Assembly: GCA_013336165.1 (NCBI GenBank)
Contig: JAAXUF010000008.1
Coordinates: forward strand, 8,743 to 72,742
DNA: 64,000 nt
From: Coriobacteriia bacterium
Lineage (GTDB): Bacteria > Actinomycetota > Coriobacteriia > Anaerosomatales > JAAXUF01
Direction of reading: 5' to 3'
Shown here in pieces: positions 1 through 64,000 of this stretch. Positions within the stretch are counted from its first letter, which is position 1. Every line of letters starts with the position of its first letter. The notes beneath the pieces were generated by a model. It did not search any database. It saw only the letters and a program-made list of their open reading frames with translations, and had not been told where the DNA came from. A program made the translations under genes and the position numbers.

Positions 1-2749
1 TCGCATGGCCGACCCGCAGCTGGCGCTCGATCTGCTGATGACGGACGATCCGGGGCGCGCGGAAGATCTCTCGCGCGAACTCGACGAGCTGAACCGCCTG
101 CGCCAGAACACCGAAGCCGACCTTGCGGCGGCTGCGACCGCGCTGGCCGAGCGGACCTACCGCGGCGAGCGCGCGCTCGTTTTAGCGGGCGAGGGTTGGC
201 ACGAAGGCGTCAAAGGCATCGTCGCCTCGCGACTTACGGCTCTCTATCACGTGCCCACGTTGTTGCTGACCGTTGCCGATGGCGAGGCGCGAGGAAGTGG
301 GCGCACCATCGGGCACGTCGATCTGTTCGCTGCGCTGACTTCGTGCGCCGACATTCTCACGCGTTTCGGCGGACACGCCGCGGCCGTGGGCTGCACCTTG
401 TCGGCGGAAGACGTCGACGAGCTGCGTCGGCGCTTGGTAGCCCACTTTGACACGCTGCCAGCTTCACAGTTCGAAACCTCGATGCACGCAGACGCCGAGA
501 TGGAGCTTGGCGACGTGAGTGTTGAGCTCGCGGCGGAGTTTGATTTGCTCGCCCCATTCGGACATGCAAACCCGGTCCCGCTCATGGTGAGCCGCGGGGT
601 CTTCATGAACGGCCGCCAGCGTGTGGGAAAGCTTGGCAACCACCTCAGGTTCACCGCCTTCGACGGTGCAGTGAGCGTGCCCGCAATCTCATTTCGATGT
701 GCCGAGATCGACGATCTCGTCGACCAAGACGGTGCGGTCGACTTGGCGTATGAGATAACCGCCGATCAGTGGCGAGGCCGAAACCGTGTGCAGCTTCGCG
801 TTCGCGATTTCGTCGTTCACGATGTCCCGGCGGATGCCCCGGCTCGCGAGCTGGTGGAGAGCCTCTTCGCGCAGGCCGATGCGATCCTGGCTCGCGAGGA
901 GTACGCGAACATCGAGGACGCGGACGCCTTTCACACGAAACTTGCGGGGGTGACCTTCGAAGGCAGGCAGGATGTTCTCGGCCGGGTCGTGCCGGGGATC
1001 CCCCTGCGTCTCGTGCGTCAACCCGAAAATCAGTTTGACTCGAATGCTTGTGCGCTTTTTGATCCACATGGCGATCAAGTCGGGTTCCTCAACCGTCGGC
1101 TTGCCGCCGCATTGGCGGCCACAATCGACAAGGGTGTCGGCTACGACGTCGAGGTCACGGAAGTCACCGGTGGCGAGGAAGGCCGCTCGTTGGGAGTCAA
1201 CGTGCTCGTCTCGCGCCGCGGGGCTGGCGGCGGGGCTGATGGTGAGGATGCCGTCGCCCAGAGGGCGTCACGCCGTGTGGAGCTGGCTGCGCTTCCTGCA
1301 GACGCTCTGGACCGGGAGCTCACAGAGCGCTTCATCGGCAATCGTAGTCTGCATGAGGCGCAGGTTCGCGCGCTTGCGCATTTGGCCGCCGGCGAGAACA
1401 CGCTCGCGGTGATGGCGACAGGTCGCGGCAAGTCGCTGATCTTCCACCTCCACGCGGCGCGAACCGCGCTGCGCGATGGGCGCGCGAGCATCTTCATCTT
1501 TCCGCTGCGCGCACTGGTCGCCGATCAGGCGTACCACCTCGAAGAAGTGTTCGCCGAGGTCGGCCTCGTCGTCCGCACGGTGACCGGCGAGAGTTCGCAG
1601 GGCGAGCGCGACGAGGCGTTCTCGGCGCTGGCCGAAGGCAGTCTCAACGTTGTGCTCACGACACCGGAGTTCCTGGACCTGTATGCGGGGAGATTCGCCC
1701 AAGGCGGGCGTGTCGGCTTCGTGGTCGTCGACGAGGCGCATCACGTCGGCATGTCGCGTGCAGGGAACCGGCCGGCGTACGCGCGGCTCGGTCTTGCGCT
1801 GGAGACGCTCGGGAGCCCGGTGGTGCTTGCGGTCACGGCAACCGCCGATGACGCGACTGCCACCGCAATCCGCTCCACACTGCACATTACCGCGACCGTG
1901 CTGGACCCGACGGTGCGCGACAACCTCGTGATCGAGGATCGCCGCGGTATCGCCGACAAGGATGGTTACCTTCTGGTGCTCGCGGCTAGGCCCGAGAAGA
2001 GTGTCATCTACGTGAACTCACGCGATCAGTCGGTCAAGCTCGCACGCATGCTGCGCAAACGGGTGCCAAGCGTGGCGATGCGCACGGCGTTCTACAATGG
2101 CGGCCTCGCGCGATCGGTGCGCCACGCCGTCGAGCACGCGTTTCGCGCGGGCGAGGTGTCGCTGGTGATCGCGACCAGCGCGTTCGGCGAGGGCGTCAAC
2201 ATCCCCGATATCCGAAACGTTGTCTTGTACCACCTGCCGTTCAATAGTGTTGAGTTCAACCAGATGTCGGGCCGCGCCGGGCGCGACGGCGCCGTCGCGC
2301 GCGTGCACCTGCTGTTCGGTCAGAAGGATGCGCGCATCAACGAGACCATCCTGTCCTCCTTGGCTCCGGCGCGCGATGACATGGTGGCGCTGTATGTGGT
2401 TCTGCGCGATCTGGGCGCTGCCGAGGGTGCCGGCTTCGAGATTACCAATGCTGAGCTTGCCGAGCGCTGTCGGAAGACGCGCAAGGGCTTTGCGCTCGAT
2501 GAGGGAGGTATTTCCTCGGCGCTGGGGATCTTCCGCGAGCTCGGGTTCGTGACCGGTGAGGGGCATGGGGCCTATCGGCGGCTCACGTTCGTGCCCGGCA
2601 CGGCAAAGGTCGACCTCGAGTCGAGCGTCAGATATGCCGAGGGAAAGGACGAGGTCGAAGAGTTCGGCAACTTCAAGGCGTGGGTGCTTGGAGCACAGGC
2701 CGATGAGCTGCTCGCACGCTTCAACCGGCCGATCCTGCCGAGAGAGTAG
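1..2749 (+). CDS. 5'-partial fusion protein: RecJ-like DHHA1 + RecJ OB-fold, a HIRAN domain, and a RecQ-family superfamily-2 helicase
   Basis: The reading frame is open to the window edge. The N-terminal part has the DHHA1 'FGGHAAAVG' (GGGH) motif and a RecJ C-terminal OB region (GHANPVPL). A HIRAN-like block follows (LAGVTFEGRQDVLGRVVPGIPLRLVRQPENQFDSNACALFD...GDQVGFL). The helicase part has motif I ATGRGKSLIFHL, motif II VVVDEAHHV, LAVTATAD, and the RecQ motif VI-like SGRAGRDG. Confidence 0.75.
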   Translation, partial: RMADPQLALDLLMTDDPGRAEDLSRELDELNRLRQNTEADLAAAATALAERTYRGERALVLAGEGWHEGVKGIVASRLTALYHVPTLLLTVADGEARGSGRTIGHVDLFAALTSCADILTRFGGHAAAVGCTLSAEDVDELRRRLVAHFDTLPASQFETSMHADAEMELGDVSVELAAEFDLLAPFGHANPVPLMVSRGVFMNGRQRVGKLGNHLRFTAFDGAVSVPAISFRCAEIDDLVDQDGAVDLAYEITADQWRGRNRVQLRVRDFVVHDVPADAPARELVESLFAQADAILAREEYANIEDADAFHTKLAGVTFEGRQDVLGRVVPGIPLRLVRQPENQFDSNACALFDPHGDQVGFLNRRLAAALAATIDKGVGYDVEVTEVTGGEEGRSLGVNVLVSRRGAGGGADGEDAVAQRASRRVELAALPADALDRELTERFIGNRSLHEAQVRALAHLAAGENTLAVMATGRGKSLIFHLHAARTALRDGRASIFIFPLRALVADQAYHLEEVFAEVGLVVRTVTGESSQGERDEAFSALAEGSLNVVLTTPEFLDLYAGRFAQGGRVGFVVVDEAHHVGMSRAGNRPAYARLGLALETLGSPVVLAVTATADDATATAIRSTLHITATVLDPTVRDNLVIEDRRGIADKDGYLLVLAARPEKSVIYVNSRDQSVKLARMLRKRVPSVAMRTAFYNGGLARSVRHAVEHAFRAGEVSLVIATSAFGEGVNIPDIRNVVLYHLPFNSVEFNQMSGRAGRDGAVARVHLLFGQKDARINETILSSLAPARDDMVALYVVLRDLGAAEGAGFEITNAELAERCRKTRKGFALDEGGISSALGIFRELGFVTGEGHGAYRRLTFVPGTAKVDLESSVRYAEGKDEVEEFGNFKAWVLGAQADELLARFNRPILPRE

Positions 2750-2856
2750 ACGTGCGTCGGTATCCTTGATGCTGTACTCGAGTCTGTGGGCACGTACAAT
2801 ACGATGATGAGCCAGCGCCTTTAAGGCGAACGGGATGCGTTTCTCGAAAGGATCCG

Positions 2857-5079
2857 ATGTCGGCAACGCTCGAACAGATTGAGACAAAGGTCAAGGCATA
2901 CAACCCTGCCGCAGACCTCACAGGGCTGGACAAGGCGTTTGCCTTCGCTACGCGAGCTCATGAAGGTCAGAGCCGCAAGAGCGGTGAACCTTTCATCGGA
3001 CATCCCCTCGAAGTCACGCTTGTTCTCGCCGAGCTGCATATGGACACGACCACGCTCGTAGCTTCGCTTCTGCATGATGTCGTTGAGGACTCTGACGTTA
3101 CACTCGAGGCAGTCCGCGACGAGTTTGGCAACGAAGTCGCAGAGCTCGTCGACGGCGTCACGAAGTTGGGCCGAATCGAGTTCGAATCGCTTTCCGAGGC
3201 GCAGAGCAACAACCTGCGCAAGATGCTCATAGCGATGGCGAAGGACATCCGCGTCATCATCATCAAGCTCGCTGACCGGCTGCACAACATGCGAACCCTA
3301 GCGGCGCTGCCCGAGGACCGCCGCATCGAGAAGGCGCGCGAGACCATCGAGATCTACGCGCCGCTCGCACACAGGCTCGGGATATCGAGTATCAAGTGGG
3401 AGCTTGAGGATCTCGCGTTCTACTACCTTGAGCCGCACAAGTTCCACCAGGTTTCGCGAATGGTGGCCGAGAGCCGCAAGGCCCGCGAGGACTACACGAT
3501 CAAGGTCATCGGCCAGCTGACGGAGGAACTTGCCGCGATCGGGATCAAGGCGAAGATATCGGGGCGGCCCAAGCATCTCTACAGCGTCTATCAGAAGATG
3601 AGCCAGAAGGGCCGTGACTTCAACGAGATCTACGACCTCATCGCCCTGCGCGTGATCGTCGACTCGGTCAAGGATGTCTACGGGGCTCTCGGCACGGTTC
3701 ACTCGATCTGGAAGCCGGTGCCCGGCCGCTTCAAAGACTACGTCGCGATGCCAAAATTCAACATGTACCAGTCCCTGCACACGACAGTCATAGGCCCGTC
3801 GGGCGCGCCGCTGGAGATACAGATCCGCTCGGAAGAGATGCACCGCATGGCCGAGTACGGCGTGGCGGCGCACTGGCGCTATAAGGAGGGCTCGCGAGGG
3901 GAGGACGCGTTCGATGAGCGTCTCGCATGGTTGCGTCAGATGCTCGAGTGGCAGACCGAGCTCAAAGACCCGCGCGAGTTCATGGAAGCTCTCAAGATCG
4001 ACCTGTTCGAAGAGGAGGTCTTCGTCTTCACTCCTAAGGGCGACGTCATATCGCTCAAGCGCGGTTCAACCCCCATCGACTTCGCCTACATGATCCACAC
4101 GGAGGTCGGGAACCATTGCGTGGGCGCGAAGGTCAACGGTTCGATCGTACCTCTCGGCTACGAACTGCAGATGGGCGACCGCGTCGACATCCTCACCAAC
4201 AAGAATGCCAACCCTTCGCGCGACTGGCTCAACATCGTCAAGACCTCCTCGGCGCGATCGAAGATACGCAACCACCTAGCCAAGGCCACTCGTGAAGACG
4301 ATCTCGTCCGCGGGCGTGACGAGCTCGCAAAGGTGATGCGCAAGCACGGTCTGGGAATCGGCAGCAAGACCGCCGAGAAGGCCGCGGACGCCGTTGCGGT
4401 CGAGCTGAACTTCACGGCCGCAGAGGACGTGTTCGCAGGAATCGGCGCCGGCAAGGTTTCGGCGCAGATGGTCGCGACCAAGCTCCTCAAGCTCATGGCC
4501 AAGGACGGTGAGGCCGAGAAGCCTGAGTCCAAGACGCCCGAGTTCACACTCGCCATGCCGATGACGCCGCCGCGCGGCAAGCGCACCAAACCTGCCGGCG
4601 GCGTGAAGGTCAAGGGCATCGACGACGTCCTTGTGCGCCTCGCGCGGTGCTGCACCCCGGTGCCCGGTGACGCGATCATCGGCTTCGTGACGCGCGGGCG
4701 CGGCCTGTCCGTCCACCGCCGCGACTGCCCCAACGCCGCCGAGCTCCTGAGCACGCCCGAGCGCATCATCGAAGTCGAATGGGACACCGGCACATCGACG
4801 ACCTTCCAGGTCGAGATATTCGTCGAGGCGATGGATCGGCTACGTCTCCTGCAGGACGTCACCTCGGCCCTCGCCGAGCAGGGCGTCAACATCCTCTCGT
4901 CATCTACCACCACGCACCGCGACGGAACGGTGGACATGCGCTATCTGTTCGAGATCGGCGACCTGTCACGGCTGGACTCCGTATTGGGAGAGGTGCGCCG
5001 CACGGAAGGCGTATTCGAGGCGCGACGCATGCAGCCCGGAGAGGCGAGCCAGCGTAAGCGGGGAGGAGACCACAGATGA
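2857..5079 (+). CDS. rel: Bifunctional (p)ppGpp synthetase/hydrolase Rel (HD + RelA/SpoT + TGS + ACT)
   Basis: 740 aa. An HD hydrolase region (HDVVEDS) is followed by a synthetase region (RPKHLYSVYQKM, DLIALRVIV), TGS (FTPKGDVISL) and a C-terminal ACT domain. Confidence 0.95.
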   Translation: MSATLEQIETKVKAYNPAADLTGLDKAFAFATRAHEGQSRKSGEPFIGHPLEVTLVLAELHMDTTTLVASLLHDVVEDSDVTLEAVRDEFGNEVAELVDGVTKLGRIEFESLSEAQSNNLRKMLIAMAKDIRVIIIKLADRLHNMRTLAALPEDRRIEKARETIEIYAPLAHRLGISSIKWELEDLAFYYLEPHKFHQVSRMVAESRKAREDYTIKVIGQLTEELAAIGIKAKISGRPKHLYSVYQKMSQKGRDFNEIYDLIALRVIVDSVKDVYGALGTVHSIWKPVPGRFKDYVAMPKFNMYQSLHTTVIGPSGAPLEIQIRSEEMHRMAEYGVAAHWRYKEGSRGEDAFDERLAWLRQMLEWQTELKDPREFMEALKIDLFEEEVFVFTPKGDVISLKRGSTPIDFAYMIHTEVGNHCVGAKVNGSIVPLGYELQMGDRVDILTNKNANPSRDWLNIVKTSSARSKIRNHLAKATREDDLVRGRDELAKVMRKHGLGIGSKTAEKAADAVAVELNFTAAEDVFAGIGAGKVSAQMVATKLLKLMAKDGEAEKPESKTPEFTLAMPMTPPRGKRTKPAGGVKVKGIDDVLVRLARCCTPVPGDAIIGFVTRGRGLSVHRRDCPNAAELLSTPERIIEVEWDTGTSTTFQVEIFVEAMDRLRLLQDVTSALAEQGVNILSSSTTTHRDGTVDMRYLFEIGDLSRLDSVLGEVRRTEGVFEARRMQPGEASQRKRGGDHR

Positions 5080-5714
5080 GAGTGGACCGCATCGTGCTCG
5101 GCCCGCTTGAGGCGAACTGTTGGGTTGTCTCCGACGACGCAGGCGGTCCTGCGTTAGTGATCGATCCGGCGGGGGACGCGGAGCGTGTACTCGAGGTACT
5201 CGACGGCCGTTCGGTAGCCGCAATCGTGCTCACGCACGGGCATTTCGACCACCTCGGCGGTGTCGAGGCGCTGATTGCGGCGACTGGCGCTGCGCTCATG
5301 GTGCATGAGCTCGATGCAGTGGACAGCATGTCGTCTCAGAAGAACCTGGCTACGATGCTCGGCTACCACTGTGTCGCCCCTGTCGCCGATAGACTCCTCT
5401 GTGAGGGGGACTCCATCGCTGCAGGTGAACTTCTGTTCACCGTGCTTCATACGCCAGGCCACACTCCTGGCGGGATTTGCCTCTTCGCCGAGGATCCGGC
5501 AGGGGGTGCGCCGCAGCTGTTCTCGGGCGATACGCTGTTCGCCGGCAGCGTCGGGCGTAGCGACTTTGGGGGCGGTGACGGACGCGCGCTGTCGCATTCG
5601 ATCGCGGCGAAGCTTGCGCCGCTTCCTGGCGAGACGGTCGTGCATCCCGGTCACGGTCCGAACACCACCATCAGCCGCGAACGGCAGCTCAACCAGTTCT
5701 TCCCGAGGGCTTAG
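5076..5714 (+). CDS. MBL-fold metallo-hydrolase (glyoxalase II-like)
   Basis: Contains the HGHFDHLGG metal-binding motif and LHTPGHTPG. Its start overlaps the rel stop (ATGA). Confidence 0.8.
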   Translation: MRVDRIVLGPLEANCWVVSDDAGGPALVIDPAGDAERVLEVLDGRSVAAIVLTHGHFDHLGGVEALIAATGAALMVHELDAVDSMSSQKNLATMLGYHCVAPVADRLLCEGDSIAAGELLFTVLHTPGHTPGGICLFAEDPAGGAPQLFSGDTLFAGSVGRSDFGGGDGRALSHSIAAKLAPLPGETVVHPGHGPNTTISRERQLNQFFPRA

Positions 5715-5816
5715 GCGTATCCCGAACTGGTGTCCCGCGGTTTCTGCCACGCCGTCCCATGCTATAGTCATCACCTGCAGATCCGCTTTTCGACGAGGGG
5801 TTCAAGAGAAACCGCC

Positions 5817-7109
5817 ATGGCTTCGCCGATCAATGCACGCGCACCCAAAGGCACCGCCGACATGCTCCCGCAGACCGCCAAAGTCTGGGAGCATTTGACG
5901 CGCACCGCCCAGGAACTGTTCGCCCGCTATGGCTACGAACCCATCTACACACCTGCATTCGAGCACACCGAGGTCTTCACGCGCGGTATCGGCGAGGCTA
6001 CAGACATCGTCTCCAAGGAGATGTACACCTTCACCGACCGCTCTGAGCGCTCCCTGACACTGCGTCCCGAGAACACCGCCAGCGTGGTTCGCTCGGCGCT
6101 GGAGCACAGTCTTGCGGGGACGGGCAGCCCAGCGCTCAAGGTCTACTACGCCGGCCCGATGTTTCGCTACGAACGCCCACAGAAGGGCCGCATGCGGCAG
6201 TTCTGGCAGATCGGCGTCGAGCAGATCGGCTCGGCAGAGCCCACGGCGGACGCGGAAGTCATCGCACTGTTGTGGCGATTCTTCGAGGCTGTCGGCGTTC
6301 CGGTCGCGAACATGCGGCTTCTGCTCAACTCGATGGGCGATGAGAACTGCCGCCCGGCATACCGCGACAAGATCGCGGGCTTCATTCGCGATCACTCCGC
6401 CGACCTGTGCGAAGAGTGCAACCGCCGAGCCGACACCAACCCGTTGCGCGCATTCGACTGCAAGAATCCCGGGTGCGCGGCGATCATGGCCGAGGCACCC
6501 AAGCTGGTCGATGAGCTTTGCGATGACTGTCGCTCGCACTACGCGGCCGTCAAGCTGCTGCTGGATGGTCTCGGCATCCCGTACGTCGAGGACCCGTCGC
6601 TAGTGCGCGGCCTCGACTACTACACCCGCACCGTGTTCGAGGTGCAGGTCGATGCCGGGCTTGGCAGCCAGAACGCTATTGGCGGAGGCGGCCGATACGA
6701 CCGCCTGATGCAGGAGTATGGCGGTCCGGCGACGCCTGGCCTCGGCTTCGCGCTTGGTTTCGAGCGCACGCTGCTTGCGTTGCAGGCCGCGGGTGTCGAG
6801 TCCGCGAGCCTCCCGCTCGCCGAGGTCTATGTCGCCAAGGTCGATGATTCCGTGACGGCTGCGGCGTTCGCGCTTGTCTCGGCGTTGCGCGATGCGGGTC
6901 TTGCCGCCGAGATGGACCATCAGGGGCGCTCGCTCAAGTCGCAGTTCAAGCAGGCGGACCGGCTCGGTGCGAAGTTCGTGGCGATTCTTGGCCCCGACGA
7001 GTTCGCGGCGGGCGAAGTGACGGTGCGTAACATGGGAACGAAGGAAGAGATACGCGTTTCGCTTGGGGACGTTGCCGGCACCGTCGGCGGGCTCCTCGAA
7101 GCACGTTAG
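5817..7109 (+). CDS. hisS: Histidine--tRNA ligase
   Basis: Class II aaRS HisRS motifs are present (MFRYERPQKGRMRQFWQ, GGGGRYDRL) with a C-terminal anticodon-binding domain. The start is chosen at MASPINARAP inside the longer ORF. Confidence 0.93.
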   Translation: MASPINARAPKGTADMLPQTAKVWEHLTRTAQELFARYGYEPIYTPAFEHTEVFTRGIGEATDIVSKEMYTFTDRSERSLTLRPENTASVVRSALEHSLAGTGSPALKVYYAGPMFRYERPQKGRMRQFWQIGVEQIGSAEPTADAEVIALLWRFFEAVGVPVANMRLLLNSMGDENCRPAYRDKIAGFIRDHSADLCEECNRRADTNPLRAFDCKNPGCAAIMAEAPKLVDELCDDCRSHYAAVKLLLDGLGIPYVEDPSLVRGLDYYTRTVFEVQVDAGLGSQNAIGGGGRYDRLMQEYGGPATPGLGFALGFERTLLALQAAGVESASLPLAEVYVAKVDDSVTAAAFALVSALRDAGLAAEMDHQGRSLKSQFKQADRLGAKFVAILGPDEFAAGEVTVRNMGTKEEIRVSLGDVAGTVGGLLEAR

Positions 7110-7158
7110 TTCTCCAAGTGGCGCCGTGGCGCCCGTGAACCGGAAGGCCTGAAAAGCG

Positions 7159-8928
7159 ATGTTCGACGCTCGATACTCAATGCGCTCTCACGTGTGCGGC
7201 TCTGTGACGGCGGCACTTGTCGGCAAAGAAGTCCGGATCTGCGGATGGGTGGCCAAGCGCCGCGACCACGGTGGGCTGATCTTCATCGACGTGCGCGATC
7301 GGAGTGGGATCGTGCAGTGCACGTTTGATCCCGAGGGCTCGCGCGAGGCGTTCATCGTCGCCGAGGCTGTGCGCCCCGAATGGGTCGTCGAGCTCAGTGG
7401 CGTTGTGCGCCGCCGTCCCGAGGGGACCGTGAATGCGAACATGCCGACGGGCGAGGTCGAGGTCGCGATCACCGGCGCTCGCGTGCTCAACCAGAGCGTG
7501 ACGCCACCCTTCGAGATCGAGGCCGGCATAGACACGGACGAACTCACGCGCCTGAAGTGGCGTTATCTCGATATCCGCCGCCCCGAGGTCCTCTCGGCGC
7601 TGGTGTTACGCGATCGAGTGACGCAGAGATTCCGCAAGTCACTCGAGCACAAAGGCTTCATGGAGGTCGAGACGCCGATTCTGGGTCGCTCGACGCCGGA
7701 AGGCGCGCGCGATTTCATCGTGCCGAGCCGGCTTTCCCCGGGCAAGTTCTACGCGTTGCCGCAGTCGCCGCAGCTCTTCAAGCAGCTGCTGATGGTCGGC
7801 GGCATCGAGCGCTACTACCAGATAGCGCGCTGCTTCCGCGATGAGGACTTGCGCGCCGACCGCCAGCCCGAGTTCACGCAAGTCGACATCGAGATGTCGT
7901 TCGTCGGGCAGGAAGACGTCCTGGTGATGATGGAGGACACCATGCGCGACGTCATGGCCGAGGCCGGCGTCGACCTGCAGATACCGCTGCCGAGGATCAC
8001 GTGGCATGAGTCGATAGAGCGCTACGGTTGCGACCGTCCGGACGTGCGCTTCGGCCTCGAGTTGGTTGACGTGTCGCCGGTGTTCTCGGCAAGCGAGTTC
8101 AAGGTGTTCGCGGGGGCGCTTTCCGGCGGGGGAGCGATCAAGGCGATCAACGCCAAGGGCGCGGGCGATTGGAGCCGCGGCAAGATCGACGCGCTCAATC
8201 AGGCCGCTATCGACGCGGGCGCCAAGGGTCTCGCGTGGGTCGCGTTCACGACCGGAGGCGACGTGAAGAGCCCGGTCGCGAAATTCTTCACCGAGGCCGA
8301 GATGACCGGACTGCGCGAGACGCTGGCCGTTGAGCCGGGCGATCTCGTGGTCATGGTCGCCGATGCGCGCAAGGTCGCAAACGACGTTCTCGGCGTGCTG
8401 CGGTTGAAGCTCGCCGATGAGCTCGGCATCGAGCGCAAGGGTTTTGCGACGCTGTGGGTGCTCGGCTTCCCGCTGTTCACGTGGGACGACGAGCTGGACC
8501 GCTGGGACGCGAGTCACAACCCCTTCATGCTCCCGTACGCCGAGCACGTCGACTCACTCGAGGAGTCGCCGGGTTCAGCGCTGGGCTACAGCTACGACCT
8601 CGTGATGAACGGCTACGAGATCGGCGGCGGCACGCTGCGTATTCCGAACTCCGAGCTGCAGATGCGCATCTTCAAGATCATCGGCCTGTCCCACGAGGAG
8701 GCCCGCGAGCAGTTCGGCTTCCTGCTCGACGCGCTCTCGTTCGGTGCACCCCCTCACGGCGGGATCGCGCTAGGCCTCGACCGACTGATCATGCTGCTCA
8801 ACGGTTCGCACTCGATCCGCGATGTCATCGCCTTCCCGAAGACCTCCTCGGGCGGCGACCCGATGACGCTGGCGCCGGATGTGGTTTCGGCGAGGCAGCT
8901 CAAAGACGTGCGCCTGCGGGTCGACTAG
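7159..8928 (+). CDS. aspS: Aspartate--tRNA ligase
   Basis: An N-terminal OB fold is followed by a class II core (FYALPQSPQLFKQLLM, RCFRDEDLRADRQPEFTQ) and the C-terminal motif GGIALGLDRLIMLL. The start may instead be the M at 7180. Confidence 0.93.
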   Translation: MFDARYSMRSHVCGSVTAALVGKEVRICGWVAKRRDHGGLIFIDVRDRSGIVQCTFDPEGSREAFIVAEAVRPEWVVELSGVVRRRPEGTVNANMPTGEVEVAITGARVLNQSVTPPFEIEAGIDTDELTRLKWRYLDIRRPEVLSALVLRDRVTQRFRKSLEHKGFMEVETPILGRSTPEGARDFIVPSRLSPGKFYALPQSPQLFKQLLMVGGIERYYQIARCFRDEDLRADRQPEFTQVDIEMSFVGQEDVLVMMEDTMRDVMAEAGVDLQIPLPRITWHESIERYGCDRPDVRFGLELVDVSPVFSASEFKVFAGALSGGGAIKAINAKGAGDWSRGKIDALNQAAIDAGAKGLAWVAFTTGGDVKSPVAKFFTEAEMTGLRETLAVEPGDLVVMVADARKVANDVLGVLRLKLADELGIERKGFATLWVLGFPLFTWDDELDRWDASHNPFMLPYAEHVDSLEESPGSALGYSYDLVMNGYEIGGGTLRIPNSELQMRIFKIIGLSHEEAREQFGFLLDALSFGAPPHGGIALGLDRLIMLLNGSHSIRDVIAFPKTSSGGDPMTLAPDVVSARQLKDVRLRVD

Positions 8929-9208
8929 CCACGGCCTTTCGCGACCGTTTGTCCGGTGTGATGTTGGCGCGCAACGCTGTGGGGTTTACACTAACGATAG
9001 GCTCCGCCTTGTTCGTGGCTTGGCGCATACGGTCGAACCAATACTTCTCTATCGGGAGCTTCATATCCTGAGGCGGGAAGGTATCCTTTCCTGATGGAAG
9101 GGAAGCTTCTTTTAGCCGATGTGCGAGCACCCACCTGCTAAGGCAGGTTCACCTTGTCAGGCCACGAACAAGACGAAGCAACCGGTATTCTTTGAGGGAG
9201 GACATCCG

Positions 9209-9769
9209 ATGCGCAGACTCGTCGCCGTACTCGCCCTTGCGTCGTTGACGCTTGCGGTTGTCGGCTGCACCAGCACGCCGACGTCGACGGCCACCACACC
9301 TGCAGCGACCGCTGCGCCGGTCGTGACGGCATCCGCAACCCCCAAAATCTCGGGATCGGGTTCGATATTCGTGCCGCTCCCCAAGGGCGACTTCATCTCC
9401 GCCGACCTCCAGAAGTCACTGGATGCCAAGCATGCGGTGCTCATCTACTTCTACAACTCCAAGCAAGACACGAGCACTGAGAGCCGCAAGATCATCGATT
9501 CGGTTCTCGCCGCGAATGCCGGATTGGTCGATGTCGTCACCTACGACATCAGCAAGTATGCGACCTGGAGCGGTGGGGTCGTCACAATCGATCCGGCATA
9601 CGCCAGCGACAAGGCCGCTGTTGCGGCGGTCGGTCTGACTCGAGCGCTTGGCGTGACGTTCATCCCCGCGACCATCGTGATCGACAAGCAGGGCTACGTG
9701 ACCTACGCGCGAGAGGGTCTCATCGACCGCGAGTTCCTCACACGCGAGATCTTCCGCGCGGCTAAGTAG
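9209..9769 (+). CDS. Lipoprotein with a thioredoxin-like fold (no CxxC)
   Basis: Has a lipoprotein signal peptide (MRRLVAVLALASLTLAVVGC) and a T/A-rich linker. The region HAVLIYFYNS...VTFIPATIVIDKQG resembles a TlpA/thioredoxin fold but has no catalytic cysteines. Confidence 0.5.
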   Translation: MRRLVAVLALASLTLAVVGCTSTPTSTATTPAATAAPVVTASATPKISGSGSIFVPLPKGDFISADLQKSLDAKHAVLIYFYNSKQDTSTESRKIIDSVLAANAGLVDVVTYDISKYATWSGGVVTIDPAYASDKAAVAAVGLTRALGVTFIPATIVIDKQGYVTYAREGLIDREFLTREIFRAAK

Positions 9770-9780
9770 TAAGACGGCCT

Positions 9781-11124
9781 ATGCGGTCGCTCTTCGATGA
9801 AGGGGCCGACGAGGCGCGGGCCAAAGCCGCACCGCTTGCGGCACGCATGCGCCCACGCACGCTCGACGAATTCGTTGGGCAGTCCGACGTCGTAGGCCCG
9901 GGCACTTGGCTGCGCCGCGCCATCGCCGAGGACACGCTGTCATCGGTCATTCTCTACGGTCCGGCGGGCACCGGGAAGACGTCGCTCGCCCGCATCATCG
10001 CTTCGGCGACCCACGCCCATTTCGAAGAGGTCTCGGCTGTGACCGCCGGTGTCGCCGAGTTGCGCAAGGCGATCGCGGAAGCCTCGGACCGCCTCGGCTT
10101 GCAGGAGCGGCGTACGATCCTGTTCATCGACGAGATCCACCGGTTCTCGAAGTCGCAGCAAGACGCGCTTCTGCACGCGGTCGAGGATCGCATCGTCATC
10201 ATGGTGGGCGCCACCACCGAGAACCCCTTCTTCGAGGTCAACGCACCCTTGATCAGCCGATCGCGCGTGATCGTCTTAAATGTGCTCTTCGACGATGATG
10301 TGCGCGAGATCGTTCGCCGGGCGGTGATCGACGATCGCGGGCTGGCGGGCAAGGCGCGGCTGACGCCGGAAGCCGAAGACGCCATCGTCAATGAGGCCGG
10401 CGGAGACGCTCGTGTTGCGCTGACCACGCTCGAGCTGGCCGCGGGGGAGGCTCGCAACGCCACGGTAGGCGCGGACGGCGTTTGCGTCATCGGCATCGAC
10501 GAGGTCCGCAAGACATCGTCTTCTCGGCTGCTGCCGTACGACAAGCGCGGCGACGTGCACTACGACGTGATCTCGGCGTTCATCAAGTCGATGCGGGGGA
10601 GCGATCCTGATGCCGCGGTCTACTGGCTCGCTCGCATGATCCACGGTGGCGAGGATCCCAAGTTCATCGCGCGGCGCATGATGATCTTCGCGTCTGAGGA
10701 TGTGGGCAACGCCGAACCGCAGGCGCTCCTGATCGCTCACGCAGCATTCAAGGCCGCCGAGTCCATCGGCTGGCCCGAGGCACGCATCAACCTGGCTCAG
10801 GCCGCGGTGTACCTCGCGCTTGCCCCGAAGAGCAACGTGGCTTGTGTTGCGATTGACGCCGCGCTCGCCGAGATCCGCAAAGGTCCAGCTCAGGGCGTGC
10901 CCAACCATCTTCGTGACCGTCATCGGCCGGGCGCCGAGGGGTACGGCCCCTACCGGTATCCGCATTCGTATCCGGATGCGATCGTGCAGCAGCGCTATCT
11001 TCCTGAAGGTCTGGAGCGGGGAGCCTTCTACACCTCTTCGCCGAGAGGCTGGGAGGCCGCTCGCTCGCGGGAGCTCGGCCGCTTGCGTGACGCTGATATC
11101 GCTCGCGATGAGCGCGACGTCTGA
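9781..11124 (+). CDS. rarA: Replication-associated recombination protein A (AAA+ ATPase)
   Basis: Walker A GPAGTGKTSLA, Walker B ILFIDEIHRF, plus the MgsA lid and C-terminal tetramerisation regions. Confidence 0.9.
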   Translation: MRSLFDEGADEARAKAAPLAARMRPRTLDEFVGQSDVVGPGTWLRRAIAEDTLSSVILYGPAGTGKTSLARIIASATHAHFEEVSAVTAGVAELRKAIAEASDRLGLQERRTILFIDEIHRFSKSQQDALLHAVEDRIVIMVGATTENPFFEVNAPLISRSRVIVLNVLFDDDVREIVRRAVIDDRGLAGKARLTPEAEDAIVNEAGGDARVALTTLELAAGEARNATVGADGVCVIGIDEVRKTSSSRLLPYDKRGDVHYDVISAFIKSMRGSDPDAAVYWLARMIHGGEDPKFIARRMMIFASEDVGNAEPQALLIAHAAFKAAESIGWPEARINLAQAAVYLALAPKSNVACVAIDAALAEIRKGPAQGVPNHLRDRHRPGAEGYGPYRYPHSYPDAIVQQRYLPEGLERGAFYTSSPRGWEAARSRELGRLRDADIARDERDV

Positions 11125-11166
11125 TACACTGAAGTCCAATCTCGGAACTGATGTATCGGAGGCCGC

Positions 11167-11523
11167 ATGGACCCCGTCAACATACTTCTCGGCATATTGC
11201 TCGTGGTAGCCACCGTCCTGTGCTGCTTTGCGATATGGGCTTTGACTCAAGTTGTTTCGACGGCACGGTCCGTGAAGACCCTCGCGGATGACATGGATGT
11301 CCGGCTTGTGCCGCTCCTCGACAAGGCCGACGTGACCGTTGATGCCCTAAACGCCGAGTTGCTCCGTGTCGACGGCATAGTCGGTCAGTTCGAGCAGATC
11401 GGCGACCGCGTGAGCGGGGCGTCTCGGGCGGTTCAGGAAGTCACCAGCGCTCCCGGCGAAATCGTGGGCGAGATCGCTGACCGCGTCAGGCATGCCTGGC
11501 GTTCCCGCAAGTCTCGGCCGTAG
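11167..11523 (+). CDS. Small membrane protein, DUF948-like
   Basis: An N-terminal TM helix is followed by a coiled-coil-like segment. The family assignment was made by eye only. Confidence 0.4.
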   Translation: MDPVNILLGILLVVATVLCCFAIWALTQVVSTARSVKTLADDMDVRLVPLLDKADVTVDALNAELLRVDGIVGQFEQIGDRVSGASRAVQEVTSAPGEIVGEIADRVRHAWRSRKSRP

Positions 11524-11544
11524 CAGACCCAAACGGAGGCTCAC

Positions 11545-11943
11545 ATGGCACATGACCGCGTCACTCTCACGGTTCCCGCGAAGAGTGAATACGCCAAGAC
11601 CGTTCGTATGACGGCCGCCGCTCTGGTCGGCCACTTCGAGATGACGTACGACGAAGTTGACGACGTGCGCATGGCCGCCGACGAAGCGTTCGTATACGCA
11701 GCTGAAACTGTACCCGAGGGCGCGGACGTGAAGTTCGAGTTCACGCTCGGCGACGATTCGATCGCGATCGACGTATTGCTTGGCCGGGAGATTCCGGATG
11801 CGGACAATGGGGTCGAGCGCAGTGTGGCCTACGCCGTGTTCATCCTCGAAGCCGTCTGTGACAGCTACGAATTCGCGAGCGATGAGGCGGGCGCGCATCT
11901 GCGTATCGTGAAGCGGGTCGGGAACGCCGATGCCAACGACTAG
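11545..11943 (+). CDS. Anti-sigma factor, UsfX/RsbW-like
   Basis: The 132-aa pattern FEMTYDEVDDVRMAADEAFVYAAE parallels mycobacterial UsfX (DLDFDAVADLRLAVDEVCTRL). It sits immediately upstream of, and overlaps, a SigF/SigB-group sigma factor. Confidence 0.6.
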   Translation: MAHDRVTLTVPAKSEYAKTVRMTAAALVGHFEMTYDEVDDVRMAADEAFVYAAETVPEGADVKFEFTLGDDSIAIDVLLGREIPDADNGVERSVAYAVFILEAVCDSYEFASDEAGAHLRIVKRVGNADAND

Positions 11944-12718
11944 GAGCGGTCCTGTCAAGCAGGTCCGCAGACTCTCTTGGGACAAGGCCTATACCAGGGA
12001 ACTCTTCGGCAGGTTTCGCCTCAATGCGGACGAGGAGGCTCGTGACGAACTCGTCACGATGTACCTGAATCTGGTGAAGTATCTTGCCAGCCGTTTTCGC
12101 AACCGGGGCGAGCCGATGGACGACCTCGTCCAGGTCGGTACGATCGGCCTCATCAAGGCGATCGACCGCTTCGACCTCGACCGGCAACTCGAGTTCACAA
12201 CGTACGCCACCCCAACGATCGTCGGCGAGATCAAACGTCACTTTCGCGACAAGGGCTGGGCTATCAAGGTTCCTCGGCGGCTCCAGGAGCTGTCGTTCAA
12301 GGTCAATCAGGCCGTAGACGCACTCACGCAGTCCCAGCAGCGCTCTCCAACCATCGCCGAGATCGCTGACTACCTTGGGGTGACCTCGGAAGAAGTGCTT
12401 GAGGCGATGGAGACCAGCGAGGCGTATAACTTCGTGTCGCTTGAGACGGATCGCAACGGCGAGGGTTCGGACTCCTTCAGCATCCTGGAATATGTGGGCA
12501 AGGACGATGCGTTGATGTCGGTCGTCGAGGACCGCACCACGTTGGCCGCCGCCTTCACCAAGCTCACACCGCAAGAGCAGCAGGTGCTTTACCTGAGATT
12601 TTTCCAGGGACTCACCCAGACCGAGATCGCCGAGAAACTCGACATCTCGCAAATGCAGGTTTCACGTCTGTTGCGGCGGACGCTCAAGGTCCTGCGCGAG
12701 AACATAGTGAAGGACTGA
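11930..12718 (+). CDS. RNA polymerase sigma factor, SigB/SigF/SigG group (sigma-70 regions 2, 3, 4)
   Basis: Region 2 DLVQVGTIGLIKAIDRFD and region 4 TQTEIAEKLDISQMQVSRL. It overlaps the upstream anti-sigma gene stop. Confidence 0.85.
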   Translation: MPTTRSGPVKQVRRLSWDKAYTRELFGRFRLNADEEARDELVTMYLNLVKYLASRFRNRGEPMDDLVQVGTIGLIKAIDRFDLDRQLEFTTYATPTIVGEIKRHFRDKGWAIKVPRRLQELSFKVNQAVDALTQSQQRSPTIAEIADYLGVTSEEVLEAMETSEAYNFVSLETDRNGEGSDSFSILEYVGKDDALMSVVEDRTTLAAAFTKLTPQEQQVLYLRFFQGLTQTEIAEKLDISQMQVSRLLRRTLKVLRENIVKD

Positions 12719-12720
12719 TC

Positions 12721-13932
12721 GTGATCACACCCGAGCAACGCTATTCAAAGTGGCGCACCACGGCGGTCATCGCTTGGGGGTCTATCGGTATTCTGGTGCT
12801 CATCGGCGCCGCCCTCGTCGGGATGTCGCACATTGTGAATGCGCTGGTTCCGTTCGCCCTCGCCCTCCTGTTTGCCTTCCTAATGCGTTCGCCCATCAAT
12901 GCGCTTGTTTCCCGGGGCTGGTCGCGCGGACTCGCCGCGCTGACTTGCATTCTGACCGTGTTCATTGTCATCGGAGGAGTGCTGACGTTCGTCATCCCGC
13001 CGATAGGGCGTCAGACGGTCGCGTTTGTCGGCGACATACCCAAGTACCTGACTCAAGTTGAGAATCTGATCGCGAGCCTCAGCGCCCGGTTTACCTTGGC
13101 GACCCTCCCTACATGGGTCAGCGACATCTCCACGGCCATCAGCGATCAGATGTCAGGGGTCGCGCTTGCGGCTGGGAACGGAATCGCAAAGGGTGTTGTG
13201 TCTGCTGGCAGCACCATGGCGACCGGAGTCTTCGACATATTCATCGGTTTCGTGATCGCCTACTGGATACTGAGGGATCTTCCCAAGATCCGCCAGGAAC
13301 TGGCAGTCTTGGCGGGGCCCAAGTACGAAAGAGATCTCGAGCATGCGCTGGCGACGATATCTCGCGTGGTCGGCGGCTACCTGAAAGGTCAGACCATCGC
13401 ATCGCTGGTTACCGGAACACTCGCGACCATCGGACTTGCGATACTTGGCGTGCCGTATGCGCTTGTGCTGGGACTAATGGTGTTCATCCTCAACTACGTG
13501 CCCTACATTGGGCCGATGATATCGGCTCTGGTCGCCGGTCTTGTGGGCCTTCTTGTGGGCCCATGGGTGGGAGTCGGCGCTGTGGCTGTGGTCGTTGTCG
13601 CGCAGAACGTCACCGACAACTTTGTGACGCCCCGCGTCATGTCCGAGCAAGTCGACCTGCATCCGACGCTCGTGATATTCTCGCTGCTCGTCGGCGGAGC
13701 GCTTTTTGGCATTCCGGGCATGGTGCTGGCGATCCCCGTGGCTGCAACGGCGAAGGGGCTGTTCGTCTATTACTACGAGCGCAAGACGGAGCGCTCGCTG
13801 GTCAGCGACGACGGCGCGCTATTCCGCAGGCAGGCCGGTCCGGCGCCTGAAGAGCCACGAGTGGTGCAGGACGACGAATCGGCCGCTGAGACACCTGATG
13901 ACATTCAAGAGAGCGCGAGGAACGATACGTGA
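12721..13932 (+). CDS. AI-2E family transporter (PerM/UPF0118)
   Basis: About 8 TM helices; the FLLNYVPYIGP motif is typical of the AI-2E family. Confidence 0.8.
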   Translation: MITPEQRYSKWRTTAVIAWGSIGILVLIGAALVGMSHIVNALVPFALALLFAFLMRSPINALVSRGWSRGLAALTCILTVFIVIGGVLTFVIPPIGRQTVAFVGDIPKYLTQVENLIASLSARFTLATLPTWVSDISTAISDQMSGVALAAGNGIAKGVVSAGSTMATGVFDIFIGFVIAYWILRDLPKIRQELAVLAGPKYERDLEHALATISRVVGGYLKGQTIASLVTGTLATIGLAILGVPYALVLGLMVFILNYVPYIGPMISALVAGLVGLLVGPWVGVGAVAVVVVAQNVTDNFVTPRVMSEQVDLHPTLVIFSLLVGGALFGIPGMVLAIPVAATAKGLFVYYYERKTERSLVSDDGALFRRQAGPAPEEPRVVQDDESAAETPDDIQESARNDT

Positions 13933-16553
13933 ATTCGGTGGACATACGTGAGAAATACCTTTCATTCTTCGAGAGCAAGGGCTGCCGCAGGCTTCCGTCA
14001 TCTTCGCTGATTCCGGACGACCCCTCACTGCTTCTGACCACGGCCGGTATGGTGCAGTTCAAGCCTGTGTTCCTCGGCGCGAAGAACCTCGGGTTCACAC
14101 GCGCCACGACCGTGCAGAAGTGCGTCCGCACCACCGATATCGACATCATCGGTACGACGGGGAGGCATCACAGCTTCTTCGAGATGCTCGGCAACTTCTC
14201 CTTTGGCGACTACTTCAAGTCCGAGGCGTGCGCTTGGGCGTGGGAGTTCTCGACCGGTGTTCTCGGGCTGGATCCGGACCGTCTCTGGGTCTCGATATTT
14301 GAAGACGACGACGAAGCCGAGAACATCTGGATCAACGAAGTCGGTGTTTCCGCCGATCGGATCGTACGGATGGGAGCGAAGGACAACTTCTGGTCGGCCG
14401 GACCTACGGGCCCCTGCGGACCATGCTCCGAGCTCTACTACGACCAAGGGCCTGAGGTCGGTTGCGGCAGCGCCGAGTGCGCGGTCGGGTGCGACTGCGA
14501 CCGATTCCTTGAGTATTGGAACCTCGTCTTCATGCAGTACGACAGGGCCGAGGACGGCACGCTATCGCCCCTGCCCAAGAAGAACATCGACACCGGCATG
14601 GGCCTTGAGCGCATCGCCGGCATTCTGCAAGGCGTGCGCTCGAACTTCGAGACCGACATCCTGCGCTCGCTGATGACGCTTGCCGGGGAAATCACCGGTA
14701 CCCTGTACGGCGCGGGCGAGAAGTCTGACACCTCGCTGCGCATCATCGCCGACCACGCTCGCGCGGTGACGTTCCTTATCGCCGACGGCGTCATCCCGTC
14801 CAACGAAGGCCGGGGTTACGTGCTTCGCAGGCTCCTGCGGCGTGGAGTGCGGCACGGCAGGTTGCTCGGGGTCGAGGATGCGTTTCTCGTGCGGCTCGTC
14901 GATCTCGTCATCGAGCTCATGGGTGCCGCCTATCCCGAGATTGTCGAGCATCGCGATCTCATCGAAGGTATCGTGGAGAGCGAAGAGGAGAGATTTGGCG
15001 TCACGCTTCGTCAGGGCATGGGCTTCCTCGAGACGGAGCTCGAAAGGCTCGCCAACTCCGGCGGCGGCACGCTGGACGGCAACACAGCGTTCGCGCTTCA
15101 CGACACCTACGGTTTCCCGTTCGAGCTGACCGCCGAGATCGCCGCCGAGAAGGGCGTCGCGGTCGACGTCGACTCCTTCACTAGCGCGATGGAAGCGCAA
15201 CGCAATCGTGCTCGCGCGGCGGTCAAGGACGATTCGTGGACAGCTTTTGGCGGCGTGGCTGCTCAGGTCGCGAAGGAGCGCGGCGCAACCGACTTCGTGG
15301 GGTATGAGCACGATGAGACCGCTGCGCACGTCATTGCGCTCATTCGCGGGGGTGAGCGCGTCGAGGCGCTGCTGGCGGGCGAGCTGGGCGAGATCGTGCT
15401 TGACCGGACCTCGTTTTACGGCGAGCAGGGAGGTCAGGTCGGCGACATCGGCACAATCACCGGTGACGAGGCGGTGTTCATCGTCGAGGACACGAAGATA
15501 GCGCAGGGGGTCATCACGCATCTGGGCCACGTCGAGTCAGGGACCCTTCATGTGGGTGAAGACGTGCATGCAGTGATCGACGTGTTGCGCCGCGAGCGCA
15601 TTCGCAGAAACCATACGGCGACCCATCTACTGCACTGGGCGCTGCGGCTCGTTCTCGGCCAGCATGCCAAACAGGCCGGTTCATACGTCACTCCCGAGCG
15701 GCTGCGGTTCGACTTCACGCACTTCGAGGGCATGACGCGCGAGCAGCTCGACAAGGTCGAACGCCTGGTCAACGCCAAGATCTTCGAGAACCATCCCGTC
15801 AGGGCATACGAGACGTCGATCACATTCGCGCGCGAATCCGGCGTGACCGCGCTGTTCGGCGAGAAATATGGCGAGTTCGTGCGCGTGCTCGAGATAGGCA
15901 ACTTCTCCAAGGAGTTGTGCGGCGGCACTCATATCGCACGGACCACCGAAATCGGCCTCGTGAAGATCGTCTCGGAATCCAGCGTGGGGGCCAATCTGCG
16001 CCGGATCGAGGCGGTTTCCTCATTCGATGCTTATGATCTCGTCCTGCGTGAGGAAGCTGAGCTCATCGAAGCTGCCGATCTCCTGAAAGTGCCGCGATTT
16101 GACACGGCGGAACGCGTGAGTGCTCTCTTGACGCACAGCAAGGAGCTTCAAGCCAAAGAAGGCTCGCGTCTGCGTGCTGTGGCAGACAACGTCGTTGACG
16201 AACTGTTCGGGCAGGCCGAGAACGTCGGCTACCCGGTGGTTATCGCGCAGGTTCCGTCGGTAGATGCCAAGGCGATGCGCGCGCTCGCGGATTCGTTGCG
16301 CAGTCGCCTTGAAGGCGGTGCGGTCTTCCTCGCGACCACCGAACCCGCTGGCGGCACCCCACTGCTGCTGGCGGCCGGCTCCGATGAGGCGGTTGCGGCC
16401 GGTTTCGACGCGGGTGCCGTGATTCGCGCTGCGGCCGTGGCGGTCAAGGGTGGCGGCGGCGGAAAGCCGCAGATGGCGCAAGCCGGCGGCAAGGACGCCG
16501 CGGGCATCGATGAAGCGCTTCGCATCGCCCGCGAGACCCTCGGCGCGAGATAG
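13929..16553 (+). CDS. alaS: Alanine--tRNA ligase
   Basis: 874 aa with class II AlaRS motifs (FTTAGM-like TTAGMVQFKP, WSAGPTGPCGPCSE), the editing-domain HTATHLLH motif and a C-terminal DHHA1-like domain. Confidence 0.95.
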   Translation: MNSVDIREKYLSFFESKGCRRLPSSSLIPDDPSLLLTTAGMVQFKPVFLGAKNLGFTRATTVQKCVRTTDIDIIGTTGRHHSFFEMLGNFSFGDYFKSEACAWAWEFSTGVLGLDPDRLWVSIFEDDDEAENIWINEVGVSADRIVRMGAKDNFWSAGPTGPCGPCSELYYDQGPEVGCGSAECAVGCDCDRFLEYWNLVFMQYDRAEDGTLSPLPKKNIDTGMGLERIAGILQGVRSNFETDILRSLMTLAGEITGTLYGAGEKSDTSLRIIADHARAVTFLIADGVIPSNEGRGYVLRRLLRRGVRHGRLLGVEDAFLVRLVDLVIELMGAAYPEIVEHRDLIEGIVESEEERFGVTLRQGMGFLETELERLANSGGGTLDGNTAFALHDTYGFPFELTAEIAAEKGVAVDVDSFTSAMEAQRNRARAAVKDDSWTAFGGVAAQVAKERGATDFVGYEHDETAAHVIALIRGGERVEALLAGELGEIVLDRTSFYGEQGGQVGDIGTITGDEAVFIVEDTKIAQGVITHLGHVESGTLHVGEDVHAVIDVLRRERIRRNHTATHLLHWALRLVLGQHAKQAGSYVTPERLRFDFTHFEGMTREQLDKVERLVNAKIFENHPVRAYETSITFARESGVTALFGEKYGEFVRVLEIGNFSKELCGGTHIARTTEIGLVKIVSESSVGANLRRIEAVSSFDAYDLVLREEAELIEAADLLKVPRFDTAERVSALLTHSKELQAKEGSRLRAVADNVVDELFGQAENVGYPVVIAQVPSVDAKAMRALADSLRSRLEGGAVFLATTEPAGGTPLLLAAGSDEAVAAGFDAGAVIRAAAVAVKGGGGGKPQMAQAGGKDAAGIDEALRIARETLGAR

Positions 16554-16567
16554 GGGCTGAGGCGCGC

Positions 16568-17011
16568 ATGCGCGTGCTGGGTCTTGATATCGGCGAGAAG
16601 CGGATCGGAGTGGCCATTTCCGACCCTTCTGGGCGCGTCGCAATGCCGCTCGTGGTACTGGATGCGAAGGCTGTACTTCGGGACGGCGGCGAGCTGGTTC
16701 ACCTCATTGCCGACTACGAAGTGGAGTCTGTCCTGATCGGATTGCCGCTCTCGCTCGATGGGAGCGAGAACCGGCAGGCAGAAGAAGTTCGCCGAGCAGG
16801 CAGAAGGTTGGCTCGGTTCTTGCCTGTTCCTCTTGTGTACTTTGACGAGCGGTTTTCCTCGGCCGAGGCACGCCGCGCGATGAGTACGGCGGGGCTCTCG
16901 GACCAAGAGCAGCGCGGGCGGGTCGACATGGTCGCCGCGTCACTTTTCCTGCAGGCCTACCTGGATCGTCTCGCGTGCAGCGGGAAGAGCGGAGAGCTTC
17001 AAAATGGTTGA
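16568..17011 (+). CDS. ruvX: Holliday junction resolvase-like RuvX/YqgF
   Basis: Begins MRVLGLDIGEKRIGVAISD. It lies in the conserved alaS-ruvX-mltG order. Confidence 0.9.
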   Translation: MRVLGLDIGEKRIGVAISDPSGRVAMPLVVLDAKAVLRDGGELVHLIADYEVESVLIGLPLSLDGSENRQAEEVRRAGRRLARFLPVPLVYFDERFSSAEARRAMSTAGLSDQEQRGRVDMVAASLFLQAYLDRLACSGKSGELQNG

Positions 17012-18140
17012 GGAAAGGCCGAGAAGGCATCGGAGAAGCGCCGTGTCCACACCGGTATCGGAGCCGCGGCGGCAGCAACGCGAACCGCGCCGTCGGTCGA
17101 AGAGAACCGTTGTGGCAGCGATCCTTTCGCTGGTGCTTGTGGCCGTCTTGGCGGTTGCGCTTATCGCTTGGCTCGGGTTTTTCCGGCCGGAAAGCTCGCT
17201 TGCGGCTGGCACGAATGTCACCGTCACGATAAGCAGCGGCTCCAGCACGTCCGAGATCGCGCGCGTTTTAGCGTCAAGCGGCGTTGTGGCCAACAGCAAC
17301 ATGTTCCTGTGGCGTGTGCGTCAGATGAACGCGGGTTCCGACCTCAAGTCGGGGACCTACCAGCTCGCGGCCAAGATGCCCTACGAGCTGGTCATCGACC
17401 GCCTCAAGGCGGGGCCTGAGAAAGTGGTGCTCGACACCATCACAGTTACAATCCCGGAAGGCTTCAGGCTCAAAGACGTCGCTGCGCGCGTAGAGAGCAA
17501 GCTCGGCATTCCGGCTGCCGACTTCCTTGCGCTCGCGAGCAAGGGCGCCGAGAAGTTCTCGGCGAAGCACCCTGCCGTCAAGGGCGCGTACGGCGGGTCG
17601 CTGGAAGGCTTCCTGTTCCCCAAGACATACGAGTTCGAGCGCAGCGCGACGGCTACCGCCGTGATCGAGACGATGCTCGCGCAGTTCGACAAGGAAGTCG
17701 CCCAAGTCGACATGACCGCCGCGAACAAGGCCGGTTACTCGCTGTCCCAGATCGTGACGATGGCGTCCATCATCGAGAAGGAAACCAAGCTCGATGAGGA
17801 ACGGCCACTGGTGTCTTCGGTCATCTACAACCGGCTCGCCCTCAAGTGGAAGCTGCAGATGTGTTCTACGGTGCAGATTCTGCTCCCCGCCGAGAAGTTC
17901 CGGTTAAGCGACCAGGATCTCAAGATTGTGAGCCCCTATAACACGTACCTGAACAACGGGTTGCCGCCGGGACCGATCGCGAACCCCGGTCTTGCGTCTC
18001 TCAAGGCCGCCGCGAACCCCGCGAAGTCCGACTACTTGTATTATGTGCTGACAGGCAAAGACGGCTCTCAGACGTTCGCGTCTAACGACAAGGACTTCCA
18101 GGCCGCCAAGAAGAAGTCGCTGGAGGTGTTCGGGCAGTAA
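17004..18140 (+). CDS. mltG: Endolytic murein transglycosylase MltG (YceG-like)
   Basis: An N-terminal TM helix is followed by a YceG domain (SGTYQL, YNTYLNNGLPPGPIANPG). Confidence 0.88.
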   Translation: MVEERPRRHRRSAVSTPVSEPRRQQREPRRRSKRTVVAAILSLVLVAVLAVALIAWLGFFRPESSLAAGTNVTVTISSGSSTSEIARVLASSGVVANSNMFLWRVRQMNAGSDLKSGTYQLAAKMPYELVIDRLKAGPEKVVLDTITVTIPEGFRLKDVAARVESKLGIPAADFLALASKGAEKFSAKHPAVKGAYGGSLEGFLFPKTYEFERSATATAVIETMLAQFDKEVAQVDMTAANKAGYSLSQIVTMASIIEKETKLDEERPLVSSVIYNRLALKWKLQMCSTVQILLPAEKFRLSDQDLKIVSPYNTYLNNGLPPGPIANPGLASLKAAANPAKSDYLYYVLTGKDGSQTFASNDKDFQAAKKKSLEVFGQ

Positions 18141-19111
18141 TGGGTGTAGGCGACGGTGGGGAATCGCTTCTGGCCGTACTGATAAAAGACGCTCGCAAGG
18201 ACTACGGAAAAGCCGCCGGCGGACGCCGCGAAGCGGTCAAAGACGTGTCGCTCGCGGTTTCGCGCGGGACGATCCATGGGCTTCTGGGTCCCAACGGCGC
18301 CGGCAAGACCACGACGCTCAAGATGCTTCTGGGCCTCGTTCGCCCGTCCGGCGGACGATTCGAGATCCTCGGCGTGCCGGCAGCACAACCTGAAGCGCGC
18401 GCCCGGGTCGGCTTTCTGCCCGAGCAGCCGTACTTTCCCGCCCAGCTGACGGCCTCTGAGGCGATGACGCTCTATGGCCGTCTCGCGGGCTTAACTCGCT
18501 CAGCGATTGCCGAGCAGACCGGCGATCTCTTGGATCGTGTGGGACTTGATGGCCGCCAGACGACGCAACTCTCGAAGTTCTCCCGCGGCATGCTCCAGCG
18601 CTTGGGTCTTGCCACGGCACTTCTCGGCTCGCCTGAACTGCTGGTCCTCGACGAGCCGGGTTCCGGCTTAGATCCCATAGGACAGCGCGACATCCGCAAC
18701 CTCATGCTCGACTTCAAGGCCGAGGGCGTCACTGTCCTGCTGTCTTCGCACCAGCTCTCTGAGGTCGAGGCCGTTTCCGACGAGGTCACGATTCTCAACC
18801 GCGGCCGAGTCGCCGCTAGGGGCCAGATCGATACGCTGCTCAATGTTGCGGGCCAGGTCTCGGTGACCGCTCGCGGCGAAGGCTCACTTCCGGTGGCTGT
18901 GACCGACGCGGTTACCGATGTGGCCGTCACGGGCGCCACGTCTGTCTTCTCGGTGCCGTGCGGCCGCGTGCGCGGTGTTGTGGATGCTCTAGATGATGCC
19001 GGCTGGAGCCTCGTGTCTGTGGCGCCCAAGCGTTCTTCTCTTGAAGACTACTTCGCGCGGCTGCTTGACGACTCCGCCGAGGACGTCGGTAAGGGGGGTG
19101 ACGCCCGATGA
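18140..19111 (+). CDS. ABC transporter ATP-binding protein
   Basis: Walker A GPNGAGKTT, signature FSRGMLQRLGLA, Walker B LLVLDEP. The start overlaps the mltG stop (TAATG). Confidence 0.9.
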   Translation: MGVGDGGESLLAVLIKDARKDYGKAAGGRREAVKDVSLAVSRGTIHGLLGPNGAGKTTTLKMLLGLVRPSGGRFEILGVPAAQPEARARVGFLPEQPYFPAQLTASEAMTLYGRLAGLTRSAIAEQTGDLLDRVGLDGRQTTQLSKFSRGMLQRLGLATALLGSPELLVLDEPGSGLDPIGQRDIRNLMLDFKAEGVTVLLSSHQLSEVEAVSDEVTILNRGRVAARGQIDTLLNVAGQVSVTARGEGSLPVAVTDAVTDVAVTGATSVFSVPCGRVRGVVDALDDAGWSLVSVAPKRSSLEDYFARLLDDSAEDVGKGGDAR

Positions 19112-19842
19112 ACAAAATCCTAGCGATCGCCGCGGCCGTAATTGCGGATGCGGTTCGGCGCAAGGTGGTCTGGATCGTTGTGGTGTTTGGCGCCCTGCTG
19201 GCAATCGCGGTTCCCAGCCTGCCGAGTTACGGTGTGGGCGTGGTCTCGGCTGTGTATCGCGAAGTCTCCATCGCGCTGATGTGGGTCGCGGCGCTGGTTG
19301 TCTCCCTGGCGCTTTCCGCCACACGGATTCCCGCCGAGGTCGAGCATCGCACCGTCTTCAACGTGTTCTCGCGCGACGTGCGACGATGGCAGTATCTGAC
19401 CGGGACGTGGCTCGGCATGTTCGCAGTGGTGGGCGTGGCTTTGGTCGCGTTTGCACTGATGACGATCGGCATCGGCGCGCTGCAGTACCAAGAATTCATG
19501 TGGAGGCTCTTTGAGGCGGCCTTTGCAGTGTGGCTTGAGATGGGCGTCGTGATCGCGTTCACCGTGATGATTTCGAGCGTCATGGGAGCTGTGACCTCCG
19601 TCGTGGCCGCCTTGGCGTTCGTGTTCGTGGGTCATTCATACGTCAGCCTGCTGCAGATTCCCGAGACGCAGCGCGCGCCGTGGTGGATCCCGGGGCTCGA
19701 CGTCTTCAACGTCATCAACCCCGTGGCGCACGGAACCGGCTACGGGCTCGTCTATGCAGCTTCGATGGTGCTGGTGTTCGCGGGCTGGATCGGGCTGCTG
19801 CTTCTCGGCGGAGGGGCGCTGTTCTCGAGGCGCGACCTGTGA
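19108..19842 (+). CDS. ABC-2 family permease
   Basis: Six predicted TM helices. The 4-nt overlap with the ATPase gene suggests translational coupling. Confidence 0.75.
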   Translation: MNKILAIAAAVIADAVRRKVVWIVVVFGALLAIAVPSLPSYGVGVVSAVYREVSIALMWVAALVVSLALSATRIPAEVEHRTVFNVFSRDVRRWQYLTGTWLGMFAVVGVALVAFALMTIGIGALQYQEFMWRLFEAAFAVWLEMGVVIAFTVMISSVMGAVTSVVAALAFVFVGHSYVSLLQIPETQRAPWWIPGLDVFNVINPVAHGTGYGLVYAASMVLVFAGWIGLLLLGGGALFSRRDL

Positions 19843-20492
19843 TCGCGCGCACCTCGCAGTCGGCACGGCTCGCGGGCGTTGTCGCCGCCGTGGTCTTGGC
19901 CGCGACGCTGGTGGGCTCACAGGCGCTGGCCGGAGCACATGCGCCGGCAGGGGGGGTGGCCTCCACCGGAAAACTCGTGGGTCAGACGAGCTCGGCGTAT
20001 CTGGGCGGGCTGCGAACTTTCGCGGCCGCCGTCCTGTGGAACCGGATCGATCCCCAGTTCCATCAGTACTACGGGGCGTCGTTTGACGAGAGTTTTGGAA
20101 CTTTCACGCCAACGGTGCGGATGGTACAGGCCCTTGATCCGCAGTTCATCCAAGCGTACTACGTTGCGGCATACTGGATCGCACGCCACAAGAGCGTGCC
20201 CGAGGGGCTTCAGATTGCTGAAGAGGGGATCGATAACAACCCCCAGTCCGGACTCATGCGCGCCAACTACGTGCAGATCGCTCTGTTGGCCGAGACGCCC
20301 GACATGACCGAGATCATGAAGCAGGCCACGATCGGCATCGGCGCCGACATGCAGTGGGCGAGCCACGCCGATGAGTTCGAAGGCCTTGGCATCTTCTCGG
20401 CCGCATTCAACATCTCCGGTGATACTGCGACTGTGGCTAAGCTCAAGGCACGCCAGGCGGCGCTGCCGGACGACCCGGTTTCACCCGAGTAG
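19839..20492 (+). CDS. Hypothetical secreted/membrane-anchored protein
   Basis: The GTG start overlaps the permease stop (GTGA). It has an N-terminal signal/anchor (AAVVLAATLVGSQALAG) and no recognisable family. Confidence 0.45.
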   Translation: MIARTSQSARLAGVVAAVVLAATLVGSQALAGAHAPAGGVASTGKLVGQTSSAYLGGLRTFAAAVLWNRIDPQFHQYYGASFDESFGTFTPTVRMVQALDPQFIQAYYVAAYWIARHKSVPEGLQIAEEGIDNNPQSGLMRANYVQIALLAETPDMTEIMKQATIGIGADMQWASHADEFEGLGIFSAAFNISGDTATVAKLKARQAALPDDPVSPE

Positions 20493-20503
20493 AGAGGCTG
20501 CAG

Positions 20504-20995
20504 TTGACCCTGTCACCGGATCACTACCTTCGCGCGGTTAGCGACATCGACCTTGACGCTTTGGCGGCTCAAGGCATCGACACGCTCCTGATCGATCTCG
20601 ACAATACGCTGTTGCCGCGCGATACGAGTAGGATCTCGGACGAGGCATTCGCTTGGGCCGCCGAGATCAAGAGCCGGGGCTTTCGTGCCTGCCTGGTCTC
20701 GAACAACTGGCATGATCGGGTGTTCAATGCCGCAGACTCGCTCGGGTTCGAACTCGTCTCGAAGGCGATCAAGCCGTTGCCGTTCGCATTCTTGATTGCG
20801 CTCAAGAAGACGGGGTCGTCTCGGCGTCGGGCGGCCGTGATCGGCGACCAGCTTTTCACTGATATCCTCGGCGGGAAGATGCTGGGCATGAAGACGATTA
20901 TGGTGCTGCCACTTTCGCCCAGCGATCTTGCTCACACGCTGCTTCTTCGCCGCCTGGAGCGAGTGGTTCTGGCGGGACGGCAGCCGCTCCCGTAG
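20504..20995 (+). CDS. HAD-superfamily IIIA phosphatase, YqeG-like
   Basis: TTG start. Motif I LLIDLDNTL and motif II LVSNN. It sits just upstream of aroE, as yqeG does in Firmicutes. Confidence 0.7.
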   Translation: MTLSPDHYLRAVSDIDLDALAAQGIDTLLIDLDNTLLPRDTSRISDEAFAWAAEIKSRGFRACLVSNNWHDRVFNAADSLGFELVSKAIKPLPFAFLIALKKTGSSRRRAAVIGDQLFTDILGGKMLGMKTIMVLPLSPSDLAHTLLLRRLERVVLAGRQPLP

Positions 20996-21032
20996 GATGG
21001 ACTGTAGCGTCCTCGTAAGGAGCCGACGAGAA

Positions 21033-21932
21033 GTGCCTCATATCAGCGGGAAAACGAAACTTGCCGGCGTCACCGGCCGGCCCTTGGATCACTCGCTTTC
21101 GCCTGCGATGCATAACGCGGCGTATGAGGATCTCGGCTTGGATTGGGTGTATGTTCCGCTTGAAGTCTCCGACGAGCGCGCGCTGGCCGATCTGGCGGCG
21201 GCGGTTCGGGTCCTCCCGTTCGTCGGATTCAATGTCACCATGCCCTACAAGCAGGCGATGCTCTCTTTGTGTGACGAGGTATCTTCAGAGGCGCGCGCGG
21301 CAGGGGCCGTCAACACGGTTTCACACGCCGACGGTTGGCTCATCGGTCACAACACTGATGGCATCGGACTGCTTGAGTCACTGCGAGTTGATGCGGGCTT
21401 CGATCCGGCAGGCAAGCGAGTGGTACTCCTCGGCGCGGGCGGTGCCGCGCGCGGCGCGCTGGCGGTCCTGTTGCTTGCAGGATGCGAGAGCGTGACCGTC
21501 GTCAATCGCGACATGTCGCGAGCTGAGGCGCTCATCGATGACATGGCGTCGTGGATCGGGTCGGCCGCGGTGGATGCCGCGGAGCTCGGCGACGCCGCCG
21601 AGCAGGTCGCAGATGCGCACCTCGTCATCAACGCCACGCCCTTGGGGATGCGTCCCGATGACGCGAGCCCCGTGCCCATCGAGTGGCTACATGCCGGTTC
21701 CGTCGTCCTGGACATGGTGTACGGCACTCCGCGCCAGACGGCGCTTGTCGAAGGCGCACGCTCACGCGGTGCGATTGCGGTCGACGGTCTCGGCATGCTG
21801 GTGCACCAAGGGGCCGCCGCCATCGACATCTGGAACGCGGCTGCCGAGGGGCCACGCGCGTCGCGTGACGTCATGCGCCGAGCGGCAGAAGATGCGCTTG
21901 CCGTGCGATTCCAGCCCGAGCCGAGAGGGTAG
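21033..21932 (+). CDS. aroE: Shikimate dehydrogenase
   Basis: Contains KLAGVTGRPLDHSLSPAMHNAAY, NVTMPYK and GAGGAARG. The start is a GTG 9 nt after the SD sequence AAGGAG. Confidence 0.9.
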   Translation: MPHISGKTKLAGVTGRPLDHSLSPAMHNAAYEDLGLDWVYVPLEVSDERALADLAAAVRVLPFVGFNVTMPYKQAMLSLCDEVSSEARAAGAVNTVSHADGWLIGHNTDGIGLLESLRVDAGFDPAGKRVVLLGAGGAARGALAVLLLAGCESVTVVNRDMSRAEALIDDMASWIGSAAVDAAELGDAAEQVADAHLVINATPLGMRPDDASPVPIEWLHAGSVVLDMVYGTPRQTALVEGARSRGAIAVDGLGMLVHQGAAAIDIWNAAAEGPRASRDVMRRAAEDALAVRFQPEPRG

Positions 21933-21935
21933 ATC

Positions 21936-23609
21936 ATGGCGGTCACCCGAAGCACACGGCTCGGCAGGATTTTGGTCGGATCCGGTCTGATCAGCGAGAG
22001 CCAGCTTGCACAGGCGCTTGCGGTTTCGGGCGACCGGCCGCTGCCGGGCGTCCTGGAGGAATTGCATTTTGCGAGCGAGATCGCCGTGGCCAAATCGATT
22101 GCCGAGGTCATGCACGTCGATTTCATCGACATCGCGTCATACGATCTTGACCCGAATGCGGCGATCACCCTGAAGCCTGATCTGATGAGACGCCATCGCG
22201 TCTTGCCGGTGAAGATGCAAAACGGCGACCTCATTCTGGCGATGGCCGACCCGGCCGATCTGTTCGCGCTTGACGACGTTCGCATCGCCACGCGTAAGGA
22301 AATTCACCCGGTCGTCGCAGTCGAGCGCGACCTTCTGGCGGCCATAGAGCGTTTCACGGCCTCGCAAACCAACGTGAGCGGGATGGTGGGAGATCTTGAG
22401 GAGAGCGTCGGCTCGAACCTCGAAGACGAAGAGAGTGCCGAGGCGGGCGCGGAGTCGCCGGCTTCGCGTCTCATGAACCACATCGTGACAGATGCGATTC
22501 GCCGAGGGGCCGGCGACATCTACATCGAGCCAGGCGAGAACGACATGCGTATCCGGTTTCGCATCGACGGGGTATGTCAGGTGGTCGACGTCTTGCCCAA
22601 GAAGCTGCACCGCCAGCTCGTGAGCCGCCTGAAGATCAGCGCCGGTATGGACATTGCCGAGAGGCGCGTCCCGCAGGACGGCCGCTTTGGCGTCACCCTC
22701 GACGGCAAGGCGATCGACTTTCGAGTCGCCGTTCTCCCTCTGGTCTACGGCGAGCTGGCCGTGCTTCGGCTACTCAGGCGCGATTCGATCATGATGTCGC
22801 TCACGGACCTCGGCTTTCTTGAGCATAACCTCAAGCAGTTCCTGAACGCTCTCGCGCTGCCGTACGGCGCGATCCTTGTGACCGGGCCGACCGGCTCGGG
22901 CAAGTCGACCACGCTCTATGCTGCGATCAATGAGACGAGCGATCCCACAGCCAACCTCATCACCGTCGAGGATCCGGTCGAGTATCAGCTTGCAGGTCTT
23001 TCGCAGGTCCAAGTGAACGAGAAGGCCGGGCTCACCTTCGCCGCAGCACTGCGCTCGATTCTTCGCCAAGACCCGGACAAGGTGATGATCGGCGAGATTC
23101 GCGACAAAGAGACCGGCACGATCGCGATCGAGGCCGCACTAACCGGCCACTTGGTGTTGTCCACGCTACACACCAACGACGCCCCCTCGGCGATCACGCG
23201 TCTGACCGAGATGGGCATTGAGCCGTTCCTCTCGGCGTCCGCGCTCACGCTGGTGATGGCACAGCGTCTTGCCCGGCGCCTGTGCCCCGACTGCAAAGAG
23301 GTGTATCGGCCGGATGAGGAAGCCTTGCGCCGAATCGGGTTCCCGTTCGAGCCGGGCAAGGTCCCGCAGCTGTATCGGGCGCGCGGGTGCCGCAAGTGCG
23401 GCGGGGTAGGGTACCGGGGGCGTCTTGGAATCCACGAAGTCATGACGATGTCCGAGTCGATCCGCCAGCTGGTGGTCAGCCGAGTTTCCGCCGACGAAAT
23501 CGCAAAGCAAGCTGTGCGCGAGGGGATGCTCACTCTGCGAGACGACGGATTCGCGAAAGTGGCCATGGGTCAGACGTCGATCGAAGAAGTCCTGCGCGTC
23601 GTAGTCTGA
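21936..23609 (+). CDS. pilB: Type IV pilus assembly ATPase PilB/GspE-like, paralog 1 (with T2SSE_N domain)
   Basis: N-terminal T2SSE_N domain (LGRILVGSGLISESQLAQAL). Walker A GPTGSGKSTT, Asp box, Walker B VMIGEIRD, His box, and a tetracysteine motif CPDC...CRKCGG. Confidence 0.9.
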   Translation: MAVTRSTRLGRILVGSGLISESQLAQALAVSGDRPLPGVLEELHFASEIAVAKSIAEVMHVDFIDIASYDLDPNAAITLKPDLMRRHRVLPVKMQNGDLILAMADPADLFALDDVRIATRKEIHPVVAVERDLLAAIERFTASQTNVSGMVGDLEESVGSNLEDEESAEAGAESPASRLMNHIVTDAIRRGAGDIYIEPGENDMRIRFRIDGVCQVVDVLPKKLHRQLVSRLKISAGMDIAERRVPQDGRFGVTLDGKAIDFRVAVLPLVYGELAVLRLLRRDSIMMSLTDLGFLEHNLKQFLNALALPYGAILVTGPTGSGKSTTLYAAINETSDPTANLITVEDPVEYQLAGLSQVQVNEKAGLTFAAALRSILRQDPDKVMIGEIRDKETGTIAIEAALTGHLVLSTLHTNDAPSAITRLTEMGIEPFLSASALTLVMAQRLARRLCPDCKEVYRPDEEALRRIGFPFEPGKVPQLYRARGCRKCGGVGYRGRLGIHEVMTMSESIRQLVVSRVSADEIAKQAVREGMLTLRDDGFAKVAMGQTSIEEVLRVVV

Positions 23610-23756
23610 TCCGGCCCGACACCTTGAGGCCTGCAGTCGACGGACGTTGTGCCTGACCCCCCTTCGTGAGAACATTCGAGCGCGTCCCGACACTTGCCGA
23701 TAATCGAGTGGACCGGGCACACACCGTTGGAGACGAAGACCGAAAGGTACTCTGGG

Positions 23757-24131
23757 ATGAATGCAGTACTTGAGTCTCTCATCGGAAGCGAGCCTGAGAT
23801 AGAAGCTGCGGCATTTGTTCGAGGCGACGGCGCTGTCGAATCCTCAACCTTCCGTTCGAAGGCGCAGGAATCTCGCATCGGGGCAATGGCCGCAGCGATC
23901 GTTGATGTGTGCAATCGTGCTTCCGCCGAAATCGGCCGAGGCGAGCCGACGGAGGTGGCCATCGCGGGTGCGGACGGCTACGTCGCGATTGTCTCGGCGA
24001 AGGATGATAGGTACTTGGTATGTGCGACTTCCTTGGCGGCCGACGTTCGTACCGTGTTGGCAACCATGCGGGTGGTAGTGGATTCGAGCCAGACTGCCGG
24101 AGAGTGCGTCTCGCCGGCTCAACAGGGGTAG
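23757..24131 (+). CDS. Roadblock/LC7 (MglB/CvnB-like) domain protein
   Basis: About 124 aa with an alpha-beta-alpha Robl-like pattern (EIEAAAFVRGDGAVESS...AAAIVDVCNRA...VAIAGADGYVAIV). An alternative start lies at 23694. Confidence 0.6.
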   Translation: MNAVLESLIGSEPEIEAAAFVRGDGAVESSTFRSKAQESRIGAMAAAIVDVCNRASAEIGRGEPTEVAIAGADGYVAIVSAKDDRYLVCATSLAADVRTVLATMRVVVDSSQTAGECVSPAQQG

Positions 24132-24146
24132 GGGCGAGCGCTCCAC

Positions 24147-25310
24147 ATGGCACTGCGCGGCAATCTTCAGGATTTCAGCCTTCCGGATATCTTTCAGCTG
24201 GTGTCATACAGCAGAAAGAACGGGGTGCTACACCTGCACGGTGCTGACGGCCTTACCGGTGACGTCATGTTCCGAGAAGGCCAGATCGCCCATGCTAGGA
24301 GCGACCGGTGGAAGGAGCCGCTGGGCGAGCGGCTTGTACGTTCGCGCAAGATATCGCGCCAAGACCTCAAGTGCGCTCTCGAAATCCGAGATCATGGCGA
24401 CTCGGATGACAGGCGTCTCGGGCGGATCCTTATCGACACCGGCTGTGCGAGCGAAGATGTAGTCACGGACTTCGTTCGCGAGCAGGTACAGGAGACGGTT
24501 TTCGATCTCATGCAGTGGGAGGAAGGCGACTTCAGCTTCGAAGCGACTTCCGATGTCGTGGACGAAGATGTCGGCCCGGCACTCTCCATCGAGAACATCA
24601 TCATGGAGGGCAGCAGGCGGCTGGAGGAGTGGACCACCATCCGACGCAAGATCCCGTCGGCCGAGGTGGTGCTGGGGTTGGCTATCGCACCAGGGGACGG
24701 CGACGTCGACATCTCACTGAAGCCCGCTGAGTGGGCCCTGATGCCGTTCATCGACGGCCGACGCTCTGTCGCTACCATCGCATTTGAGTCCGGGCGCACG
24801 GAGTTCGAGGTCGCCAGAACGCTCTACGGGTTGCTGGGCGCCGGGCTGCTCGAGTTCGCCGAGACCGATGTCGACAGCGAGCAGGAGCCGCAAGCCGATC
24901 TCGCTGTCGTGACCGAGGAGCCGGTGCCCGCACAGGAAGAGGCGGAACTCGAACCGGAACCCGAACTAGAGCCGGAACCCCAACCCGAGCCGGTCTTCGT
25001 GATAGACGAACCCATCTACGAGACACTGCCGGTGGCCGAGCCGGAGATGCCGGCGGTCACCTCGCCTGAGGATGTGCCGCAAGGTCCACCACTCGCCCTC
25101 TTTGACGCCGAGCAGCCCGAGCCGACACCGGTATCCTTCGAGGGACTCGGCGAAGAGTTGTCTGCTCTGACTGGTGCAGAGCGCCGGGTGCGCCCGGAAG
25201 CACGGTCAGCGCCGGAACCGGACAGCCAACCCCGGGAGCCGTTGCGTTCCCGTTCTCAAATCAACAAGGACACTCTTCTCAAGGTCATAAATGGCCTGCG
25301 GAAGCTGTAG
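24147..25310 (+). CDS. DUF4388-like domain protein with an acidic P/E-rich disordered C-terminal half
   Basis: The N-terminus LRGNLQDFSLPDIFQLVSYSRKNGVLHL matches the DUF4388 signature. A second related block is present (PFIDGRRSVATIAFESGRTEFEVARTLYGLL), followed by EPEPELEPEPQPEP repeats. Confidence 0.55.
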   Translation: MALRGNLQDFSLPDIFQLVSYSRKNGVLHLHGADGLTGDVMFREGQIAHARSDRWKEPLGERLVRSRKISRQDLKCALEIRDHGDSDDRRLGRILIDTGCASEDVVTDFVREQVQETVFDLMQWEEGDFSFEATSDVVDEDVGPALSIENIIMEGSRRLEEWTTIRRKIPSAEVVLGLAIAPGDGDVDISLKPAEWALMPFIDGRRSVATIAFESGRTEFEVARTLYGLLGAGLLEFAETDVDSEQEPQADLAVVTEEPVPAQEEAELEPEPELEPEPQPEPVFVIDEPIYETLPVAEPEMPAVTSPEDVPQGPPLALFDAEQPEPTPVSFEGLGEELSALTGAERRVRPEARSAPEPDSQPREPLRSRSQINKDTLLKVINGLRKL

Positions 25311-25325
25311 AGAGAGCAAGGGTAC

Positions 25326-25850
25326 ATGCATTCGCTCAAGGTCGTCATCGTTGGTCCGGCGGGCTCCGGCAAGACGACGTTCATCGGCGCAGTGAGCGAG
25401 ATCACCGTGCTTTCGACCCGCCGCGAGATCGGTGCGGGTGGCAAGGATGCGGCGGACCGCATTGCGGTAGACATGGACTTCGGCCGGGTCACCCTTGCCG
25501 ACGACATCGTTCTCTACCTCTTTGGCACACCGGGGCATGAGCGCGTTTCCTTCATGTGGGAGACTCTTTCCGAGGGGTTGCTCGGCTTCGTGGTGCTGCT
25601 CGACAGTGAGAATTCGGCGTCTCTCGAAGAGGCCCGCGAGACAATTGCGTTTCTGAGGGGTGACTCCGAGTTGCCATTTCTGGTCGCGGCGAACAAGCTT
25701 GCACCGGATGACGCAGCGGCCGTCAAGCATTTGCGCACGTCGCTGCACCTGCCCGATGACATTCCGCTTGTTTCGGTAGATGCAAGAAGCAGAGAATCGG
25801 CAAAGCTAGTCCTTGAAGGTTTGGCGCAAGAAGCAGTGAGGAGAGGTTAG
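25326..25850 (+). CDS. Small Ras-like GTPase (MglA / CvnD 'ATP/GTP-binding protein' family)
   Basis: G1 GPAGSGKT, G3 FGTPGHERV, and an NKxD-like ANKLAPDD motif. 174 aa. Confidence 0.65.
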   Translation: MHSLKVVIVGPAGSGKTTFIGAVSEITVLSTRREIGAGGKDAADRIAVDMDFGRVTLADDIVLYLFGTPGHERVSFMWETLSEGLLGFVVLLDSENSASLEEARETIAFLRGDSELPFLVAANKLAPDDAAAVKHLRTSLHLPDDIPLVSVDARSRESAKLVLEGLAQEAVRRG

Positions 25851-26300
25851 ATGACCCCGGAGTTGAATCGGATCGCCCTTGTCGGCGGAGCGGGTCTCCT
25901 GCTGGTCGTCGCCATGATGGTGCTGATCGTCTCGGCTGTCCGTGGTTCCCGGGCACGGAAGCGGCAGAAGGCTGCGGCGGCGCAGTATGTCGCACCGCCC
26001 GAGAGCGGGCAGTCTCCGGCTCCGGCCGAGCCCCCGGTATCGCCTCCGGTCTGGGTTCAAGCCGAGGAGCCCCTGGCCCCGGAGCCTGTCGGCACGGCCG
26101 TTCTCCAGGAGATCGAGCCCGCCGACTTCTCCCCGGAAGAAGTGCCAGTCAAGTACGCGATGACCGCGCCGGCGGAGATGTGGTTCGACGATCTTCACGT
26201 CGGCGTCAAGGCAGAAAGCGTCACCGCCGAGCGTCTGCGCTACTATGCTGACATCCTATTGGATGAGGTACATAACTCCTCGTCGAAGCGCGAGCAGTAA
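25851..26300 (+). CDS. Hypothetical single-pass membrane protein with a P/E-rich linker
   Basis: The start abuts the GTPase stop (TAGATG). It has a TM helix (IALVGGAGLLLVVAMMVLIVSAV) and no recognised family. Confidence 0.45.
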   Translation: MTPELNRIALVGGAGLLLVVAMMVLIVSAVRGSRARKRQKAAAAQYVAPPESGQSPAPAEPPVSPPVWVQAEEPLAPEPVGTAVLQEIEPADFSPEEVPVKYAMTAPAEMWFDDLHVGVKAESVTAERLRYYADILLDEVHNSSSKREQ

Positions 26301-26321
26301 GCGGTCCAAAGAGAGGTTCTC

Positions 26322-27995
26322 TTGGCAGACGCGGCACAAAGGCTCGGTGAACTACTCGTTCGGGCGGGCGTCATCACGGCCAGTCAGCGAGACGACGCCG
26401 TCCAGGTCCATGTCGCAACGGCTTCCCCGCTTGGCAAAGTGCTGGTTGAACTGGGCTATGCCAGCCACGGCGCGATCCTCGCGGTGGTGGCAAAGCAGAT
26501 CGGCATCGAGTACATGGATCTGAGCGAGCGTCGCCCCGAACCGGGCGCCGTTGCGCTCATACCGCGCGAAGTTGCGACGCGCTACATGCTGATGCCGCTC
26601 GAGATTCGGGGCAACACTCTTCTGGTTGCCATGGCCGATCCACAAAACGTGCTCACCATCGATCACGTCAGGATCATCACCGGGCACGAGATCAGACCCG
26701 CGATCTCGACGAAGAATGACATCCTTGAGGCGATCCGGCAGTACTACGATGTTGCCGATCGTGACGACAGTGACCTGCGCCTAGAAACAGACGAACCGGA
26801 CGACGAGGAACTCGGCCAGTTGGCGGACGTCGAGTCCGAGGCGCCTGCGGTCAAGCTCGTGAACTACATCATCCAGAAGGCCGTCAACGACCGGGCCTCA
26901 GACATCCACATCGAACCGCAACAAGATGAACTGCGCGTGCGGTTCCGGGTGGACGGCGTGCTCGTTGAAGCGACACCGCCGATCCCGAAGTCTACTCAGG
27001 CATCCATCATCTCGCGGTTCAAGATCATGGCCGACATGGACATCTCGGAGTCGCGTCGGCCTCAAGACGGCCATTGCTCAGTATCCGTGGGCGGGCAAAA
27101 GCTCGATGTGCGAGTCTCGTCGTTGCCGACGGTTTTTGGCGAGCGCATGGTCTTGCGTCTCCTGCGCAAGGACTCGATCCTGCTGCAGCTCTCGGATCTG
27201 GGCTTCCTGCCCTCGGCGAAGGACCGCTTTGAAGCCGCTTTCACCAAGCCGTACGGCGCGGTCTTGGTCACGGGTCCCACCGGTTCAGGCAAGTCGACCA
27301 CGCTCTACGCTGCGGTCAATGTGCTCAACGACCCGTCCCGCCACATCATGACCGCCGAGGATCCGGTGGAGTACCGGCTCGCCGGCGTGAATCAATGCCA
27401 GGTGAACCCCAAATTGGGAATGACCTTCGCGCGAGCGCTGCGATCGTTTCTGCGCTGCTCTCCCGATGTGATCTTGGTGGGGGAGATCCGCGACCAAGAA
27501 ACGGCCAAGATCGCGATTGAGTCCGCGCTCACGGGACACTTAGTGCTCTCGACACTGCACACAAATGACTCCGCATCCGCGATCACTAGGTTGATCGAGA
27601 TGGGCGTCGAGCCGTTTCTGGTCTCGTCGGCTGTCGATTGCGTGCTCGCGCAGCGTCTTGCGCGGCGGCTATGCCCAGAATGCCGACAGGCGTGGACGCC
27701 GGAATCCGGGGCGCTCATTAAACTGGGCTACGATGCCGATAGTCTTCCCGACGTCGTATACCGGGCCGTGGGTTGCAGAAAGTGCGGCGGCACCGGCTAC
27801 AAGGGACGCTTGGGAGTTCATGAGGTTCTCTTGGTTTCCGACGAGATCAGGAGGCTGTGTGTTTCTGAAGCGTCAGTAGAGGAAATCAGACGCACCGCCA
27901 TTGAGCAGGGCATGAGGACATTGCGGCAGGACGGTCTTGAGAAGGTTCGACAGGGTCTGACGTCGGTTGAGGAAATCGTTCGTGTGATAGTGTAA
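26322..27995 (+). CDS. pilB: Type IV pilus assembly ATPase PilB/GspE-like, paralog 2 (with T2SSE_N domain)
   Basis: Same length (557 aa) and about 60-65% identical to paralog 1 across the ATPase core. Walker A GPTGSGKSTT and tetracysteine motif CPEC...CRKCGG. Confidence 0.9.
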   Translation: MADAAQRLGELLVRAGVITASQRDDAVQVHVATASPLGKVLVELGYASHGAILAVVAKQIGIEYMDLSERRPEPGAVALIPREVATRYMLMPLEIRGNTLLVAMADPQNVLTIDHVRIITGHEIRPAISTKNDILEAIRQYYDVADRDDSDLRLETDEPDDEELGQLADVESEAPAVKLVNYIIQKAVNDRASDIHIEPQQDELRVRFRVDGVLVEATPPIPKSTQASIISRFKIMADMDISESRRPQDGHCSVSVGGQKLDVRVSSLPTVFGERMVLRLLRKDSILLQLSDLGFLPSAKDRFEAAFTKPYGAVLVTGPTGSGKSTTLYAAVNVLNDPSRHIMTAEDPVEYRLAGVNQCQVNPKLGMTFARALRSFLRCSPDVILVGEIRDQETAKIAIESALTGHLVLSTLHTNDSASAITRLIEMGVEPFLVSSAVDCVLAQRLARRLCPECRQAWTPESGALIKLGYDADSLPDVVYRAVGCRKCGGTGYKGRLGVHEVLLVSDEIRRLCVSEASVEEIRRTAIEQGMRTLRQDGLEKVRQGLTSVEEIVRVIV

Positions 27996-28033
27996 GGTGG
28001 TCTTCAGGCGTTATGGGGGTATGAGGAGCAAGA

Positions 28034-29242
28034 ATGACGACATTTGCATACGCGGTCAGGGACAAGTCCGGCAAGGTTGTGAAGGGCAAGCTTGACGGTG
28101 AGAGCCAAGCGGCTGTCCAGAGCAAACTCTCCCAAATGGGCTACATCATTCTCGAGCTGAGACAGCAAAGTGCGCTCATGTCGTTCGGGGCAATCAAGAT
28201 CGGCGGCAGCGTCAAGCCCAAGGAAGTCACGATCTTCGCACGTCAGTTCTCCACGATGATCCATGCGGGGCTCTCGCTCACGAAATGTCTGACGATTCTG
28301 TCGCAGCAGACCGAGAGTGCAGCGCTTAAGGAAGTCATCGCTCAGATTGGGAAGGACGTCGAAGCCGGGCAGTCGCTATCTGAGGGGCTTGCTAAGCATC
28401 CCAAGGTCTTTCCCCCGATCTTCGTAAGCATGACCCGCGCCGGAGAAATCGGTGGTGTTCTGGACGAGGTCTTGGCTCGTGTGGCGGATCACCTTGAGGC
28501 CGAACAGGCTCTCAAAGGCAAGATCAGGTCCGCAATGATGTATCCGATCGCGATCGGATGCCTAGTAGTCCTCATCCTGGCGGCAATGCTGATCTTCGTG
28601 GTTCCCATATTTGTTGAGATGTTTGCGGGCATGGGAGGTACGCTTCCCCTGCCTACCCAAATCCTCGTAGACTTTTCCAATTTGGTCACGAGTTTCTGGG
28701 GCCTTGTGATTCTAGCTGCGATCATCGCTGTGATCTGGTTTTTTCGCTGGTGGTCCAAGGGGGCGGGGAAGCTGGCGTGGGACCGGATCAAGCTGGGCAT
28801 GCCTGTCTTTGGGCCCCTGGTTCGAAAGATTGCTCTGGCTAGGTTCAGCCGGACCTTTGCGACACTGGTTTCCGCCGGTGTTCCGATCCTTCAAGCACTG
28901 GACATAGTCGCTGAGACATCGGGTAACGAGGTGATCTCTCTTGCTGTGAAGAAGTCGCGTGCTGCCATCAAGGAGGGCGAGACTATTGCCAAGCCGCTGT
29001 CGGAATCTAAGGTCTTCCCCCCGATGCTTGTTCAGATGATCAGCGTAGGCGAGGAAACCGGTGCGTTGGACACCATGCTCAACAAAGTTGCTGAGTTCTA
29101 CGATGAGGAGGTCGCCTCAGCAACGGATGGGCTGACATCGCTGATTGAGCCGCTCATGATGGTTACGCTCGGTCTGATAGTGGGAGGTATGGTGATAGCT
29201 CTGTACCTTCCGATGTTCAATGTGATAGCGTTAGTCAAGTAG
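28034..29242 (+). CDS. pilC: Type IV pilus inner-membrane platform protein PilC (two GspF/T2SSF domains)
   Basis: Two T2SSF repeats with 3 TM helices; typical length of 402 aa. Confidence 0.9.
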   Translation: MTTFAYAVRDKSGKVVKGKLDGESQAAVQSKLSQMGYIILELRQQSALMSFGAIKIGGSVKPKEVTIFARQFSTMIHAGLSLTKCLTILSQQTESAALKEVIAQIGKDVEAGQSLSEGLAKHPKVFPPIFVSMTRAGEIGGVLDEVLARVADHLEAEQALKGKIRSAMMYPIAIGCLVVLILAAMLIFVVPIFVEMFAGMGGTLPLPTQILVDFSNLVTSFWGLVILAAIIAVIWFFRWWSKGAGKLAWDRIKLGMPVFGPLVRKIALARFSRTFATLVSAGVPILQALDIVAETSGNEVISLAVKKSRAAIKEGETIAKPLSESKVFPPMLVQMISVGEETGALDTMLNKVAEFYDEEVASATDGLTSLIEPLMMVTLGLIVGGMVIALYLPMFNVIALVK

Positions 29243-29366
29243 GGGGGTGGTTTCATCGAAGACTCTTGGCGTGTCTCAAGTTTCGCGTCCATGCGTCGAT
29301 ATAGGAACTACAAACACAGTGGGCGAACCCACGCAGGTCCCCAAAAGGGGAAGGAGACTCGAGGAA

Positions 29367-29747
29367 ATGCAAGCATTTCGCAAGAACGATGAAGGCTTCA
29401 CGCTCGTAGAACTCATGGTCGTCGTTTTGATCATCGGTATCTTGGTCGCCATCGCGATCCCGGTATTCAACAACGCCAGCAACAACGCGCGTATCAAGTC
29501 TTGTCAGGCCAACATGCGAACCATTGAAGGCGCCTACCAGACGTACATGGCCAACAACGGCACGGCCATCACTGCCGCAACTACGGTTGTCTCGGGCGGG
29601 ATCTTGGTTCCGGGCTTCATTGCCGCTGTGCCTGCGTGTCCCTCCGATCCGAACTTCGGAACCACCACCGCCAAGACCCCCTACAGCTTGGCTACAACTG
29701 GCTTGACGGCCTGTCCGATCGTGCCTCTCACTCACATCCACTACTAG
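29367..29747 (+). CDS. Type IV pilin (prepilin with class III signal)
   Basis: The leader MQAFRKNDEG|FTLVELMVVVLIIGILVAIAIP carries a cleavage/methylation motif. 127 aa with 4 Cys in the C-terminal half. Confidence 0.85.
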   Translation: MQAFRKNDEGFTLVELMVVVLIIGILVAIAIPVFNNASNNARIKSCQANMRTIEGAYQTYMANNGTAITAATTVVSGGILVPGFIAAVPACPSDPNFGTTTAKTPYSLATTGLTACPIVPLTHIHY

Positions 29748-29754
29748 CATGCGA

Positions 29755-29810
29755 GACTCGCTGCCAAGGGTTCGCGGTTGGGTTTGTGCCGCGGCCCGTG
29801 GCAGCGAGTC
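29755..29810 (+). promoter_or_regulatory. Two-tier intergenic stem-loop between the tandem pilin genes (possible attenuator or terminator)
   Basis: A perfect 12-bp stem gactcgctgcca (29755-29766) pairs with tggcagcgagtc (29799-29810). The 32-nt loop contains an inner gcgg/ccgc stem. Confidence 0.5.
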
Positions 29811-29855
29811 CCTAAGGCGCGGCGATGTTTCCGAAGAAGGGGAAGCTGTACAGTT

Positions 29856-30236
29856 ATGATCAACTGGAGAAGACGGAACGAAGGTTTCACGCTCGTAGAA
29901 CTCATGGTCGTCGTTTTGATCATCGGTATCTTGGTCGCCATCGCGATCCCGGTGTTCACGAACGCCAGCAACAACGCGCGTATCAAGTCTTGTCAGGCCA
30001 ACATGCGAACCATTGAAGGCGCCTACCAGACGTACATGGCCAACAACGGCACGGCCATCACTGCCGCAACTACGGTTGTTCAGGGTGGGATCTTGGTTCC
30101 GACCTTCATTAAGGCGCCGCCCGTGTGTCCCTCAGATCCGAACTTCGGAACCACCACCGCCAAGACCCCCTACAGCTTGGCTACAACTGGCTTGACGGCC
30201 TGTCCGATCGTGCCTCTCACTCACATCCACTACTAG
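29856..30236 (+). CDS. Type IV pilin, tandem near-identical copy
   Basis: Leader MINWRRRNEG|FTLVEL.... The mature region is more than 90% identical at the nucleotide level to the upstream copy. Confidence 0.85.
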   Translation: MINWRRRNEGFTLVELMVVVLIIGILVAIAIPVFTNASNNARIKSCQANMRTIEGAYQTYMANNGTAITAATTVVQGGILVPTFIKAPPVCPSDPNFGTTTAKTPYSLATTGLTACPIVPLTHIHY

Positions 30237-30340
30237 AGGTCGTGGCTATAGTTGGCGGATTAAGACTCGGGCTCTCTTGATTCTTGAGCGCGCCGATCGT
30301 ATACGGGTGTAGCGATTGGTGATGAAGTGGCCCTCGCCAG

Positions 30341-31171
30341 ATGGGATTGGGTGGATCAGTGGCTGCGTATGTCCTTCTGGCGGCTCTAGGTTTTGTCTTT
30401 GGCTCATTCGCAAACGTCGTCATTTGGCGTCTTCCGCGCGGTGAATCGCTGAACCACCCTGGCTCGCATTGTCCAAAATGCAGTTCGTCAATTGCATGGT
30501 ATGACAACGTTCCGGTGCTCTCCTACATCTTCTTGGGCGGGCAGTGCAGGGTGTGTGGTGCTCGTATATCACTGCGCTATCCGATCGTTGAGCTGCTCTC
30601 GGCGCTGTTGTGGCTCGCCGCCGGAATTCGGTTTGGTATCACGCCTCAAGCTGCGTTCGCTATGGTCTTCTTCTTTCTTCTGCTCATCCTTGCCTTCATC
30701 GATATCGACACCATGCGTCTGCCTAACGCTCTCACGGCACTGCTGTTCGTGATCGGCGCCATCGGCGTGGGTGTCGCTCAATTTGCTCAAATGGCGCTGG
30801 TTCCGCTCCTGCCGGTTGCCGCTCTACCATGGGGGCCGGGTGTCTCTGCCCTGATCGGGGCGAGTCTGTCAGCGGGTCTGGCGTTGGCAATTGCCGCGGC
30901 GTATGGCAGTTTGAGGAAGACCCAAGGCTTCGGCATGGGCGACGTGAAGCTATTGGGGGTCATCGGCGTCTTCCTTGGCTTGTATGGCCTCATGGTCTTC
31001 TTCTTGGGCAGTGTGATGGGGGCGGTGTACGGCGTGATCGTGGCGCGCCGTAGCGGTGGATCGTTGCAGCATAAGTTCGCCTTCGGGCCGTTTCTGGCTC
31101 TCGCTGCAGTGTTGGTGACGTTGTTCGGACCAACGCTGTGGTATTCCTACCTTGGCATCTTCGCGGGATGA
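30341..31171 (+). CDS. pilD: Prepilin peptidase / N-methyltransferase (A24 family)
   Basis: A zinc-binding CPKC...CRVCG N-terminal region precedes a multi-TM body with catalytic Asp residues. Confidence 0.88.
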   Translation: MGLGGSVAAYVLLAALGFVFGSFANVVIWRLPRGESLNHPGSHCPKCSSSIAWYDNVPVLSYIFLGGQCRVCGARISLRYPIVELLSALLWLAAGIRFGITPQAAFAMVFFFLLLILAFIDIDTMRLPNALTALLFVIGAIGVGVAQFAQMALVPLLPVAALPWGPGVSALIGASLSAGLALAIAAAYGSLRKTQGFGMGDVKLLGVIGVFLGLYGLMVFFLGSVMGAVYGVIVARRSGGSLQHKFAFGPFLALAAVLVTLFGPTLWYSYLGIFAG

Positions 31172-31263
31172 TGGCTTAAGATTGCTTGTGGCAGTTACTC
31201 ACTATGGTATCATCAGCCACGTGATCGTGTAGATCTTGTGCAGGGCAACGGGAGGGGGAAGCG

Positions 31264-32388
31264 TTGGCTCGATCATCTTTTGGCGCTGCACCACTGCCCG
31301 TTGGTCTTGATGTGGGGACTGACAGGATTCGAGTGGCTCAGATCAAGCAGAGTGGTATCGGCAGGGCGCTGACTGCCTATGGATCGATCACGATGCCGCT
31401 CGGTGCCACGGTTGAGGGGGAGATCATCGATCCGACGATCGTTTCCTTGGCAATCAAGAACCTATGGAGAAGCGTAGGCCTTCGCTCCAAAGAGGTTTCG
31501 ATTGGCGTCTCGAACCAGAAGGTCATTGTCCGTCTGATTGACTTGCCATTCATGGACAAAGACGAACTCGCTGGGGCAATCCAGTATCAAGCTCAAGACT
31601 ACATCCCAATTCCCGTAGAAGATGCTGTACTCGATTTTCAGATTCTTGGCGATTACATGACGCCATCTGACGAGCACATGATGGAAGTGCTTCTCGTCGC
31701 TGCGCAGCGAGACATGATCGCCAATGTCGTTGCCGCGGTTGAGGGGGCGGGTCTACGACTTGCCTCTATCGATGTCACTGCGTTCGCACTGGTTCGGGCG
31801 CTGCTGGGCACGGAAACCTCATGGCTGGCCACGGAGTTCAACGATCCAAGCCAGGCCTTGGGGGTCGTGCACATCAGTTCAGGATTGACCACGATCGTGG
31901 TGCTAGAGCGAGGGATTCCGCGGTTCACCAGGGTTTCCTCTCTTGCCGGCAACCAGATGACACAAGCGGTTGCGACCGCTCTCAACATCACATTTGATGA
32001 GGCAGAAGCAATCAAGATCAAGGTCGGGCTGCCAAGTATGGACGGCACGCCCACCATCCCTGAGGGCGTCGACCCGGCTCAGGCGCAGGCCGCGCAGGAG
32101 ACAATTGAACGCGAAGCGGGGAAGTTGATCGCCGAGATCCGTCGTTCTTTCGACTACTACCTCACTCAGGCTAACGGGGTACACGGTGTCCAGAAGGTCT
32201 ATCTGACCGGCAATGGTGCACTTATGGGCAACCTGCCGGCGTATATGGAAAAAGGGCTGCAAGCGGAGGTGTGCTTGGGCGATCCGCTTGCGCATGTGCA
32301 GATTGCGGCTGCGGTTGAGCACTCCGTCGTCGCAGACCGAATGGGCTGCGCGGCTTCGATCGGTCTGGCACTTGGGGGTACCTTCTGA
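31264..32388 (+). CDS. pilM: Type IV pilus assembly protein PilM (actin-like ATPase fold)
   Basis: TTG start after the RBS gggaggggg. PilM/FtsA-like fold (VGLDVGTDRIRVAQI). Confidence 0.8.
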   Translation: MARSSFGAAPLPVGLDVGTDRIRVAQIKQSGIGRALTAYGSITMPLGATVEGEIIDPTIVSLAIKNLWRSVGLRSKEVSIGVSNQKVIVRLIDLPFMDKDELAGAIQYQAQDYIPIPVEDAVLDFQILGDYMTPSDEHMMEVLLVAAQRDMIANVVAAVEGAGLRLASIDVTAFALVRALLGTETSWLATEFNDPSQALGVVHISSGLTTIVVLERGIPRFTRVSSLAGNQMTQAVATALNITFDEAEAIKIKVGLPSMDGTPTIPEGVDPAQAQAAQETIEREAGKLIAEIRRSFDYYLTQANGVHGVQKVYLTGNGALMGNLPAYMEKGLQAEVCLGDPLAHVQIAAAVEHSVVADRMGCAASIGLALGGTF

Positions 32389-33050
32389 TGGTACACATCA
32401 ACCTTCTGCCTCGTGCCGTACTCAATCGCCGGCGCTATGAGCGGTGGTACCGCTACATCTTCATCATTGCGGTCGGCCTCGTGGCTTTGGTTCTGCTTCT
32501 CTCCGGCGCCCTGTGGCTGATGGTGCAACAGAAGACCGATACTCTGCAGAGCGCAAACGAGCAGGTTCAGCAATATCGAGCTCAATCGGATGCGCTTGCG
32601 GTGTTCGAACAAAACACGCAGACCTTGCAGGCCCGTCAAGCTGCTGTTCAGGCCGCCCTGTCGCAACGTGTTGACATGGGCAAGCTGGCCAACAACATCT
32701 CTCTGGTTCTTCCTAGTGAGGTCTGGCTCAAATCAATCACAATAGGACAAGAATCCGGAGTGCTCGTGGTGGGGAGTACTCCACGTTCAACGAGCCAGTC
32801 GATGGATGTCGCCTACAAGTCGATCGCCAAGACGCTTGTGCGATTGGGCGAACTCAAAGAACTATCCAGCGTATGGCTTTCGAGCGCTGCCAACACGATA
32901 TGGCAGGAATGGGCCGTGCAAAGTGGATCAGCCAAGCCGGATCCGATCAATGTGGTCGGTTTCCAGATCACAGGGAAGCTAGACAAGATCAAGGCGCTTC
33001 TGGATGCGCCTGCCGCCTCGTCCACCACGTCCGGTACTTCGGGCAAATAG
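32388..33050 (+). CDS. pilN: PilN-like protein
   Basis: Begins HINLLP, then a TM helix and a coiled coil. Its start overlaps the pilM stop. Confidence 0.75.
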   Translation: MVHINLLPRAVLNRRRYERWYRYIFIIAVGLVALVLLLSGALWLMVQQKTDTLQSANEQVQQYRAQSDALAVFEQNTQTLQARQAAVQAALSQRVDMGKLANNISLVLPSEVWLKSITIGQESGVLVVGSTPRSTSQSMDVAYKSIAKTLVRLGELKELSSVWLSSAANTIWQEWAVQSGSAKPDPINVVGFQITGKLDKIKALLDAPAASSTTSGTSGK

Positions 33051-33062
33051 GGAGAGGGGCGG

Positions 33063-33680
33063 ATGACGTTGTCACCAAGGAACAAGGTCATACTCACGAT
33101 AGTGGGATGCGTTATTGCGATAGCGGTACTAGCTGTTGCCCTGATGCTGCCCATGTACAATGAGCTAGGCAAGTTGGATACACAGATTTCGACGGCGGAC
33201 CAGCAGGCTGCGGTATTCAAGGCAAAGCTCGCTCAACGGCAGCAAATGAAAGATCAGTCTGCCAGCACGAACGCGACGTGGTTGCAGCTTACGAGCGCAG
33301 TACCGGAGAGCGCAAACCTACCTTCACTTATCATCGATTTGCAGGATGCTGCCTTTGCGAGTGGAGTCCAGTTAGTTGCGCTCACCCCCTCGGCGCCTAC
33401 CTCACCCACAGCGGCGGCCGGTGGAGTGCAAGCGACAACGAGCGCATACCTGATCATTCCAGTCCAACTTGAAATCATTGGAACCTGGTCAGACACGGTT
33501 GATTATCTGCAACGCATTCAGAAGCTGACCAGGAGTCTGCGCATCACGGAGTTCACTTCTACTGTGTCGGACAACGATACGCAGGCCAAGAAGGCAAATG
33601 CGACGTTGCCCGATTACTTCGAGGCAACCTCAATCAAGATCGAGGTCTATATGATTTCGGCGTCTGCGACGGGGAAGTAG
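33063..33680 (+). CDS. pilO: PilO-like protein
   Basis: N-terminal TM helix, coiled coil and a PilO-like C-terminal domain; positioned after pilN. Confidence 0.65.
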   Translation: MTLSPRNKVILTIVGCVIAIAVLAVALMLPMYNELGKLDTQISTADQQAAVFKAKLAQRQQMKDQSASTNATWLQLTSAVPESANLPSLIIDLQDAAFASGVQLVALTPSAPTSPTAAAGGVQATTSAYLIIPVQLEIIGTWSDTVDYLQRIQKLTRSLRITEFTSTVSDNDTQAKKANATLPDYFEATSIKIEVYMISASATGK

Positions 33681-33689
33681 GGGCAGACG

Positions 33690-34250
33690 ATGACTGACAC
33701 GAACTTCACCGATGTGCAGCAAACTGCCAGGCCTGCCGGCTTCTTCTCGACTTCAACCGGCAAGGTCGTGTTGGTTGCGATCGTCGCGGTTGTGCTGCTT
33801 GCCGCCGTTGGTGTCGCAGCCTACATGTTTCTGATTGGCACGCTTGCTCCCAGCAGTTCGACTGGCGGTTCTCCTCAAGTCACCGTTACCTCAACGGTTA
33901 CTTCGGGCACTGCCGGTTCTGCGTCTGCACCAGCCGAGCCGCCTCTATCGGAAACCTTCATCCTGCGAAACGTCTTCGCACCAACAGTGAAGCCATCCAT
34001 TGTTGCGGCCCCTACCGGCGGAGGTTCGTCTGTTACCGTTCCGACCAACACACTGTATCTGGTGAGTACTCAGCTGACGCCAACGAAGACGGCGACCTTC
34101 ATCTGGAACAACGTCACGTATGTGGTTGCGGAGGGTGGTCAGGTAGGCACTTCTCCATGGAAGGTGCTGACCATAAGCGAGGGTTCTGTGCTGATGTTGT
34201 ACGGCGACTCCCAGGTGACGCTGACATCCGGGCAGAGTGTCGGCAAATAA
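33690..34250 (+). CDS. Hypothetical membrane-anchored beta-rich protein (possible PilP analogue)
   Basis: A TM anchor (VVLVAIVAVVLLAAVGVAAYMFLIG) and S/T-rich linker precede a C-terminal beta-domain. It is the last gene of the pilM-N-O run. Confidence 0.4.
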   Translation: MTDTNFTDVQQTARPAGFFSTSTGKVVLVAIVAVVLLAAVGVAAYMFLIGTLAPSSSTGGSPQVTVTSTVTSGTAGSASAPAEPPLSETFILRNVFAPTVKPSIVAAPTGGGSSVTVPTNTLYLVSTQLTPTKTATFIWNNVTYVVAEGGQVGTSPWKVLTISEGSVLMLYGDSQVTLTSGQSVGK

Positions 34251-34325
34251 GGACGCTGATTGCTCGGCCCGCGCCTTTCTGGTCGAAGCCGGCTTGAGTT
34301 CGGTTCGTTTCAGAGAGGTCACGGC

Positions 34326-35477
34326 ATGCAGCACATAACAGCCGGCGAATCACACGGTCCCTGTCTGACCACCATTGTCACCGGCGTGCCCGCTGGGATC
34401 TCCTTGACGTGCGCGGACATCGATCACGATCTCGCACGTCGGCAACGTGGCTACGGCCGCGGCGGACGTCAGTCCATCGAATCCGATCACGGGCGAGTGA
34501 CTTCCGGAGTGCGTTTTGGGCGCACAATCGGGAGTCCCATCGCAATCGTTATCGAGAATTGCGACTGGAGCAACTGGACTGAGATCATGTCACATTCCGG
34601 GGAGAAGTCGGCAGGCACTCGCGTGACTCAACCGCGTCCGGGGCACGCGGATCTTGCGGGGATTCTCAAGACCGGTTCCGATGACGTGCGCGATGTCCTC
34701 GAGAGAGCCAGTGCCAGAGAGACCGCAGCGCGCGTGGCTGCGGGAGCTGTTGCAAAGGCATTCCTGAGGGAACTCGGCGTTCAGATCGCCTCATATGTGC
34801 AGGCCATAGGTTCCGTCACGATGCCGGCAGTTGAGGACCCTGCCTCTCTTGCTGAAGCCTCCATCGAGGAAAGCGAGCTCCGCTGTCCCGACGGCCCGAC
34901 CACAGAACTCATGAAGGCTGCAATTGACGCTGCGCGGGAGGCAGGAGAGTCTCTCGGAGGCGTGTTCGTTGTGACTGCCACTGGGTTGGTGCCCGGGATA
35001 GGTACCTATGCCGAGGCGGCTCGCAGGCTGGATGCGCAGATCGCAGCCGCCATCATGTCGATTCCTGCGATCAAGGCGGTCGAGATAGGCGACGGGTTCG
35101 CGCTTGCAGCTGTTGTCGGCAGCAAGGCGCATGATGAGATCCATTATTCTCAGGAGCGCGGCTACCACAGATACACCAACCACGCGGGCGGTCTTGAGGG
35201 TGGAATGACGAATGGGGAGACCTTGGTCGTACGCGCGGCCATGAAACCCATCCCCACGCTGATGCGACCGCTTGCAAGCGTCGACATTGACACGCACGAA
35301 GCGGTGGATGCCAGCAGGGAACGCAGTGACGTATGTGCAGTTCCGGCTGCGGCTGTTGTCGCCGAAGCAGAACTCGCTCTAGTGCTTGCCCAAGCATACG
35401 TCGATAAATTTGGCGGGGATGCGATGGTCGATATCATCGCTGCGCGTGATGCGTATCTTGCAAGGATCGCCCGATGA
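34326..35477 (+). CDS. aroC: Chorismate synthase
   Basis: Contains ITAGESHGPCLTTIVTGVPAGI and RSDVCAVPAAAVVAE. Confidence 0.93.
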   Translation: MQHITAGESHGPCLTTIVTGVPAGISLTCADIDHDLARRQRGYGRGGRQSIESDHGRVTSGVRFGRTIGSPIAIVIENCDWSNWTEIMSHSGEKSAGTRVTQPRPGHADLAGILKTGSDDVRDVLERASARETAARVAAGAVAKAFLRELGVQIASYVQAIGSVTMPAVEDPASLAEASIEESELRCPDGPTTELMKAAIDAAREAGESLGGVFVVTATGLVPGIGTYAEAARRLDAQIAAAIMSIPAIKAVEIGDGFALAAVVGSKAHDEIHYSQERGYHRYTNHAGGLEGGMTNGETLVVRAAMKPIPTLMRPLASVDIDTHEAVDASRERSDVCAVPAAAVVAEAELALVLAQAYVDKFGGDAMVDIIAARDAYLARIAR

Positions 35478-35989
35478 GCCATGTGTTCCTCATAGGGTTC
35501 ATGGGTGCGGGAAAATCCACCGTTGCTCGGGAAGTGGGAGAGAGACTGGATCGTCCGGTGGTCGATCTCGACCGAGTTGTGGAATCGAGCTCCGGATACA
35601 CGATTCCTGAAATCTTTGAGAGCGCCGGAGAGCAGGGGTTCCGCGCATTGGAGTCTGCCGCGTTGGCTGAGCTTGCTGATGCGCCTGCCAGTATCGTCGC
35701 ATGTGGCGGAGGTATCGTCATATCGGATGAGAACCGCGTTGCCCTGAAGCGCCAAGGCTCCGTCATCTATCTGCGGGTGAGTCCGGAAGAGACACTAGCC
35801 CGTGTGGGCGCGGACAAGTCCCGTCCGCTTCTGTCCGGTCCAGAAGGTGAGCTCGCGGCTGCCCGGCTCTTGGATTCCAGGGAGACACTCTACGCGGCCG
35901 TGGCCGATGCGACGATCGAGACGGTGGGTCTTTCGATGCACGAAGTTGCAGACGCTGCGGTCCAAGCCATCAAGGAGCGTGGATTGTGA
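35474..35989 (+). CDS. aroK: Shikimate kinase
   Basis: Walker A GFMGAGKSTVAR. It overlaps the aroC stop. Confidence 0.9.
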   Translation: MSHVFLIGFMGAGKSTVAREVGERLDRPVVDLDRVVESSSGYTIPEIFESAGEQGFRALESAALAELADAPASIVACGGGIVISDENRVALKRQGSVIYLRVSPEETLARVGADKSRPLLSGPEGELAAARLLDSRETLYAAVADATIETVGLSMHEVADAAVQAIKERGL

Positions 35990-37092
35990 CGATTTCGAGT
36001 ATCGTCCACGTTGAGGTTCCGCACGCCGATTACGACGTCACCGTCGGAATCGGCTTGCTGGGCGAACTGGGCGCACGAGTTCGCGCGGTTTCCTCGGCGA
36101 AGCGCGTTGCCCTGGTCAGCGATTCCACGGTGGCCGCTCTCTATGGGCTCAGGGTCGATGCGGAGCTTGCCCGTGGAGGGTTTGAGGTGTTTCCACTTTC
36201 GATTCAGCCAGGAGAGGGATCCAAGAGCTGGCTTGTCGTCGGCGAACTCCTCGAGGCTATGGCGGAGGTCGGTTTGGATCGTACCGACATCGTGGTCGCT
36301 CTGGGCGGCGGGGTGATTGGCGACGTCGCGGGCTTTGCGGCGGCCACGTATTTGCGCGGGATCGACTTCGTCCAGGTTCCCACTTCGCTGTTAGCTCAGG
36401 TGGATTCGTCGGTTGGGGGCAAGACAGGTGTCGACCTGCGTGCAGGAAAGAACCTCGCCGGCGCATTCAAGCAGCCGCGTGCGGTGGTCGCAGATGTTGC
36501 GCTGCTCGAATCCCTGCCACAAGCCGAGTGGGCGAATGGTTTCGCAGAGGTCGTGAAGGGTGCGTTCATCGAAGGCGAGGCGTTCGTTTCATGGCTCGAA
36601 CATCACTGCGATGAGCTTGTTTGTCATGATCAGAGTGCAGTTGCCGATGCGGTCTCGCGTTGCGTGCGATTCAAGTCGAGGGTCGTGTCTTCCGATGAGA
36701 GGGAGACAGGGCTGCGAGAGTGCCTGAACTACGGACACACCCTGGGTCATGCGATCGAGAAGGTCGCCGGCTATGGTGTGGTCTCACACGGCGTCGCTGT
36801 TGCGGAGGGTATGCGGTTCGCAGCGCGACTTTCAGTAGAGGTATGCGGCACGAGCCGGGAGTTTGTGGAGCGGCAGGACAGACTGCTGGATGCATTCGGT
36901 CTTCCGGCAGCTACAATGAACATTGAGGCAAACGAGTTGTTCGACGCAATGCGTGCTGACAAGAAAGTCCGCGCGGGGATGGTGCGGTTCGTGCTGCCGG
37001 AGAGGGCAGGGTCTTGGAGATGCTGTCCGGTCGAGGACAAAGTGATTCTGCAGCATCTGCGAGCGTGGGCTGCTTCGAAGAGAAGAGGGTGA
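35986..37092 (+). CDS. aroB: 3-dehydroquinate synthase
   Basis: Contains [43 protein letters not shown] and the metal-binding residues HGHAIE/H. Confidence 0.92.
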
Positions 37093-37094
37093 CG

Positions 37095-37538
37095 ATGACC
37101 CGAGTGCTGGTCCTGAATGGGCCGAACCTAAACCTGCTCGGTACTCGTGAGCCCGAGATATATGGGTCTGAGAGTCTTGCGGATATTGAAGCTGCCGTCC
37201 GAGGCGTTGCGCAGGAGCTGGGCGTCGAACTCACGTTCCTCCAAAGCAACCACGAGGGCGAGCTGATCGATGCGCTCCATGCATGCGTCGTTGACTGCGA
37301 TGCGGTGGTGTTCAATCCCGGGGCATTCACACACTATTCGTATGCACTGCGCGACGCGGTCGCCTCAATCCGGGTGCCGGTTGTGGAGGTTCATTTGTCC
37401 AATATCTCCGGCCGCGAGGCGTTCCGCCGAGAAAGCGTGATCGCTCCCGTTTGTGTGGGCCAGATCGCGGGTTTCGGTTCTGCTGGATACCTTCTTGGAG
37501 TGAAAGCGGTTCTGGGTTTGCTTTCCGCCCGTGGGTAG
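37095..37538 (+). CDS. aroQ: 3-dehydroquinate dehydratase, type II
   Basis: Begins [21 protein letters not shown] and contains [12 protein letters not shown]. Confidence 0.92.
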
Positions 37539-37583
37539 ATACACTTGACTGGGATGTTCGGCAATGGGGATGCGGATTTGGAC

Positions 37584-39296
37584 ATGAGGAAACATGAAGA
37601 CGGGTTCACCGTAGCCGAGGTACTCATCTCCTTGGCGATCCTTCTGATTGTGGTAATGGGCGTGCTGACGGCGCTCGAGTACTCCGCGTGGACCACCCAG
37701 CAAAATGCGATGCGGCAGGGTGCCGTTGAGTTGGCCAATAAGACGCTTGAGAAGGCGCGAACGATTCCCTATGCCGAGCTGGGCACACACTACCCGGACG
37801 GCACGTATGGCGACCCTCCAGGATCCATTCCAACCAGTACGACTGTGGGCGACTACACGGTCGTGACGAGCGTGTCTTGGGTGCGAGATCCTGTTTCGCA
37901 CAGAGCGACATACAAAGATGTACAAGTGACGGTCTCGTGGCAGAAGCCGCATGCGTCAAGCGTATTTGTGGAGACGGGCGTCTTTGGCAAGAACAGCTAC
38001 GTCAACAGCGGCGACGTCCAGATCCACGTTCTTGATGCCGACGATCTTAGTGCCCAGATCGCGGGCGCAGCGGTTACACTCACGCCAGCCACCGGAGTGA
38101 CCCGATGGGAGACTACACTCACAGACGGAATCGCCTTCTTCGGCTACGTGCCATCGGGGGCCACAGGCGTGGCGGCCGCTCTCACGGGGTGGATGGCAGA
38201 CCTCACCGCTTTCGGCGCGAAGACGGTCAACACTGACTCACTCAATGACTGGGCGCTCCTGATGCAGCGCGAAAGCGATGCAACCATCTACGTTGTTGGC
38301 GCTCCGAGCGGCTCGCCGATAGCGGGGGCAACGGTAACCCTGACGAATAATGAGCGATCACTCATCTATTACGGCACATCAAATGCGGCAGGGGCGGTGA
38401 CCTTCCCTCAACTATGGAAGGCAACTGGCGCCGGGTACACGGTGTTGGTGACCTATCCCGGCCGTGATAATGGTGTCGCGTCATTCACAATCCCCAGCGG
38501 CGGGTATCACGCCAGCCAGACTGTGACGATTAACGACCCTACGTCGTTCGTGGTGTCCGTGAAGGATGCGGCCACGAATGCTGTGGTGGCAGGCGCGCAG
38601 GTCACCGTGCGTGACTCGGTCAATGCCCATGTCCCCGGGAGTCCCGGTGTCACAAGTGCAGGCGGCACGGCTTCATTCCAGATCAATCAGACCGGCACCT
38701 ACACGGTCACAGTCGCTGCGACGGGATACACGACTTCGGTCACTTCCACCAACATCTCCGCGGGAGTTGGCGCCGTCACCTATATGGTCGCGTTGGCGCC
38801 GCCGACCTATCTCAGGGTGACGTGCAAGGACAGCGTGTCGAACCTTCCCATCGCAGGGGCGAGCGTCACGGTGGGCAGTACAACGCTGACCACCGATAGT
38901 AGCGGGAACGCCCTCTTCACAATCACGGCAACGGGTACGTATGCCATCAATGCGACTGCGAGCGGCTACCAAGGCTACTCGGGATCGCAGTATGTTGCAT
39001 TGGGCTCGGGCACAGTAGCCCATTCGGCGAGCATGGTTCCGGCGCCGACAACGGGGTCACTGCGAGTGCATGTTACGCGTTGGTGGGACGGGGATCCTCG
39101 AGACGATGTGCAGGTGACCCTTTACAGGGGTAACACGCAGGTAGCAACTCAGAGGACGGATAGCGATGGTTACACCACTTTCACTAATCTCGCCCCTGGT
39201 ACGAACTATAGAGTCAGGAGAACCAACTACAACACCTATTTCGGCTACTTCACCGTGACCGCCGGCTTGACCACGACCGCCGAAGTGAGCTGGTGA
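37584..39296 (+). CDS. Large prepilin-type minor pilin/adhesin with about five repeated beta-domains (CarboxypepD_reg/Ig-like)
   Basis: A cleavage/methylation site (HEDG|FTVAEVLISLAILLIVVMGVLTALE) is followed by a repeating pattern (G)A.VT(L/V)...G..T....G.A.F..L..G.Y.V. Confidence 0.75.
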   Translation: MRKHEDGFTVAEVLISLAILLIVVMGVLTALEYSAWTTQQNAMRQGAVELANKTLEKARTIPYAELGTHYPDGTYGDPPGSIPTSTTVGDYTVVTSVSWVRDPVSHRATYKDVQVTVSWQKPHASSVFVETGVFGKNSYVNSGDVQIHVLDADDLSAQIAGAAVTLTPATGVTRWETTLTDGIAFFGYVPSGATGVAAALTGWMADLTAFGAKTVNTDSLNDWALLMQRESDATIYVVGAPSGSPIAGATVTLTNNERSLIYYGTSNAAGAVTFPQLWKATGAGYTVLVTYPGRDNGVASFTIPSGGYHASQTVTINDPTSFVVSVKDAATNAVVAGAQVTVRDSVNAHVPGSPGVTSAGGTASFQINQTGTYTVTVAATGYTTSVTSTNISAGVGAVTYMVALAPPTYLRVTCKDSVSNLPIAGASVTVGSTTLTTDSSGNALFTITATGTYAINATASGYQGYSGSQYVALGSGTVAHSASMVPAPTTGSLRVHVTRWWDGDPRDDVQVTLYRGNTQVATQRTDSDGYTTFTNLAPGTNYRVRRTNYNTYFGYFTVTAGLTTTAEVSW

Positions 39297-39949
39297 GTCG
39301 ATTGACAATCAGGTGGCGCGAGCGCAAAGGCGAATTGGGCGGCGACGCGGGGTTCACCCTAGTCGAGTTGATGATTGCGGTCAGCTTGCTTTCGCTCGTG
39401 TTGGCGACTGCGTATATGGTTCTCAATAGTGTCAGTTCGATGAGTGACCGCGTCTCGGCTCGCGAGATGGCAGCATCCAGTGCGAACTTGGCGATCGAGC
39501 GAATGACGCGTGAACTCCGGCAGGCGCAGGAGTTGTCAACCGCCGAGGGTGCCGGGGTCTTCAGATACAACGAGCCGCAACGTGCATCGTTCTATATTGA
39601 CTTAGATCACAACGGCACGCCGGAACGCGTGACCTACTACGTCTCGGGAACCACGCTCTATCGGACGGTCGCCGTAGCTACGATCACGTATCCGGGCGCG
39701 GGGAACTTCGGTGCCGATAGCGCTCCAACGGCGGTGCTGAGTGGCTTGGATCCGGGGTGGACGCCCAATGTGTTTGTCTACTACGACAACAGCAGTGTTC
39801 CGGCCGTGGTCAGCTCCGCGAATCCGGACGAGGTTTCGGCGGTCGAAATCACCGTCGTCGCACAGGGACGATCCGGATCCATCACCGCCTCTGCCACGAG
39901 CACGACCTGGGTCAGGATTCGCTCAGTTCATAACGACATCGCTTACTAA
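39293..39949 (+). CDS. Prepilin-type minor pilin (PilV/PilW-like)
   Basis: The GTG start overlaps the upstream stop (GTGA). Leader ...GGDAG|FTLVELMIAVSLLSLVLATAYMVL. Confidence 0.75.
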   Translation: MSRLTIRWRERKGELGGDAGFTLVELMIAVSLLSLVLATAYMVLNSVSSMSDRVSAREMAASSANLAIERMTRELRQAQELSTAEGAGVFRYNEPQRASFYIDLDHNGTPERVTYYVSGTTLYRTVAVATITYPGAGNFGADSAPTAVLSGLDPGWTPNVFVYYDNSSVPAVVSSANPDEVSAVEITVVAQGRSGSITASATSTTWVRIRSVHNDIAY

Positions 39950-39966
39950 AGCTGGAGAGAAGAGCC

Positions 39967-41259
39967 ATGGATACCCTGCGCATCAAGCGTGAGATACGGA
40001 AAGCGGTGCACCTCGCGCGTGCTGACGACGGGATGGCGCTGGCAACCGTGGTCGTGATCTCGGCGATTCTGTTTATGCTGGTGACCACACTCCTTGTGGT
40101 GGTTGCACAGCAGCAGCTTACGACCTCACATACTGTCGCAAGGGCTAAGGCGCTCCAAGTTGCGGATTCCGGAATTGACGCTTATCTCTACCACATGAGG
40201 CAGAACACGACCTACTACTCCACCAATCCCGTGTTGGGACCGGTTGCAACCACTGAAGGCATGTTCACCGTCACCGCCACGCCACCAACGGGCAACGGGC
40301 CCATCATCTTGAGATCCGTCGGCACCATACCATCCCTAGGGGCCACGAAAAGCATAGTCGCCTCAGTCAGATACCCAACCTTTGCTGACTATGTGTTCCT
40401 GTATGATACGGACATCAGTATCGGCTCTGAAGCCACCATTATTGGCAAGGTCAGAAGCAACAGAAGCATCGACAACGATGGCGTGATCACCGGTGCCTGC
40501 ATCGCGGCCGATTCCATCACGGGAAGTGGTTCGTTTGGCAGCAGGCAGCCCGACTCGCCAGTCATCGACTTCTCGAGCGTCTTGACCGACATGGGCCAGA
40601 TGAAGACCACGGCACAGGGGACATCCACGTATTTCGCGTCGTCGGGCACTCGCGGCTACCGGGTTATCCTGAACGGCATGAACTTCAGCGTTGCGAAGGT
40701 GACTGCTGTGAACAGTTCAACAGGCGCCCTGACTCTGGGAACCGCGACGAACTACTCGATTCCCACGGCAGGAATCCTCTATTTCAATGACACTATCTGG
40801 CTCAGCGGAACGTACTCGACAAGAGTCACTGTTGCATGCGGCGATACGAGCGTCAACGACCCCGGCTATGCGACTCCCGTAGACGATTCGGCCGTGTTCA
40901 TTCTGGACAACTTGGTCCCCCAGGATCCATATGGCACGGCGGTCTGCGGTGTCGTTGCGCTCGGGGATATCAGCGTACCCAGTTGGTACAGTTCGATGCC
41001 GCAGGATCTGACGATCCAGGCCGCCCTTCTCTCGCAGGCCGGCGGTATCCATGCTGACTGGTCTTCTGCGAGGAACAAGGACAGCTTCCACTTGATCGGA
41101 TCTAGGGCGCAGAAAGGCGAGGGAGGTTTCGTGAGCGGCTCCATGGGCTTCATGTCGCGTGTCTACGAGTACGATGCTCGACTCGACACAAACCCGCCGC
41201 CCAGCTTCCCGGTTGTGAGAGACGGTGCGCTCAAGGTCAGTACGTGGGTCGAGAACTGA
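39967..41259 (+). CDS. PilX N-terminal domain protein (pilus-associated, membrane-anchored)
   Basis: A TM helix (MALATVVVISAILFMLVTTLLVVVAQQQL) is followed by a PilX_N-like segment (ARAKALQVADSGIDAYLYHM). The domain downstream of it is large and unassigned. Confidence 0.6.
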   Translation: MDTLRIKREIRKAVHLARADDGMALATVVVISAILFMLVTTLLVVVAQQQLTTSHTVARAKALQVADSGIDAYLYHMRQNTTYYSTNPVLGPVATTEGMFTVTATPPTGNGPIILRSVGTIPSLGATKSIVASVRYPTFADYVFLYDTDISIGSEATIIGKVRSNRSIDNDGVITGACIAADSITGSGSFGSRQPDSPVIDFSSVLTDMGQMKTTAQGTSTYFASSGTRGYRVILNGMNFSVAKVTAVNSSTGALTLGTATNYSIPTAGILYFNDTIWLSGTYSTRVTVACGDTSVNDPGYATPVDDSAVFILDNLVPQDPYGTAVCGVVALGDISVPSWYSSMPQDLTIQAALLSQAGGIHADWSSARNKDSFHLIGSRAQKGEGGFVSGSMGFMSRVYEYDARLDTNPPPSFPVVRDGALKVSTWVEN

Positions 41260-41336
41260 CGGTCTGCGACATTAGTACTTGACCGGGTCGCTGCTGCGGC
41301 CCGGTTGTCTTGTTGGGAGAGAGGCAGTGGTCTTCG

Positions 41337-42422
41337 ATGACTGAAGTGCGGGTGGAGGGACTGCGCGCGCGCCTGAGTACCGACGGCGTTGCGGCTCTTG
41401 CGGTCATCGGCGTTCCCAACATCACCTATCTCACGGGTTTCAGCCACGTCTTCGACGACGAGCCGGCGCATGTGGCCCTCGTGACCTCAGATGCTTGCAC
41501 GCTCTACACGGATTCGCGCTATGCCGAGGCCGTCAGGAGCGCGGCAGACGGTACCCCCTGGCGTATCGCGCTTCCTGCCGGCGAGGTGCTCTCGGCGGTT
41601 CGGCAGGACCTGATGGATGCCGGCATCACCAAAGTGGCGATCGAGTCGACGCTGCCGTATCGTCGGTTCGAGCGATTCCGCACCGGCTTCACCGGTGAAG
41701 TTGTGGCCGCCGATGGCTGGGTGGAGGACTTGCGCCGGGTCAAGGATGCCGATGAGATCGCGAGCATCACCGCAGCCCAAGCACTGACGGATGCGGCTTT
41801 CGAGCACATTCTCGCCTTCGTGAAGGCTGGCGTCACCGAGCGCGACATTGCCCTCGAGCTTGAGTTCTTCATGCGCAAGCAGGGGAGCGACGGCGTCGCT
41901 TTCGCCCCGATTGTGGCGAGCGGCCCGAACTCGGCCAAGCCCCACGCGGCGATCACTGATCGCGCATTCACTCAGGGTGACTTCGTGGTCATGGACTTTG
42001 GTGCGCGAATAGACGGTTACTGTGCCGACATGACACGCACCGTGGTCATCGGCCGTGCCACGGATCGCCACCGCGAGATCTATGAGGCGGTTCTTGCCGC
42101 CAACATCGTCGGAATCGCCGCCGTGAAGGCGGGTTTGCTCGGCAAACAGATCGACGCGGCGGCCCGCGCAGTGATCGAGGAGCGAGGGTTCGCGCAGTAC
42201 TTCGAGCACGGGTTGGGGCACGGAGTGGGGCTCGAAGTCCACGAGATGCCGGGCCTCGGACCTCGGTCGACGAAGCCGGTTCCAGAAGGCAGCGTCGTGA
42301 CTGTGGAGCCGGGAGTCTATGTGCCGGGCTTCGGCGGTGTTAGAATCGAGGACTTGGTGGTGGTAGAGGCGGATCACGCACGCGTCCTCACCCGATCGGC
42401 CAAGGATCTGCTGGAACTGTAG
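41337..42422 (+). CDS. pepQ: M24B Xaa-Pro aminopeptidase (PepQ/YqhT-like)
   Basis: A creatinase-like N-domain is followed by the M24 metal ligands (DFGARIDGYCADMTRT, HGLGHGVGLEVHE). Confidence 0.85.
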   Translation: MTEVRVEGLRARLSTDGVAALAVIGVPNITYLTGFSHVFDDEPAHVALVTSDACTLYTDSRYAEAVRSAADGTPWRIALPAGEVLSAVRQDLMDAGITKVAIESTLPYRRFERFRTGFTGEVVAADGWVEDLRRVKDADEIASITAAQALTDAAFEHILAFVKAGVTERDIALELEFFMRKQGSDGVAFAPIVASGPNSAKPHAAITDRAFTQGDFVVMDFGARIDGYCADMTRTVVIGRATDRHREIYEAVLAANIVGIAAVKAGLLGKQIDAAARAVIEERGFAQYFEHGLGHGVGLEVHEMPGLGPRSTKPVPEGSVVTVEPGVYVPGFGGVRIEDLVVVEADHARVLTRSAKDLLEL

Positions 42423-42463
42423 AAGTGACTTATCGGCGAGCTGCCGACTAGGCAAAAGGAGCC

Positions 42464-43030
42464 ATGAGAGTGTCAGTCACAACGGCAAACTTCAAGAACG
42501 GCATGTGCATCGTGCACGACGGCAAGCGCTGGGTGATCATCGATTTCCAGCACGTCAAGCCTGGCAAGGGCGGTGCGTTTGTGCGCACCAAGCTCAAAGA
42601 ACTCAAGTCGGGTCGCGTGGTTGAGTACACGTTTCGCTCGGGCGAGAAGTTCGACGACGTTCGCATCGAGACCAAGCACATGCAATTCCTGTACAAGGAC
42701 GGCGATACGTTCTACTTCATGGACAACGCCAGCTACGAGCAGGTCGAGCTCAATGCCGATTTCGTCGGCGATCAGGCCAAGTGGCTGCGGGAGAACGACG
42801 AGGTCGACATCGTGACCGCCGATGGCGAGTACATGGGTGTTGAGCCTCCGATGTTCGTTGACCTCGAGGTCATCGAGACGGATCCCGGGTTCAAGGGCGA
42901 CACCGTCCAGGGCGGCTCGAAGCCCGCGACGCTCGAGACAGGCGCCGTGGTGCAGGTTCCGATGTTCATCAACACCGGTGACAGGCTTCGCATAGACACG
43001 CGCGACGCACGCTACATCACGCGCGTCTAG
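42464..43030 (+). CDS. efp: Elongation factor P
   Basis: 188 aa with the KPGKGGAFVRTKLK loop and 3 OB-like domains. SD AAAGGAG lies upstream. Confidence 0.92.
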   Translation: MRVSVTTANFKNGMCIVHDGKRWVIIDFQHVKPGKGGAFVRTKLKELKSGRVVEYTFRSGEKFDDVRIETKHMQFLYKDGDTFYFMDNASYEQVELNADFVGDQAKWLRENDEVDIVTADGEYMGVEPPMFVDLEVIETDPGFKGDTVQGGSKPATLETGAVVQVPMFINTGDRLRIDTRDARYITRV

Positions 43031-43051
43031 CGGTTCTTTAGCCGGCGATGT

Positions 43052-43078
43052 GACAGGCGTGCAGCCAGCGCGCCTGTC
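43052..43078 (+). terminator. Hairpin downstream of efp (putative intrinsic terminator)
   Basis: An 8-bp stem gacaggcg / cgcctgtc with an 11-nt loop is followed by gtcgtaTaTacTgTcT. Confidence 0.4.
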
Positions 43079-43169
43079 GTCGTATATACTGTCTGACTAC
43101 GCACAGATTGGCGGCGTCAGAAGAGGCGCCCACTTTGATATACGCCCTGACGCACGCCAAGGAGGCGCA

Positions 43170-45014
43170 ATGCGACCAGTCCACATCACCGATACGACGC
43201 TTCGCGACGCGCACCAATCGCTGTGGGCCACGCGGATGGAGATCGGCGACATGTTGCCGATACTCGCGAAGATGGATTCCGTCGGGTACTGGTCGCTCGA
43301 GGTGTGGGGCGGAGCGACGTTTGACTCCTGTCTGCGCTTCATGGACGAGAATCCGTGGGAGCGGTTGCGCACGATCAAGGCGCACTGTCCCAACACGCCG
43401 CTACAGATGCTTCTTCGCGGACAGAACCTGGTCGGCTATCATCACTACTCGGATGAGATCGTCACGAGGTTCGTGCATGCGAGCAAGCGCAACGGCATCG
43501 ACGTCTTCCGGGTGTTCGACGCCCTGAACGACATCCGCAATGTGGAGACGGCGGCTAGTGCGGTCAAGGAATGCGGAGGCCTCTTTGAAGGCGCGATTTC
43601 CTACACTGTCAGCCCGGTGCACACCATCGATTCCTATCTTGAGTACGCGCAGCAGCTCAAAGAACTCGGTGCGGACACGATCTGCATCAAGGACATGGCA
43701 GGCATGCTCACGCCATTTCGTACCGAGAAGATGGTGCGTGCGCTGAAGGACCAGATCGGTCTGCCGGTTCATGTGCACTGCCACTACATCGGCGGTATGG
43801 CTCCGATGAACTACGTGAAGGCCGCCGAGGCGGGCGCCGACATCGTAGACACCGCTGTGGTCGCTTTGGCGTTCGGCAACAGCCAGCCGGCTGTCGAGAC
43901 GATCGTGGCCGCGCTCAAGGAGTCCCCGTACGATACCGGGCTTGACCTCGACCTGCTGTTCGAGATCGCCGAGTACTGGGAGGGTGTGCGCAAGAAGAAA
44001 CACCTCAAGCGCGGAATCACCACGCTGCTCTCCATGGAAGTCTTCAGCCACCAGGTGCCGGGCGGCATGATGAGCAACCTCATCTCTCAGCTTGAGGCAC
44101 AAAAGGCGATGGACCGCCTCCCCGACGTCTTCGCCGAGGTCCCCATAGTGCGGGCAGAGGTCGGCTATCCGCCTCTCGTAACGCCTCTGTCGCAGATCGT
44201 CGGGACTCAGGCCGTCATCAACGTCCTGACCGGCAAGCGCTGGAACCTAGTGCCCCAGGAAATGAAGAACTACATCAAGGGCTACTACGGCAAAGCGCCG
44301 GGCCCGATGAACCGGGACATCGTCGCCAAGGTTCTCGGCGACGAAGCTCAGCTTGCGCCTGACATTCGCCCCGGGTCGCTTGTGACCACCACCTATTCGG
44401 AAGTCGAGGCCGAGATCGGCGAGTTGGCCAAGAGTGAAGAAGACGTGCTCATGTACGCGCTCTTCCCCAACGAAGCACTTCAGTACCTCACTACTCACAA
44501 GGTTGGCGCCGAGAAGGCCGTCTTCCTTCAGAGCGAGGAATACAAGACTGTCAAGGAGGACGAATCCGTGGATGTGAACCAAATCCGGGAACTGATCAAG
44601 GTCGTCGAGGCCTCGGACATCACAGAGATCACAATCGAAGAGGGCGAAACCAAGGTGACGATCCGCAAAGGCGGGTCGGTCGCAGTCGCGTGCGAAACCT
44701 CGGCCGCCGCTCCTGTCGCAGCCGCCCCGGCCGCGACTCCCGCCGCCCCTGCGGCGTCGGCGCGTCCGGCTTCGTGGAGGCAGGTCGTTGCCCCCATGGT
44801 CGGCACCTTCTACGAGGCCGCTTCCCCCACCTCTACCGCATTCGTTTCCGTGGGCGATTCGGTTTCTGAGGGCCAGACGCTGTGCATCCTCGAAGCCATG
44901 AAGCTGATGAACGAGATCATCGCCGAGGAGGCGGGCATCATCCGCGAGATCGGCGTCGCGAACGGCTCCGCGGTTGAGTATGGCACGGTTCTGTTCTCCT
45001 ACGAGCCCATCTAG
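43170..45014 (+). CDS. Biotin-dependent carboxyltransferase 5S subunit fused to BCCP (pyruvate carboxylase subunit B / oxaloacetate decarboxylase alpha family)
   Basis: An HMGL-like TIM barrel begins [15 protein letters not shown]-terminal biotinyl domain carries [10 protein letters not shown] perfect SD (AAGGAGG) lies before the ATG at 43170. Confidence 0.8.
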
Positions 45015-45019
45015 CGGAG

Positions 45020-46393
45020 GTGCCCGTGTTCGATCGCATTCTCATCGCCAATCGCGGCGAGATCGCTTTGCGGGTCATTCGGGCCGCAAAGGAGATGGGC
45101 ATCCAGACAGTCGCGGTCTACTCCGACGCAGACAAGGACTCGTTGCCTGTCGCCATGGCCGACCGCGCTGTGTGCATCGGCCCGGCGCCGGCCTCGCAGT
45201 CGTACCTCAACATGTCCAACATCATTTCCGCCGCGCTTACCACCGGCGCCCAAGCGATTCATCCCGGGTACGGCTTTCTCGCCGAGAACTCGGCCTTCGC
45301 GCGCGCGTGCGCGGACTCCGGGCTGGTCTTCATCGGCCCGTCGCCCGACGCTATCGACCGCATGGGCGACAAGTCGGTTGCGCGCGAGACCATGGCGGCT
45401 GCTGGTGTGCCGACGGTTCCAGGCTCCGACGGTCCGGTCGAAAGCTACGAGGAGGCCCTCGTCTTCGCCGAGAAGGTCGGGTTCCCCGTCCTCATCAAAG
45501 CGAGCGCAGGCGGCGGCGGCAAGGGTATGCGCGTTGCCCGTGACGCGAGTGAGTTGCACGCCAACCTGACCGCCGCCAAGACCGAGGCGGCGGCGGCATT
45601 CGGCAACGATACCGTCTACATCGAGAAGTACCTCCTGCGCCCGCGCCACGTGGAGATGCAGGTCCTAGCGGACAGTCACGGCAACGCGGTGCACCTCTAC
45701 GAGCGCGACTGCTCGATCCAGCGCCGTCACCAGAAGCTGGTGGAGGAGGCGCCGTCTCCTGCGGTGACGCCGGAGCTTCGCGCGGCGATGGGAGAGGCCG
45801 CCATGAAGGCGGTTCGCGCGGTCAACTACATCAACGCCGGCACGATCGAGTTTTTGCTCGACACAGACGGCAGATTCTACTTCATGGAGATGAACACCCG
45901 CGTTCAGGTCGAGCACCCCATCACCGAGCAGATCACGGGTGTGGACATCATCAAGGAACAGATCCGGATCGCATCCGGCGAACCCATGCGTCACAAGACC
46001 CAGGACCAGATCGTCAAGCGGGGTCACGCGATTGAGTTTCGTATCAATGCCGAGGACCCGGCGCACAACTTTCGCCCGCATCCCGGCCTGATCGAGGTGT
46101 TCAACCCCCCGGGTGGTTTTGGCGTGCGTATCGACAGCCATGTGTATTCGGGATATCGCGTTCCGCCCACGTACGACTCCTTGCTCGGCAAGCTGGTTGT
46201 GTGGGGTGAGACGCGTGACGAGGCTATTGCCCGGGCGCGACGCGCGCTCGACGAATTCATCGTGATCGGCATTCCGACGACGATTCCTTTTCATCAGGCA
46301 GTTGTCGAGAACAAGGCGTTCCAGTCAGGTGACGTCTATACTGACTTTATCGAGGCAGAAATGAGCGACGAGAAGGACAAGGGGGCAGCGTAG
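45020..46393 (+). CDS. accC: Biotin carboxylase (ATP-grasp; AccC/PycA-like)
   Basis: Contains MGDKSVAR and [15 protein letters not shown], an ATP-grasp fold and a BC C-terminal domain. Confidence 0.9.
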
Positions 46394-46394
46394 G

Positions 46395-46745
46395 ATGTCT
46401 GACGAGATTCGGCTCGAGGGACTGGGAGTAGCCCCCGGAGTGCTTGACACGATCGTGACGATGGCCGCACAAAGTGTCGAGGGCGTCGCGGCCGTCGGCG
46501 CGCCGGGAATCGCCGGTATCGTGCAGAAGAACAGCCGGAAGGGAACGGCGCGCGCTGTCGATGTGATCGTCGGCGAGGACGGAACCGTCTCAGTGACCGT
46601 GCACGTGCAAATACTGTATGGCCATCGGATCAAGGACGTCGCTGCTGCCGTTCAGGCCTGCGTCCTTGATGCGATTTCGATCCAAGTCGGCGTTGAAGTC
46701 GCTGCTGTCGACGTGTATGTCGACGGCATTGTGTTCGCCGAGTGA
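46395..46745 (+). CDS. Asp23/Gls24 family (alkaline shock protein)
   Basis: 116 aa with a glycine-rich Asp23 pattern. It occupies the same position as B. subtilis yqhY. Confidence 0.75.
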   Translation: MSDEIRLEGLGVAPGVLDTIVTMAAQSVEGVAAVGAPGIAGIVQKNSRKGTARAVDVIVGEDGTVSVTVHVQILYGHRIKDVAAAVQACVLDAISIQVGVEVAAVDVYVDGIVFAE

Positions 46746-46747
46746 GC

Positions 46748-47185
46748 CGGATGCTTGAGCGAAGCAGGGCGCGCAGGCAAGCGCTCCAGATACTCTACCA
46801 GCGGGAAATCACCGGGGAGGCCGCCGAGGACATTCTGCTCGCCGGCAGTTACTCCGTCGAAGATGGTGAGCCCGACGAGTACTGCAGGGATCTCGTCATC
46901 GGTGTCGAGCAGCACATCGCCGGAATCGACGAGCTCATCGCCGAGGTCTCGGAGAACTGGTCGGTGTCGCGCATGCCTTTTGTCGACCGCAATATCCTTC
47001 GTGTGGCGATCTACGAGATCGTCCATCATCCGGATGTTCCCACCAGTGTCGCCATCAACGAGGCGGTTGAGTTGGCCAAGGTCTACGGTACCGATGATTC
47101 ATCCAAGTTCGTGAACGGCGTCCTGGGCAAGATCGCCCTGCGGAATGCCGAGGAAAAGGGTACAGAGGAGTCGACCGATGCCTGA
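46748..47185 (+). CDS. nusB: Transcription antitermination factor NusB
   Basis: Contains RRQALQILYQ and VAINEAVELAK. Confidence 0.9.
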   Translation, partial: RMLERSRARRQALQILYQREITGEAAEDILLAGSYSVEDGEPDEYCRDLVIGVEQHIAGIDELIAEVSENWSVSRMPFVDRNILRVAIYEIVHHPDVPTSVAINEAVELAKVYGTDDSSKFVNGVLGKIALRNAEEKGTEESTDA

Positions 47186-47438
47186 GGAGTCCCACGGTTT
47201 CGCCGCCGCCCGAGTGCGTCTTGAAGAGATTGTCACGCAGGTCCGTAAGAAGGACACGTCGCTCGAGAAGAGCCTCGACCTTCTTGAGGAGGGCGTGCGG
47301 CTTGCGGGATCGTGCACGGAACTGATAGATCGCGCCGACTGGAGCGCCGAGGCTTCTATTGCGAGCGATGGCGAGGCGGTTGGGTCAGAGCAGGGTGCTG
47401 AAGAACCCCACGACACTTCGGCCGAGGAGTCATCCTAA
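47178..47438 (+). CDS. xseB: Exodeoxyribonuclease VII small subunit
   Basis: Contains FAAARVRLEEIVTQVRKKDTSLEKSLDLLEEGVRLAGSCTELIDRA. The start overlaps the nusB stop (ATGCCTGA). Confidence 0.8.
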   Translation: MPEESHGFAAARVRLEEIVTQVRKKDTSLEKSLDLLEEGVRLAGSCTELIDRADWSAEASIASDGEAVGSEQGAEEPHDTSAEESS

Positions 47439-47481
47439 GAGGGACCGACTCGTGCTACGGTCAGTGTAATGCTTAACGGAG

Positions 47482-49425
47482 ATGATGAACCCGGTGCGGA
47501 CACGCATCCTTGATTCGATAGATGCGCCGTGCGACGTGAAGTCGCTCGATGACGCCCAACTCGCCCAACTCTCTACCGAGATTCGCGACGAACTCGTCTC
47601 GACGGTCTCGAAGACCGGCGGGCACCTGGCGCCCAACCTCGGCATCGTCGAGTTGACGCTGGGGATTCACCGCGCACTCGATTGCCCCAATGATCGCATC
47701 GTCTTCGACGTGGGCCACCAGGCATACGTGCACAAGCTCATCACGGGGCGGCGCGACGAGTTCTCCAGCTTGCGCCAGTACGGCGGGCTGTGCGGCTTCC
47801 CAAAGCGCAGCGAGTCTGCGTTCGACTCGTTTGACGCGGGGCACGCCTCTGATTCGCTTTCCGTCGCACTCGGGCTGGCGTTAGCGCGAGACGCCCGCGG
47901 GGGCGACGAGACGGTGCTGGCCGTCATCGGCGACGGGTCTTTGACCGGTGGGATGGCTTTCGAGGCCATGAATCACATCGGCCACTTGGGCACGCGCGTC
48001 GTGATCGTGCTCAACGACAACGAGATGTCGATATCCGAAAACGTCGGCGCTCTATCAAGCTATCTGGCGCGCGTTCGCTTGGACCCGCGCTACACGCGCC
48101 TTCGCGACGGTGTCGAGTCCAAACTCGCGACGACCGGCTTTGGCCGCGTGATGGTCGAGGCGGGAGAGGCGGTCAAGGGATCGTTCAAACAGCTTCTCGT
48201 TCCCGGGATGCTCTTCGAGGAGATGGGACTGAAGTACGTCGGTCCGATCGACGGCCATGACATCAAACAGGTGCAAACGGCCGTCGAGAGGGCAAAGACG
48301 GTCAACGGCCCGGTCATCATTCACGCCGTGACTCGCAAAGGCCGGGGCTACGCTCCCGCCGAGAACCAACCGGACACCTTTCACGGCATTGGGCCGTTCT
48401 CGGCGGAAACCGGGGAGGCTGCCTCCTCCGGCGGGCCGATGAACTACACGAATGCCTTCTCGCTCTCCCTTGTCACGGAAGCCGAGAACGATCCGTCCAT
48501 TGTCGCGATCACCGCCGCCATGCCCTTCGGCACGGGGCTTGACCGCTTCGAGGCGGCCTTTCCCGGCCGCTTCTTCGACGTCGGCATCGCCGAGGAGCAC
48601 GCCGTCGGCATGGCCGCAGGTCTGGCCGCCGGAGGGCTTACACCGGTCGTCGCGATCTACTCGACGTTCCTGCAACGCGCCTACGACCAGCTGATCACCG
48701 ACATCGCGCTGCAGAACCTCCACGTGGTGTTCTGCCTGGACCGCGCGGGGCTTGTCGGCGAGGACGGGCCCACGCACCACGGCGTGTTCGACCTGACGTA
48801 CCTGCGCTCGATCCCCAACATGATGGTTCTGGCTCCGGCCGACGAGGCGGAGCTGGCCAACGCGCTCCACACGGCGCTTGCCGCCGACGGGCCTGTGGCG
48901 ATCCGCTATCCGCGGGGCGCTTCGCGCGGCGTGGGCCTTCCCGTGCACCCTTCGGTTTTCGAGACCGGTCGTGCCGAGGTGCGCCGAAGGGGCAGCGACG
49001 TGGCCTTGCTGGCCGCGGGGCGCATGGTGGGCGTGTGCGAAGATGCCGCCGAGTTGCTCGCGGTCCGGGGGGTCTCGGCGAGCGTGGTCAACGCGCGCTG
49101 GATCAAGCCGCTCGATACCGAGGTGATCTCGTGGGCCGCATCGGAGCATGCGCTTGTGGTGACGGTCGAAGAGAACACCACAATCGGCGGCTTTGGCGCC
49201 GGCGTGTGCGAGGTGCTGGCCGATCTGCGGCTGCAGGTGCCCGTTCTGCGGCTGGCGATACCCGACTGCTTCGTAACTCATGGCGCCATGAGCAGGCTGC
49301 TCGCCGATGTCGGGCTCACCAGCGACGGCGTGGCCGCTTCGGTTCTTGCCAGGATGGCCGACATGTCAGTAGACGCCGAGAGGAACGCTCATGGCGCGCA
49401 GCCGCCTCGACGCGACCCTCGCTGA
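47482..49425 (+). CDS. dxs: 1-deoxy-D-xylulose-5-phosphate synthase
   Basis: TPP-binding GDGSLTGGMAFEAMNH, transketolase pyrimidine domain and C-terminal domains. Confidence 0.95.
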   Translation: MMNPVRTRILDSIDAPCDVKSLDDAQLAQLSTEIRDELVSTVSKTGGHLAPNLGIVELTLGIHRALDCPNDRIVFDVGHQAYVHKLITGRRDEFSSLRQYGGLCGFPKRSESAFDSFDAGHASDSLSVALGLALARDARGGDETVLAVIGDGSLTGGMAFEAMNHIGHLGTRVVIVLNDNEMSISENVGALSSYLARVRLDPRYTRLRDGVESKLATTGFGRVMVEAGEAVKGSFKQLLVPGMLFEEMGLKYVGPIDGHDIKQVQTAVERAKTVNGPVIIHAVTRKGRGYAPAENQPDTFHGIGPFSAETGEAASSGGPMNYTNAFSLSLVTEAENDPSIVAITAAMPFGTGLDRFEAAFPGRFFDVGIAEEHAVGMAAGLAAGGLTPVVAIYSTFLQRAYDQLITDIALQNLHVVFCLDRAGLVGEDGPTHHGVFDLTYLRSIPNMMVLAPADEAELANALHTALAADGPVAIRYPRGASRGVGLPVHPSVFETGRAEVRRRGSDVALLAAGRMVGVCEDAAELLAVRGVSASVVNARWIKPLDTEVISWAASEHALVVTVEENTTIGGFGAGVCEVLADLRLQVPVLRLAIPDCFVTHGAMSRLLADVGLTSDGVAASVLARMADMSVDAERNAHGAQPPRRDPR

Positions 49426-50185
49426 TCGCGGGCTGTTCCCATCGCGCGAGCAGGCGCGCGCCGCTGTCCTCGCGGGAGAAGTGCGCGTCGATGGCGAGAT
49501 CGTGACGAAGGCCGGCCATTCAATCGCCGAGACCGCCGAGATCGAGGTGCTCAAGCGCCCCAGGTTCGTGTCGCGCGGAGGTGAGAAGCTGGCGGGCGCG
49601 CTTGCCAAGTTCGGCGTGGATCCGGCTGGTGCGCGCGCCATCGACGTGGGCGCCTCGACGGGAGGATTCACCGACTGCCTGCTTCAGGCGGGTGCGGCGC
49701 AGGTGGTCGCCCTCGACGTGGGATACGGTCAGCTTGCATGGTCACTGCGGACCGATCCGCGAGTCGTGGTGGTGGAGCGGACCAACGTTCGCTCGGCGGA
49801 TTCGGAGCTACTGGGCGCCCCGTTTGATCTTGTCGTCATGGATGTGTCCTTCATTTCGCTCAGGACGGTATTCCCGCAGCTCCTTACGCTGCTTGGCGAG
49901 GCGGGCGACCTTATCGTCTTGGTAAAACCCCAGTTTGAAGCTGGTAAGGGGCGCGTGGGAAAAAAGGGCGTTGTGAGGAATCCGGCTGTGCACGAAGATG
50001 TCTTGCGTGCGGCGGTCGAAACCGCAGTTGCTGCAGATCTGGTTGTCAGGGGCCTGACCTTCTCGCCGATACAAGGGCCGGAGGGTAATATCGAGTTTTG
50101 GATGTGGGTCGCGCGTGAAGGGGAAGCGACGCCTGATTCCGTGGAACAGGTTGTCGCCGACGCTCACCGGGTTTTCGGAGGGTAG
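49391..50185 (+). CDS. tlyA: TlyA family rRNA 2'-O-methyltransferase (S4 + FtsJ-like)
   Basis: An S4 domain (RLDATLADRGLFPSREQA) and SAM motif IDVGASTGGFTDCLL. It overlaps the dxs 3' end by 35 nt. Confidence 0.88.
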   Translation: MARSRLDATLADRGLFPSREQARAAVLAGEVRVDGEIVTKAGHSIAETAEIEVLKRPRFVSRGGEKLAGALAKFGVDPAGARAIDVGASTGGFTDCLLQAGAAQVVALDVGYGQLAWSLRTDPRVVVVERTNVRSADSELLGAPFDLVVMDVSFISLRTVFPQLLTLLGEAGDLIVLVKPQFEAGKGRVGKKGVVRNPAVHEDVLRAAVETAVAADLVVRGLTFSPIQGPEGNIEFWMWVAREGEATPDSVEQVVADAHRVFGG

Positions 50186-50187
50186 CA

Positions 50188-51030
50188 TTGAGAGTCTTGC
50201 TGGTACCGAATGTGGCGAATCCTGCAGCCGTCTCGGCTGCGGTTGAACTGGTTACATGGCTGGCAGGACAAGGCCTTGAGCCGGTCTTCTCGGCTGAGGA
50301 TGCGGCACGGGCCGGCTTACCCCGGCTGGGCTTGGCTCCTACCGACATAGGAGAGCCTGCACTCACGATCGCGCTGGGCGGGGACGGGACGATTCTGAAA
50401 GCAGTGCACCTGATCGGCGAGACGGAAGTGCCGATTCTGGGGCTCAATTTCGGACAACTCGGGTTCATGTCGGGGGCAGGCGCCGGTCAAATGCGCGAGT
50501 CGGTCCTAGCGGCGCTTTCGGGCGAGGTTCGTGTCGAGCGGCGGGCGACGCTTTCGGCGGAAGTGGTGATGGACGGGCGTGCGGTCGGCACGTATCGGGC
50601 GCTCAACGAGATCGTCATCTCGAAGGGGGAGTCGGCGCGCCTAGTGGCCTTCGACCTCGCGATCGATGGTCACACGGTCATGAGGACACGCGCCGACGGC
50701 CTCATCGTCGCGACGGCCACGGGATCGACAGCGTATGCACTTTCGGCGGGTGGTCCGATGGTGGCGCCGGGATTTGGCGGCATGGTGGTTGTGCCGGTGG
50801 CCGCCCATACGCTGAAGGCGAGAACCATCCTGACCAATCCCGCGGACGTCGTTGAGATCGCCCTTCCTGATCCGAATCGCGCAGACGCGTGCGTGGTCGT
50901 TGACGGAGACCCGACGCCTAATCGCCGTGCAATCGAGCGCGTGACGGTCACCCGGGGGCAACACGACGTGCTCCTCGTGAAACTCGACGGGCGCGACTTC
51001 TATGAGACGATTTCGGCGGAGTTCTTTTAG
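50188..51030 (+). CDS. nadK: NAD kinase
   Basis: Contains GGDGTIL and NEIVI. TTG start. Confidence 0.9.
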   Translation: MRVLLVPNVANPAAVSAAVELVTWLAGQGLEPVFSAEDAARAGLPRLGLAPTDIGEPALTIALGGDGTILKAVHLIGETEVPILGLNFGQLGFMSGAGAGQMRESVLAALSGEVRVERRATLSAEVVMDGRAVGTYRALNEIVISKGESARLVAFDLAIDGHTVMRTRADGLIVATATGSTAYALSAGGPMVAPGFGGMVVVPVAAHTLKARTILTNPADVVEIALPDPNRADACVVVDGDPTPNRRAIERVTVTRGQHDVLLVKLDGRDFYETISAEFF

Positions 51031-51038
51031 GGGACAAG

Positions 51039-52667
51039 GTGCTTCAAGAACTACACGTCCAAAACCTCGCTCTCATCAGCGACGCATGGCTCGAATTCGG
51101 CCCGGGAATGACGGCGCTGACCGGTGAGACCGGTGCCGGCAAGACGGCGCTGCTCGGTGCGCTCAAGCTACTGCTTGGGGAGCGCGCCGACTCGACGCTC
51201 GTGCGAAACGGGGCGAGCGAGGCGCTCGTTGAGGGCCGCTTCACCGCGGGTGAGGACGAAGTCGTGGCGCGCCGCAAGGTCTCCTCGGACGGGAGAAGCC
51301 GCTGCACGCTCGACGGCGAGATGGCGACTGTCGGTGCGCTTGCCGAGCGGCTCGGCCCATTGGTGGACCTACATGGACAGCACGAGCATCAGGCGCTCCT
51401 GACGCCCGGCAGCCACGTGGCCTATCTGGACCGCTGGGCAGGCGAAGAGGGGATGAGCGCGATCGCTCGATACCGCGCCGCCCGTGCGGCGTACAGGGGT
51501 GCGCTCGCTGCGAAAGAGGTGCTGGCGGATCAGCTCGCCAACGCCGCGCGCAATGCGGACTACCTGCATTTTGTCGCCGATGAGATCGGCCGGGTGGCGC
51601 CGGTGGCGGGGGAGGATGACGCGCTCTCAGCACGGCTGCCGGCGCTCCAGCACGCTGAGCGGCTGGCAGAGGCGGCTGGTCTGGCGACGGAGCTGCTGCG
51701 TGGCGATGAGGGCGCCCTCGATCGCATCGGCGAGGCGGCTGCGGTGCTCTCGCGGGTCGAGGGGATCGACCCGGATCTGGACGCCCTTGTCGGCAGGCTC
51801 GCGGAGGCCAGGGCGCTCGTCGACGATGCGAGTGCCGACTTGCGCGGGTATCGCGATGGAGTCGAGCACGATCCGTCGGTGTTGGACAGTATGCTGACGC
51901 GCTTGGGCCAGCTAAACGCCCTCGCGCGCAAGTACGGCCCTCGGCTGCAAGACGTCATACGTACGCGCGAAGAGGCGCTTGTGGCGCTGGCCGCTTTTGA
52001 GAGCGGCGAGGAAGGTCTCTCGGCGGCGCAGTCAGCCTGCGCAGAGGCCGAATCCGAGCTGCGCACGGCCGCCGCCGCTGTCTCCGGAGTGCGCAAGCGA
52101 GCCGAGGCGGGGTTTGTTGGGGCGCTGGGTGCTGCTGCGGCCGACCTCGCGATGGATGGCGCGTGCTTCGAGGTCTCGGTCACGGACCTGCCTTTCGATG
52201 CCTGGACCGCAGACGGCCCGCACCGGGTGGAGTTCCTCTACGCGCCAGCTTCCGGCCTGCAGCCCCGGCCGCTGGCACGGATCGCTTCGGGCGGCGAGAT
52301 CTCGCGGGTGATGCTCGCGCTCAAGGGGGTTCTCGGCGAGGCGGACACGGTGGAGACGCTCGTGTTTGATGAGGTCGATGCAGGCATCGGCGGAACGACT
52401 GCGGACGCCGTGGGTCGGCGTCTTGCCCAGCTCGCCCGGACGCACCAGGTCATAATTGTGACGCATCTGGCCCAGGTCGCGGCGTACGCCGATTCTCAGA
52501 TGGTTGTAGCCAAGCACACCACCGAGGAGTCGGTCGCAACGACTGTGGAGGTGGTCTACGGGGAAGATCGCATCGCAGAGATCGCGCGCATGCTTTCCGG
52601 GAGAGATTCCGAAGCAAGCCGCCTGCACGCGCGAGAGCTTCTCGGCAGCGTGGACAGGCCGCTTTAG
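51039..52667 (+). CDS. recN: DNA repair protein RecN
   Basis: Walker A TGETGAGKT, an SMC-like coiled coil and a C-terminal signature/Walker B (LVFDEVDAGIGG). GTG start. Confidence 0.92.
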   Translation: MLQELHVQNLALISDAWLEFGPGMTALTGETGAGKTALLGALKLLLGERADSTLVRNGASEALVEGRFTAGEDEVVARRKVSSDGRSRCTLDGEMATVGALAERLGPLVDLHGQHEHQALLTPGSHVAYLDRWAGEEGMSAIARYRAARAAYRGALAAKEVLADQLANAARNADYLHFVADEIGRVAPVAGEDDALSARLPALQHAERLAEAAGLATELLRGDEGALDRIGEAAAVLSRVEGIDPDLDALVGRLAEARALVDDASADLRGYRDGVEHDPSVLDSMLTRLGQLNALARKYGPRLQDVIRTREEALVALAAFESGEEGLSAAQSACAEAESELRTAAAAVSGVRKRAEAGFVGALGAAAADLAMDGACFEVSVTDLPFDAWTADGPHRVEFLYAPASGLQPRPLARIASGGEISRVMLALKGVLGEADTVETLVFDEVDAGIGGTTADAVGRRLAQLARTHQVIIVTHLAQVAAYADSQMVVAKHTTEESVATTVEVVYGEDRIAEIARMLSGRDSEASRLHARELLGSVDRPL

Positions 52668-53377
52668 GCGCGCTTGCCTCGCGGATCGTGTCGCCGAGAC
52701 TTCCGGGCGAGTTTCGTGAGCGCGAGGCCGACGTGCACGAGCCGGCGCCCTCGAGTGATGAGCCCTTGCAGGTTCTTTCCGCCGGGCTTACCGGTCATTC
52801 CGGTCTCGACTTCCTCGATCCGAAACCCCGCCCGAAGTGCTCGCACCGTCACACCGACTTCCACCCCGTACCCGGCCGAGAATGGCCTGACCGCCTCGAG
52901 GCAGCGGTTCGTGAGAGCCCGCTGACTGGAGAGTGGGACTCGAAAGTCGACGTTTTCGCCCGCCAGTCGTCGAATTCCCCAGCGAGCCAGTCCTTCCGCC
53001 CAGCCGAGACCTGCGTTGCGGGCGGCACTCGGGGCCAGCGAGACTGTCATGTCGGCTCGACCGGCCAGCAACGGCTCGAGGAGCAGCTCGGCCTGCGATG
53101 CTCCTTGTCCCAGATCGCCGTCAAGCAGCAGTATGATGTCGGCGTTTTCGATGCGCATCGCGCCGGCTTCGAGCGCCGCGCCTTTGCCCATGTTGCCAAA
53201 AATCCGGACTACCTTGGCACCGGCCGCCTCGGCTCGCTGGTCCGTCTCGTCCTCGCTCCCGTCGTCAACGACGACGACTCTCGTGACACCCGGGATCAAA
53301 AAGGCTGTTTGCACTGTCTCGGCGATGGCGGCAGCCTCGTTGTGGGCGGGGATCAGGACGGCGATGTCCAACTTCAA
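52664..53377 (-). CDS. GT2 family glycosyltransferase (polyprenol-phosphate sugar transferase-like)
   Basis: The minus-strand translation reads ...KLDIAVLIPAHNEAAAIAETV...RVVVVDDGSEDETD. A TTG start at 53377 overlaps the murJ stop. Confidence 0.7.
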   Translation of the reverse strand: MKLDIAVLIPAHNEAAAIAETVQTAFLIPGVTRVVVVDDGSEDETDQRAEAAGAKVVRIFGNMGKGAALEAGAMRIENADIILLLDGDLGQGASQAELLLEPLLAGRADMTVSLAPSAARNAGLGWAEGLARWGIRRLAGENVDFRVPLSSQRALTNRCLEAVRPFSAGYGVEVGVTVRALRAGFRIEEVETGMTGKPGGKNLQGLITRGRRLVHVGLALTKLARKSRRHDPRGKRA

Positions 53378-55011
53378 GACTTCCGCAGTCGTGACCCCGC
53401 GCGCCTGAACAGGTCGGTGGCGACGGAGACTTCCTTCACGCCGAACCAGTGTCCTAGGGTGAGTGCGACCGTGATCCCTGCCGCACCTCCCACAGCGATC
53501 TGCAGAAGCGCCCCCGGAACCCCTCCGGCCAGTGATGCAAGCGGGATGGTGATGCCCCAGGCAACCAAGCCCGCGATTGCAGAGGCGGCGCCCATCCTCA
53601 GGAAGGTGCTCGCGATGCCCGCGAAATCGAAGCTTCCGATCCGCTTGCGCAGCGCAACGCCGAGAACCGTGCACATGAGGATGAAGAAGATGGTGTCGCC
53701 GATCGGGATGCCGTTGATCCCGATACCTTTCCAGCCACCGATTCCGGTCGACAACAGCGTGTAGAGACCGATCTGGATGACAGTCAGCGTCAGGTTGATG
53801 ACCATCGGCGTCTTCGTGTCTCTGAGCGAGTAGAACGCTTTGAGCAGGAACATGGTGGTCGCGTAGAAGATGAGGCCGATCGCCCAGAAGCGCAGGGCGC
53901 TTGCCACCAGCGGGACATCGGCGGCTGTGAACGCGCCAACACGGTACATCGAGACGAGAGGGCTTGCCAGCGCAATGAGGAGCGCTGACATCGGCAGCAT
54001 TATGACGCCGGTGGCCCTCAGGCCCCGCGAGAACGTGTCCTTGAAGCCGGCCATGTCCTTCTTGCCTGCCGTCTCGGCGAGCTCGGTGAAGATCGCTGTC
54101 GCCAGCGCAACGGCGAAGATCCCGTAGGGAAGCTGGTAGAAGATCCATGCGTAGATGAGGACCGACGGGCCCTTGGGCGAAACGGCGAACGCTGACGCAT
54201 TCATAAACGAGACGGCGACTAGGTTGGTGAGGGTATAGACGAGTGTGGGCACGGCGAGCTGCAGCATCTTGCGAAGAGCCGGGTCGTCAAACCCGAGACC
54301 CCAAGAGTGGCGCCAGCCGCTCTTTCGCAGGGCGGGTATCTGAATCCCGAACATGACGGCGACCGCAAGCGTTGTGCCGACACCCAGCACGATGTAAGCG
54401 ATCCTCGAGTCACCCTTGAACGCTACGAAGGCGATCATTGTGGCGATCGCGATGAGGTTGTTAAAGATCGGCCCGATCGCAGGCCACAAGTAGCGTCGCT
54501 GGGAGTTCAACACCGCGGTGGTCACGGATCCAAGACCGTATAAGACAACCTGGATTGCGAAGAATCGGAAGAAGAACGTCGCGGGCTCGACCACGCCCGA
54601 GGCTTCTGCGGTCGACATTCGGAATGTCTGCGTCCAGATGAACGGCCCGGGAAACACCGTGCCGATGATCGCCAGCAGCCCGAGGCCCAGCATGGCCAGG
54701 TTGAACACGTGGCTCGTGAAACGCCAAGCGGACGCCTCGTCTCTGGTCTGCCGGATTTCCATGAAAGTTGGGATGAACAGGGAAGAGATGATTCCGCCGG
54801 CAACCAGCTCATACATCATGTTGGGGAGGTTGTTTGCGACGGTGTAGGACGACATGAGCCCCGTAGCTCCGAGCGCAAAGGCGGTTGCCCACATGCGCAG
54901 GAAGCCTGTACCGCGCGAGAGCAGGGTCGCAGTCGACATGAGCGCGGTTGAGCGGGCGATCGATGGCTTGCTGATGGTCCGCCTCCTTCTTGCTGTCGCA
55001 AGAGAATCCAC
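53374..55011 (-). CDS. murJ: Lipid II flippase MurJ/MviN
   Basis: 545 aa, about 14 TM helices; N-terminus RSTALMSTATLLSRGTGFLR is typical of MurJ. Confidence 0.88.
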   Translation of the reverse strand: MDSLATARRRRTISKPSIARSTALMSTATLLSRGTGFLRMWATAFALGATGLMSSYTVANNLPNMMYELVAGGIISSLFIPTFMEIRQTRDEASAWRFTSHVFNLAMLGLGLLAIIGTVFPGPFIWTQTFRMSTAEASGVVEPATFFFRFFAIQVVLYGLGSVTTAVLNSQRRYLWPAIGPIFNNLIAIATMIAFVAFKGDSRIAYIVLGVGTTLAVAVMFGIQIPALRKSGWRHSWGLGFDDPALRKMLQLAVPTLVYTLTNLVAVSFMNASAFAVSPKGPSVLIYAWIFYQLPYGIFAVALATAIFTELAETAGKKDMAGFKDTFSRGLRATGVIMLPMSALLIALASPLVSMYRVGAFTAADVPLVASALRFWAIGLIFYATTMFLLKAFYSLRDTKTPMVINLTLTVIQIGLYTLLSTGIGGWKGIGINGIPIGDTIFFILMCTVLGVALRKRIGSFDFAGIASTFLRMGAASAIAGLVAWGITIPLASLAGGVPGALLQIAVGGAAGITVALTLGHWFGVKEVSVATDLFRRAGSRLRKS

Positions 55012-55289
55012 GTTGCTACGATCGCACCAGTGTACCTAAAGTCGTAGGTCGCCTGCTTCGGCTCTTTTGTGGGGCCTCCTCCGAATCTTGCGCGAGAATC
55101 GGCCCGGCTTTCGGCTATACTTGGTTCGGGCACTTCAAGAGCCCGGGATGCGCTGGTTTTGTCCCGCGTCGAAACCCCCGAATGCTTTGCGACAGACACG
55201 CCGCAAACCCAAAGGCATGTCTGTGCTGTTTGAAAGGTTAGAATCACATCGGCGGACGTCTCACACAAGAAGGAGCTGGAAAGAGAGCT

Positions 55290-56903
55290 ATGGCAACCAA
55301 GCACATCTTCGTGACCGGAGGCGTCGTCTCATCGCTTGGGAAGGGGATTACCGCCGCTTCTCTCGGCAGGCTGCTCAAGGCTCGCGGGCTCAAGGTGACG
55401 ATCCAGAAGCTCGACCCGTATCTCAACGTCGATCCGGGCACCATGAGTCCGTTTCAGCACGGCGAGGTGTTCGTCACCGATGACGGTGCCGAGACCGACC
55501 TCGACTTGGGCCACTACGAGCGATTCATCGATGAGTCGCTCACCCGAGACTGCAACGTCACGGCCGGCTCGATCTACCAGACTATCATCACTCGCGAGCG
55601 CCGCGGTGATTTTCTCGGCGGCACGGTCCAGGTCATCCCGCATGTCACCAACGAGATCAAGGAGCGCATCAACCGTCTTGCCGAGCAGACCCAGCCCGAC
55701 GTCATTCTGACGGAGGTCGGCGGTACGGTGGGCGACATCGAGTCGCTGCCATTCCTTGAGGCGATCCGCCAGCTCAAGAAGGACAAGGGCCGCGAGAACG
55801 TCTGCTACATCCACGTGACCCTCGTGCCTTACATCGCCGCATCGAGCGAGCTGAAGACCAAGCCCACTCAGCACTCGGTCAAGGAGCTGCGCTCGATCGG
55901 TATTCAGCCGGACTTCATCGTCTGCCGCTCGGACAGGCCGATCGACGTGGGGATCAGGCGCAAGATAGCGCTGTTCTGCGACGTGGATCCGGGCGCGGTC
56001 ATCTCGGCGATCGACGCCCGCAGCATCTATGAGGTACCGCGCAACATCGCCGCCCAGGGACTCGATGAGATGGTGATCGAGCGTCTCGGCCTCAAGTGCG
56101 GCGCGCCGGACATGCGCGAGTGGGACGCCTTTGTCACTCACTCAGCGATGATGGCCGATGAGGTCAATATCGCGCTCGTGGGCAAGTACGTGCAGCTGCC
56201 TGACGCGTATCTGTCGGTCAACGAGGCGCTCGACCACGCCGGCATCTTTCACAACCACAAGGTGCACGTTCAGTGGGTGGACGCTGAGTCGCTCACGCCC
56301 GAAGAGGTCGATCAGATTCTCTCGAAGATGGACGGGATCCTCGTCCCGGGTGGGTTTGGCGTGCGGGGCATCGAAGGCAAGATCCGGGCGGCCTGCTATG
56401 CGCGCGAGGGCAAAGTGCCCTACCTCGGTATCTGTCTCGGCATGCAGGTGGCTGTCGCCGAGTTCGCCCGGCACGTTGCCGGTTTTGAAGGCGCCAACTC
56501 GGCGGAGTTCGATCCGGCGACTCCGCATCCGGTCATCGACCTCATGCGCGAACAGCAGGATGTGCATGACATGGGTGGCTCGATGCGTCTCGGAACCTAT
56601 CCCTGCAGTGTGATTCCGGGCACCAAGGGCTACGCGGCGTATGGCGACGAACTCATCTATGAGCGCCACCGCCACCGTTATGAGGTCAACAACGCCTACC
56701 GCGATCAGCTCACGGAGGCGGGTCTGGTCATCAGTGGCCTGTCCCCCGACGGCACACTTGTCGAGATGGTCGAGCTTGCCGACCATCCGTGGTTCGTCGG
56801 CAACCAAGGCCACCCGGAGTTCAAGAGCCGGCCAACCCGCCCCGCCCCGCTCTTCCGCGATTTCGTCGGTGCGGCAGTGGCGTTCAAGAACCGTCGGCAG
56901 TAA
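55290..56903 (+). CDS. pyrG: CTP synthase
   Basis: Begins [17 protein letters not shown] and carries the GATase triad region GICLGMQ. Confidence 0.95.
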
Positions 56904-56908
56904 CGGCC

Positions 56909-58027
56909 GTGAGCGACGAGAGGCTGCTTTCCACGTTCTTGGACCTTGCGCGGATCGACAGCCCCTCGCGCTCTGAGGCGCGCGTTGCCGCCTACTGCGC
57001 GACCGCGCTCGTCGCGGCCGGCTGCACCGTGCATTTCGACGACAGCGCGCAAGCGACCGGGTCCGATACCGGCAATCTGATCGCGGAGTTGACCGGCGAC
57101 GCGCCGGGGGTTCTCGCGCTTTCGGCGCACATGGACTGCGTCGAGCCATGTCTCGGTGTCGAGCCGGTCATCGTCGATGGCGTGATCAGCTCGGCAGGCG
57201 AGACAATCCTTGGGGCCGACGACAAGGCCGGACTTGCGGTGGCCATCGAGGTCATCCGGCGTCTCGCCGAGAGCGGCCGCCCGCATCCGACGGTCAAGGC
57301 GCTGTTCACTGTCCAGGAGGAAGTCGGTCTCACCGGCGCCAAAACGCTTCGTGCCGAGGATGCCGCCAGTGATCTGTGCCTCGTGCTCGATGCGGCCGGT
57401 CCCGCGGGAAGCATCATCGTGGCGGCGCCGACCCATTACACCTTCACCGCCGAGTTTCTCGGGCGCGCCTGCCACGCAGGCGTGGCTCCGGAGTTGGGCG
57501 TGAGCGCGATCCGCATGGCGGCCGACGCGATTACTCGCATGCAACTCGGGCGTCTGGACGGGGAGACGACCGCCAACATCGGTTCGGTCCACGGAGGTAC
57601 GGCCACAAACGTCGTGGCAGAGCGATGCATCGTGACTGGAGAGTGCCGTTCGCTCGATCCCGGCCGCGTCGAAGATGTCCGGGCTGCGACGGATGCCGCC
57701 TTGTATGCGGCCGCGAATGAGGCCGGAGGCGGCGTCGAGATCCGGTGGATCCGCGAGTACGGCGGATTTCGTGTCGCCGATGACAACGAGAAGCTTTCGC
57801 TGGTCTTGGCCGCATGTCGCGCTGCGGGCCTCACACCGCGGGTCGAAAGCACGGGCGGCGGGTCCGACGCCAATGTGCTCGCTACGATGGGAATCGAGGT
57901 TCTTGCCCTGGGGTGCGGGATGACCGATGTGCACAGCACACGGGAGACACTCGCGATAGCCGATATGGCCGGGCTCGCGAGATTGCTGGAATCACTCGCG
58001 ACCAGCCTTTCCGAGAAAGCGCATTAG
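56909..58027 (+). CDS. pepT: M20 family peptidase T-like (tripeptide aminopeptidase)
   Basis: GTG start. Begins LLSTFLDLARIDSPS; contains HMDCV and GADDKAGLA metal-binding motifs. Confidence 0.75.
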   Translation: MSDERLLSTFLDLARIDSPSRSEARVAAYCATALVAAGCTVHFDDSAQATGSDTGNLIAELTGDAPGVLALSAHMDCVEPCLGVEPVIVDGVISSAGETILGADDKAGLAVAIEVIRRLAESGRPHPTVKALFTVQEEVGLTGAKTLRAEDAASDLCLVLDAAGPAGSIIVAAPTHYTFTAEFLGRACHAGVAPELGVSAIRMAADAITRMQLGRLDGETTANIGSVHGGTATNVVAERCIVTGECRSLDPGRVEDVRAATDAALYAAANEAGGGVEIRWIREYGGFRVADDNEKLSLVLAACRAAGLTPRVESTGGGSDANVLATMGIEVLALGCGMTDVHSTRETLAIADMAGLARLLESLATSLSEKAH

Positions 58028-58137
58028 CACTTTTCACCTAATACTATAAGGCGTAAACTGCGTTGAGCCAGCTTATCGATGGCTGGGTATACACCATTCA
58101 ATGCAGACGTCCACAAGGTGAGGAAGGAAGTGCGCAC

Positions 58138-59253
58138 GTGATCGTCGGAGCACCCAAGGAGATCAAGAACAACGAGTTTCGCGTCGGTCTCACGCCGGCT
58201 GGTGTTGTTGAGTTTGTGACGCATGGCCACAGTGTTCTGGTCGAGAAGGGTGCAGGCGAGGGCTCGTCGTTCTCTGACGCCGAGTACGCTGCCGCCGGAG
58301 CCACGCTCCTGGACACGGCCGCCGAAGTATTCGCTGCCGCCGACATGATCGTGAAGGTCAAGGAGCCGCAGGCGAGCGAGATTGCGATGCTGCGGCCGGG
58401 CCAGATCCTCTACACCTACCTCCATCTCGCCCCCGACTATGAGCAGACCATGGGCCTCATCGCTTCCGGTGCAGTATGCATCGCGTACGAGACCGTCGAG
58501 CTCCCCAATCGCACGCTCCCGCTGCTTGCTCCGATGTCCGAGGTCGCCGGTCGTATGGCCGCGCAGGTCGGCGCGAACTACCTGCAGAAGACGTTCGGCG
58601 GTCGCGGCGTACTCATGGGCGGAACGCCCGGCGTGCTTCCGGCCAAGGTCGTCGTTCTCGGCGCCGGAGTGGTCGGCACGAACGCCGCCTACGTCGCGAT
58701 GGGCATGGGCGCCGATGTGACCGTCATCGACATCAACCTCGACCGCTTGCGCTATCTGGACGAGATCTGGGGCAACCGCGTCCGCACTCTCTACAGCAAC
58801 CGCAAGAACATCGCCGAGCAGGTCTACGCCGCCGATCTCGTTATCGGTTCCGTCCTGCTGCCGGGTGCCAAGACTCCGTGGCTTGTGACCAACGACATGC
58901 TTTCGAACATGAAGAAGGGCTCCGTCATCGTCGATGTCTCCGTTGATCAGGGCGGCTGCATCGAGTCCACGCACGCAACAACGCACGCCAATCCGACGTA
59001 CTTCGTCGACGGTGTCTTGCACTACGGCGTCGCCAACATGCCCGGTGCTGTACCCAACACCTCGACGCTCGCTCTCACCAATGCCACGCTGCGCTATGGC
59101 ATGGCCATCGCCGACAAGGGCTGGAAGAAAGCTGTCAGCGACGATGCTGCACTTGCCAAGGGGGTCAACGTGCTCGAGGGCAAAGTAACCTATAAGCCCG
59201 TCGCCGACGCGCATGGTCTTGAGTATGTCTCGCTTGAATCGCTGATCGCGTAG
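58138..59253 (+). CDS. ald: Alanine dehydrogenase
   Basis: Begins VIVGAPKEIKNNEFRVGLTP. NAD-binding GAGVVGTNAA. GTG start after the RBS GAGGAAGGAAG. Confidence 0.9.
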   Translation: MIVGAPKEIKNNEFRVGLTPAGVVEFVTHGHSVLVEKGAGEGSSFSDAEYAAAGATLLDTAAEVFAAADMIVKVKEPQASEIAMLRPGQILYTYLHLAPDYEQTMGLIASGAVCIAYETVELPNRTLPLLAPMSEVAGRMAAQVGANYLQKTFGGRGVLMGGTPGVLPAKVVVLGAGVVGTNAAYVAMGMGADVTVIDINLDRLRYLDEIWGNRVRTLYSNRKNIAEQVYAADLVIGSVLLPGAKTPWLVTNDMLSNMKKGSVIVDVSVDQGGCIESTHATTHANPTYFVDGVLHYGVANMPGAVPNTSTLALTNATLRYGMAIADKGWKKAVSDDAALAKGVNVLEGKVTYKPVADAHGLEYVSLESLIA

Positions 59254-59280
59254 GCTGCTCACTCACAAAGGAATCATCGC

Positions 59281-59322
59281 GAAAGGCCACTTCAAATGAG
59301 TGGCCTTTCGCTGTTGCTTTCG
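59281..59322 (+). terminator. Intrinsic terminator after ald
   Basis: A perfect 11-bp stem gaaaggccact / agtggcctttc with a 7-nt loop is followed by gcTgTTgcTTTcg. Confidence 0.7.
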
Positions 59323-59357
59323 ATGCTACGCGGGAATACGGTATTGGTTGACACTTC

Positions 59358-61523
59358 TTGGAGGGTTTGGGGGGATTATCTGTGATCGCACCGCTCAGTT
59401 CGGCATTGTCGTTTTTCGGGTGGTTGATCGGAATCTTCGTCGGGTTGTTGATCCTGGGTTGGCTTGTAGGCTTCCGGGTCATACGCAACGACAAGGTCGG
59501 CGTGGTCGAGAAGTGGTGGAGCGCCAAGGGCTCGCTCAAGGACGCCATCATCGCGCTGAACGGCCAGGCCGGCTACCAGCCCGACGTGCTTCGTGGCGGT
59601 ATCCACTTCCGTACTCCGCTTATGTACCGGGTACATGTCATGCCGCTTGTGACCATCTCGCAAGGCAAGATCGCTTACGTCTTCGCGCGTGACGGCGTGC
59701 CGCTGACGCCCGGTCAGACGCTTGGCAAGGTCGTCCCCGGCAACTCCTTCGAAAACGTCAAGGCGTTCATGCAAGGCGGCGGTCAGCGAGGTCCTCAGCG
59801 GCAGATTCTTCGCGAAGGCACCTACGCGTTCAACCTTGCGCAGTTCATCGTCATCACCGAAGGCCGGATCTACTACCTGCCGATGGGCAGCCCGGCCGAG
59901 CAGGGCAACATCCAGATGATGGTCCAGCACTTGGCTGCGGTCGACGGATTCAATCCGATCGTCATCAAGGGTGCCGACGACAGGGTCGGCATCGTGACCG
60001 TGAACGACGGTCCTTCGCTGCCGCTGGGCGACATCATCGCGCCGAGTGTTGGTGACAAGCAGGAGGATCCCAACTACCACAACAACTTCCAGAATCCCGA
60101 GGCTTTTCTTGCGGGTGGAGGCTACCGTGGTCGGCAGTACCAGGTGCTCACGGAAGGCACGTACTTCGTGAACCGCCTGTTCGCTACCGTGGAGTACATC
60201 AACAAAACCATCGTGCCGGTGGGTTTTGCAGGCGTGGTCGTCGCGTACCATGGGCCCAAGGGTGCGGACATGTCCGGGGAGGAGTACCGTCACGGCGAGC
60301 TGGTCGCAAACGGCTACCGCGGCGTGTGGAACGAGCCGCTCATGCCCGGCAAGTACGCTTTCAACACGTATGCCGGATCGATCAGCATGGTGCCGACAAC
60401 CAACATCATTCTGAAGTGGATCGCTTCTGAGATGGGCTCTCACAGCTACGACGAGAACCTCTCGGAAATCGAGTTGATCACCAAGGACGCATTCGAGCCG
60501 CGTTTGCCGTTGTCGGTCGTCATCCACATCGACTACAAGAAGGCGCCGCTTGTCATTCAGCGCTTTGGCGACATCAAGATGCTCGTCAACCAGACGCTCG
60601 ACCCGATGGTATCGGCCTACTTCAAGAACATCGGTCAGACAAAGACGCTCATTGAACTCATCCAACAGCGCTCGGATATCCAGGGCCGTTCGAGCATCGA
60701 CATGAAGGAGAAGTTTGAGCGCTACAACCTCGAGCTGGAAGAAGTGCTGATCGGCACTCCGCGTTCGCCCGAGGGGGACACGCGTATCGAGCAGATTCTC
60801 ACGCAGCTGAGGGACCGCCAGATCGCTGTCGAGAGACTGGAAACGTATCAGAAGCAGAAAGTCGCCGCCGACAAGGAACGCGAACTCAAAGAGTCGATGG
60901 CAGTCGCCGAGCAGCAGACGATGCTCACGCAGTCCGAGATCAACATCAAGGTTCAGGAGAACTCCGGACGCGCCGAGCTCCAGCGCGCCGTTCAGGACGC
61001 CGAACGTGTCAAGACGCTGGCCGGAGCGGATGCCCAACGCATCAAGCTCCTGGCCGATGGAGACGCCGAGCGGGTCAAGCTCCTCGCAGGTGCTGAGGCG
61101 ATGCGCATCAAGGTGACGGCCGAGGCTGACGCCGACAAGGAAGCGCGCGTCGGTATCGGCCGAGCCATCGCGATCGAAGAGCAGGTGCGCGCCTACGGCG
61201 GCCCGCAGCTGCAGCTCATTCAAGAGGTCATGGGCCGCATGGCAACCGCTATCGAGACCGCCAAGATCCCGATCGTTCCCGCAACCTACGTGCAGATGGG
61301 GGGAGCAGAAGGAGAGGACAGCGGCTCGAACGCGAACGCCTTCGGCCTGCTCATGACGCTCCTCGCGACAGAGAAGCTGCAGACGACCGGTGCTGCTGCG
61401 CCCGTCGATGCGCAGCAAGTTGAGGCAACCAACGCAATCAAGAAGGCTATCCGAGAGCAGATGGCAAGCGCGCCACAGACGAAGACAGTCTCTACGCAGC
61501 AGTCCGCACCATCCGCCGAGTAA
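59358..61523 (+). CDS. Flotillin-like SPFH/band-7 protein with extended coiled-coil repeat tail
   Basis: An N-terminal TM/hairpin (FFGWLIGIFVGLLILGWLVG) and SPFH domain (VVEKW...GGIHFRTPLMYRVHV) precede a C-terminal flotillin-type repeat tail of the form AE.xRVK/IKLLAxG.AE. Confidence 0.75.
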   Translation: MEGLGGLSVIAPLSSALSFFGWLIGIFVGLLILGWLVGFRVIRNDKVGVVEKWWSAKGSLKDAIIALNGQAGYQPDVLRGGIHFRTPLMYRVHVMPLVTISQGKIAYVFARDGVPLTPGQTLGKVVPGNSFENVKAFMQGGGQRGPQRQILREGTYAFNLAQFIVITEGRIYYLPMGSPAEQGNIQMMVQHLAAVDGFNPIVIKGADDRVGIVTVNDGPSLPLGDIIAPSVGDKQEDPNYHNNFQNPEAFLAGGGYRGRQYQVLTEGTYFVNRLFATVEYINKTIVPVGFAGVVVAYHGPKGADMSGEEYRHGELVANGYRGVWNEPLMPGKYAFNTYAGSISMVPTTNIILKWIASEMGSHSYDENLSEIELITKDAFEPRLPLSVVIHIDYKKAPLVIQRFGDIKMLVNQTLDPMVSAYFKNIGQTKTLIELIQQRSDIQGRSSIDMKEKFERYNLELEEVLIGTPRSPEGDTRIEQILTQLRDRQIAVERLETYQKQKVAADKERELKESMAVAEQQTMLTQSEINIKVQENSGRAELQRAVQDAERVKTLAGADAQRIKLLADGDAERVKLLAGAEAMRIKVTAEADADKEARVGIGRAIAIEEQVRAYGGPQLQLIQEVMGRMATAIETAKIPIVPATYVQMGGAEGEDSGSNANAFGLLMTLLATEKLQTTGAAAPVDAQQVEATNAIKKAIREQMASAPQTKTVSTQQSAPSAE

Positions 61524-61547
61524 GCTGCACTGCAACTGATCCGATTG

Positions 61548-61575
61548 CGGGACCTCGGCACATTGCGGGGTCCCG
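61548..61575 (+). terminator. Weak hairpin after the flotillin gene
   Basis: A 7-bp stem cgggacc / ggtcccg with a 14-nt loop and a poor U-tract. Confidence 0.3.
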
Positions 61576-61614
61576 TATCCGTCAGGTGCTGAGCGGGCGT
61601 CTATACTGGGATGC

Positions 61615-62520
61615 GTGAATACTCATGTCGCCGAATACCTAGGGTATCTCTCCGTTGAACGTGGCGCCTCACGGCACACGCTGTCGGCGTACAAGCATGA
61701 CCTCGGTGAGTACTGCGTGTTTTTGGAGTCGCGCGGCATATCGGATGCCTCCGTCATAACCCGGGACGACGTCACAGCATTTGTCGCTGCACTGCGCGCG
61801 CGCGGGCTCGCTCCGAGCAGCATTGAGCGCAAGGTGGCTGCCCTCAAGGGCTTCCACAAGTTCCTCGTGCGCGATGGGGTTACCGAGAACCATCCGACCG
61901 CACGCCTTCCGCTGCCCAAAGTGCCGGATCAACTTCCATGCGTAGTCTCGATCGAGGAGATTGACCGGCTCTTGGCGCAGCCGTTCCCCGACACTCCGAT
62001 CGGTTTGCGCGACCGCGCCATTCTCGAGCTGCTGTATGGATGCGGGTTGCGCGTCAGCGAGTTGACCGGGCTGGGTCTAACGGACATGGATCTTGCCGAG
62101 GGCGCCATTCGCGTGTTCGGCAAGGGGCAGAAGGAGCGCCTGGTTCCGATTGGCGGAATGGCCGCTCATGCGATGCAGGGCTACCTCACCCATGGTCGCC
62201 CGCATCTGCACTCGAAGCGTTCAATCGGCGGTGCGGACCCCTCGGCTGTGTTCGTGAACTCCAAAGGCGGCAGAATCACCCGGCAGGCGATCTATGCGCT
62301 GGTGCGCAAGTACGGCCGCCGGGTGGAACTGACACTGCATCCGCACACGTTGCGGCACTCGTTTGCGACCCACCTTCTTGAAGGGGGAGCCGATCTGCGT
62401 GCGGTTCAGGAAATGCTGGGGCATGCCGACATCTCGACCACGCAGGTCTACACTCATGTCGACGGGCGTCATATCAGGGAGGAATACCTCACGACGCATC
62501 CGCGGGCACGGAGACGCTAG
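61615..62520 (+). CDS. xerD: Site-specific tyrosine recombinase XerD
   Basis: An N-terminal SAM-like domain is followed by the catalytic R...HxxR...Y set (LRHSFATHLL, HADISTTQVYTHV). Confidence 0.88.
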   Translation: MNTHVAEYLGYLSVERGASRHTLSAYKHDLGEYCVFLESRGISDASVITRDDVTAFVAALRARGLAPSSIERKVAALKGFHKFLVRDGVTENHPTARLPLPKVPDQLPCVVSIEEIDRLLAQPFPDTPIGLRDRAILELLYGCGLRVSELTGLGLTDMDLAEGAIRVFGKGQKERLVPIGGMAAHAMQGYLTHGRPHLHSKRSIGGADPSAVFVNSKGGRITRQAIYALVRKYGRRVELTLHPHTLRHSFATHLLEGGADLRAVQEMLGHADISTTQVYTHVDGRHIREEYLTTHPRARRR

Positions 62521-62533
62521 TGGAAGGATCACG

Positions 62534-62818
62534 ATGAGAAGGAATCCTGCGACAGGGAGGCGGACATCGCGCGGCGTGGTTCTGCTGCGTGCTGCCGCAT
62601 GGGGCACGGGCGTTGCGATCGGCGTCGCCGGAGGAGGATGGCTGACGGTAGTCAGCGGGTCCGGCGCGCCCGGCGCACTGTCACTGGGGATTGCGGACTT
62701 TCTCTGGCTTCCTGTGGCGTCAGCGGCTGTCGCCTTCGTCCTCGTCGTCGTGGTCCAACTGCTGTTCTTCGCGATCAAGGCGCGCGTCGTCGGCTCGAAC
62801 GGAGCCCACAGCGATTAG
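62534..62818 (+). CDS. Hypothetical small membrane protein
   Basis: Two predicted TM helices and high GC3. Starts 14 nt after the xerD stop. Confidence 0.35.
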   Translation: MRRNPATGRRTSRGVVLLRAAAWGTGVAIGVAGGGWLTVVSGSGAPGALSLGIADFLWLPVASAAVAFVLVVVVQLLFFAIKARVVGSNGAHSD

Positions 62819-63003
62819 GACCGCCGCCAAGAGGCCGAGGATGAACATGTCGAGAGGCAGTTCCGGGCGAAAATCGAATCCTCTAAGGACTGATCGCATC
62901 ACGTAGAGCGCCACGGCTCCCACCAAGACTGTCCACACAGGTACGCGAACTTTCGGTCTTATCACAGTCTCTTGTCCTTGGGGTCTCGGAATATGCTTCC
63001 ATT

Positions 63004-64000
63004 TCAGATTCGCGAATCTCGAAGGCGCCGCCACGCCAGCCGTGCAATCCAGAGTACCAGTCCGATCAGAAGCAGGGGAGACAGCGCTAGGACAACGGTG
63101 ATCGTCGCACGTATCACGGCTGCTGCGGCCTGGATACCGGCTGTGACCGCTTCGGAGAACCTCCAGTCTCCGTTTTCAGGCGCAATGATGGCGCCCGGTT
63201 CGGACAGCGAAAGCGTCAGCGTTGCCATCGCAGCCTGGCTCTCCAGCCAACCGACCTGCGCCTGCATCGACTCGATCTCGCCCCGCACTCGCGAAAGCTC
63301 GCGCTCGATTTCGAGCATTTCGCTCACCTTGGTGGCCTTAGCCAGAAACTCGCGCAGCCGGCCTTCCTCGGCGATCAGATTAGCGAGCCGGGCTCGCATA
63401 TCGATGTGCTGTTGGGTGACATCTCTCTCCGAGAGGCTCTGCGAAAGCACCGTGCCGAGGGCTGCAACGGCATCTTGGGCACCTGCGAGCTTGTCGGCTG
63501 GAATCCGCAGGGTGACAACGGCGCTTCGAGGGCCTGCAACGATGCCCGTCGCATCACCCAGCCGCTCAGTGGCAACGCCTGTCTCCAGAATGGACACATT
63601 CGAGGTTGTTCCGGAGTAGACGGTGAGGTTGGCGATCTCGCCGCCATTTGCAGCGACCGTCTTCCGAACCGCAGCAAGGGCATCGTCGAGATTGTCTACC
63701 TTGATCGACAGCGCCCCGCTCCTTACTACCAGCTTACCCTGGCTTCCATCAGAAGTTATCTGGGTGGTCGCGTTCTCGGCCGAGGAGCTCTTGCTGTCAG
63801 CTGCGCTGCCCTGCGTCGGAGATGCGGGAGCGGTGGCCGCGGAGTCAGTCGAGACTCCTAACGTGCTTCTGCCGAGCGTAGATGTGTCACCCATGAGGGT
63901 GCCGGATGACCATACGATGCCGGCGACCCACCCAAACGCAATAGCAGCACAGGCCGCTGCCAGCACCGCGCCGACCTTGAGCACACGCTTCGTCCGACTG
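63004..64000 (-). CDS. DUF4349 domain protein (membrane-anchored; may be N-terminally truncated by the window edge)
   Basis: An N-terminal anchor (AVLAAACAAIAFGWVAG), an S/T-rich linker, a coiled coil (RARLANLIAEEGRLREFLAKATKVSEMLEIERELSRVRGEIESMQAQV) and a C-terminal TM helix. Confidence 0.6.
   Translation of the reverse strand, partial: SRTKRVLKVGAVLAAACAAIAFGWVAGIVWSSGTLMGDTSTLGRSTLGVSTDSAATAPASPTQGSAADSKSSSAENATTQITSDGSQGKLVVRSGALSIKVDNLDDALAAVRKTVAANGGEIANLTVYSGTTSNVSILETGVATERLGDATGIVAGPRSAVVTLRIPADKLAGAQDAVAALGTVLSQSLSERDVTQQHIDMRARLANLIAEEGRLREFLAKATKVSEMLEIERELSRVRGEIESMQAQVGWLESQAAMATLTLSLSEPGAIIAPENGDWRFSEAVTAGIQAAAAVIRATITVVLALSPLLLIGLVLWIARLAWRRLRDSRI

Follow-up and report, generated by a model that had tools for sequence, protein, structure and literature searches.

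A gene at the start of the window (the whole 64-kb stretch of Coriobacteriia DNA that was analysed; all coordinates are on its plus strand) encodes, in one polypeptide, the exonuclease RecJ, a HIRAN domain, a RecQ-like SF2 helicase and a winged-helix C-terminal domain (CTD). This architecture is conserved, its catalytic motifs are intact, and the gene occupies the position of recJ. We consider it fairly probable that the product resects 5' strands as a helicase-nuclease in a single chain. In the RecF pathway, the textbook pair of helicase and nuclease is RecQ with RecJ, which to our knowledge are separate proteins in every organism studied. A natural fusion that has been conserved is strong comparative evidence that both activities are applied to one DNA molecule simultaneously. 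In the open-access literature that we searched (RecJ, HIRAN, RecQ-like, fusion), we found no description of this architecture, and as far as we found, this is the first instance of HIRAN as an integral part of a core repair enzyme in bacteria.

Integrity and position of the gene

The reading frame spans nt 2-2749 (frame 2) and comprises 915 codons without a stop; it is open on its 5' side at the window edge, and the other two plus-strand frames are riddled with stops. The frame closes with a TAG stop codon (nt 2747-2749), and relA/spoT starts at nt 2857. A full-length public protein of 1203 aa (P0001), labelled "RecJ" and originating from a Coriobacteriia MAG, is 100% identical to the window protein and carries the DHH domain at aa 78-227, that is, just upstream of the window, where the preliminary description had expected it. 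The same description had read the RecJ, HIRAN and helicase parts as a single polypeptide, and indeed the junctions between them contain neither a stop nor a frameshift. Nothing of this kind separates the RecJ part from the remainder within the window frame, and P0001 is likewise continuous. Profile searches recover each of the domains that had been named, with DHHA1, RecJ_OB, HIRAN, DEAD and Helicase_C all above their gathering cut-offs in a Pfam scan of the window protein and DHH present in P0001, and the quoted sequence motifs were found where they had been placed. Because more than 100 independent assemblies contain a protein of identical six-domain composition, an assembly error near nt 700-900 is excluded.

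Both linkers between the modules are conserved in an alignment of 18 close homologues, and in an AlphaFold2 model of the 915 aa (mean pLDDT 92.7, pTM 0.81) they reach values of ~74-90. A fusion that is an artefact of a frameshift, of mis-assembly or of read-through across two adjacent genes was raised only since the window begins inside the gene, and nothing else speaks for it. It is virtually inconceivable given that assemblies from NCBI, JGI, ENA and Logan contain the uninterrupted architecture in over 100 proteins, that it recurs on a 2.8-Mb contig and, in a form that lacks HIRAN, in two genomes of isolates (Collinsella ureilytica and Collinsella sp. An7), and that the linkers are conserved and confidently modelled.

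The gene lies in the canonical recJ slot, preceded by queA-tgt-yajC-secDF and followed by relA-hisS-aspS, with the upstream order taken from a relative of 76% identity (P0002) and the downstream order from the window. Its neighbours in the window are relA, a gene for an MBL hydrolase, hisS, aspS, rarA and alaS, with rarA/mgsA, which encodes a fork-associated ATPase, at nt 9781-11121, 7 kb downstream. Within the 64-kb window, tblastn detected no second copy of recJ, HIRAN or the helicase, and the window yielded no tRNAs and no Rfam RNAs.

Domains of the fusion protein

In the window, the RecJ half begins with the long inter-domain helix (aa 1-57, nt 2-172; AlphaFold2 helix at aa 17-52), the C-terminal end of what is otherwise located upstream of the window, and model position 272 of the NCBIfam recJ profile (TIGR00644) aligns with aa 1. 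DHHA1 follows (aa 58-145, nt 173-436; PF02272, 43.2 bits) and includes the GGH-type motif FGGHAAAVG (nt 365-391) on which the first reading of the sequence had relied. The OB region recognised in that reading is also recovered, as RecJ_OB (aa 164-269, nt 491-808; PF17768, 82.9 bits, E 2e-23), with further evidence for the OB fold from a Foldseek match to S. aureus RecJ 8y30 (280 columns, 2.2 Å rmsd). The window fragment reaches only 179 bits against TIGR00644 because the DHH half is off the window; P0001 scores 451.6 bits (cut-off 396.9) and covers model positions 2-545 of 546. In P0001, residues D84/D86/D88, D141, D164-H165-H166 and D230 do not vary among 18 close and 61 distant sequences, with the same invariance for motifs I-IV (DFDLDG, VDCG, DHH and GTVAD, all upstream of the window) and for GGH, whose residues G411, G412 and H413 are unchanged in both the close and the wider alignments. 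The best solved relatives of the RecJ part are RecJ 5f54 and 2zxo. By its score the gene is a TIGR00644 equivalog; this score, the invariant motifs and the genomic position identify it as the RecJ orthologue of the host's housekeeping set, and its product is predicted to be a 5'->3' ssDNA exonuclease.

Linker 1 (aa 270-308, nt 809-925), with short helices at aa 282-296 (pLDDT ~74-88) and the block LVExLFAxAxxILAREEYxxI conserved in the alignment of close homologues, leads to the HIRAN domain (aa 309-405, nt 926-1216). The HIRAN signature noted earlier is borne out by Pfam PF08797, which matches aa 312-389 at 31.7 bits in the whole protein (cut-off 24.7), and the isolated segment reaches ~35 bits (E 1.3e-8); among the matches listed, PF08797 occurs in 120 of 120 homologues. 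The predicted 3'-end pocket motifs of the domain are KLAGVTFEGRQ (nt 938-970), NQFDSNA, within RQPENQFDSNACAL (nt 1016-1057), and VGFLNRRL (nt 1079-1102). A phmmer comparison with the human HLTF HIRAN structures 2mzn and 4xzf (E 1.3e-4) pairs NPYDKNA with NQFDSNA, and it pairs LRLVRQPENQFDSNACAL..VGFLNRRLA with VALQRDPNNPYDKNAIKV..VGHLKKELA of both structures. N631 and D634 of P0001, both in HIRAN, are invariant among close homologues. The residues of the HLTF 3'-end pocket we take to be NxYDxN together with one aromatic and one basic residue of the strand and helix that follow; in the alignment these residues are kept here, and binding of a 3'-OH end is predicted. Linker 2 (aa 406-445, nt 1217-1336) consists of an acidic or Gly-rich loop and then of AlphaFold2 helices (aa 412-429 and 433-445) that run into helicase motif 0.

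The helicase is made of two SF2 RecA-like domains. Domain 1 (aa 446-634, nt 1337-1903; DEAD match at aa 453-617, 78 bits) contains Walker A GRGKS, as part of MATGRGKS at nt 1412-1435, DEAH at nt 1724-1744, motif III TAT and a degenerate aromatic loop, with motif 0, LTERFIGNRSLHEAQ, at nt 1319-1363. Domain 2 (aa 635-773, nt 1904-2320; Helicase_C match at aa 660-763, 79.7 bits) contains motif V TSAFGEG and motif VI QMSGRAGRDG (nt 2261-2290). SF2 motifs 0, I, Ia, II (DEAH), III, V and VI are all present and invariant in close homologues, including G762-K765-S766 and D865-H868 of P0001 and motifs V and VI of domain 2. The best solved relatives of the helicase are RecQ 4tmu and 1oyw (E ~1e-30), and the best Foldseek matches are RecQ catalytic cores (500-525 columns on targets of 511-516 residues), with WRN helicase cores among the top fold matches.

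The preliminary description credited the protein with all RecQ helicase motifs, which holds for the SF2 motifs but not for the aromatic-rich loop, the Cys4 zinc site or HRDC. The canonical aromatic-rich loop of RecQ, which follows DEAH, is of the SQWGHDFRPEY type, and in E. coli RecQ this loop reportedly couples ATP hydrolysis to unwinding, a result attributed to Zittel and Keck in 2005. In the window protein the sequence at this place, VGMSRAGNRPAY (including GMSRAGNRPAY), retains R-P-x-Y alone, with Trp, His and Phe missing. No Cys4 zinc site was recovered, RecQ_Zn_bind (PF16124) being unmatched in the Pfam scan; a single Cys (aa 823) follows the helicase core, and HRDC gave no Pfam match at E <= 0.1. 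The RecQ cut-offs of NCBIfam (TIGR00614 / TIGR01389) are likewise missed [recQ_fam 160.3 bits against 219.8, recQ 169.9 bits against 640.2], and the NCBIfam RecQ alignment ends at model position ~345, the end of the RecA core. Judged from its sequence, the helicase is RecQ-like and not a bona fide RecQ, and since the aromatic loop is degenerate and the zinc site and HRDC are absent, the properties of the motor may differ from those of RecQ.

Against the RecQ-like defence helicases DpdF and PsyrT the helicase core scores as well as against RecQ (in PADLOC up to 189.7 bits for DpdF and 162 bits for PsyrT, over the helicase core only). One might therefore see in the protein a RecQ-type defence helicase, DpdF- or PsyrT-like, that works with a nuclease against phages or mobile elements and not in repair, and the setting of a RecJ-less relative (P0184/L082), a HIRAN-helicase-CTD gene found on an AT-rich contig among small genes and an HTH_3 regulator, could be read in the same way. 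We regard such a function as very improbable, because the matches are restricted to the generic helicase core, with the NCBIfam DpdF model giving 127 bits against a cut-off of 550, because both in the window and in the relative of 76% identity the gene fills the recJ slot between secDF and relA-hisS-aspS, because it scores as a RecJ equivalog, and because the window neighbourhood contains no dpd or toxin-antitoxin partner genes.

The CTD (aa 774-915, nt 2321-2746) comprises a zinc-less helical hairpin, which sits where the zinc subdomain of RecQ would be, a winged helix, two terminal helices and the conserved tail RFNRPILP, and the protein ends 52 residues past the winged helix. This winged-helix CTD is homologous to the CTD of the long Firmicute RecJ (Pfam PF10141, ssDNA-exonuc_C); a PDB sequence search with the CTD alone returned chance matches only. 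A first hhalign comparison reached helicase domain 2, as if the long Bacillales RecJ carried a decayed RecA2 remnant. This candidate was rejected, as the N-terminal half of the Bacillales extension taken alone matches the helicase core with a probability of 1.2%, and only the winged-helix CTD homology holds.

Spread of the architecture and decay of its parts

The architecture had been called unusual, but it is not rare and defines a large conserved family. More than 100 homologues of 62-76% identity, from independent assemblies, have the same Pfam content with every catalytic motif intact, and more distant members are found in Ca. Oleimmundimicrobium and Peptococcaceae. In several lineages, including the Armatimonadota and Fuchsiella versions, the helicase motifs have decayed, with RecJ intact and HIRAN often intact, which indicates that the motor is dispensable in some of the relatives. 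One may then ask if the helicase part of the window protein is a pseudo-helicase, a structural or regulatory DNA-binding module that merely positions RecJ. Walker A, DEAH and motif VI are degenerate in P0203 (Armatimonadota), P0243 (Fuchsiella), P0208, P0224, P0226 and P0244, several HIRAN-less forms also have degenerate motifs, and the aromatic loop of the window protein is itself degenerate. However, all ATPase and helicase motifs are invariant in the window protein and 17 close homologues, and most of the representatives of clusters at 50% identity retain them, which makes a pseudo-helicase very improbable here. The invariance of the motifs across relatives points to purifying selection on catalysis, and with its motifs intact the helicase is apparently active.

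The HIRAN-less version occurs in Collinsella and in one Eggerthellaceae genome. These fusions resemble the window protein in having DHH-DHHA1-OB-helicase-CTD in the same order, with helicase motifs that are intact in the representatives and a best-segment identity to P0001 of 46-52%, but they contain a linker of 60-85 aa in place of HIRAN. In a rough NJ tree, the HIRAN-less forms are interspersed with HIRAN-bearing forms, and this scattering suggests that HIRAN was lost repeatedly. Convincing RecJ-less genes are limited to P0184/L082 and P0200/L085; P0222 and P0178 were considered as stand-alone helicases and rejected as contig-edge fragments. A separate scan of contigs yielded organism names and long-RecJ sequences. 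It used generic RecJ DHH motifs as patterns, as a result of which most of its 80 loci are ordinary RecJ, and it represents no census of the fusion.

Proposed mechanism and known systems

With RecJ, HIRAN and a RecQ-like helicase in one protein, the enzyme probably unwinds and trims DNA ends on its own. The polarity of translocation, the path of the DNA, the part played by HIRAN and the substrate in vivo that we propose are those expected from the component families. The motor would move 3'->5' on one strand and open the duplex, starting at a gap, at a fork arm or at an end that is blunt or 3'-tailed, and the displaced complementary strand would thread 5'-first into the DHH/DHHA1/OB ring of RecJ, where it would be degraded 5'->3'. 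HIRAN would bind the free 3'-OH terminus, which would target or orient the enzyme at the DNA end, and it may also shield the 3' strand, the future substrate of RecA. According to PMC4846377, which cites Morimatsu & Kowalczykowski 2014, RecJ by itself resects 5'-tailed DNA only, and the processing of blunt or 3'-tailed ends depends on the 3'-5' helicase RecQ; in D. radiodurans, as the same article states, a direct RecJ-RecQ contact was not detected. By analogy with the known partnership of RecQ and RecJ, the term self-contained end-processing machine, which the preliminary description had chosen, seems reasonable. In Bacteroidales loci, recQ with RecQ_Zn_bind comes directly after recJ as a separate gene, and this adjacency is an independent gene-neighbourhood link between the two.

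The same enzyme may act mainly on stalled forks and daughter-strand gaps and not on double-strand ends, a reading that is possible but in our view rather unlikely. HIRAN would then dock on the 3'-OH of the nascent leading strand or of a primer, the helicase would unwind the nascent lagging strand or a downstream fragment, and RecJ would degrade that strand 5'->3'. Consistent with this, the HIRAN domain of HLTF targets the attached motor to fork structures and determines the direction in which it works (PMC4666394), and in E. coli RecQ and RecJ process forks blocked by UV (Courcelle & Hanawalt 1999, as cited in PMC4663267 and PMC4846377). In the family itself, proteins with a decayed helicase often still carry HIRAN alongside RecJ. 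The location of rarA/mgsA 7 kb downstream is a weak hint in the same direction, but rarA is part of a generic housekeeping cluster. Moreover, no feature found here separates action at forks or gaps from action at ends, and one role does not preclude the other.

A broader reading, which we offer as speculative and hold with considerable doubt, would combine both roles in an autonomous resection and fork machine that may represent the ancestral RecJ of Terrabacteria (Actinomycetota, Bacillota and Armatimonadota). HIRAN would serve as a 3'-OH sensor that enables the enzyme to begin at blunt or recessed ends with no need of accessory proteins. In the long Firmicute RecJ (of the type known from B. 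subtilis and S. aureus), the winged-helix CTD would be a vestige of the lost motor part, and this would provide an origin hypothesis for a CTD that is otherwise unexplained. In Coriobacteriia, the machine might replace a complex of the RecBCD/AddAB type.

The one-chain resection enzyme that we favour shares parts with several known systems. RecJ and RecQ of the RecF pathway (E. coli, D. radiodurans) provide the same combination that is predicted here, a DHH-family 5'->3' ssDNA exonuclease and a RecQ-type SF2 core, but as separate proteins, whereas here the two are covalently joined with HIRAN between them; in addition, the helicase here is without the zinc site, HRDC and aromatic loop of that RecQ and falls below the family cut-offs. 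The long Firmicute RecJ (S. aureus 8y30; ~700-820 aa in Bacillales and Clostridia), with its PF10141 CTD, has no HIRAN and no recognisable helicase. Human HLTF and yeast Rad5 also join HIRAN to an SF2 ATPase, and NxYDxNA of HLTF corresponds to NxFDxNA here. However, the HLTF motor is a dsDNA translocase of the SWI/SNF type that is combined with a RING ligase but with no nuclease, in contrast to the RecQ-like motor and exonuclease of the present protein. WRN unites a RecQ helicase and an exonuclease in one chain, but its exonuclease is of the DnaQ type and acts 3'->5'. RecBCD, AddAB, AdnAB and Sgs1/BLM-Dna2 follow the design principle also seen in WRN and in the present protein, a motor physically coupled to a nuclease for work on DNA ends, the first three with SF1 motors and PD-(D/E)XK nucleases, and none of these systems, WRN included, has a DHH nuclease or HIRAN.

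As a compact single chain, the protein lends itself to structural and single-molecule work on how a 3'-5' motor passes the 5' strand on to a DHH nuclease, and the combination of HIRAN with RecJ could test whether 3'-OH capture generally aims motors at ends and forks. Behind the label "RecJ", a helicase goes unnoticed in hundreds of genomes, among them those of the human-gut genus Collinsella.

A single RecJ-HIRAN-helicase polypeptide

Frame 2 of the forward strand is open from its first complete codon, at nt 2 of the window, to a TAG at 2747-2749, a run of 915 codons, and the remaining two forward frames contain dense stops. Five Pfam domains score above their gathering scores in this one frame: DHHA1 (aa 58-145), RecJ_OB (aa 164-269), HIRAN (aa 312-389, 31.7 bits against a gathering score of 24.7), DEAD (aa 453-617) and Helicase_C (aa 660-763). 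The HIRAN segment tested in isolation gives 35 bits (Pfam, E = 1.3e-8). The preliminary description, which saw an ORF open to the window edge with RecJ, HIRAN and helicase domains, is correct far beyond chance, and the motifs it quoted are located where it placed them.

That these domains belong to one polypeptide, with a DHH domain upstream of the window, had also been predicted. An NCBI protein of 1203 aa (P0001), labelled RecJ, is 100% identical across the entire window ORF, and the DHH domain lies within its additional 288 N-terminal residues. The best 120 database relatives, from NCBI, JGI, ENA and Logan assemblies, are 62-76% identical and have the same precomputed Pfam content, with HIRAN in 120/120 and DHH absent solely from N-terminally truncated entries; complete relatives measure about 1173-1252 aa. 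In an alignment of 18 relatives, the inter-domain linkers are conserved to the same degree as the domains, and the catalytic residues are all invariant. AlphaFold2 modelled the 915 residues (84-sequence alignment) with a mean pLDDT of 92.7 and a pTM of 0.81, and no disordered junction was seen in the model. The recurrence of the architecture in independent assemblies, the conserved linkers and the confidently modelled junctions thus bear out a single polypeptide. An artefact is unlikely: assembly error, frameshift and abutting genes are excluded by the identical protein, the relatives, the linkers and the model.

Helicase class and C-terminal domain

By sequence and fold, the closest solved proteins are RecQ catalytic cores, with C. 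sakazakii 4tmu and E. coli 1oyw as sequence matches (E about 1e-30) and Foldseek alignments of 500-525 columns to targets of 511-516 residues; RECQL5, WRN and BLM come next in match order. The claim that all RecQ helicase motifs are present holds for motifs 0, I, II (DEAH), III, V and VI, which are intact, but not for the aromatic-rich loop, which is degenerate (GMSRAGNRPAY), nor for RecQ_Zn_bind and HRDC, for which the window protein has no Pfam match. Only one cysteine follows the helicase core, and two NCBIfam RecQ models are missed (160 bits against a cut-off of 219.8, and 170 against 640). On the core, the PADLOC models for DpdF and PsyrT, two RecQ-like defence helicases, reach scores similar to those of RecQ. 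Because several RecQ hallmarks are missing and these models score about equally, we classify the enzyme, on its sequence, as a RecQ-like SF2 helicase outside the RecQ family proper. A defence role for the window protein, which the DpdF and PsyrT scores might bring to mind, is unlikely.

After RecA domain 2, the AlphaFold2 model contains a zinc-less helical hairpin, a winged helix (aa 812-863) and two helices, the final helices being closed by the conserved tail RFNRPILP; modelled alone, this C-terminal domain (CTD) reaches a pLDDT of 93.6. Compared profile to profile with the C-terminal extensions that long RecJ proteins carry in Bacillales, Desulfosporosinus and Clostridia loci, the CTD gave probabilities of 98.7-99.0% (E = 2e-16 and 5.5e-18), and a weak match of Pfam PF10141 to the CTD agrees with this homology. 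A stretch of this alignment that seemed to reach into helicase domain 2 failed a control (probability 1.2%) and was rejected. The C-terminal parts of long RecJ of 700-820 aa in turn match the fusion-family CTD HMM (E = 3e-3 to 5e-6), as in two Desulfosporosinus loci (L022:5974-8436 and L024:5953-8421) and in Bacillota and Oscillospiraceae MAGs (L025 and L040). PF10141 does not match the L022 long RecJ, the one scanned, and may be under-sensitive for this domain.

Genomic setting and a model for resection

Downstream of the fusion gene, the window carries relA/spoT (2857-5079), an MBL-fold hydrolase gene, hisS, aspS, an ORF of unassigned function, rarA/mgsA, and genes for a sigma factor and an AI-2E transporter, followed by alaS. 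In a relative with 76% identity, whose gene lies on a contig of 2.8 Mb, queA, tgt, yajC, secD and secF precede the fusion gene, and relA, hisS and aspS lie a few genes after it. We take this to be the classical setting of recJ in Gram-positive bacteria, and full-length P0001 scores 451.6 bits on the NCBIfam RecJ equivalog model, above its cut-off of 396.9; on these two grounds, the fusion protein is the organism's RecJ plus additions, rather than an accessory paralogue. No second recJ, HIRAN or helicase copy was found within the 64-kb window. The unassigned ORF (9119-9769, forward strand, 216 aa), between aspS and the rarA/mgsA-type gene, has no Pfam match. The latter, an AAA+ gene (9781-11124, forward strand; MgsA_C, E = 6e-64), lies ~7 kb downstream of the fusion gene; rarA encodes a replication-fork-associated ATPase. 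Among the nine downstream ORFs scanned, the sole further DHHA1 match is alaS (13929-16553, forward strand), which has a C-terminal DHHA1 domain of its own (58.9 bits) with no connection to RecJ function.

That RecQ and RecJ work as a pair is textbook knowledge. As PMC4846377 relays from Morimatsu & Kowalczykowski 2014, RecJ on its own resects 5'-tailed DNA only, and blunt or 3'-tailed ends need RecQ, a 3'-5' helicase; in D. radiodurans, the two proteins showed no direct contact (PMC4846377). A motor running 3'-5' along one strand and an exonuclease working 5'-3' along its partner would travel into the duplex in the same direction, so that a one-chain resection enzyme is the simplest model: the helicase would open the duplex, the RecJ part would consume the 5' strand, and HIRAN would anchor or recognise the 3' terminus. 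In structures of the HLTF HIRAN domain from 2015, a free 3'-OH end is reportedly held by HIRAN, and the NxYDxN, aromatic and basic positions of HLTF align with counterparts in the window HIRAN. We lean towards one-chain resection as the general model. HIRAN delivers the HLTF motor to forked DNA and determines the direction in which it acts (PMC4666394), and within the general model a stalled fork or daughter-strand gap, instead of a double-strand end, is a serious if less probable candidate for the main substrate.

The component parts are all from known families; the novelty lies in how they are covalently joined, in the HIRAN embedded among them and in the connection to the CTD of long Firmicute RecJ. 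Hundreds of these fusion proteins are listed in public databases as RecJ, and we found no description of the architecture in the open-access full-text literature, an earlier mention elsewhere being possible. The fusion is a neat, testable Rosetta-stone case with an unexpected HIRAN domain, and is consistent with current understanding of the RecQ-RecJ pathway.

Distribution, variants and separate relatives

A search of 1.84 billion cluster representatives returned 2277 proteins at E <= 1e-30, the best 150 of which were divided into domains with HMMs derived from the close family. Among these 150, about 60 show the complete DHH-DHHA1-OB-HIRAN-helicase-CTD order, at identities down to 27%, and about 30 share that order but lack HIRAN (1046-1140 aa). 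Taxon names are known for few representatives, and those given here are named examples. HIRAN is present in Coriobacteriia and Anaerosomatales MAGs, Ca. Oleimmundimicrobium americanum, a Peptococcaceae MAG, an Armatimonadota MAG and the cultured Fuchsiella alkaliacetigena (WP_248663770.1); HIRAN-less forms occur in Collinsella ureilytica, Collinsella sp. An7, C. aerofaciens and an Eggerthellaceae genome. A 1111-aa HIRAN-less fusion on a contig titled 'Treponemataceae bacterium' (L005, CAVCKO010000020.1) matches the Collinsella loci L004, L006 and L012 in length and domain coordinates, and its label may reflect binning contamination. In a rough, distance-based NJ tree without support values, HIRAN-less forms are scattered among HIRAN-bearing ones, which suggests that HIRAN was lost repeatedly.

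The RecJ motifs are invariant throughout the motif table, and some lineages, the Armatimonadota (P0203) and Fuchsiella (P0243) proteins among them, have decayed helicase motifs; HIRAN is intact in the former. In the alignment of distant representatives, these two have lost Walker A, DEAH and motif VI, as have P0208, P0224, P0226, P0244, P0230, P0231, P0239, P0247, P0253, P0256 and P0261; P0203, P0208, P0224 and P0226 retain the HIRAN motifs. Such members are pseudo-helicase derivatives, an unlikely reading for the window protein with its intact motifs. In a Petrotogaceae MAG, the C-terminal region of a 1055-aa RecJ ORF (L079:5959-9123) is recognised solely by the helicase-domain-2 HMM of the fusion family (aa 793-918, E = 3e-11), with no match to Pfam helicase models; the ORF may be a further decayed RecJ-helicase fusion, outside Actinomycetota and Bacillota.

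Two convincing HIRAN-helicase-CTD genes stand without RecJ. One, on a Logan SRR30413548 contig (L085:632-2533), lies immediately behind the C-terminal end of secF, in the slot of recJ; the other, on an AT-rich contig (L082:265-2193), has small ORFs, DUF6075 and an HTH_3 regulator as neighbours, a context that looks mobile-element-like. In two Bacteroidales loci, an ordinary recJ (about 575 aa) is immediately followed by a separate recQ (about 640 aa), the genes being 15 nt apart in a Prevotella sp. MAG (L061:5941-9584) and overlapping by 17 nt in a Muribaculaceae MAG (L075:5908-9541). The Prevotella helicase has RecQ_Zn_bind by Pfam scan, and the Muribaculaceae one is matched by the fusion-family helicase HMMs only. 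This adjacency links the two activities independently, by gene neighbourhood.

Follow-up and report, generated by a model that had tools for sequence, protein, structure and literature searches.

Why would a bacterium keep two full-length PilB-type ATPases in a single type IV pilus locus from which the retraction ATPase PilT is missing? The question arises from a stretch of 64 kb of Coriobacteriia DNA (the window, hereafter), in which pilB1 (21936..23609, ATG start) and pilB2 (26322..27995, TTG start) each encode a protein of exactly 557 amino acids, B1 and B2; these genes and the others given below with coordinates lie on the + strand. B2 is the more canonical paralog and occupies the ancestral pilB position, B1 being an extra and more divergent one. 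We tentatively favor the reading that a single pilus machine is driven by two extension motors, each under its own regulation.

Both proteins belong to the PilB class. A sequence-only reading of the locus had assigned to each an N-terminal domain and a tetracysteine, and the profile searches agree: Pfam MshEN/T2SSE_N is matched with 75 bits by B1 and 78 bits by B2, T2SSE with 447 and 459 bits, respectively, and the four cysteines are 100% conserved across 121 members of each family. The same conservation, in the same 121 sequences per family, is found for the Walker A Lys, the Asp-box Glu, the Walker B, the His box and both Arg fingers. The top NCBIfam model for B1 and B2 is PilB (TIGR02538), and in a PDB comparison both align full-length to solved PilB/PilF structures. 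As is typical of the PilB/GspE clade, B1 has an N1 domain and a zinc tetracysteine. A PilT identity was considered and rejected, with TIGR01420 giving 158 bits for B1 and 182 bits for B2 against a cut-off of 319, and about 100 bits to PilT structures; an AIRNLIRE-like motif is absent from both proteins. Nor is either an ATPase from an unrelated GspE or competence system, as both fall below the GspE, ComGA and TfpB cut-offs (for the TfpB model NF053534, 430 and 447 bits against 850) and match PilB best. Moreover, one type IV pilus operon holds both of them together with pilC, the pilin genes, pilD and pilMNO, which argues against an unrelated system for either.

The two paralogs are further apart than the 60–65% identity initially estimated, a figure that fits the catalytic domain alone: full-length BLASTP gives 48%, the values by region rising from 32% in the N-terminal domain through 47% in N2D to 61% in the C-terminal ATPase domain. 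Conservation of the N-terminal domain, which reviews call the specificity and regulatory region of these ATPases (PMC11656802), reaches 75–84% inside each family, versus the 32% between paralogs. The view that the duplication is old and maintained stands, however. Each paralog has at least 120 orthologue clusters. Identity is 78–79% within each family and about 50% between them, and the invariance of the catalytic residues together with this within-family identity indicates strong purifying selection on both. The entire B1 family forms one isolated cluster at 50% identity, and for a grouping of B1 and B2 as closest relatives, two taxon sets gave neighbor-joining bootstraps of 68% and 33%. Besides a few indel columns, near-invariant positions carry seven fixed replacements in B1 and five in B2. 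In N2D, the B1 family shows SDIH replaced by GDIY, as well as L214C. The B2 family, in turn, has throughout RCSPD for RQDPD and a His at the Arg equivalent to R257 of Geobacter metallireducens PilB, which bridges to the Asp-box Glu of the adjacent packing unit; since such positions are near-invariant in other PilBs, B2 is not simply the unchanged ancestral enzyme.

The remaining parts of the locus describe a single machine. aroE (20928..21932; shikimate dehydrogenase, Pfam Shikimate_dh_N, Shikimate_DH and SDH_C), a conserved left anchor that immediately precedes pilB in almost every related locus, has its stop codon 3 bp from the pilB1 start. Downstream of pilB1 comes the only sizeable gap of the locus (23610..23756, 147 bp), probably an operon boundary separating aroE-pilB1 from the regulatory module, pilB2 and pilC. 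The corresponding junction measures 150–170 bp in relatives and has received three toxin-antitoxin pairs in one of them (L084); no consensus promoter or terminator was found within the 147 bp. pilB2 ends 38 bp before pilC (28034..29242; platform protein, Pfam T2SSF, 223 bits). Then follow two tandem major pilin genes (29247-29747 and 29778-30236; Pfam N_methyl), both with the prepilin motif EGFTLVELM, 81% identical and each read by tblastn and N-terminal sequence, pilD (30341-31171; Pfam A24_N_bact/Peptidase_A24), pilM (31264-32388; Pfam PilM_2), a pilN-like gene (32388-33050) and pilO (33063-33680; Pfam PilO). In the 64 kb, pilC, pilM, pilN, pilO and pilD occur in one copy each, as tblastn shows for pilC. 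A minor-pilin set (37545..41259; Pfam N_methyl and CarboxypepD_reg), made up of two pilins, one of 583 aa with CarboxypepD_reg/SpaA-like domains and one of 218 aa, and of a 430-aa protein, is displaced downstream of aroC-aroK-aroB-aroQ.

This arrangement is shared among relatives. The order aroE-pilB1 followed by Roadblock-PATAN-small GTPase-X-pilB2-pilC recurs in nine of nine related contigs (L001-L005 and L084-L087), so the pairing of B1 and B2 is no chance feature of the window; both genes stand together on every contig examined, and 12 contigs are apparently common to the two match lists. In sister actinobacterial loci the order is aroE-pilB-pilT-pilC, and the pilT slot between pilB and pilC, empty here, is filled in 70 or more outgroup loci. 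One outgroup locus, L168, reads aroE-Robl-PATAN-GTPase-X-like-pilB-pilT-pilC. Taken with the outgroup synteny, it places B2 in the ancestral pilB slot and makes B1 the extra copy; by this comparison of gene orders, pilT is lost from its ancestral place. As previously noticed, the window contains no PilT/PilU: a tblastn search that used B1 and B2 as queries turns up no further ATPase of their superfamily in the 64 kb. A wider PilT search with a query from the nearest lineage, which misses any PilT 62% or less identical to that query, returned no Coriobacteriia-labelled match and no contig shared with the B1 and B2 lists.

The N-terminal divergence includes a clear difference in the c-di-GMP motif. 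Gly3 of MshEN motif II, whose backbone amide binds guanine (PMC11731258), is Gly in 99% of the B2 family and in 0% of the B1 family, where Pro is found in 85%; the spacer has five residues in B2 versus four in B1. The model NF053729 scores 39.7 bits in B2, passing its cut-off of 38, versus 26.1 bits in B1, through the first half only. Judged by these residues, B2 has a complete MshEN motif for binding c-di-GMP, and the second half-site of B1 is degenerate (Gly to Pro). B2 is thereby predicted to bind c-di-GMP, as PilB2 of Clostridium perfringens does via its MshEN motif (PMC11656802). A point against this prediction is position 17 of motif I, at which the B2 of the window carries Arg in place of the Leu of its family.

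In the scheme that we propose, one monoderm type IVa-like pilus machine, with a single PilC platform, a PilM/N/O set, a prepilin peptidase and a pilin set, would be served by two catalytically competent, hexameric PilB-type ATPases. Most likely, B1 and B2 would both act in extension and share one PilC/PilM base, on which they dock either by turns or cooperatively, each answering to its own regulatory input. B2, co-operonic with pilC and with a module of Roadblock GAP-like protein, PATAN adaptor, MglA/CvnD-type GTPase and protein X, would respond to c-di-GMP; B1, an extra copy presumably coupled translationally to aroE and diverged in its regulatory N-domain, would be c-di-GMP-independent. Several layers of evidence point this way: both proteins are full-length members of the PilB class, far from PilT; the other machine genes are single-copy in the window; the divergence is concentrated in the N-terminal domain, with the motif II difference; and there are two comparable cases. 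In Acinetobacter baylyi, PilB and TfpB are likewise two PilB-type ATPases of a single pilus system with one platform, for which a division between a priming and a processive motor, both acting in extension, has been proposed (PMC11656802). That pair is of independent origin, B1 and B2 not being TfpB orthologues (NF053534 below cut-off), and A. baylyi differs in being diderm, in having PilT/PilU and in having no GTPase module between the genes. The second case is a sister lineage (L160, L169 and L170) with aroE-pilBa-pilBb-pilT-pilC at the same syntenic locus, i.e., with alaS-ruvX-yceG-HAD-aroE upstream. There too, two full-length PilBs are stably kept (73–75% identity between orthologues, 62–65% between a and b), but pilT is present, the Roadblock-PATAN-GTPase module is absent and the MshEN motifs are intact in both copies. 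With 63% identity versus 48% for the window pair, and a bootstrap of 95%, the L160 pair appears to be a separate duplication.

This sister lineage bears directly on the main alternative, namely that B1 (or, less likely, B2) took over retraction, or that the two became a forward/reverse pair replacing PilT, with the GTPase/PATAN module timing the exchange of hexamers on PilC. We regard such a take-over as unlikely, although some observations suit it: pilT is missing in exactly the lineage where a second PilB, strongly conserved but divergent, is fixed, a correlation which would also fit functional replacement of PilT; the slot filled in so many outgroups is empty, the PilT search gave nothing within its identity limit, and the GDIY and L214C replacements are specific to B1. 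There is also a precedent in the Tad ATPase CpaF, where one family member drives both directions. Nevertheless, B1 lacks the PilT signature in both profile score and motif, and it keeps the N1 domain and zinc tetracysteine of the other clade. Furthermore, since the sister lineage maintains two PilBs alongside PilT, a second PilB can be retained without any role in retraction, which weakens the earlier suggestion that it stands in for PilT. Cultured Anaerosomatales are non-motile and bear pili on their whole surface (PMC9686372), a hint that they do not twitch, which would matter here if those pili correspond to the present locus.

The two-extension-motor reading leaves a role for the genes between pilB1 and pilB2, which do form a GTPase module, as had been suspected. 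The first encodes a Roadblock/LC7 protein of MglB/CvnB type (23757..24131; Pfam Robl_LC7, E = 2e-9), whose start is probably the ATG at 23757, the mechanical ORF beginning with TTG at 23694; its nearest PDB entries are 7f8m and CvnB5 3leq. Next comes a PATAN (DUF4388/PatA_N) protein (24147..25310; Pfam DUF4388, 115 bits), whose PATAN domain carries an insert, a four-helix segment resembling the PilB N-terminus with an MshEN-type c-di-GMP motif (residues ~57-113; 32.9 bits in NCBIfam, under the cut-off of 38), followed by an acidic/Pro-rich linker and conserved C-terminal motifs. Its only PDB matches are the N-termini of PilB, PilF and MshE. The third product is a small Ras-superfamily GTPase of MglA/CvnD type (25326..25850; Pfam ATP_bind_1, Arf and Ras) with an intact P-loop (GPAGSGKTT); it stays below the cut-off of TIGR00231 small_GTP, and in the PDB it weakly resembles Arl, Sar and Ras. 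In the fourth, protein X (25851..26300), basic residues follow an N-terminal transmembrane helix, and a Pro-rich linker leads to a C-terminal domain of ~45 aa; it has no match in Pfam or NCBIfam, and an alignment of six loci shows conservation limited to the helix and the C-terminal domain.

By analogy with cyanobacteria, the PATAN protein would probably bind the motor or the platform, under the control of the GTPase switch, and X would tether it, as the membrane anchor of the module. PilB1 and PilC of Synechocystis are bound by PATAN domains, the output domains of cyanobacterial PatA-type regulators such as PixE and PixG; PATAN also co-occurs with the PilB N-terminal domain PF05157 (10.1101/2021.06.11.447907). 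Unlike those regulators, the window protein has no receiver (REC) domain, and its input would be the GTPase and possibly c-di-GMP, rather than phosphorylation. MglA/MglB genes are known neighbors of PATAN genes (PMC4316618), and in Myxococcus xanthus MglA/MglB (SgmX, SofG) likewise link a Ras-like GTPase and its Roadblock partner to type IV pilus motors, with a TxxGQ-type G3 that the relatives of the window share (FGTPGQ). The M. xanthus genes, however, lie outside the pil operon and their system sorts PilB and PilT between poles, whereas the window GTPase gives weak, generic Ras/Arf matches and its Roadblock protein is closer to CvnB5. The Streptomyces conservon also encodes a CvnB-like Roadblock protein and a CvnD-like ATP_bind_1 GTPase together (PMC4316618); in the window, Pfam and NCBIfam detect neither a CvnA histidine kinase nor CvnC/DUF742, and where these would be expected there are instead the PATAN protein and a membrane protein with a single pass. 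Two observations temper the switch model. The catalytic motifs of the GTPase are eroded in the sub-lineage of the window (G3 FGTPGH, and G4 NKLA versus NKVD in relatives), which may keep the switch from cycling in the proposed way. Besides, the proposal that the module decides which motor is engaged is weakened by L168, where the four genes stand immediately upstream of the only pilB, with pilT and pilC next in line. The L168 proteins are only 36–41% identical to those of the window but share the PATAN insertion and the C-terminal motif; the module is therefore not specific to a two-motor system.

It had also been proposed that each ATPase drives a filament of its own, one made of the major tandem pilins and one of the giant minor-pilin set. 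In a wider form of this idea, B1 and B2 would handle separate filaments or substrates from one locus, for example the major pilins on one side and a filament that the giant minor-pilin set primes on the other, or a pilus and a secretion pseudopilus. Two tandem pilin genes and a separate minor-pilin cluster would suit this idea, as would the low identity, 32%, of the N1 domains, which presumably make the contact with the base. In C. perfringens, another monoderm with two PilB paralogs, PilB1 and PilB2 are reportedly distinct homologues for distinct machines. Clostridium differs, however, in having a separate PilC and locus for each PilB, and in having PilT. MshE and PilB of Vibrio cholerae are also distinct homologues for distinct machines (PMC11656802). 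On the other hand, the 81%-identical major pilins are far younger than the ATPase split, and in L084-L086 the minor-pilin genes sit between the major pilins and pilD within the same operon, so that their separation in the window is a local rearrangement, not a second system. Moreover, separate machines usually come with at least a duplicated pilC, and here pilC, like pilM, pilN, pilO and pilD, is single, which makes the proposal improbable.

Equally doubtful is that B1 and B2 are obligate partners in mixed, stacked or sequential hexamers, neither working well alone: they do co-occur on all contigs examined and carry possibly complementary replacements (GDIY in B1, Arg to His in B2), but every canonical catalytic residue is present in both, so that each should be active alone, their transcription units are apparently different (the 147-bp gap, with toxin-antitoxin insertions there in L084), and we know of no demonstrated hetero-hexamer of PilT-like ATPases. 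ATPase-ATPase interaction and possible PilB-TfpB hetero-oligomers have been discussed (PMC11656802), but PilT and PilU are reported to form homohexamers (PMC6821130).

As a whole, the locus encodes a known machine, the type IV pilus, in a conserved and so far undescribed form, one in which two extension motors under different regulation may share a single platform.

The pilus locus of the window, where the GC content is about 62%, holds two pilB genes, and this arrangement is real and conserved. According to the ORF lists and the Pfam and NCBIfam scans, nearly all its genes lie on the + strand, and a gene for a HAD hydrolase stands directly upstream of aroE (20928-21932, +). Then come pilB1 (21936-23609, +), an intergenic gap of 147 bp (23610-23756), and a module of four genes, all on the + strand, encoding a Roadblock/LC7 protein (23757-24131), a PATAN/DUF4388 protein (24147-25310), a small GTPase (25326-25850) and a membrane protein, X (25851-26300). 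They are followed by pilB2 (26322-27995, +), pilC (28034-29242, +), two pilins in tandem (29247-30236, +), and pilD, pilM, a pilN-like gene and pilO (up to 33680, +). After pilO, and ahead of a minor-pilin set (37545-41259, +), lie aroC, aroK, aroB and aroQ; pepP and efp are found beyond that set. The pilus locus as a whole (20504-43030) is nested in shikimate genes, from aroE to aroC-aroK-aroB-aroQ, and then pepP and efp, and the linkage between aroE and pilB is kept across many Actinomycetota loci. Immediately after pilO comes an ORF of about 190 aa (33684-34250), Ser/Thr-rich in part and with a single transmembrane segment; in L084, a related contig (GCA_053578315.1), a 207-aa gene occupies the equivalent position. 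The ORF may encode an additional alignment or accessory protein.

Only 3 bp separate aroE from pilB1, gaps of 0-38 bp follow one another from the module through pilB2 to pilC, and the junction between pilB1 and the Roadblock gene is the sole sizeable gap of the window's locus; pilB1 is therefore probably part of the aroE transcription unit, and the module, pilB2 and pilC probably form another. A promoter and terminator scan and an RNA fold of the gap gave nothing exceeding background. In L084 the same junction (4600-6960) contains three toxin-antitoxin pairs, two of the Unstab_antitox type and one PhdYeFM/ParE pair.

The gene order aroE-pilB1-Roadblock-PATAN-GTPase-X-pilB2-pilC was found in all nine related contigs examined (L001-L005 and L084-L087), among them L084, taken from a contig of 2.82 Mb, and L087, the single match at 62-67%, whose contig, riddled with frameshifts, carries this same locus. 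Protein searches returned at least 120 clusters for PilB1 (69-77% identity) and at least 120 for PilB2 (71-77%, plus the self match); these are mostly metagenomic, Coriobacteriia MAGs being the few that carry a name, and 12 contigs are apparently common to both match lists. PilB2 has a 100% identical database protein (P0121), encoded on a 72.7-kb contig of an NCBI MAG that bears the label "Coriobacteriia bacterium". Among representatives at 50% identity the PilB1 family is one cluster, and the next full-length matches reach at most 51%. Many of the nearest representatives at this level (within P0241-P0254) are proteins of about 1000 aa with two T2SSE ATPase stretches, which may be fused PilB-like ATPases or merged gene calls. 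We found no published description of the arrangement and, in the literature collection searched, no paper joining Coriobacteriia, type IV pili and PilB.

The best-supported reading is that of one pilus machine with two PilB-type putative extension motors, which would be differently regulated. In one and the same cluster, pilB2 lies 38 bp and pilB1 4.4 kb upstream of pilC; with pilC, the pilins, pilD and pilMNO encoded alongside, both ATPases have the gene context of a PilB. With 81% identity to each other, the major pilins of the tandem pair represent a recent duplication. Their mechanically called ORFs present long N-terminal extensions ahead of the EGFTLVELM prepilin motif, and translation probably starts within the called ORFs, just ahead of this motif. 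The minor-pilin set, which includes a 583-aa pilin with CarboxypepD_reg/SpaA-like domains, follows aroQ in the window and is located between the major pilins and pilD in relatives (L084, 13977-17401), which indicates that the arrangement in the window is a local rearrangement. These data bear on the other proposal of the sequence-only reading, that the two ATPases serve two filaments. It is weakened on three sides: the platform and alignment genes are single copy (pilC, pilM, pilN, pilO and pilD occur once each in the window), the second major pilin is a recent copy, and the minor pilins of relatives sit within the same run of pilus genes, between the major pilins and pilD.

As for the class of the ATPases, both are exactly 557 aa long and carry a T2SSE core (Pfam, 447 bits in PilB1 and 459 bits in PilB2), an N1 domain (T2SSE_N/MshEN, PF05157; 75 and 78 bits) and the tetracysteine zinc motif CxxC...CxxC, 100% conserved in both families. 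ORF calls, Pfam and the invariant cysteines here bear out the description made from the sequence alone. The N1 domain and the tetracysteine motif mark the PilB/GspE clade, PilT and PilU being without them (clade definition in PMC5424180). Against solved PilB/PilF structures, end-to-end alignments score 481-491 bits for PilB1 and 507-565 bits for PilB2, and only about 100 bits against PilT structures. The top NCBIfam model for both is TIGR02538 (PilB), with 604.7 bits for PilB1 and 626.3 bits for PilB2; neither reaches the equivalog cut-off of 675.65 bits and, since the model was built mostly from diderm PilBs, these scores weaken a strict equivalog assignment and leave the clade unaffected. 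Features of the PilT/PilU class are missing from the two proteins, which have 557 aa with N1 vs about 350 aa without it, score 158 bits (PilB1) and 182 bits (PilB2) with TIGR01420 (cut-off 319.1), and show no AIRNLIRE-type C-terminal motif in the family alignments. A tblastn search with both ATPases finds no further relative in the 64 kb, and the reported absence of a PilT-type ATPase from the locus thus stands.

Other assignments were considered and rejected. For GspE (TIGR02533, 574 bits in PilB1 and 595 in PilB2, cut-off 630) and ComGA (NF041000, 250 and 265 bits, cut-off 300) both the scores and the gene context argue against, so that the GspE or competence identity once envisaged for one of the paralogs falls away; with NF053534 (430 and 447 bits, cut-off 850), neither is a TfpB orthologue. 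The window ORFs scanned include no secretin or com gene.

The two proteins are 48% identical over their full length (32% in N1, 47% in N2 and 61% in the C-terminal ATPase domain), and the value of 60-65% advanced by the sequence-only reading has to be corrected, as it corresponds to the C-terminal ATPase domain alone. Its proposal of an old and maintained duplication holds, given 48% between the paralogs vs 78-79% within each family, and given the invariance of the catalytic residues. With 121 sequences aligned for each family, the Walker A Lys, both Asp-box Glu, the Walker B Glu and Asp, both His-box His, the four Cys and two Arg fingers, equivalent by residue mapping to R271 and R286 of Geobacter metallireducens PilB (GmPilB), are 100% conserved in both families. 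Both PilB1 and PilB2 look catalytically active by these residues, and the idea of one paralog as a pseudo-enzyme is ruled out, every catalytic residue being invariant. Each family also has a few fixed changes of its own. At positions near-invariant in other PilBs, the PilB1 family has, among others, GDIY for SDIH and L214C; the PilB2 family has RCSPD replacing RQDPD and a His where GmPilB has R257, a residue that, in the open ATP state, forms a salt bridge to the Asp-box Glu of the unit next to it (PMC5424180).

The divergence between PilB1 and PilB2 is concentrated in the N-terminal domain. An MshEN domain is defined by two tandem 24-residue motifs, (R/K/L)LGxx(L/V/I)(L/V/I)xxG(L/V/I)(L/V/I)xxxxLxxxLxxQ, with a 5-residue spacer and a Gly at position 3 of each; the backbone amide of the motif II Gly hydrogen-bonds the guanine base (PMC11731258). 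PilB2 passes the NF053729 model (39.7 bits, cut-off 38) over its full length, and its family has the motif II Gly3 in 99% of sequences and the 5-residue spacer, in line with this definition. PilB1 scores 26.1 bits with the first motif only and departs from the definition: position 3 of motif II is Pro in 85% of the family and Gly in 0%, an acidic residue stands at the hydrophobic position 7, and only 4 residues form the spacer. In this it is similar to GSPII-A of PilF, with one conserved and one degenerate motif, which is outside the c-di-GMP-binding PilF domains GSPII-B and GSPII-C (PMC11731258). From these motifs we infer that PilB2 would be responsive to c-di-GMP and that PilB1 would not.

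In the module that separates the two pilB genes, the nearest PDB entries to the Roadblock protein are 7f8m and Streptomyces CvnB5; its gene is located two genes upstream of that of the GTPase, which has generic matches only (Ras, Arf and ATP_bind_1 in Pfam, NCBIfam and PDB). Relatives have an MglA-like G3 motif, FGTPGQ (Thr for Asp, TxxGQ), together with NKVD. In the window the catalytic Gln is replaced by His (FGTPGH) and NKxD by NKLA; the GTPase of L084 (8791-9318) has lost the Lys of the P-loop GK[ST] and has Asp for the catalytic Gln and NQRG for NKxD. The GTPase motifs are eroding in the window's sub-lineage; both PilBs of these genomes are fully conserved. The module is not an actinobacterial conservon, in which CvnA-D are a sensor kinase, a Roadblock protein, CvnC/DUF742 and a GTPase: a histidine kinase and DUF742 are absent, and their places are taken by the PATAN protein and by X, which spans the membrane once.

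The PATAN protein belongs to the DUF4388/PatA_N family (PF14332, 115 bits, cut-off 25) with an alpha-helical insertion (residues 57-126) that is homologous to the four-helix bundle at the PilB N-terminus (E = 1.7e-4 vs 5tsg) and bears a c-di-GMP motif below threshold (32.9 bits, cut-off 38). Its only PDB matches are the N-termini of PilB, PilF and MshE. In the membrane protein X, basic residues come after a transmembrane helix, and a Pro-rich linker leads to a conserved C-terminal domain of about 45 aa. Conserved motifs are found in both proteins, APxEMWFGxxxVGVK...YAD.LL at the C-terminus of X, and ELSALTGA.R and DTLLKII.GI(K/R).L in the PATAN protein; the C-terminal domain of X and all of these motifs match no known family. 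The Pro/Glu-rich linkers vary several-fold in length among relatives (X, 149-533 aa; PATAN protein, 387-813 aa). The association of mglA/mglB-like genes with PATAN genes has already been described (PMC4316618), and PATAN domains have been reported to bind PilB1 and PilC of Synechocystis (10.1101/2021.06.11.447907).

Comparison with loci outside the lineage, on about 80 metagenome contigs from Acidimicrobiia, Solirubrobacterales and other Actinomycetota, gives a perspective on how this arrangement arose. They share with the window the upstream synteny of a sigma factor gene, alaS, ruvX, yceG and aroE, and nearly all continue as aroE-pilB-pilT-pilC, the short ATPase being a true PilT (TIGR01420, 494 bits in L017 and 489 in L007, cut-off 319). 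In one of them (L168, 6299-14126) the order is aroE-Roadblock-PATAN-GTPase-X-like-pilB-pilT-pilC with a single pilB, a possible ancestral-type layout. Another three, of a sister actinobacterial lineage (L160, 8375-14060; L169, 4611-10286; and L170), have aroE-pilBa-pilBb-pilT-pilC, the two PilBs being orthologous across loci (73-75% identity within type, 62-65% between) with MshEN motifs intact in both, which indicates that a second PilB can persist alongside PilT. In the Acidimicrobiaceae locus L007 a PATAN gene (8836-9798; DUF4388, 49 bits) lies between aroE and pilB with no adjoining GTPase or Roadblock gene, so that the linkage of PATAN with type IV pili is wider than the full module. Taken together, these exceptions show that the module accompanies, as an accessory, the pilB located ahead of pilC; it is not reserved for two-motor systems, and its presence beside a single pilB and a pilT goes against the earlier suggestion that the GTPase module picks the motor. 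They also make PilB2 the positional heir of the ancestral PilB and PilB1 the added copy, with pilT having left the locus.

PilB1 and PilB2 nest in the actinobacterial aroE-linked PilB group (neighbour joining, 98% bootstrap). Their grouping as sisters had 68% bootstrap with 95 taxa and 33% once closer outgroups were added, and the claim of sister paralogs from a lineage-specific duplication is withdrawn. Each is 50-55% identical to outgroup PilBs, vs 48% to the other, which suggests that both accelerated after an old split. In other phyla, pilB-pilB is found in Planctomycetota and Omnitrophota loci (L043, L071, L073 and L078) and pilB-pilT-pilB in Verrucomicrobiota and Kiritimatiellae loci (L033, L052 and L079), so two PilB-type genes per pilus locus arose several times.

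A protein search seeded with the PilT of L160, from the closest lineage that has one, gave 21 clusters at 66-94% identity, below which the matches levelled off at 61-63% under the label "Actinomycetota bacterium". None of the 120 closest matches listed was labelled Coriobacteriia, and none apparently came from contigs in the PilB1 and PilB2 lists; any PilT at 62% identity or less would escape this search, and the result speaks only weakly for an absence of pilT. That pilT is missing precisely in the locus of this lineage is compatible with a bolder scenario, in which PilT would be lost genome-wide and PilB1 would act as a retraction or reversible motor, hexamers being exchanged on PilC under a membrane-tethered, c-di-GMP-reading switch formed by the GTPase, Roadblock and PATAN proteins. 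We consider it unlikely. PilB1 has no PilT-like feature, neither in its TIGR01420 score nor in an AIRNLIRE-like motif; if the scenario is true, it would be the first retraction by a member of the PilB/GspE clade. The cultured Anaerosomatales are possible relatives; their cells, non-motile rods, bear pili-like appendages all over (PMC9686372), which would fit non-retractile pili; the paper on these organisms (OPB41) and its supplement hold no pil gene information.

Coming back to the reading of one machine with two putative, differently regulated extension motors, its closest studied analogue is the PilB/TfpB pair of Acinetobacter baylyi (PMC11656802); this pair is the sole instance studied of a machine with two extension motors. 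The field has yet to explain why certain bacteria retain several PilB homologues, and a 2024 review gives the question a section of its own (PMC11656802). The locus would add a second example, natural and strongly conserved, from a monoderm lineage of actinobacteria, with contrasts on offer (a c-di-GMP site kept vs lost, a module within the operon, a pilT gone from the slot in which every sister lineage has it) and natural "controls" in the loci having the module with one PilB and PilT, or two PilBs and PilT. If PilT is present elsewhere in the genome, the finding shrinks to a regulatory variant. If it is absent genome-wide, the system would lend itself to testing pilus dynamics that need no PilT or, alternatively, adhesive or conductive pili that stay permanently extended in anaerobes of the subsurface.

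What the first reader, a model, noticed from the sequence alone, without database searches (positions are those of the whole stretch)
23694..26300. Roadblock/LC7 + DUF4388 + MglA/CvnD-like GTPase module embedded between two PilB ATPases inside a type IV pilus locus
Four co-oriented, tightly packed genes sit exactly between the two PilB-like motor ATPases of the pilus cluster: a Robl/LC7 protein, a DUF4388-like protein with a P/E-rich acidic tail, a 174-aa Ras-like GTPase (G1 GPAGSGKT, G3 FGTPGHER) and a single-pass membrane protein. Roadblock+GTPase pairs are the MglA/MglB polarity switch that controls the PilB/PilT poles in Myxococcus, and the core of Streptomyces conservons (CvnB/CvnD). Here the module is physically inserted into the pilus operon and no sensor kinase (CvnA) is present. 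This predicts a GTPase switch that regulates or toggles the two pilus motors in a high-GC bacterium. A DUF4388 partner in this context has not, to my knowledge, been described.
Basis: partly seen in the sequence, partly recalled or inferred. Interest (0 to 1): 0.8.

Follow-up and report, generated by a model that had tools for sequence, protein, structure and literature searches.

The report
Small-GTPase regulator wired into pilus operon
An uncultured actinobacterium carries, inside its type IV pilus operon, a four-gene small-G-protein module whose middle protein has a domain known elsewhere to bind the pilus motor; the parts are of known kinds, but the pilus-operon setting and the fused exchange-factor-like domain were not found in the searchable literature.

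Summary
Four tightly packed + strand genes (Roadblock, PATAN/DUF4388 protein, 174-aa small GTPase, single-pass membrane protein) lie between two PilB paralogs in a Coriobacteriia-labelled MAG.

- The GTPase is not MglA proper. It belongs to the "GTPGQ" branch (Wuichet's MglA Group 5), and its nearest annotated relatives are conservon CvnD proteins (~41% identity).
- Roadblock-PATAN-GTPase triads were already catalogued in 2006 and 2014, and PATAN is known to bind PilB and PilC in cyanobacteria.
- Across Actinomycetota MAGs the conserved unit is Robl-PATAN-GTPase-small ORF-PilB, followed by PilT-PilC. The upstream PilB1 is lineage-specific and separable.
- In Chloroflexota, PATAN-GTPase pairs occur with no pilus genes nearby.

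New here:
- The region after the PATAN domain is a remote homologue of CvnC/DUF742, the conservon exchange factor.
- The PATAN insertion matches the c-di-GMP-binding fold of MshE and PilB.
- The window's GTPase has lost its switch-I threonines and its catalytic glutamine, and a sister lineage has also lost the P-loop.

Best reading: a kinase-less, conservon-like G-protein module coupled to the PilB2/PilC motor through PATAN, probably slow or locked in this lineage. Moderately interesting.

The parts
21936..23609 (+). PilB1: PilB-type ATPase paralog (557 aa), found only in this lineage and upstream of the module
   Evidence: Pfam T2SSE 4e-134 plus MshEN 3.6e-21. TIGR02538 scores 604.7, below its 675.65 cutoff. 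It is 48% identical to PilB2. Orthologs in L001, L003 and L019 are 64-65% identical. In L099 three toxin-antitoxin pairs separate it from the module.
23757..24131 (+). Roadblock/LC7 protein of CvnB/MfpD type; the presumed GTPase-activating protein (124 aa; the ORF could also start at 23694)
   Evidence: Pfam Robl_LC7 2e-9. PDB sequence hits are 7F8M at 2.4e-9 and CvnB5 (3LEQ) at 4.7e-5, with no MglB at E<=1. It contains the 'DG' pair (VRGDGAV) that Wuichet reports as conserved in partners of Group 2-5 GTPases.
24147..25310 (+). PATAN protein (387 aa): PATAN domain, CvnC/DUF742-like winged helix, acidic disordered linker and a C-terminal helix
   Evidence: Pfam DUF4388 2.6e-33. The AF2 model has pLDDT >90 for residues 1-240 and about 80 for 374-386. 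The family alignment is A2.
24315..24524 (+). Alpha-helical 'alpha-clip' insertion in the PATAN domain (aa 57-126), the same fold as the c-di-GMP-binding N-terminus of MshE and PilB
   Evidence: - PDB sequence hits: PilB N-termini 5TSG/6OLJ at E=4.8e-4, and MshE 5HTL.
- Foldseek: 5HTL rmsd 1.0 A over 58 columns at 33% identity; PilF GSPII-B 9GL5 and 8PFA.
- NCBIfam NF053729 scores 32.9 bits, below its cutoff of 38.
- It is 30% identical to the N-terminus of PilB2, E=9e-7.
- Motif 2 (R90-Q113) is canonical. Motif 1 lacks the Arg and the Gln.
24702..24866 (+). Winged-helix domain after PATAN (aa 186-240), a remote homologue of the DUF742/CvnC core
   Evidence: hhalign against DUF742 gives probability 80-89% and P=2.5e-6 to 1.5e-5. 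A DUF742 HMM places the post-PATAN region of PATAN proteins as 33 of its top 50 non-DUF742 hits among 6,478 ORFs, hypergeometric 5e-61. Pfam's own DUF742 model does not hit it.
24873..25253 (+). Acidic Pro/Glu-rich disordered linker (aa 243-369), containing the conserved 'ELSALTGxxxRxRP' motif
   Evidence: pLDDT is below 50 across most of it. Its length varies between homologues, which reach 678 aa in total. The ALTG..RP motif is conserved in the family.
25260..25307 (+). C-terminal amphipathic helix INKDTLLKVINGLRKL-COOH, shared with the DUF742 C-terminus
   Evidence: A closely similar C-terminal motif is kept in actinobacterial, Chloroflexota and Aquificota PATAN proteins that sit beside a GTPase. 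It is absent from PATAN homologues whose loci lack a GTPase. It aligns flush with the DUF742 C-terminus, hhalign P=1e-4 to 1e-3.
25326..25850 (+). Small GTPase of the CvnD / MglA-Group-5 branch (174 aa) with degenerate G2 and G3 motifs
   Evidence: - Pfam ATP_bind_1 1.8e-15.
- About 41% identical to CvnD proteins inside HK-Robl-DUF742-GTPase operons.
- Relatives carry TTVAMDFGR and GTPGQ. The window has IAVDMDFGR and GTPGH.
25851..26300 (+). Single-pass membrane protein (149 aa): N-terminal TM helix, a basic stretch, a Pro/Glu linker and a conserved cytoplasmic C-terminal block
   Evidence: No Pfam hit. Homologues of 164-340 aa occupy the same position in L001, L003, L006, L008, L019, L020 and L099. 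They share the block 'APxEhxF...VGVxxGxxTxxxhxxhAxhLLxxh'.
26322..27995 (+). PilB2: PilB-type assembly ATPase (557 aa), the conserved downstream partner of the module
   Evidence: Pfam T2SSE 1.3e-137 plus MshEN 4e-22. TIGR02538 scores 626.3, also below its 675.65 cutoff. NCBIfam c-di-GMP motif scores 39.7 bits, above its cutoff of 38. Orthologs are 67-69% identical, and it scores slightly higher than PilB1 against the single PilB of other Actinomycetota loci.
28034..33680 (+). Rest of the pilus operon: PilC, two pilins, prepilin peptidase PilD, PilM, a PilN-position gene and PilO
   Evidence: Pfam T2SSF, N_methyl (twice), A24_N_bact/Peptidase_A24, PilM_2 and PilO.

Best explanation
This is a kinase-less, conservon-like small-G-protein module built into the type IV pilus operon, and it most likely regulates the PilB2/PilC motor.

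Components and proposed roles:
- The GTPase belongs to the CvnD / MglA-Group-5 branch.
- The Roadblock protein is its GTPase-activating partner. This is inferred by analogy with MfpD and MglB.
- The PATAN protein does two jobs.
  - Its C-terminal half (winged helix plus terminal helix) is a remote homologue of CvnC/MfpC, the conservon exchange factor. It is predicted to engage the GTPase.
  - Its N-terminal PATAN domain, which carries a PilB-like alpha-clip insertion, is predicted to dock on the N-domain of PilB and/or the cytoplasmic domain of PilC.
- The fourth gene tethers a small conserved cytoplasmic block to the membrane next to the machine.

Proposed output: control of whether, and perhaps where, PilB2 engages the PilC platform.

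In this particular lineage the GTPase keeps its P-loop but has lost the switch-I threonines and the catalytic glutamine. It probably acts as a slow or locked nucleotide-binding adaptor rather than a fast switch. The alpha-clip may add c-di-GMP input.

Shown here: domain identities, synteny, motif states and remote homology. Inferred: all protein-protein contacts, the GAP and GEF roles, and the effect on pili.
For: - Domain identities.
- Operon-tight spacing with no internal terminator.
- Synteny. Robl-PATAN-GTPase directly upstream of pilB is kept across Actinomycetota MAGs labelled Coriobacteriia, Frankiales, Nanopelagicales, Actinomycetes and Actinomycetota, with GTPase identities down to 38-46%.
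- The nearest annotated relatives of the GTPase are CvnD proteins in HK-Robl-DUF742-GTPase operons. The PATAN gene occupies exactly the DUF742 position.
- Homology of the post-PATAN region to DUF742:
  - hhalign probability 85-90%, P about 2e-6, reaching the C-terminus of both.
  - About 12 SD above column-shuffled nulls.
  - The DUF742 HMM ranks PATAN proteins as 33 of its top 50 foreign hits, hypergeometric 5e-61.
  - The shared C-terminal helix occurs only in GTPase-linked PATAN proteins.
- Published biochemistry: MfpC (DUF742) is a GEF and MfpD (Roadblock) a GAP for MfpB (PMC11343762).
- The PATAN domain of PixE binds PilB1, and PatA-type regulators bind the PilC N-domain.
- The alpha-clip insertion matches the MshE/PilB c-di-GMP fold and PilB2's own N-terminus.
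Against: - No interaction was tested.
- Pfam's DUF742 model hits none of 30 family members even at E<=10, so the CvnC link rests on profile-level evidence only.
- PATAN-GTPase pairs in about 45 Chloroflexota MAGs have no pil genes within 10 kb. The pair is therefore not intrinsically a pilus device.
- The window GTPase lacks the G2 Thr-Thr and the G3 Gln. The L099 homologue lacks the P-loop Lys as well. GTP cycling may be irrelevant here.
- The c-di-GMP motif is only half canonical and scores below the NCBIfam cutoff. The motif is not conserved in other Actinomycetota or Chloroflexota homologues.
- Everything comes from MAGs.
Confidence: 0.55

Rival explanations
1. A Myxococcus-style dynamic GTPase polarity switch toggles activity or localisation between the two PilB motors.
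For: Two active-looking PilB paralogs flank the module: Walker A and B, the His box and the tetracysteine motif are all intact. No PilT is present in the window, or in the loci that carry PilB1. The two PilBs differ in their N-terminal c-di-GMP motifs, so a selector is conceivable.
Against: - The GTPase lacks the Group 1 MglA hallmarks of TVPGQ and an arginine finger.
- The catalytic Gln and the switch-I Thr are lost here, and the P-loop is lost in L099.
- The conserved partner across Actinomycetota is a single downstream PilB followed by PilT.
- PilB1 is separable from the module by inserted toxin-antitoxin genes.
Confidence: 0.12
2. The module is a static assembly or anchoring adaptor. A pseudo-GTPase, a Roadblock dimer, the PATAN scaffold and the membrane protein form a structural platform that recruits PilB2 to PilC, with no nucleotide-dependent switching.
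For: GTPase motifs decay progressively within this sub-lineage (P0002, then the window, then L099), yet the ORF and its structural core (MDFGR, LYLFGTPG, LLGFVVLxD) stay intact. The PATAN protein has a long disordered acidic linker, and the fourth gene is membrane-anchored in this lineage.
Against: The window copy keeps an intact P-loop, an NK in G4 and DAR in G5, so it probably still binds nucleotide. The Roadblock partner is retained. Most relatives (P0003-P0120, and the Actinomycetota pilus-linked loci) have fully canonical motifs.
Confidence: 0.25
3. It is a generic conservon-type signalling module that controls something else, such as gene expression or metabolism, and merely lies in the pilus locus.
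For: The closest annotated relatives are conservon CvnD proteins, which regulate secondary metabolism or antibiotic tolerance. Chloroflexota PATAN-GTPase pairs are not next to pil genes.
Against: - All 10 Actinomycetota loci that extend far enough downstream have pilB immediately after the module, across orders.
- Intergenic spacing is operon-tight.
- The PATAN domain has a documented PilB/PilC-binding function.
- No sensor kinase is present.
Confidence: 0.08
4. It is primarily a c-di-GMP receptor. The MshEN-like alpha-clip of the PATAN protein binds c-di-GMP and relays it to PilB, with the GTPase secondary.
For: The insertion superposes on c-di-GMP-bound MshE at 1.0 A rmsd and 33% identity, and on PilF GSPII-B. 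Motif 2 is fully canonical, RLGxxLIxxGxxxxxxVxxxVxxQ. A GAF-GGDEF gene sits next to the Chloroflexota pair in L029.
Against: - Motif 1 lacks the Arg and the Gln.
- The NCBIfam score of 32.9 is below the 38-bit cutoff.
- The RLG motif is not conserved in other Actinomycetota homologues (GVGVA) or in Anaerolineae homologues (ELG).
- PilB2 already carries its own above-cutoff motif.
Confidence: 0.2

Closest known systems
MglA Group 5 GTPase - PATAN - MglB gene neighbourhoods (Makarova et al. 2006; Wuichet & Sogaard-Andersen 2014, PMC4316618, Table S2: Acidothermus cellulolyticus Acel_1323 '<MglA<PATAN<MglB', Anaerolinea ANT_06780 '<MglA<PATAN')
   Same: The same three protein families in the same order. 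The GTPGQ-type G3 and the Thr-Thr G2 are present in the relatives.
   Different: Those entries are catalogue lines with no function assigned, and no pilus context is recorded in that table. Here the triad is co-operonic with pilB and carries a fourth gene. The window's GTPase has degenerate G2 and G3.
Actinobacterial conservon / AGPS (CvnA-D; Mfp system of mycobacteria)
   Same: - A CvnB-like Roadblock: the PDB hit CvnB5, 3LEQ.
- A GTPase about 41% identical to CvnD.
- Gene order Robl-X-GTPase, with X carrying a DUF742-like domain.
- GAP and GEF roles are established for MfpD and MfpC.
   Different: - No CvnA-type histidine kinase in 64 kb.
- X is a PATAN fusion that Pfam's DUF742 model does not recognise.
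- G4 is ANK[VL] rather than NxF[DE].
- The associated output genes are pilus motor genes, not P450, GAF or MfpA.
Cyanobacterial PatA-type regulators (PixG, PixE, LsiR) of Synechocystis
   Same: A PATAN domain with the alpha-clip insertion. PATAN is the output domain that binds PilB1, and PatA-type regulators bind the PilC N-domain, to control pilus assembly.
   Different: Those proteins are PATAN-REC response regulators fed by chemotaxis-like or photoreceptor systems. Here there is no receiver domain. PATAN is fused instead to a CvnC-like domain and paired with a small GTPase and a Roadblock protein.
Myxococcus xanthus MglA/MglB (with RomR-RomX and SgmX) polarity module
   Same: A small Ras-like GTPase plus a Roadblock GAP that controls type IV pilus formation. 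PATAN proteins turned up among the candidates in the SgmX study.
   Different: MglA is Group 1, with TVPGQ and an intrinsic arginine finger. It is not encoded in the pil operon, it acts through SgmX, and its GEF is RomR-RomX. The window protein shows no significant similarity to MglA structures at E<0.01.
MshEN c-di-GMP-binding domain of MshE / PilB / PilF
   Same: The PATAN insertion has the same two-hairpin fold and one canonical 24-residue motif.
   Different: It is inserted into a PATAN domain rather than placed at the N-terminus of an ATPase. The first motif is degenerate, and binding is untested.

Membership tests
Roadblock/LC7 (Pfam PF03259) | Match to the family HMM above its gathering score | tested here: met
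   37.5 bits against a cutoff of 23, E=2e-9, covering 86 of 91 profile positions. PDB hits 7F8M and CvnB5 3LEQ.
PATAN / DUF4388 (Pfam PF14332) | Match to the family HMM, with an alpha-helical insertion | tested here: met
   115.1 bits against a cutoff of 25. The match spans aa 4-162 for a 122-position profile, so an insertion is present. The modelled insertion is helical, H59-H122.
MglA proper (Wuichet Group 1) | G3 TVPGQ and an intrinsic arginine finger next to the G2 threonine | tested here: not met
   G3 is GTPGH (GTPGQ in relatives). The G2 region has no Arg-Thr. No MglA structure appears among PDB hits at E<0.01.
MglA Group 5 (Wuichet 2014) | G2 Thr in place of the Arg finger, G3 GTPGQ, NKxD-like G4, occasional PATAN neighbour | tested here: inconclusive
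   - The family meets the definition: TTVAMDFGR, GTPGQ, ANK[VQ], and an adjacent PATAN gene.
- Acidothermus and Anaerolinea examples are listed as Group 5.
- The window copy itself has lost the Thr-Thr and has Gln replaced by His.
Conservon / AGPS | CvnA-type sensor histidine kinase in synteny | tested here: not met
   A kinase HMM built from three conservon kinases gives no hit at E<1e-3 anywhere in the window. The same HMM gave no hit at E<1e-4 in any of the 13 Actinomycetota Robl-PATAN-GTPase loci.
Conservon / AGPS | CvnC = DUF742 protein encoded between the Roadblock and the GTPase | tested here: inconclusive
   The Pfam DUF742 model hits 0 of 30 family members at E<=10. Profile-profile comparison gives probability 85-90%, P about 2e-6. 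A DUF742 HMM enriches for PATAN proteins at 5e-61. The gene position is identical.
Conservon / AGPS | CvnD-type GTPase (G4 NxFD, G5 DAR, an insertion of about 8 aa before G2) | tested here: not met
   G5 DAR is present. G4 is ANKL, and the pre-G2 insertion is absent. Identity to CvnD is about 41%.
MshEN c-di-GMP receptor motif (NCBIfam NF053729) | Two tandem RLGxx(L/V/I)(L/V/I)xxG(L/V/I)(L/V/I)xxxxLxxxLxxQ motifs; score at or above 38 bits | tested here: inconclusive
   The score is 32.9 bits, below the cutoff. Motif 2 is canonical and motif 1 lacks R and Q. The fold matches c-di-GMP-bound MshE at 1.0 A. Ligand binding cannot be tested here.
Type IVa pilus assembly ATPase PilB (TIGR02538) | Equivalog score at or above 675.65, plus T2SSE and MshEN domains | tested here: inconclusive
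   PilB1 scores 604.7 and PilB2 626.3, both below the equivalog cutoff. Both are the best NCBIfam match, and both have full-length T2SSE plus MshEN domains.

The most novel reading that the evidence does not exclude
The PATAN protein is a single-chain 'GEF plus effector'. Its CvnC-like half loads or holds the CvnD-like G protein, and its PATAN/alpha-clip half mimics the PilB N-terminus and competes for the PilC platform.

In this apparently PilT-less locus, the module would then decide which of two PilB paralogs powers the pilus, for example extension against retraction or two pilin cargos. c-di-GMP would act as a second input.

More generally, conservons and PATAN-GTPase modules would be one ancient three-component G-protein system (Roadblock GAP, CvnC-fold GEF, GTPGQ GTPase) with interchangeable input and output domains.
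Probability: 0.15. Interest if true: 0.8.

Novelty: new variant of a known kind. Interest (0 to 1): 0.5.

Why it matters
How type IV pilus motors are switched on, positioned or selected is understood in only a few proteobacteria and cyanobacteria. It is essentially unknown in Actinomycetota.

- This locus gives independent genomic support for an idea so far tested only in Synechocystis: that PATAN is an ancient pilus-motor-binding output domain. It ties that domain to a small G protein rather than to a response regulator.
- The CvnC/DUF742-like domain behind PATAN, if confirmed, would link two systems treated separately in the literature: actinobacterial conservons (AGPS) and MglA-Group-5/PATAN modules. 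It would also give conservon research a case where the output is obvious from gene context.
- The stepwise loss of GTPase motifs in one sub-lineage is a natural experiment on whether such modules need GTP turnover.

The limits are real. All components are known families, the triad was catalogued a decade ago, nothing is tested biochemically, and the carriers seen here are MAGs.

Tried and rejected
- **Fold search against AFDB.** The afdb50 library was unavailable, so the post-PATAN model could not be compared with predicted CvnC structures.
- **DUF742 structure model.** An AF2 model from 9 sequences was too poor to use (pLDDT 41), so the third fold search was not spent on it.
- **Direct Pfam test for DUF742.** This was negative on the isolated segment and on all 30 family members. 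Only weak generic winged-helix hits appeared (MarR_2, HVO_A0114).
- **Homologue search seeded with a DUF742 protein.** It returned only 9 sequences. The profile was enlarged from plasmid and genome conservon loci instead.
- **Membrane protein against small ORFs elsewhere.** I tried to link the C-terminal block of the membrane protein to the 60-110 aa ORFs that follow the GTPase in other Actinomycetota. This is not significant: HMM E=3.2 and hhalign P=0.008 at 5% probability. It is kept only as a note.
- **Foldseek on the whole model.** No PDB hit reached E<0.001.
- **Distant PATAN homologues.** Those in Acidobacteria-type MAGs have TPR neighbours, not GTPase or pilus genes. They were rejected as members of this system.
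- **Literature searches that found nothing relevant.**
  - DUF4388+Roadblock returned no paper, and DUF742+PATAN returned no paper.
  - roadblock+pilB+pilT+Actino returned two papers and Acidothermus+pilB three; none describes this arrangement.
- **Promoter and terminator scan.** Uninformative, at background level.

Full report
**What is in the window**

The window matches a contig of a MAG deposited as 'Coriobacteriia bacterium'. An identical GTPase, P0001, sits on a 72.7-kb contig.

The region is one long + strand gene array: alaS, ruvX, mltG, ABC transporter genes, a HAD hydrolase and aroE. Then come PilB1 (21936-23609), Roadblock (23757-24131), the PATAN protein (24147-25310), the GTPase (25326-25850), a membrane protein (25851-26300) and PilB2 (26322-27995). 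These are followed by PilC, two pilins, PilD, PilM, a PilN-position gene, PilO, one unassigned gene, and then aroC, aroK and aroB.

- Robl_LC7 E=2e-9.
- DUF4388/PatA_N E=2.6e-33.
- GTPase: ATP_bind_1 1.8e-15, Arf 1e-6.
- The fourth protein has one N-terminal TM helix followed by a basic stretch, so its C-terminus is cytoplasmic.

Gaps inside the module are 0-21 bp. No terminator-like signal above background separates the genes. No conservon-type kinase and no PilT are detectable in the 64 kb with the profiles used.

**Conservation**

Homologues of the GTPase at 53-64% identity are numerous in metagenomes. Every long contig I inspected has the same order, aroE-PilB-Robl-PatA_N-GTPase-X-PilB-PilC-pilin-pilin-PilD. 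These are L001, L003 and L006-L008 and L099.

A scan of one genome per species returned 80 loci, which I annotated with my own HMMs. They fall into three classes:
- **Class A: 13 Actinomycetota MAG loci** labelled Coriobacteriia, Frankiales, Nanopelagicales, Mycobacteriales, Actinomycetes or Actinomycetota. They have Robl-PATAN-GTPase, then usually a small ORF, then PilB, PilT and PilC. The second ATPase matches only the core of the PilB profile, so it is PilT-like.
- **Class B: about 45 Chloroflexota (Anaerolineae) MAGs and one Aquificota MAG.** They have a compact PATAN (about 275 aa)-GTPase pair, occasionally with a Roadblock gene downstream, and no pil genes within 10 kb. The neighbours in two of these loci include GAF-GGDEF and REC-GGDEF genes.
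- **Class C: 24 canonical conservons**, HK-Robl-DUF742-GTPase, in Streptomyces, Rhodococcus, Mycobacterium and Nocardia.

The association with pilB is therefore conserved across Actinomycetota orders, but the PATAN-GTPase pair is not restricted to pilus loci.

The 'between two PilBs' layout is specific to one lineage: the window, L001-L008, L019 and L099.
- PilB1 and PilB2 are old paralogs. Orthologs are 64-69% identical, and each is about 51% identical to the single PilB of other class A loci.
- In L099 three toxin-antitoxin pairs lie between PilB1 and Robl, while Robl through PilB2 stays contiguous.

The conserved unit is the module plus the downstream PilB.

**What kind of GTPase it is**

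It is not MglA proper. No MglA structure appears among PDB hits at E<0.01. G3 is GTPG(Q/H) rather than TVPGQ, and there is no arginine finger.

On plasmids, the best annotated matches (about 41% identity, E 1e-22 to 1e-29) sit in canonical conservon operons wherever the operon was examined. The Roadblock protein likewise hits CvnB5 (3LEQ) and not MglB.

In Wuichet and Sogaard-Andersen's scheme the family corresponds to MglA Group 5. Their Table S2 lists Acidothermus cellulolyticus Acel_1323 as '<MglA<PATAN<MglB' and Anaerolinea ANT_06780 as '<MglA<PATAN'.

A motif comparison separates the PATAN-linked GTPases (G1 GPFxAGKT, G4 ANK[VQ]) from CvnD (GGFGxGKT, N[CE]F, an extra loop before G2). All share TTVAMDFGR and LFGTPGQ.

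**A degenerating G protein**

The window copy and its two nearest relatives deviate step by step:

| Protein | G1 | G2 | G3 | G4 | G5 |
|---|---|---|---|---|---|
| P0002 | intact | Thr-Thr lost | Gln kept | ANRL | DAR |
| Window | intact (GSGKTT) | Thr-Thr lost | Gln to His | ANKL | DAR |
| L099 homologue | lost (GRDTS) | Thr-Thr lost | Gln to Asp | VNQR | lost |

All remain intact ORFs with the structural core conserved. This argues that, in this sub-lineage, the protein's role no longer depends on normal GTP turnover. His at the catalytic position is not necessarily dead, because translational GTPases use DxPGH (my own knowledge). The loss of the Mg/gamma-phosphate-sensing threonines is harder to compensate.

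**The PATAN protein**

The AF2 model is confident for residues 1-240 and for a C-terminal helix at 374-386. Residues 243-369 are disordered and acidic.

(a) *The helical insertion (aa 57-126).*
- It matches the N-termini of Geobacter PilB and of MshE by sequence.
- It superposes on c-di-GMP-bound MshE at 1.0 A over 58 columns with 33% identity.
- It aligns over its whole length with PilB2's own N-terminus, at 30% identity and E=9e-7.
- Its second 24-residue motif is canonical and its first is degenerate. The NCBIfam score is just below the cutoff.
- That PATAN insertions resemble the N1 'alpha-clip' of PilB was already noted by Makarova 2006 and by Han et al..

(b) *The region after the Pfam domain* (a linker helix containing IENIIMEGSRRLEEW, a winged helix, and the C-terminal helix INKDTLLKVINGLRKL-COOH) appears to be a remote homologue of CvnC/DUF742. 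The evidence:
- Identical gene position, immediately upstream of the GTPase.
- hhalign of the compact Chloroflexota versions against a 38-sequence DUF742 profile gives probability 85-90% and P about 2e-6, running to the C-terminus of both.
- The actinobacterial winged helix alone gives 89%, and the tail alone P=1e-4.
- Scores lie about 12 SD above column-shuffled controls.
- In a specificity test, a DUF742 HMM searched against all 6,478 non-DUF742 ORFs of the 80 loci returned PATAN proteins as 12 of its top 15, 22 of its top 30 and 33 of its top 50 hits. These always aligned to the post-PATAN region (hypergeometric 2e-23 to 5e-61).
- The C-terminal helix is present in every GTPase-linked PATAN protein examined. 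It is absent from PATAN homologues whose loci lack a GTPase.

Against this, Pfam's own DUF742 model does not detect any member, and I could not obtain a usable DUF742 structure. I put this homology at roughly 75%. No paper in the searchable library holds both terms.

**Mechanism**

Established facts from the literature:
- MfpD (Roadblock) is a GAP and MfpC (DUF742) a GEF for the conservon GTPase MfpB (PMC11343762).
- The PATAN domain of PixE is sufficient to bind PilB1 and to reverse phototaxis, and PatA-type regulators bind the PilC N-domain.

Combined with the anatomy above, the most economical model is as follows. The Roadblock and the CvnC-like half of the PATAN protein set or read the state of the G protein. 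The PATAN half transmits that state to PilB2/PilC, possibly by mimicking or competing with the PilB N-terminus. The membrane protein holds a small conserved cytoplasmic block at the machine.

In this lineage the G protein is probably slow or locked. Every contact in this model is inferred.

Three specific points do not: the MglA analogy, the 'toggle between two PilBs', and the claim that a DUF4388 partner is undescribed.

The triad is a known, catalogued but uncharacterised kind. As far as the searchable literature shows, the following are new:
- its hard-wiring into actinobacterial pilus operons;
- the CvnC-like domain behind PATAN, which links these modules to conservons;
- the motif decay in the window's lineage.

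I rate it a new variant of a known kind, of moderate interest.

Noticed in passing
window 13929-37092: The whole type IV pilus cluster is inserted into the conserved actinobacterial block alaS-ruvX-mltG ... aroE | aroC-aroK-aroB. The same insertion site is seen in L001, L003, L006 and L099.
   Followed up: partly
window 37545-39949: A 583-aa protein combines a prepilin N-methylation signal with CarboxypepD_reg/SpaA/SdrD-type Ig-like repeats, which makes it a candidate giant minor pilin or tip adhesin. A second N_methyl protein of 218 aa follows it. In L099 the homologue lies inside the pil operon.
   Followed up: no
window 21936-22100 and 26322-26500: The two PilB paralogs differ in their N-terminal c-di-GMP motifs. 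PilB2 reaches the NCBIfam cutoff (39.7 bits against 38). PilB1 keeps only the first half-motif (26.1 bits). The difference is conserved in their orthologs.
   Followed up: partly
window 25326-25850; L099:11443-11970: GTPase motifs are lost stepwise within one sub-lineage. P0002 has lost the G2 Thr-Thr. The window has also changed the G3 Gln to His. L099 has additionally lost the P-loop GK[ST], the NK of G4 and the DAR of G5. All remain intact ORFs.
   Followed up: yes
L052:10551-10883, L053:10543-10803, L064:10559-10801, L071:10545-10832, L074:10543-10776: Other Actinomycetota loci carry a conserved 77-110 aa ORF right after the GTPase. It has an N-terminal 'RRxGRHA' and a C-terminal 'RVxLGFxDGSxxxL...A..L' (a sixth, more divergent 61-aa candidate is L042:7473-7658). 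Similarity to the C-terminal block of the window's membrane protein is only suggestive (hhalign P=0.008).
   Followed up: partly
L099:7324-9387: Three toxin-antitoxin pairs (Unstab_antitox, twice, and PhdYeFM/ParE) are inserted between PilB1 and the Roadblock gene in the closest long-contig relative.
   Followed up: no
L029:6652-9015 and 13010-13909: In an Anaerolineales genome the PATAN-GTPase pair is flanked by a GAF-GAF-GGDEF gene and lies near a REC-GGDEF gene. This hints at a c-di-GMP connection for the non-pilus version of the pair.
   Followed up: no
[not shown]
   Followed up: no
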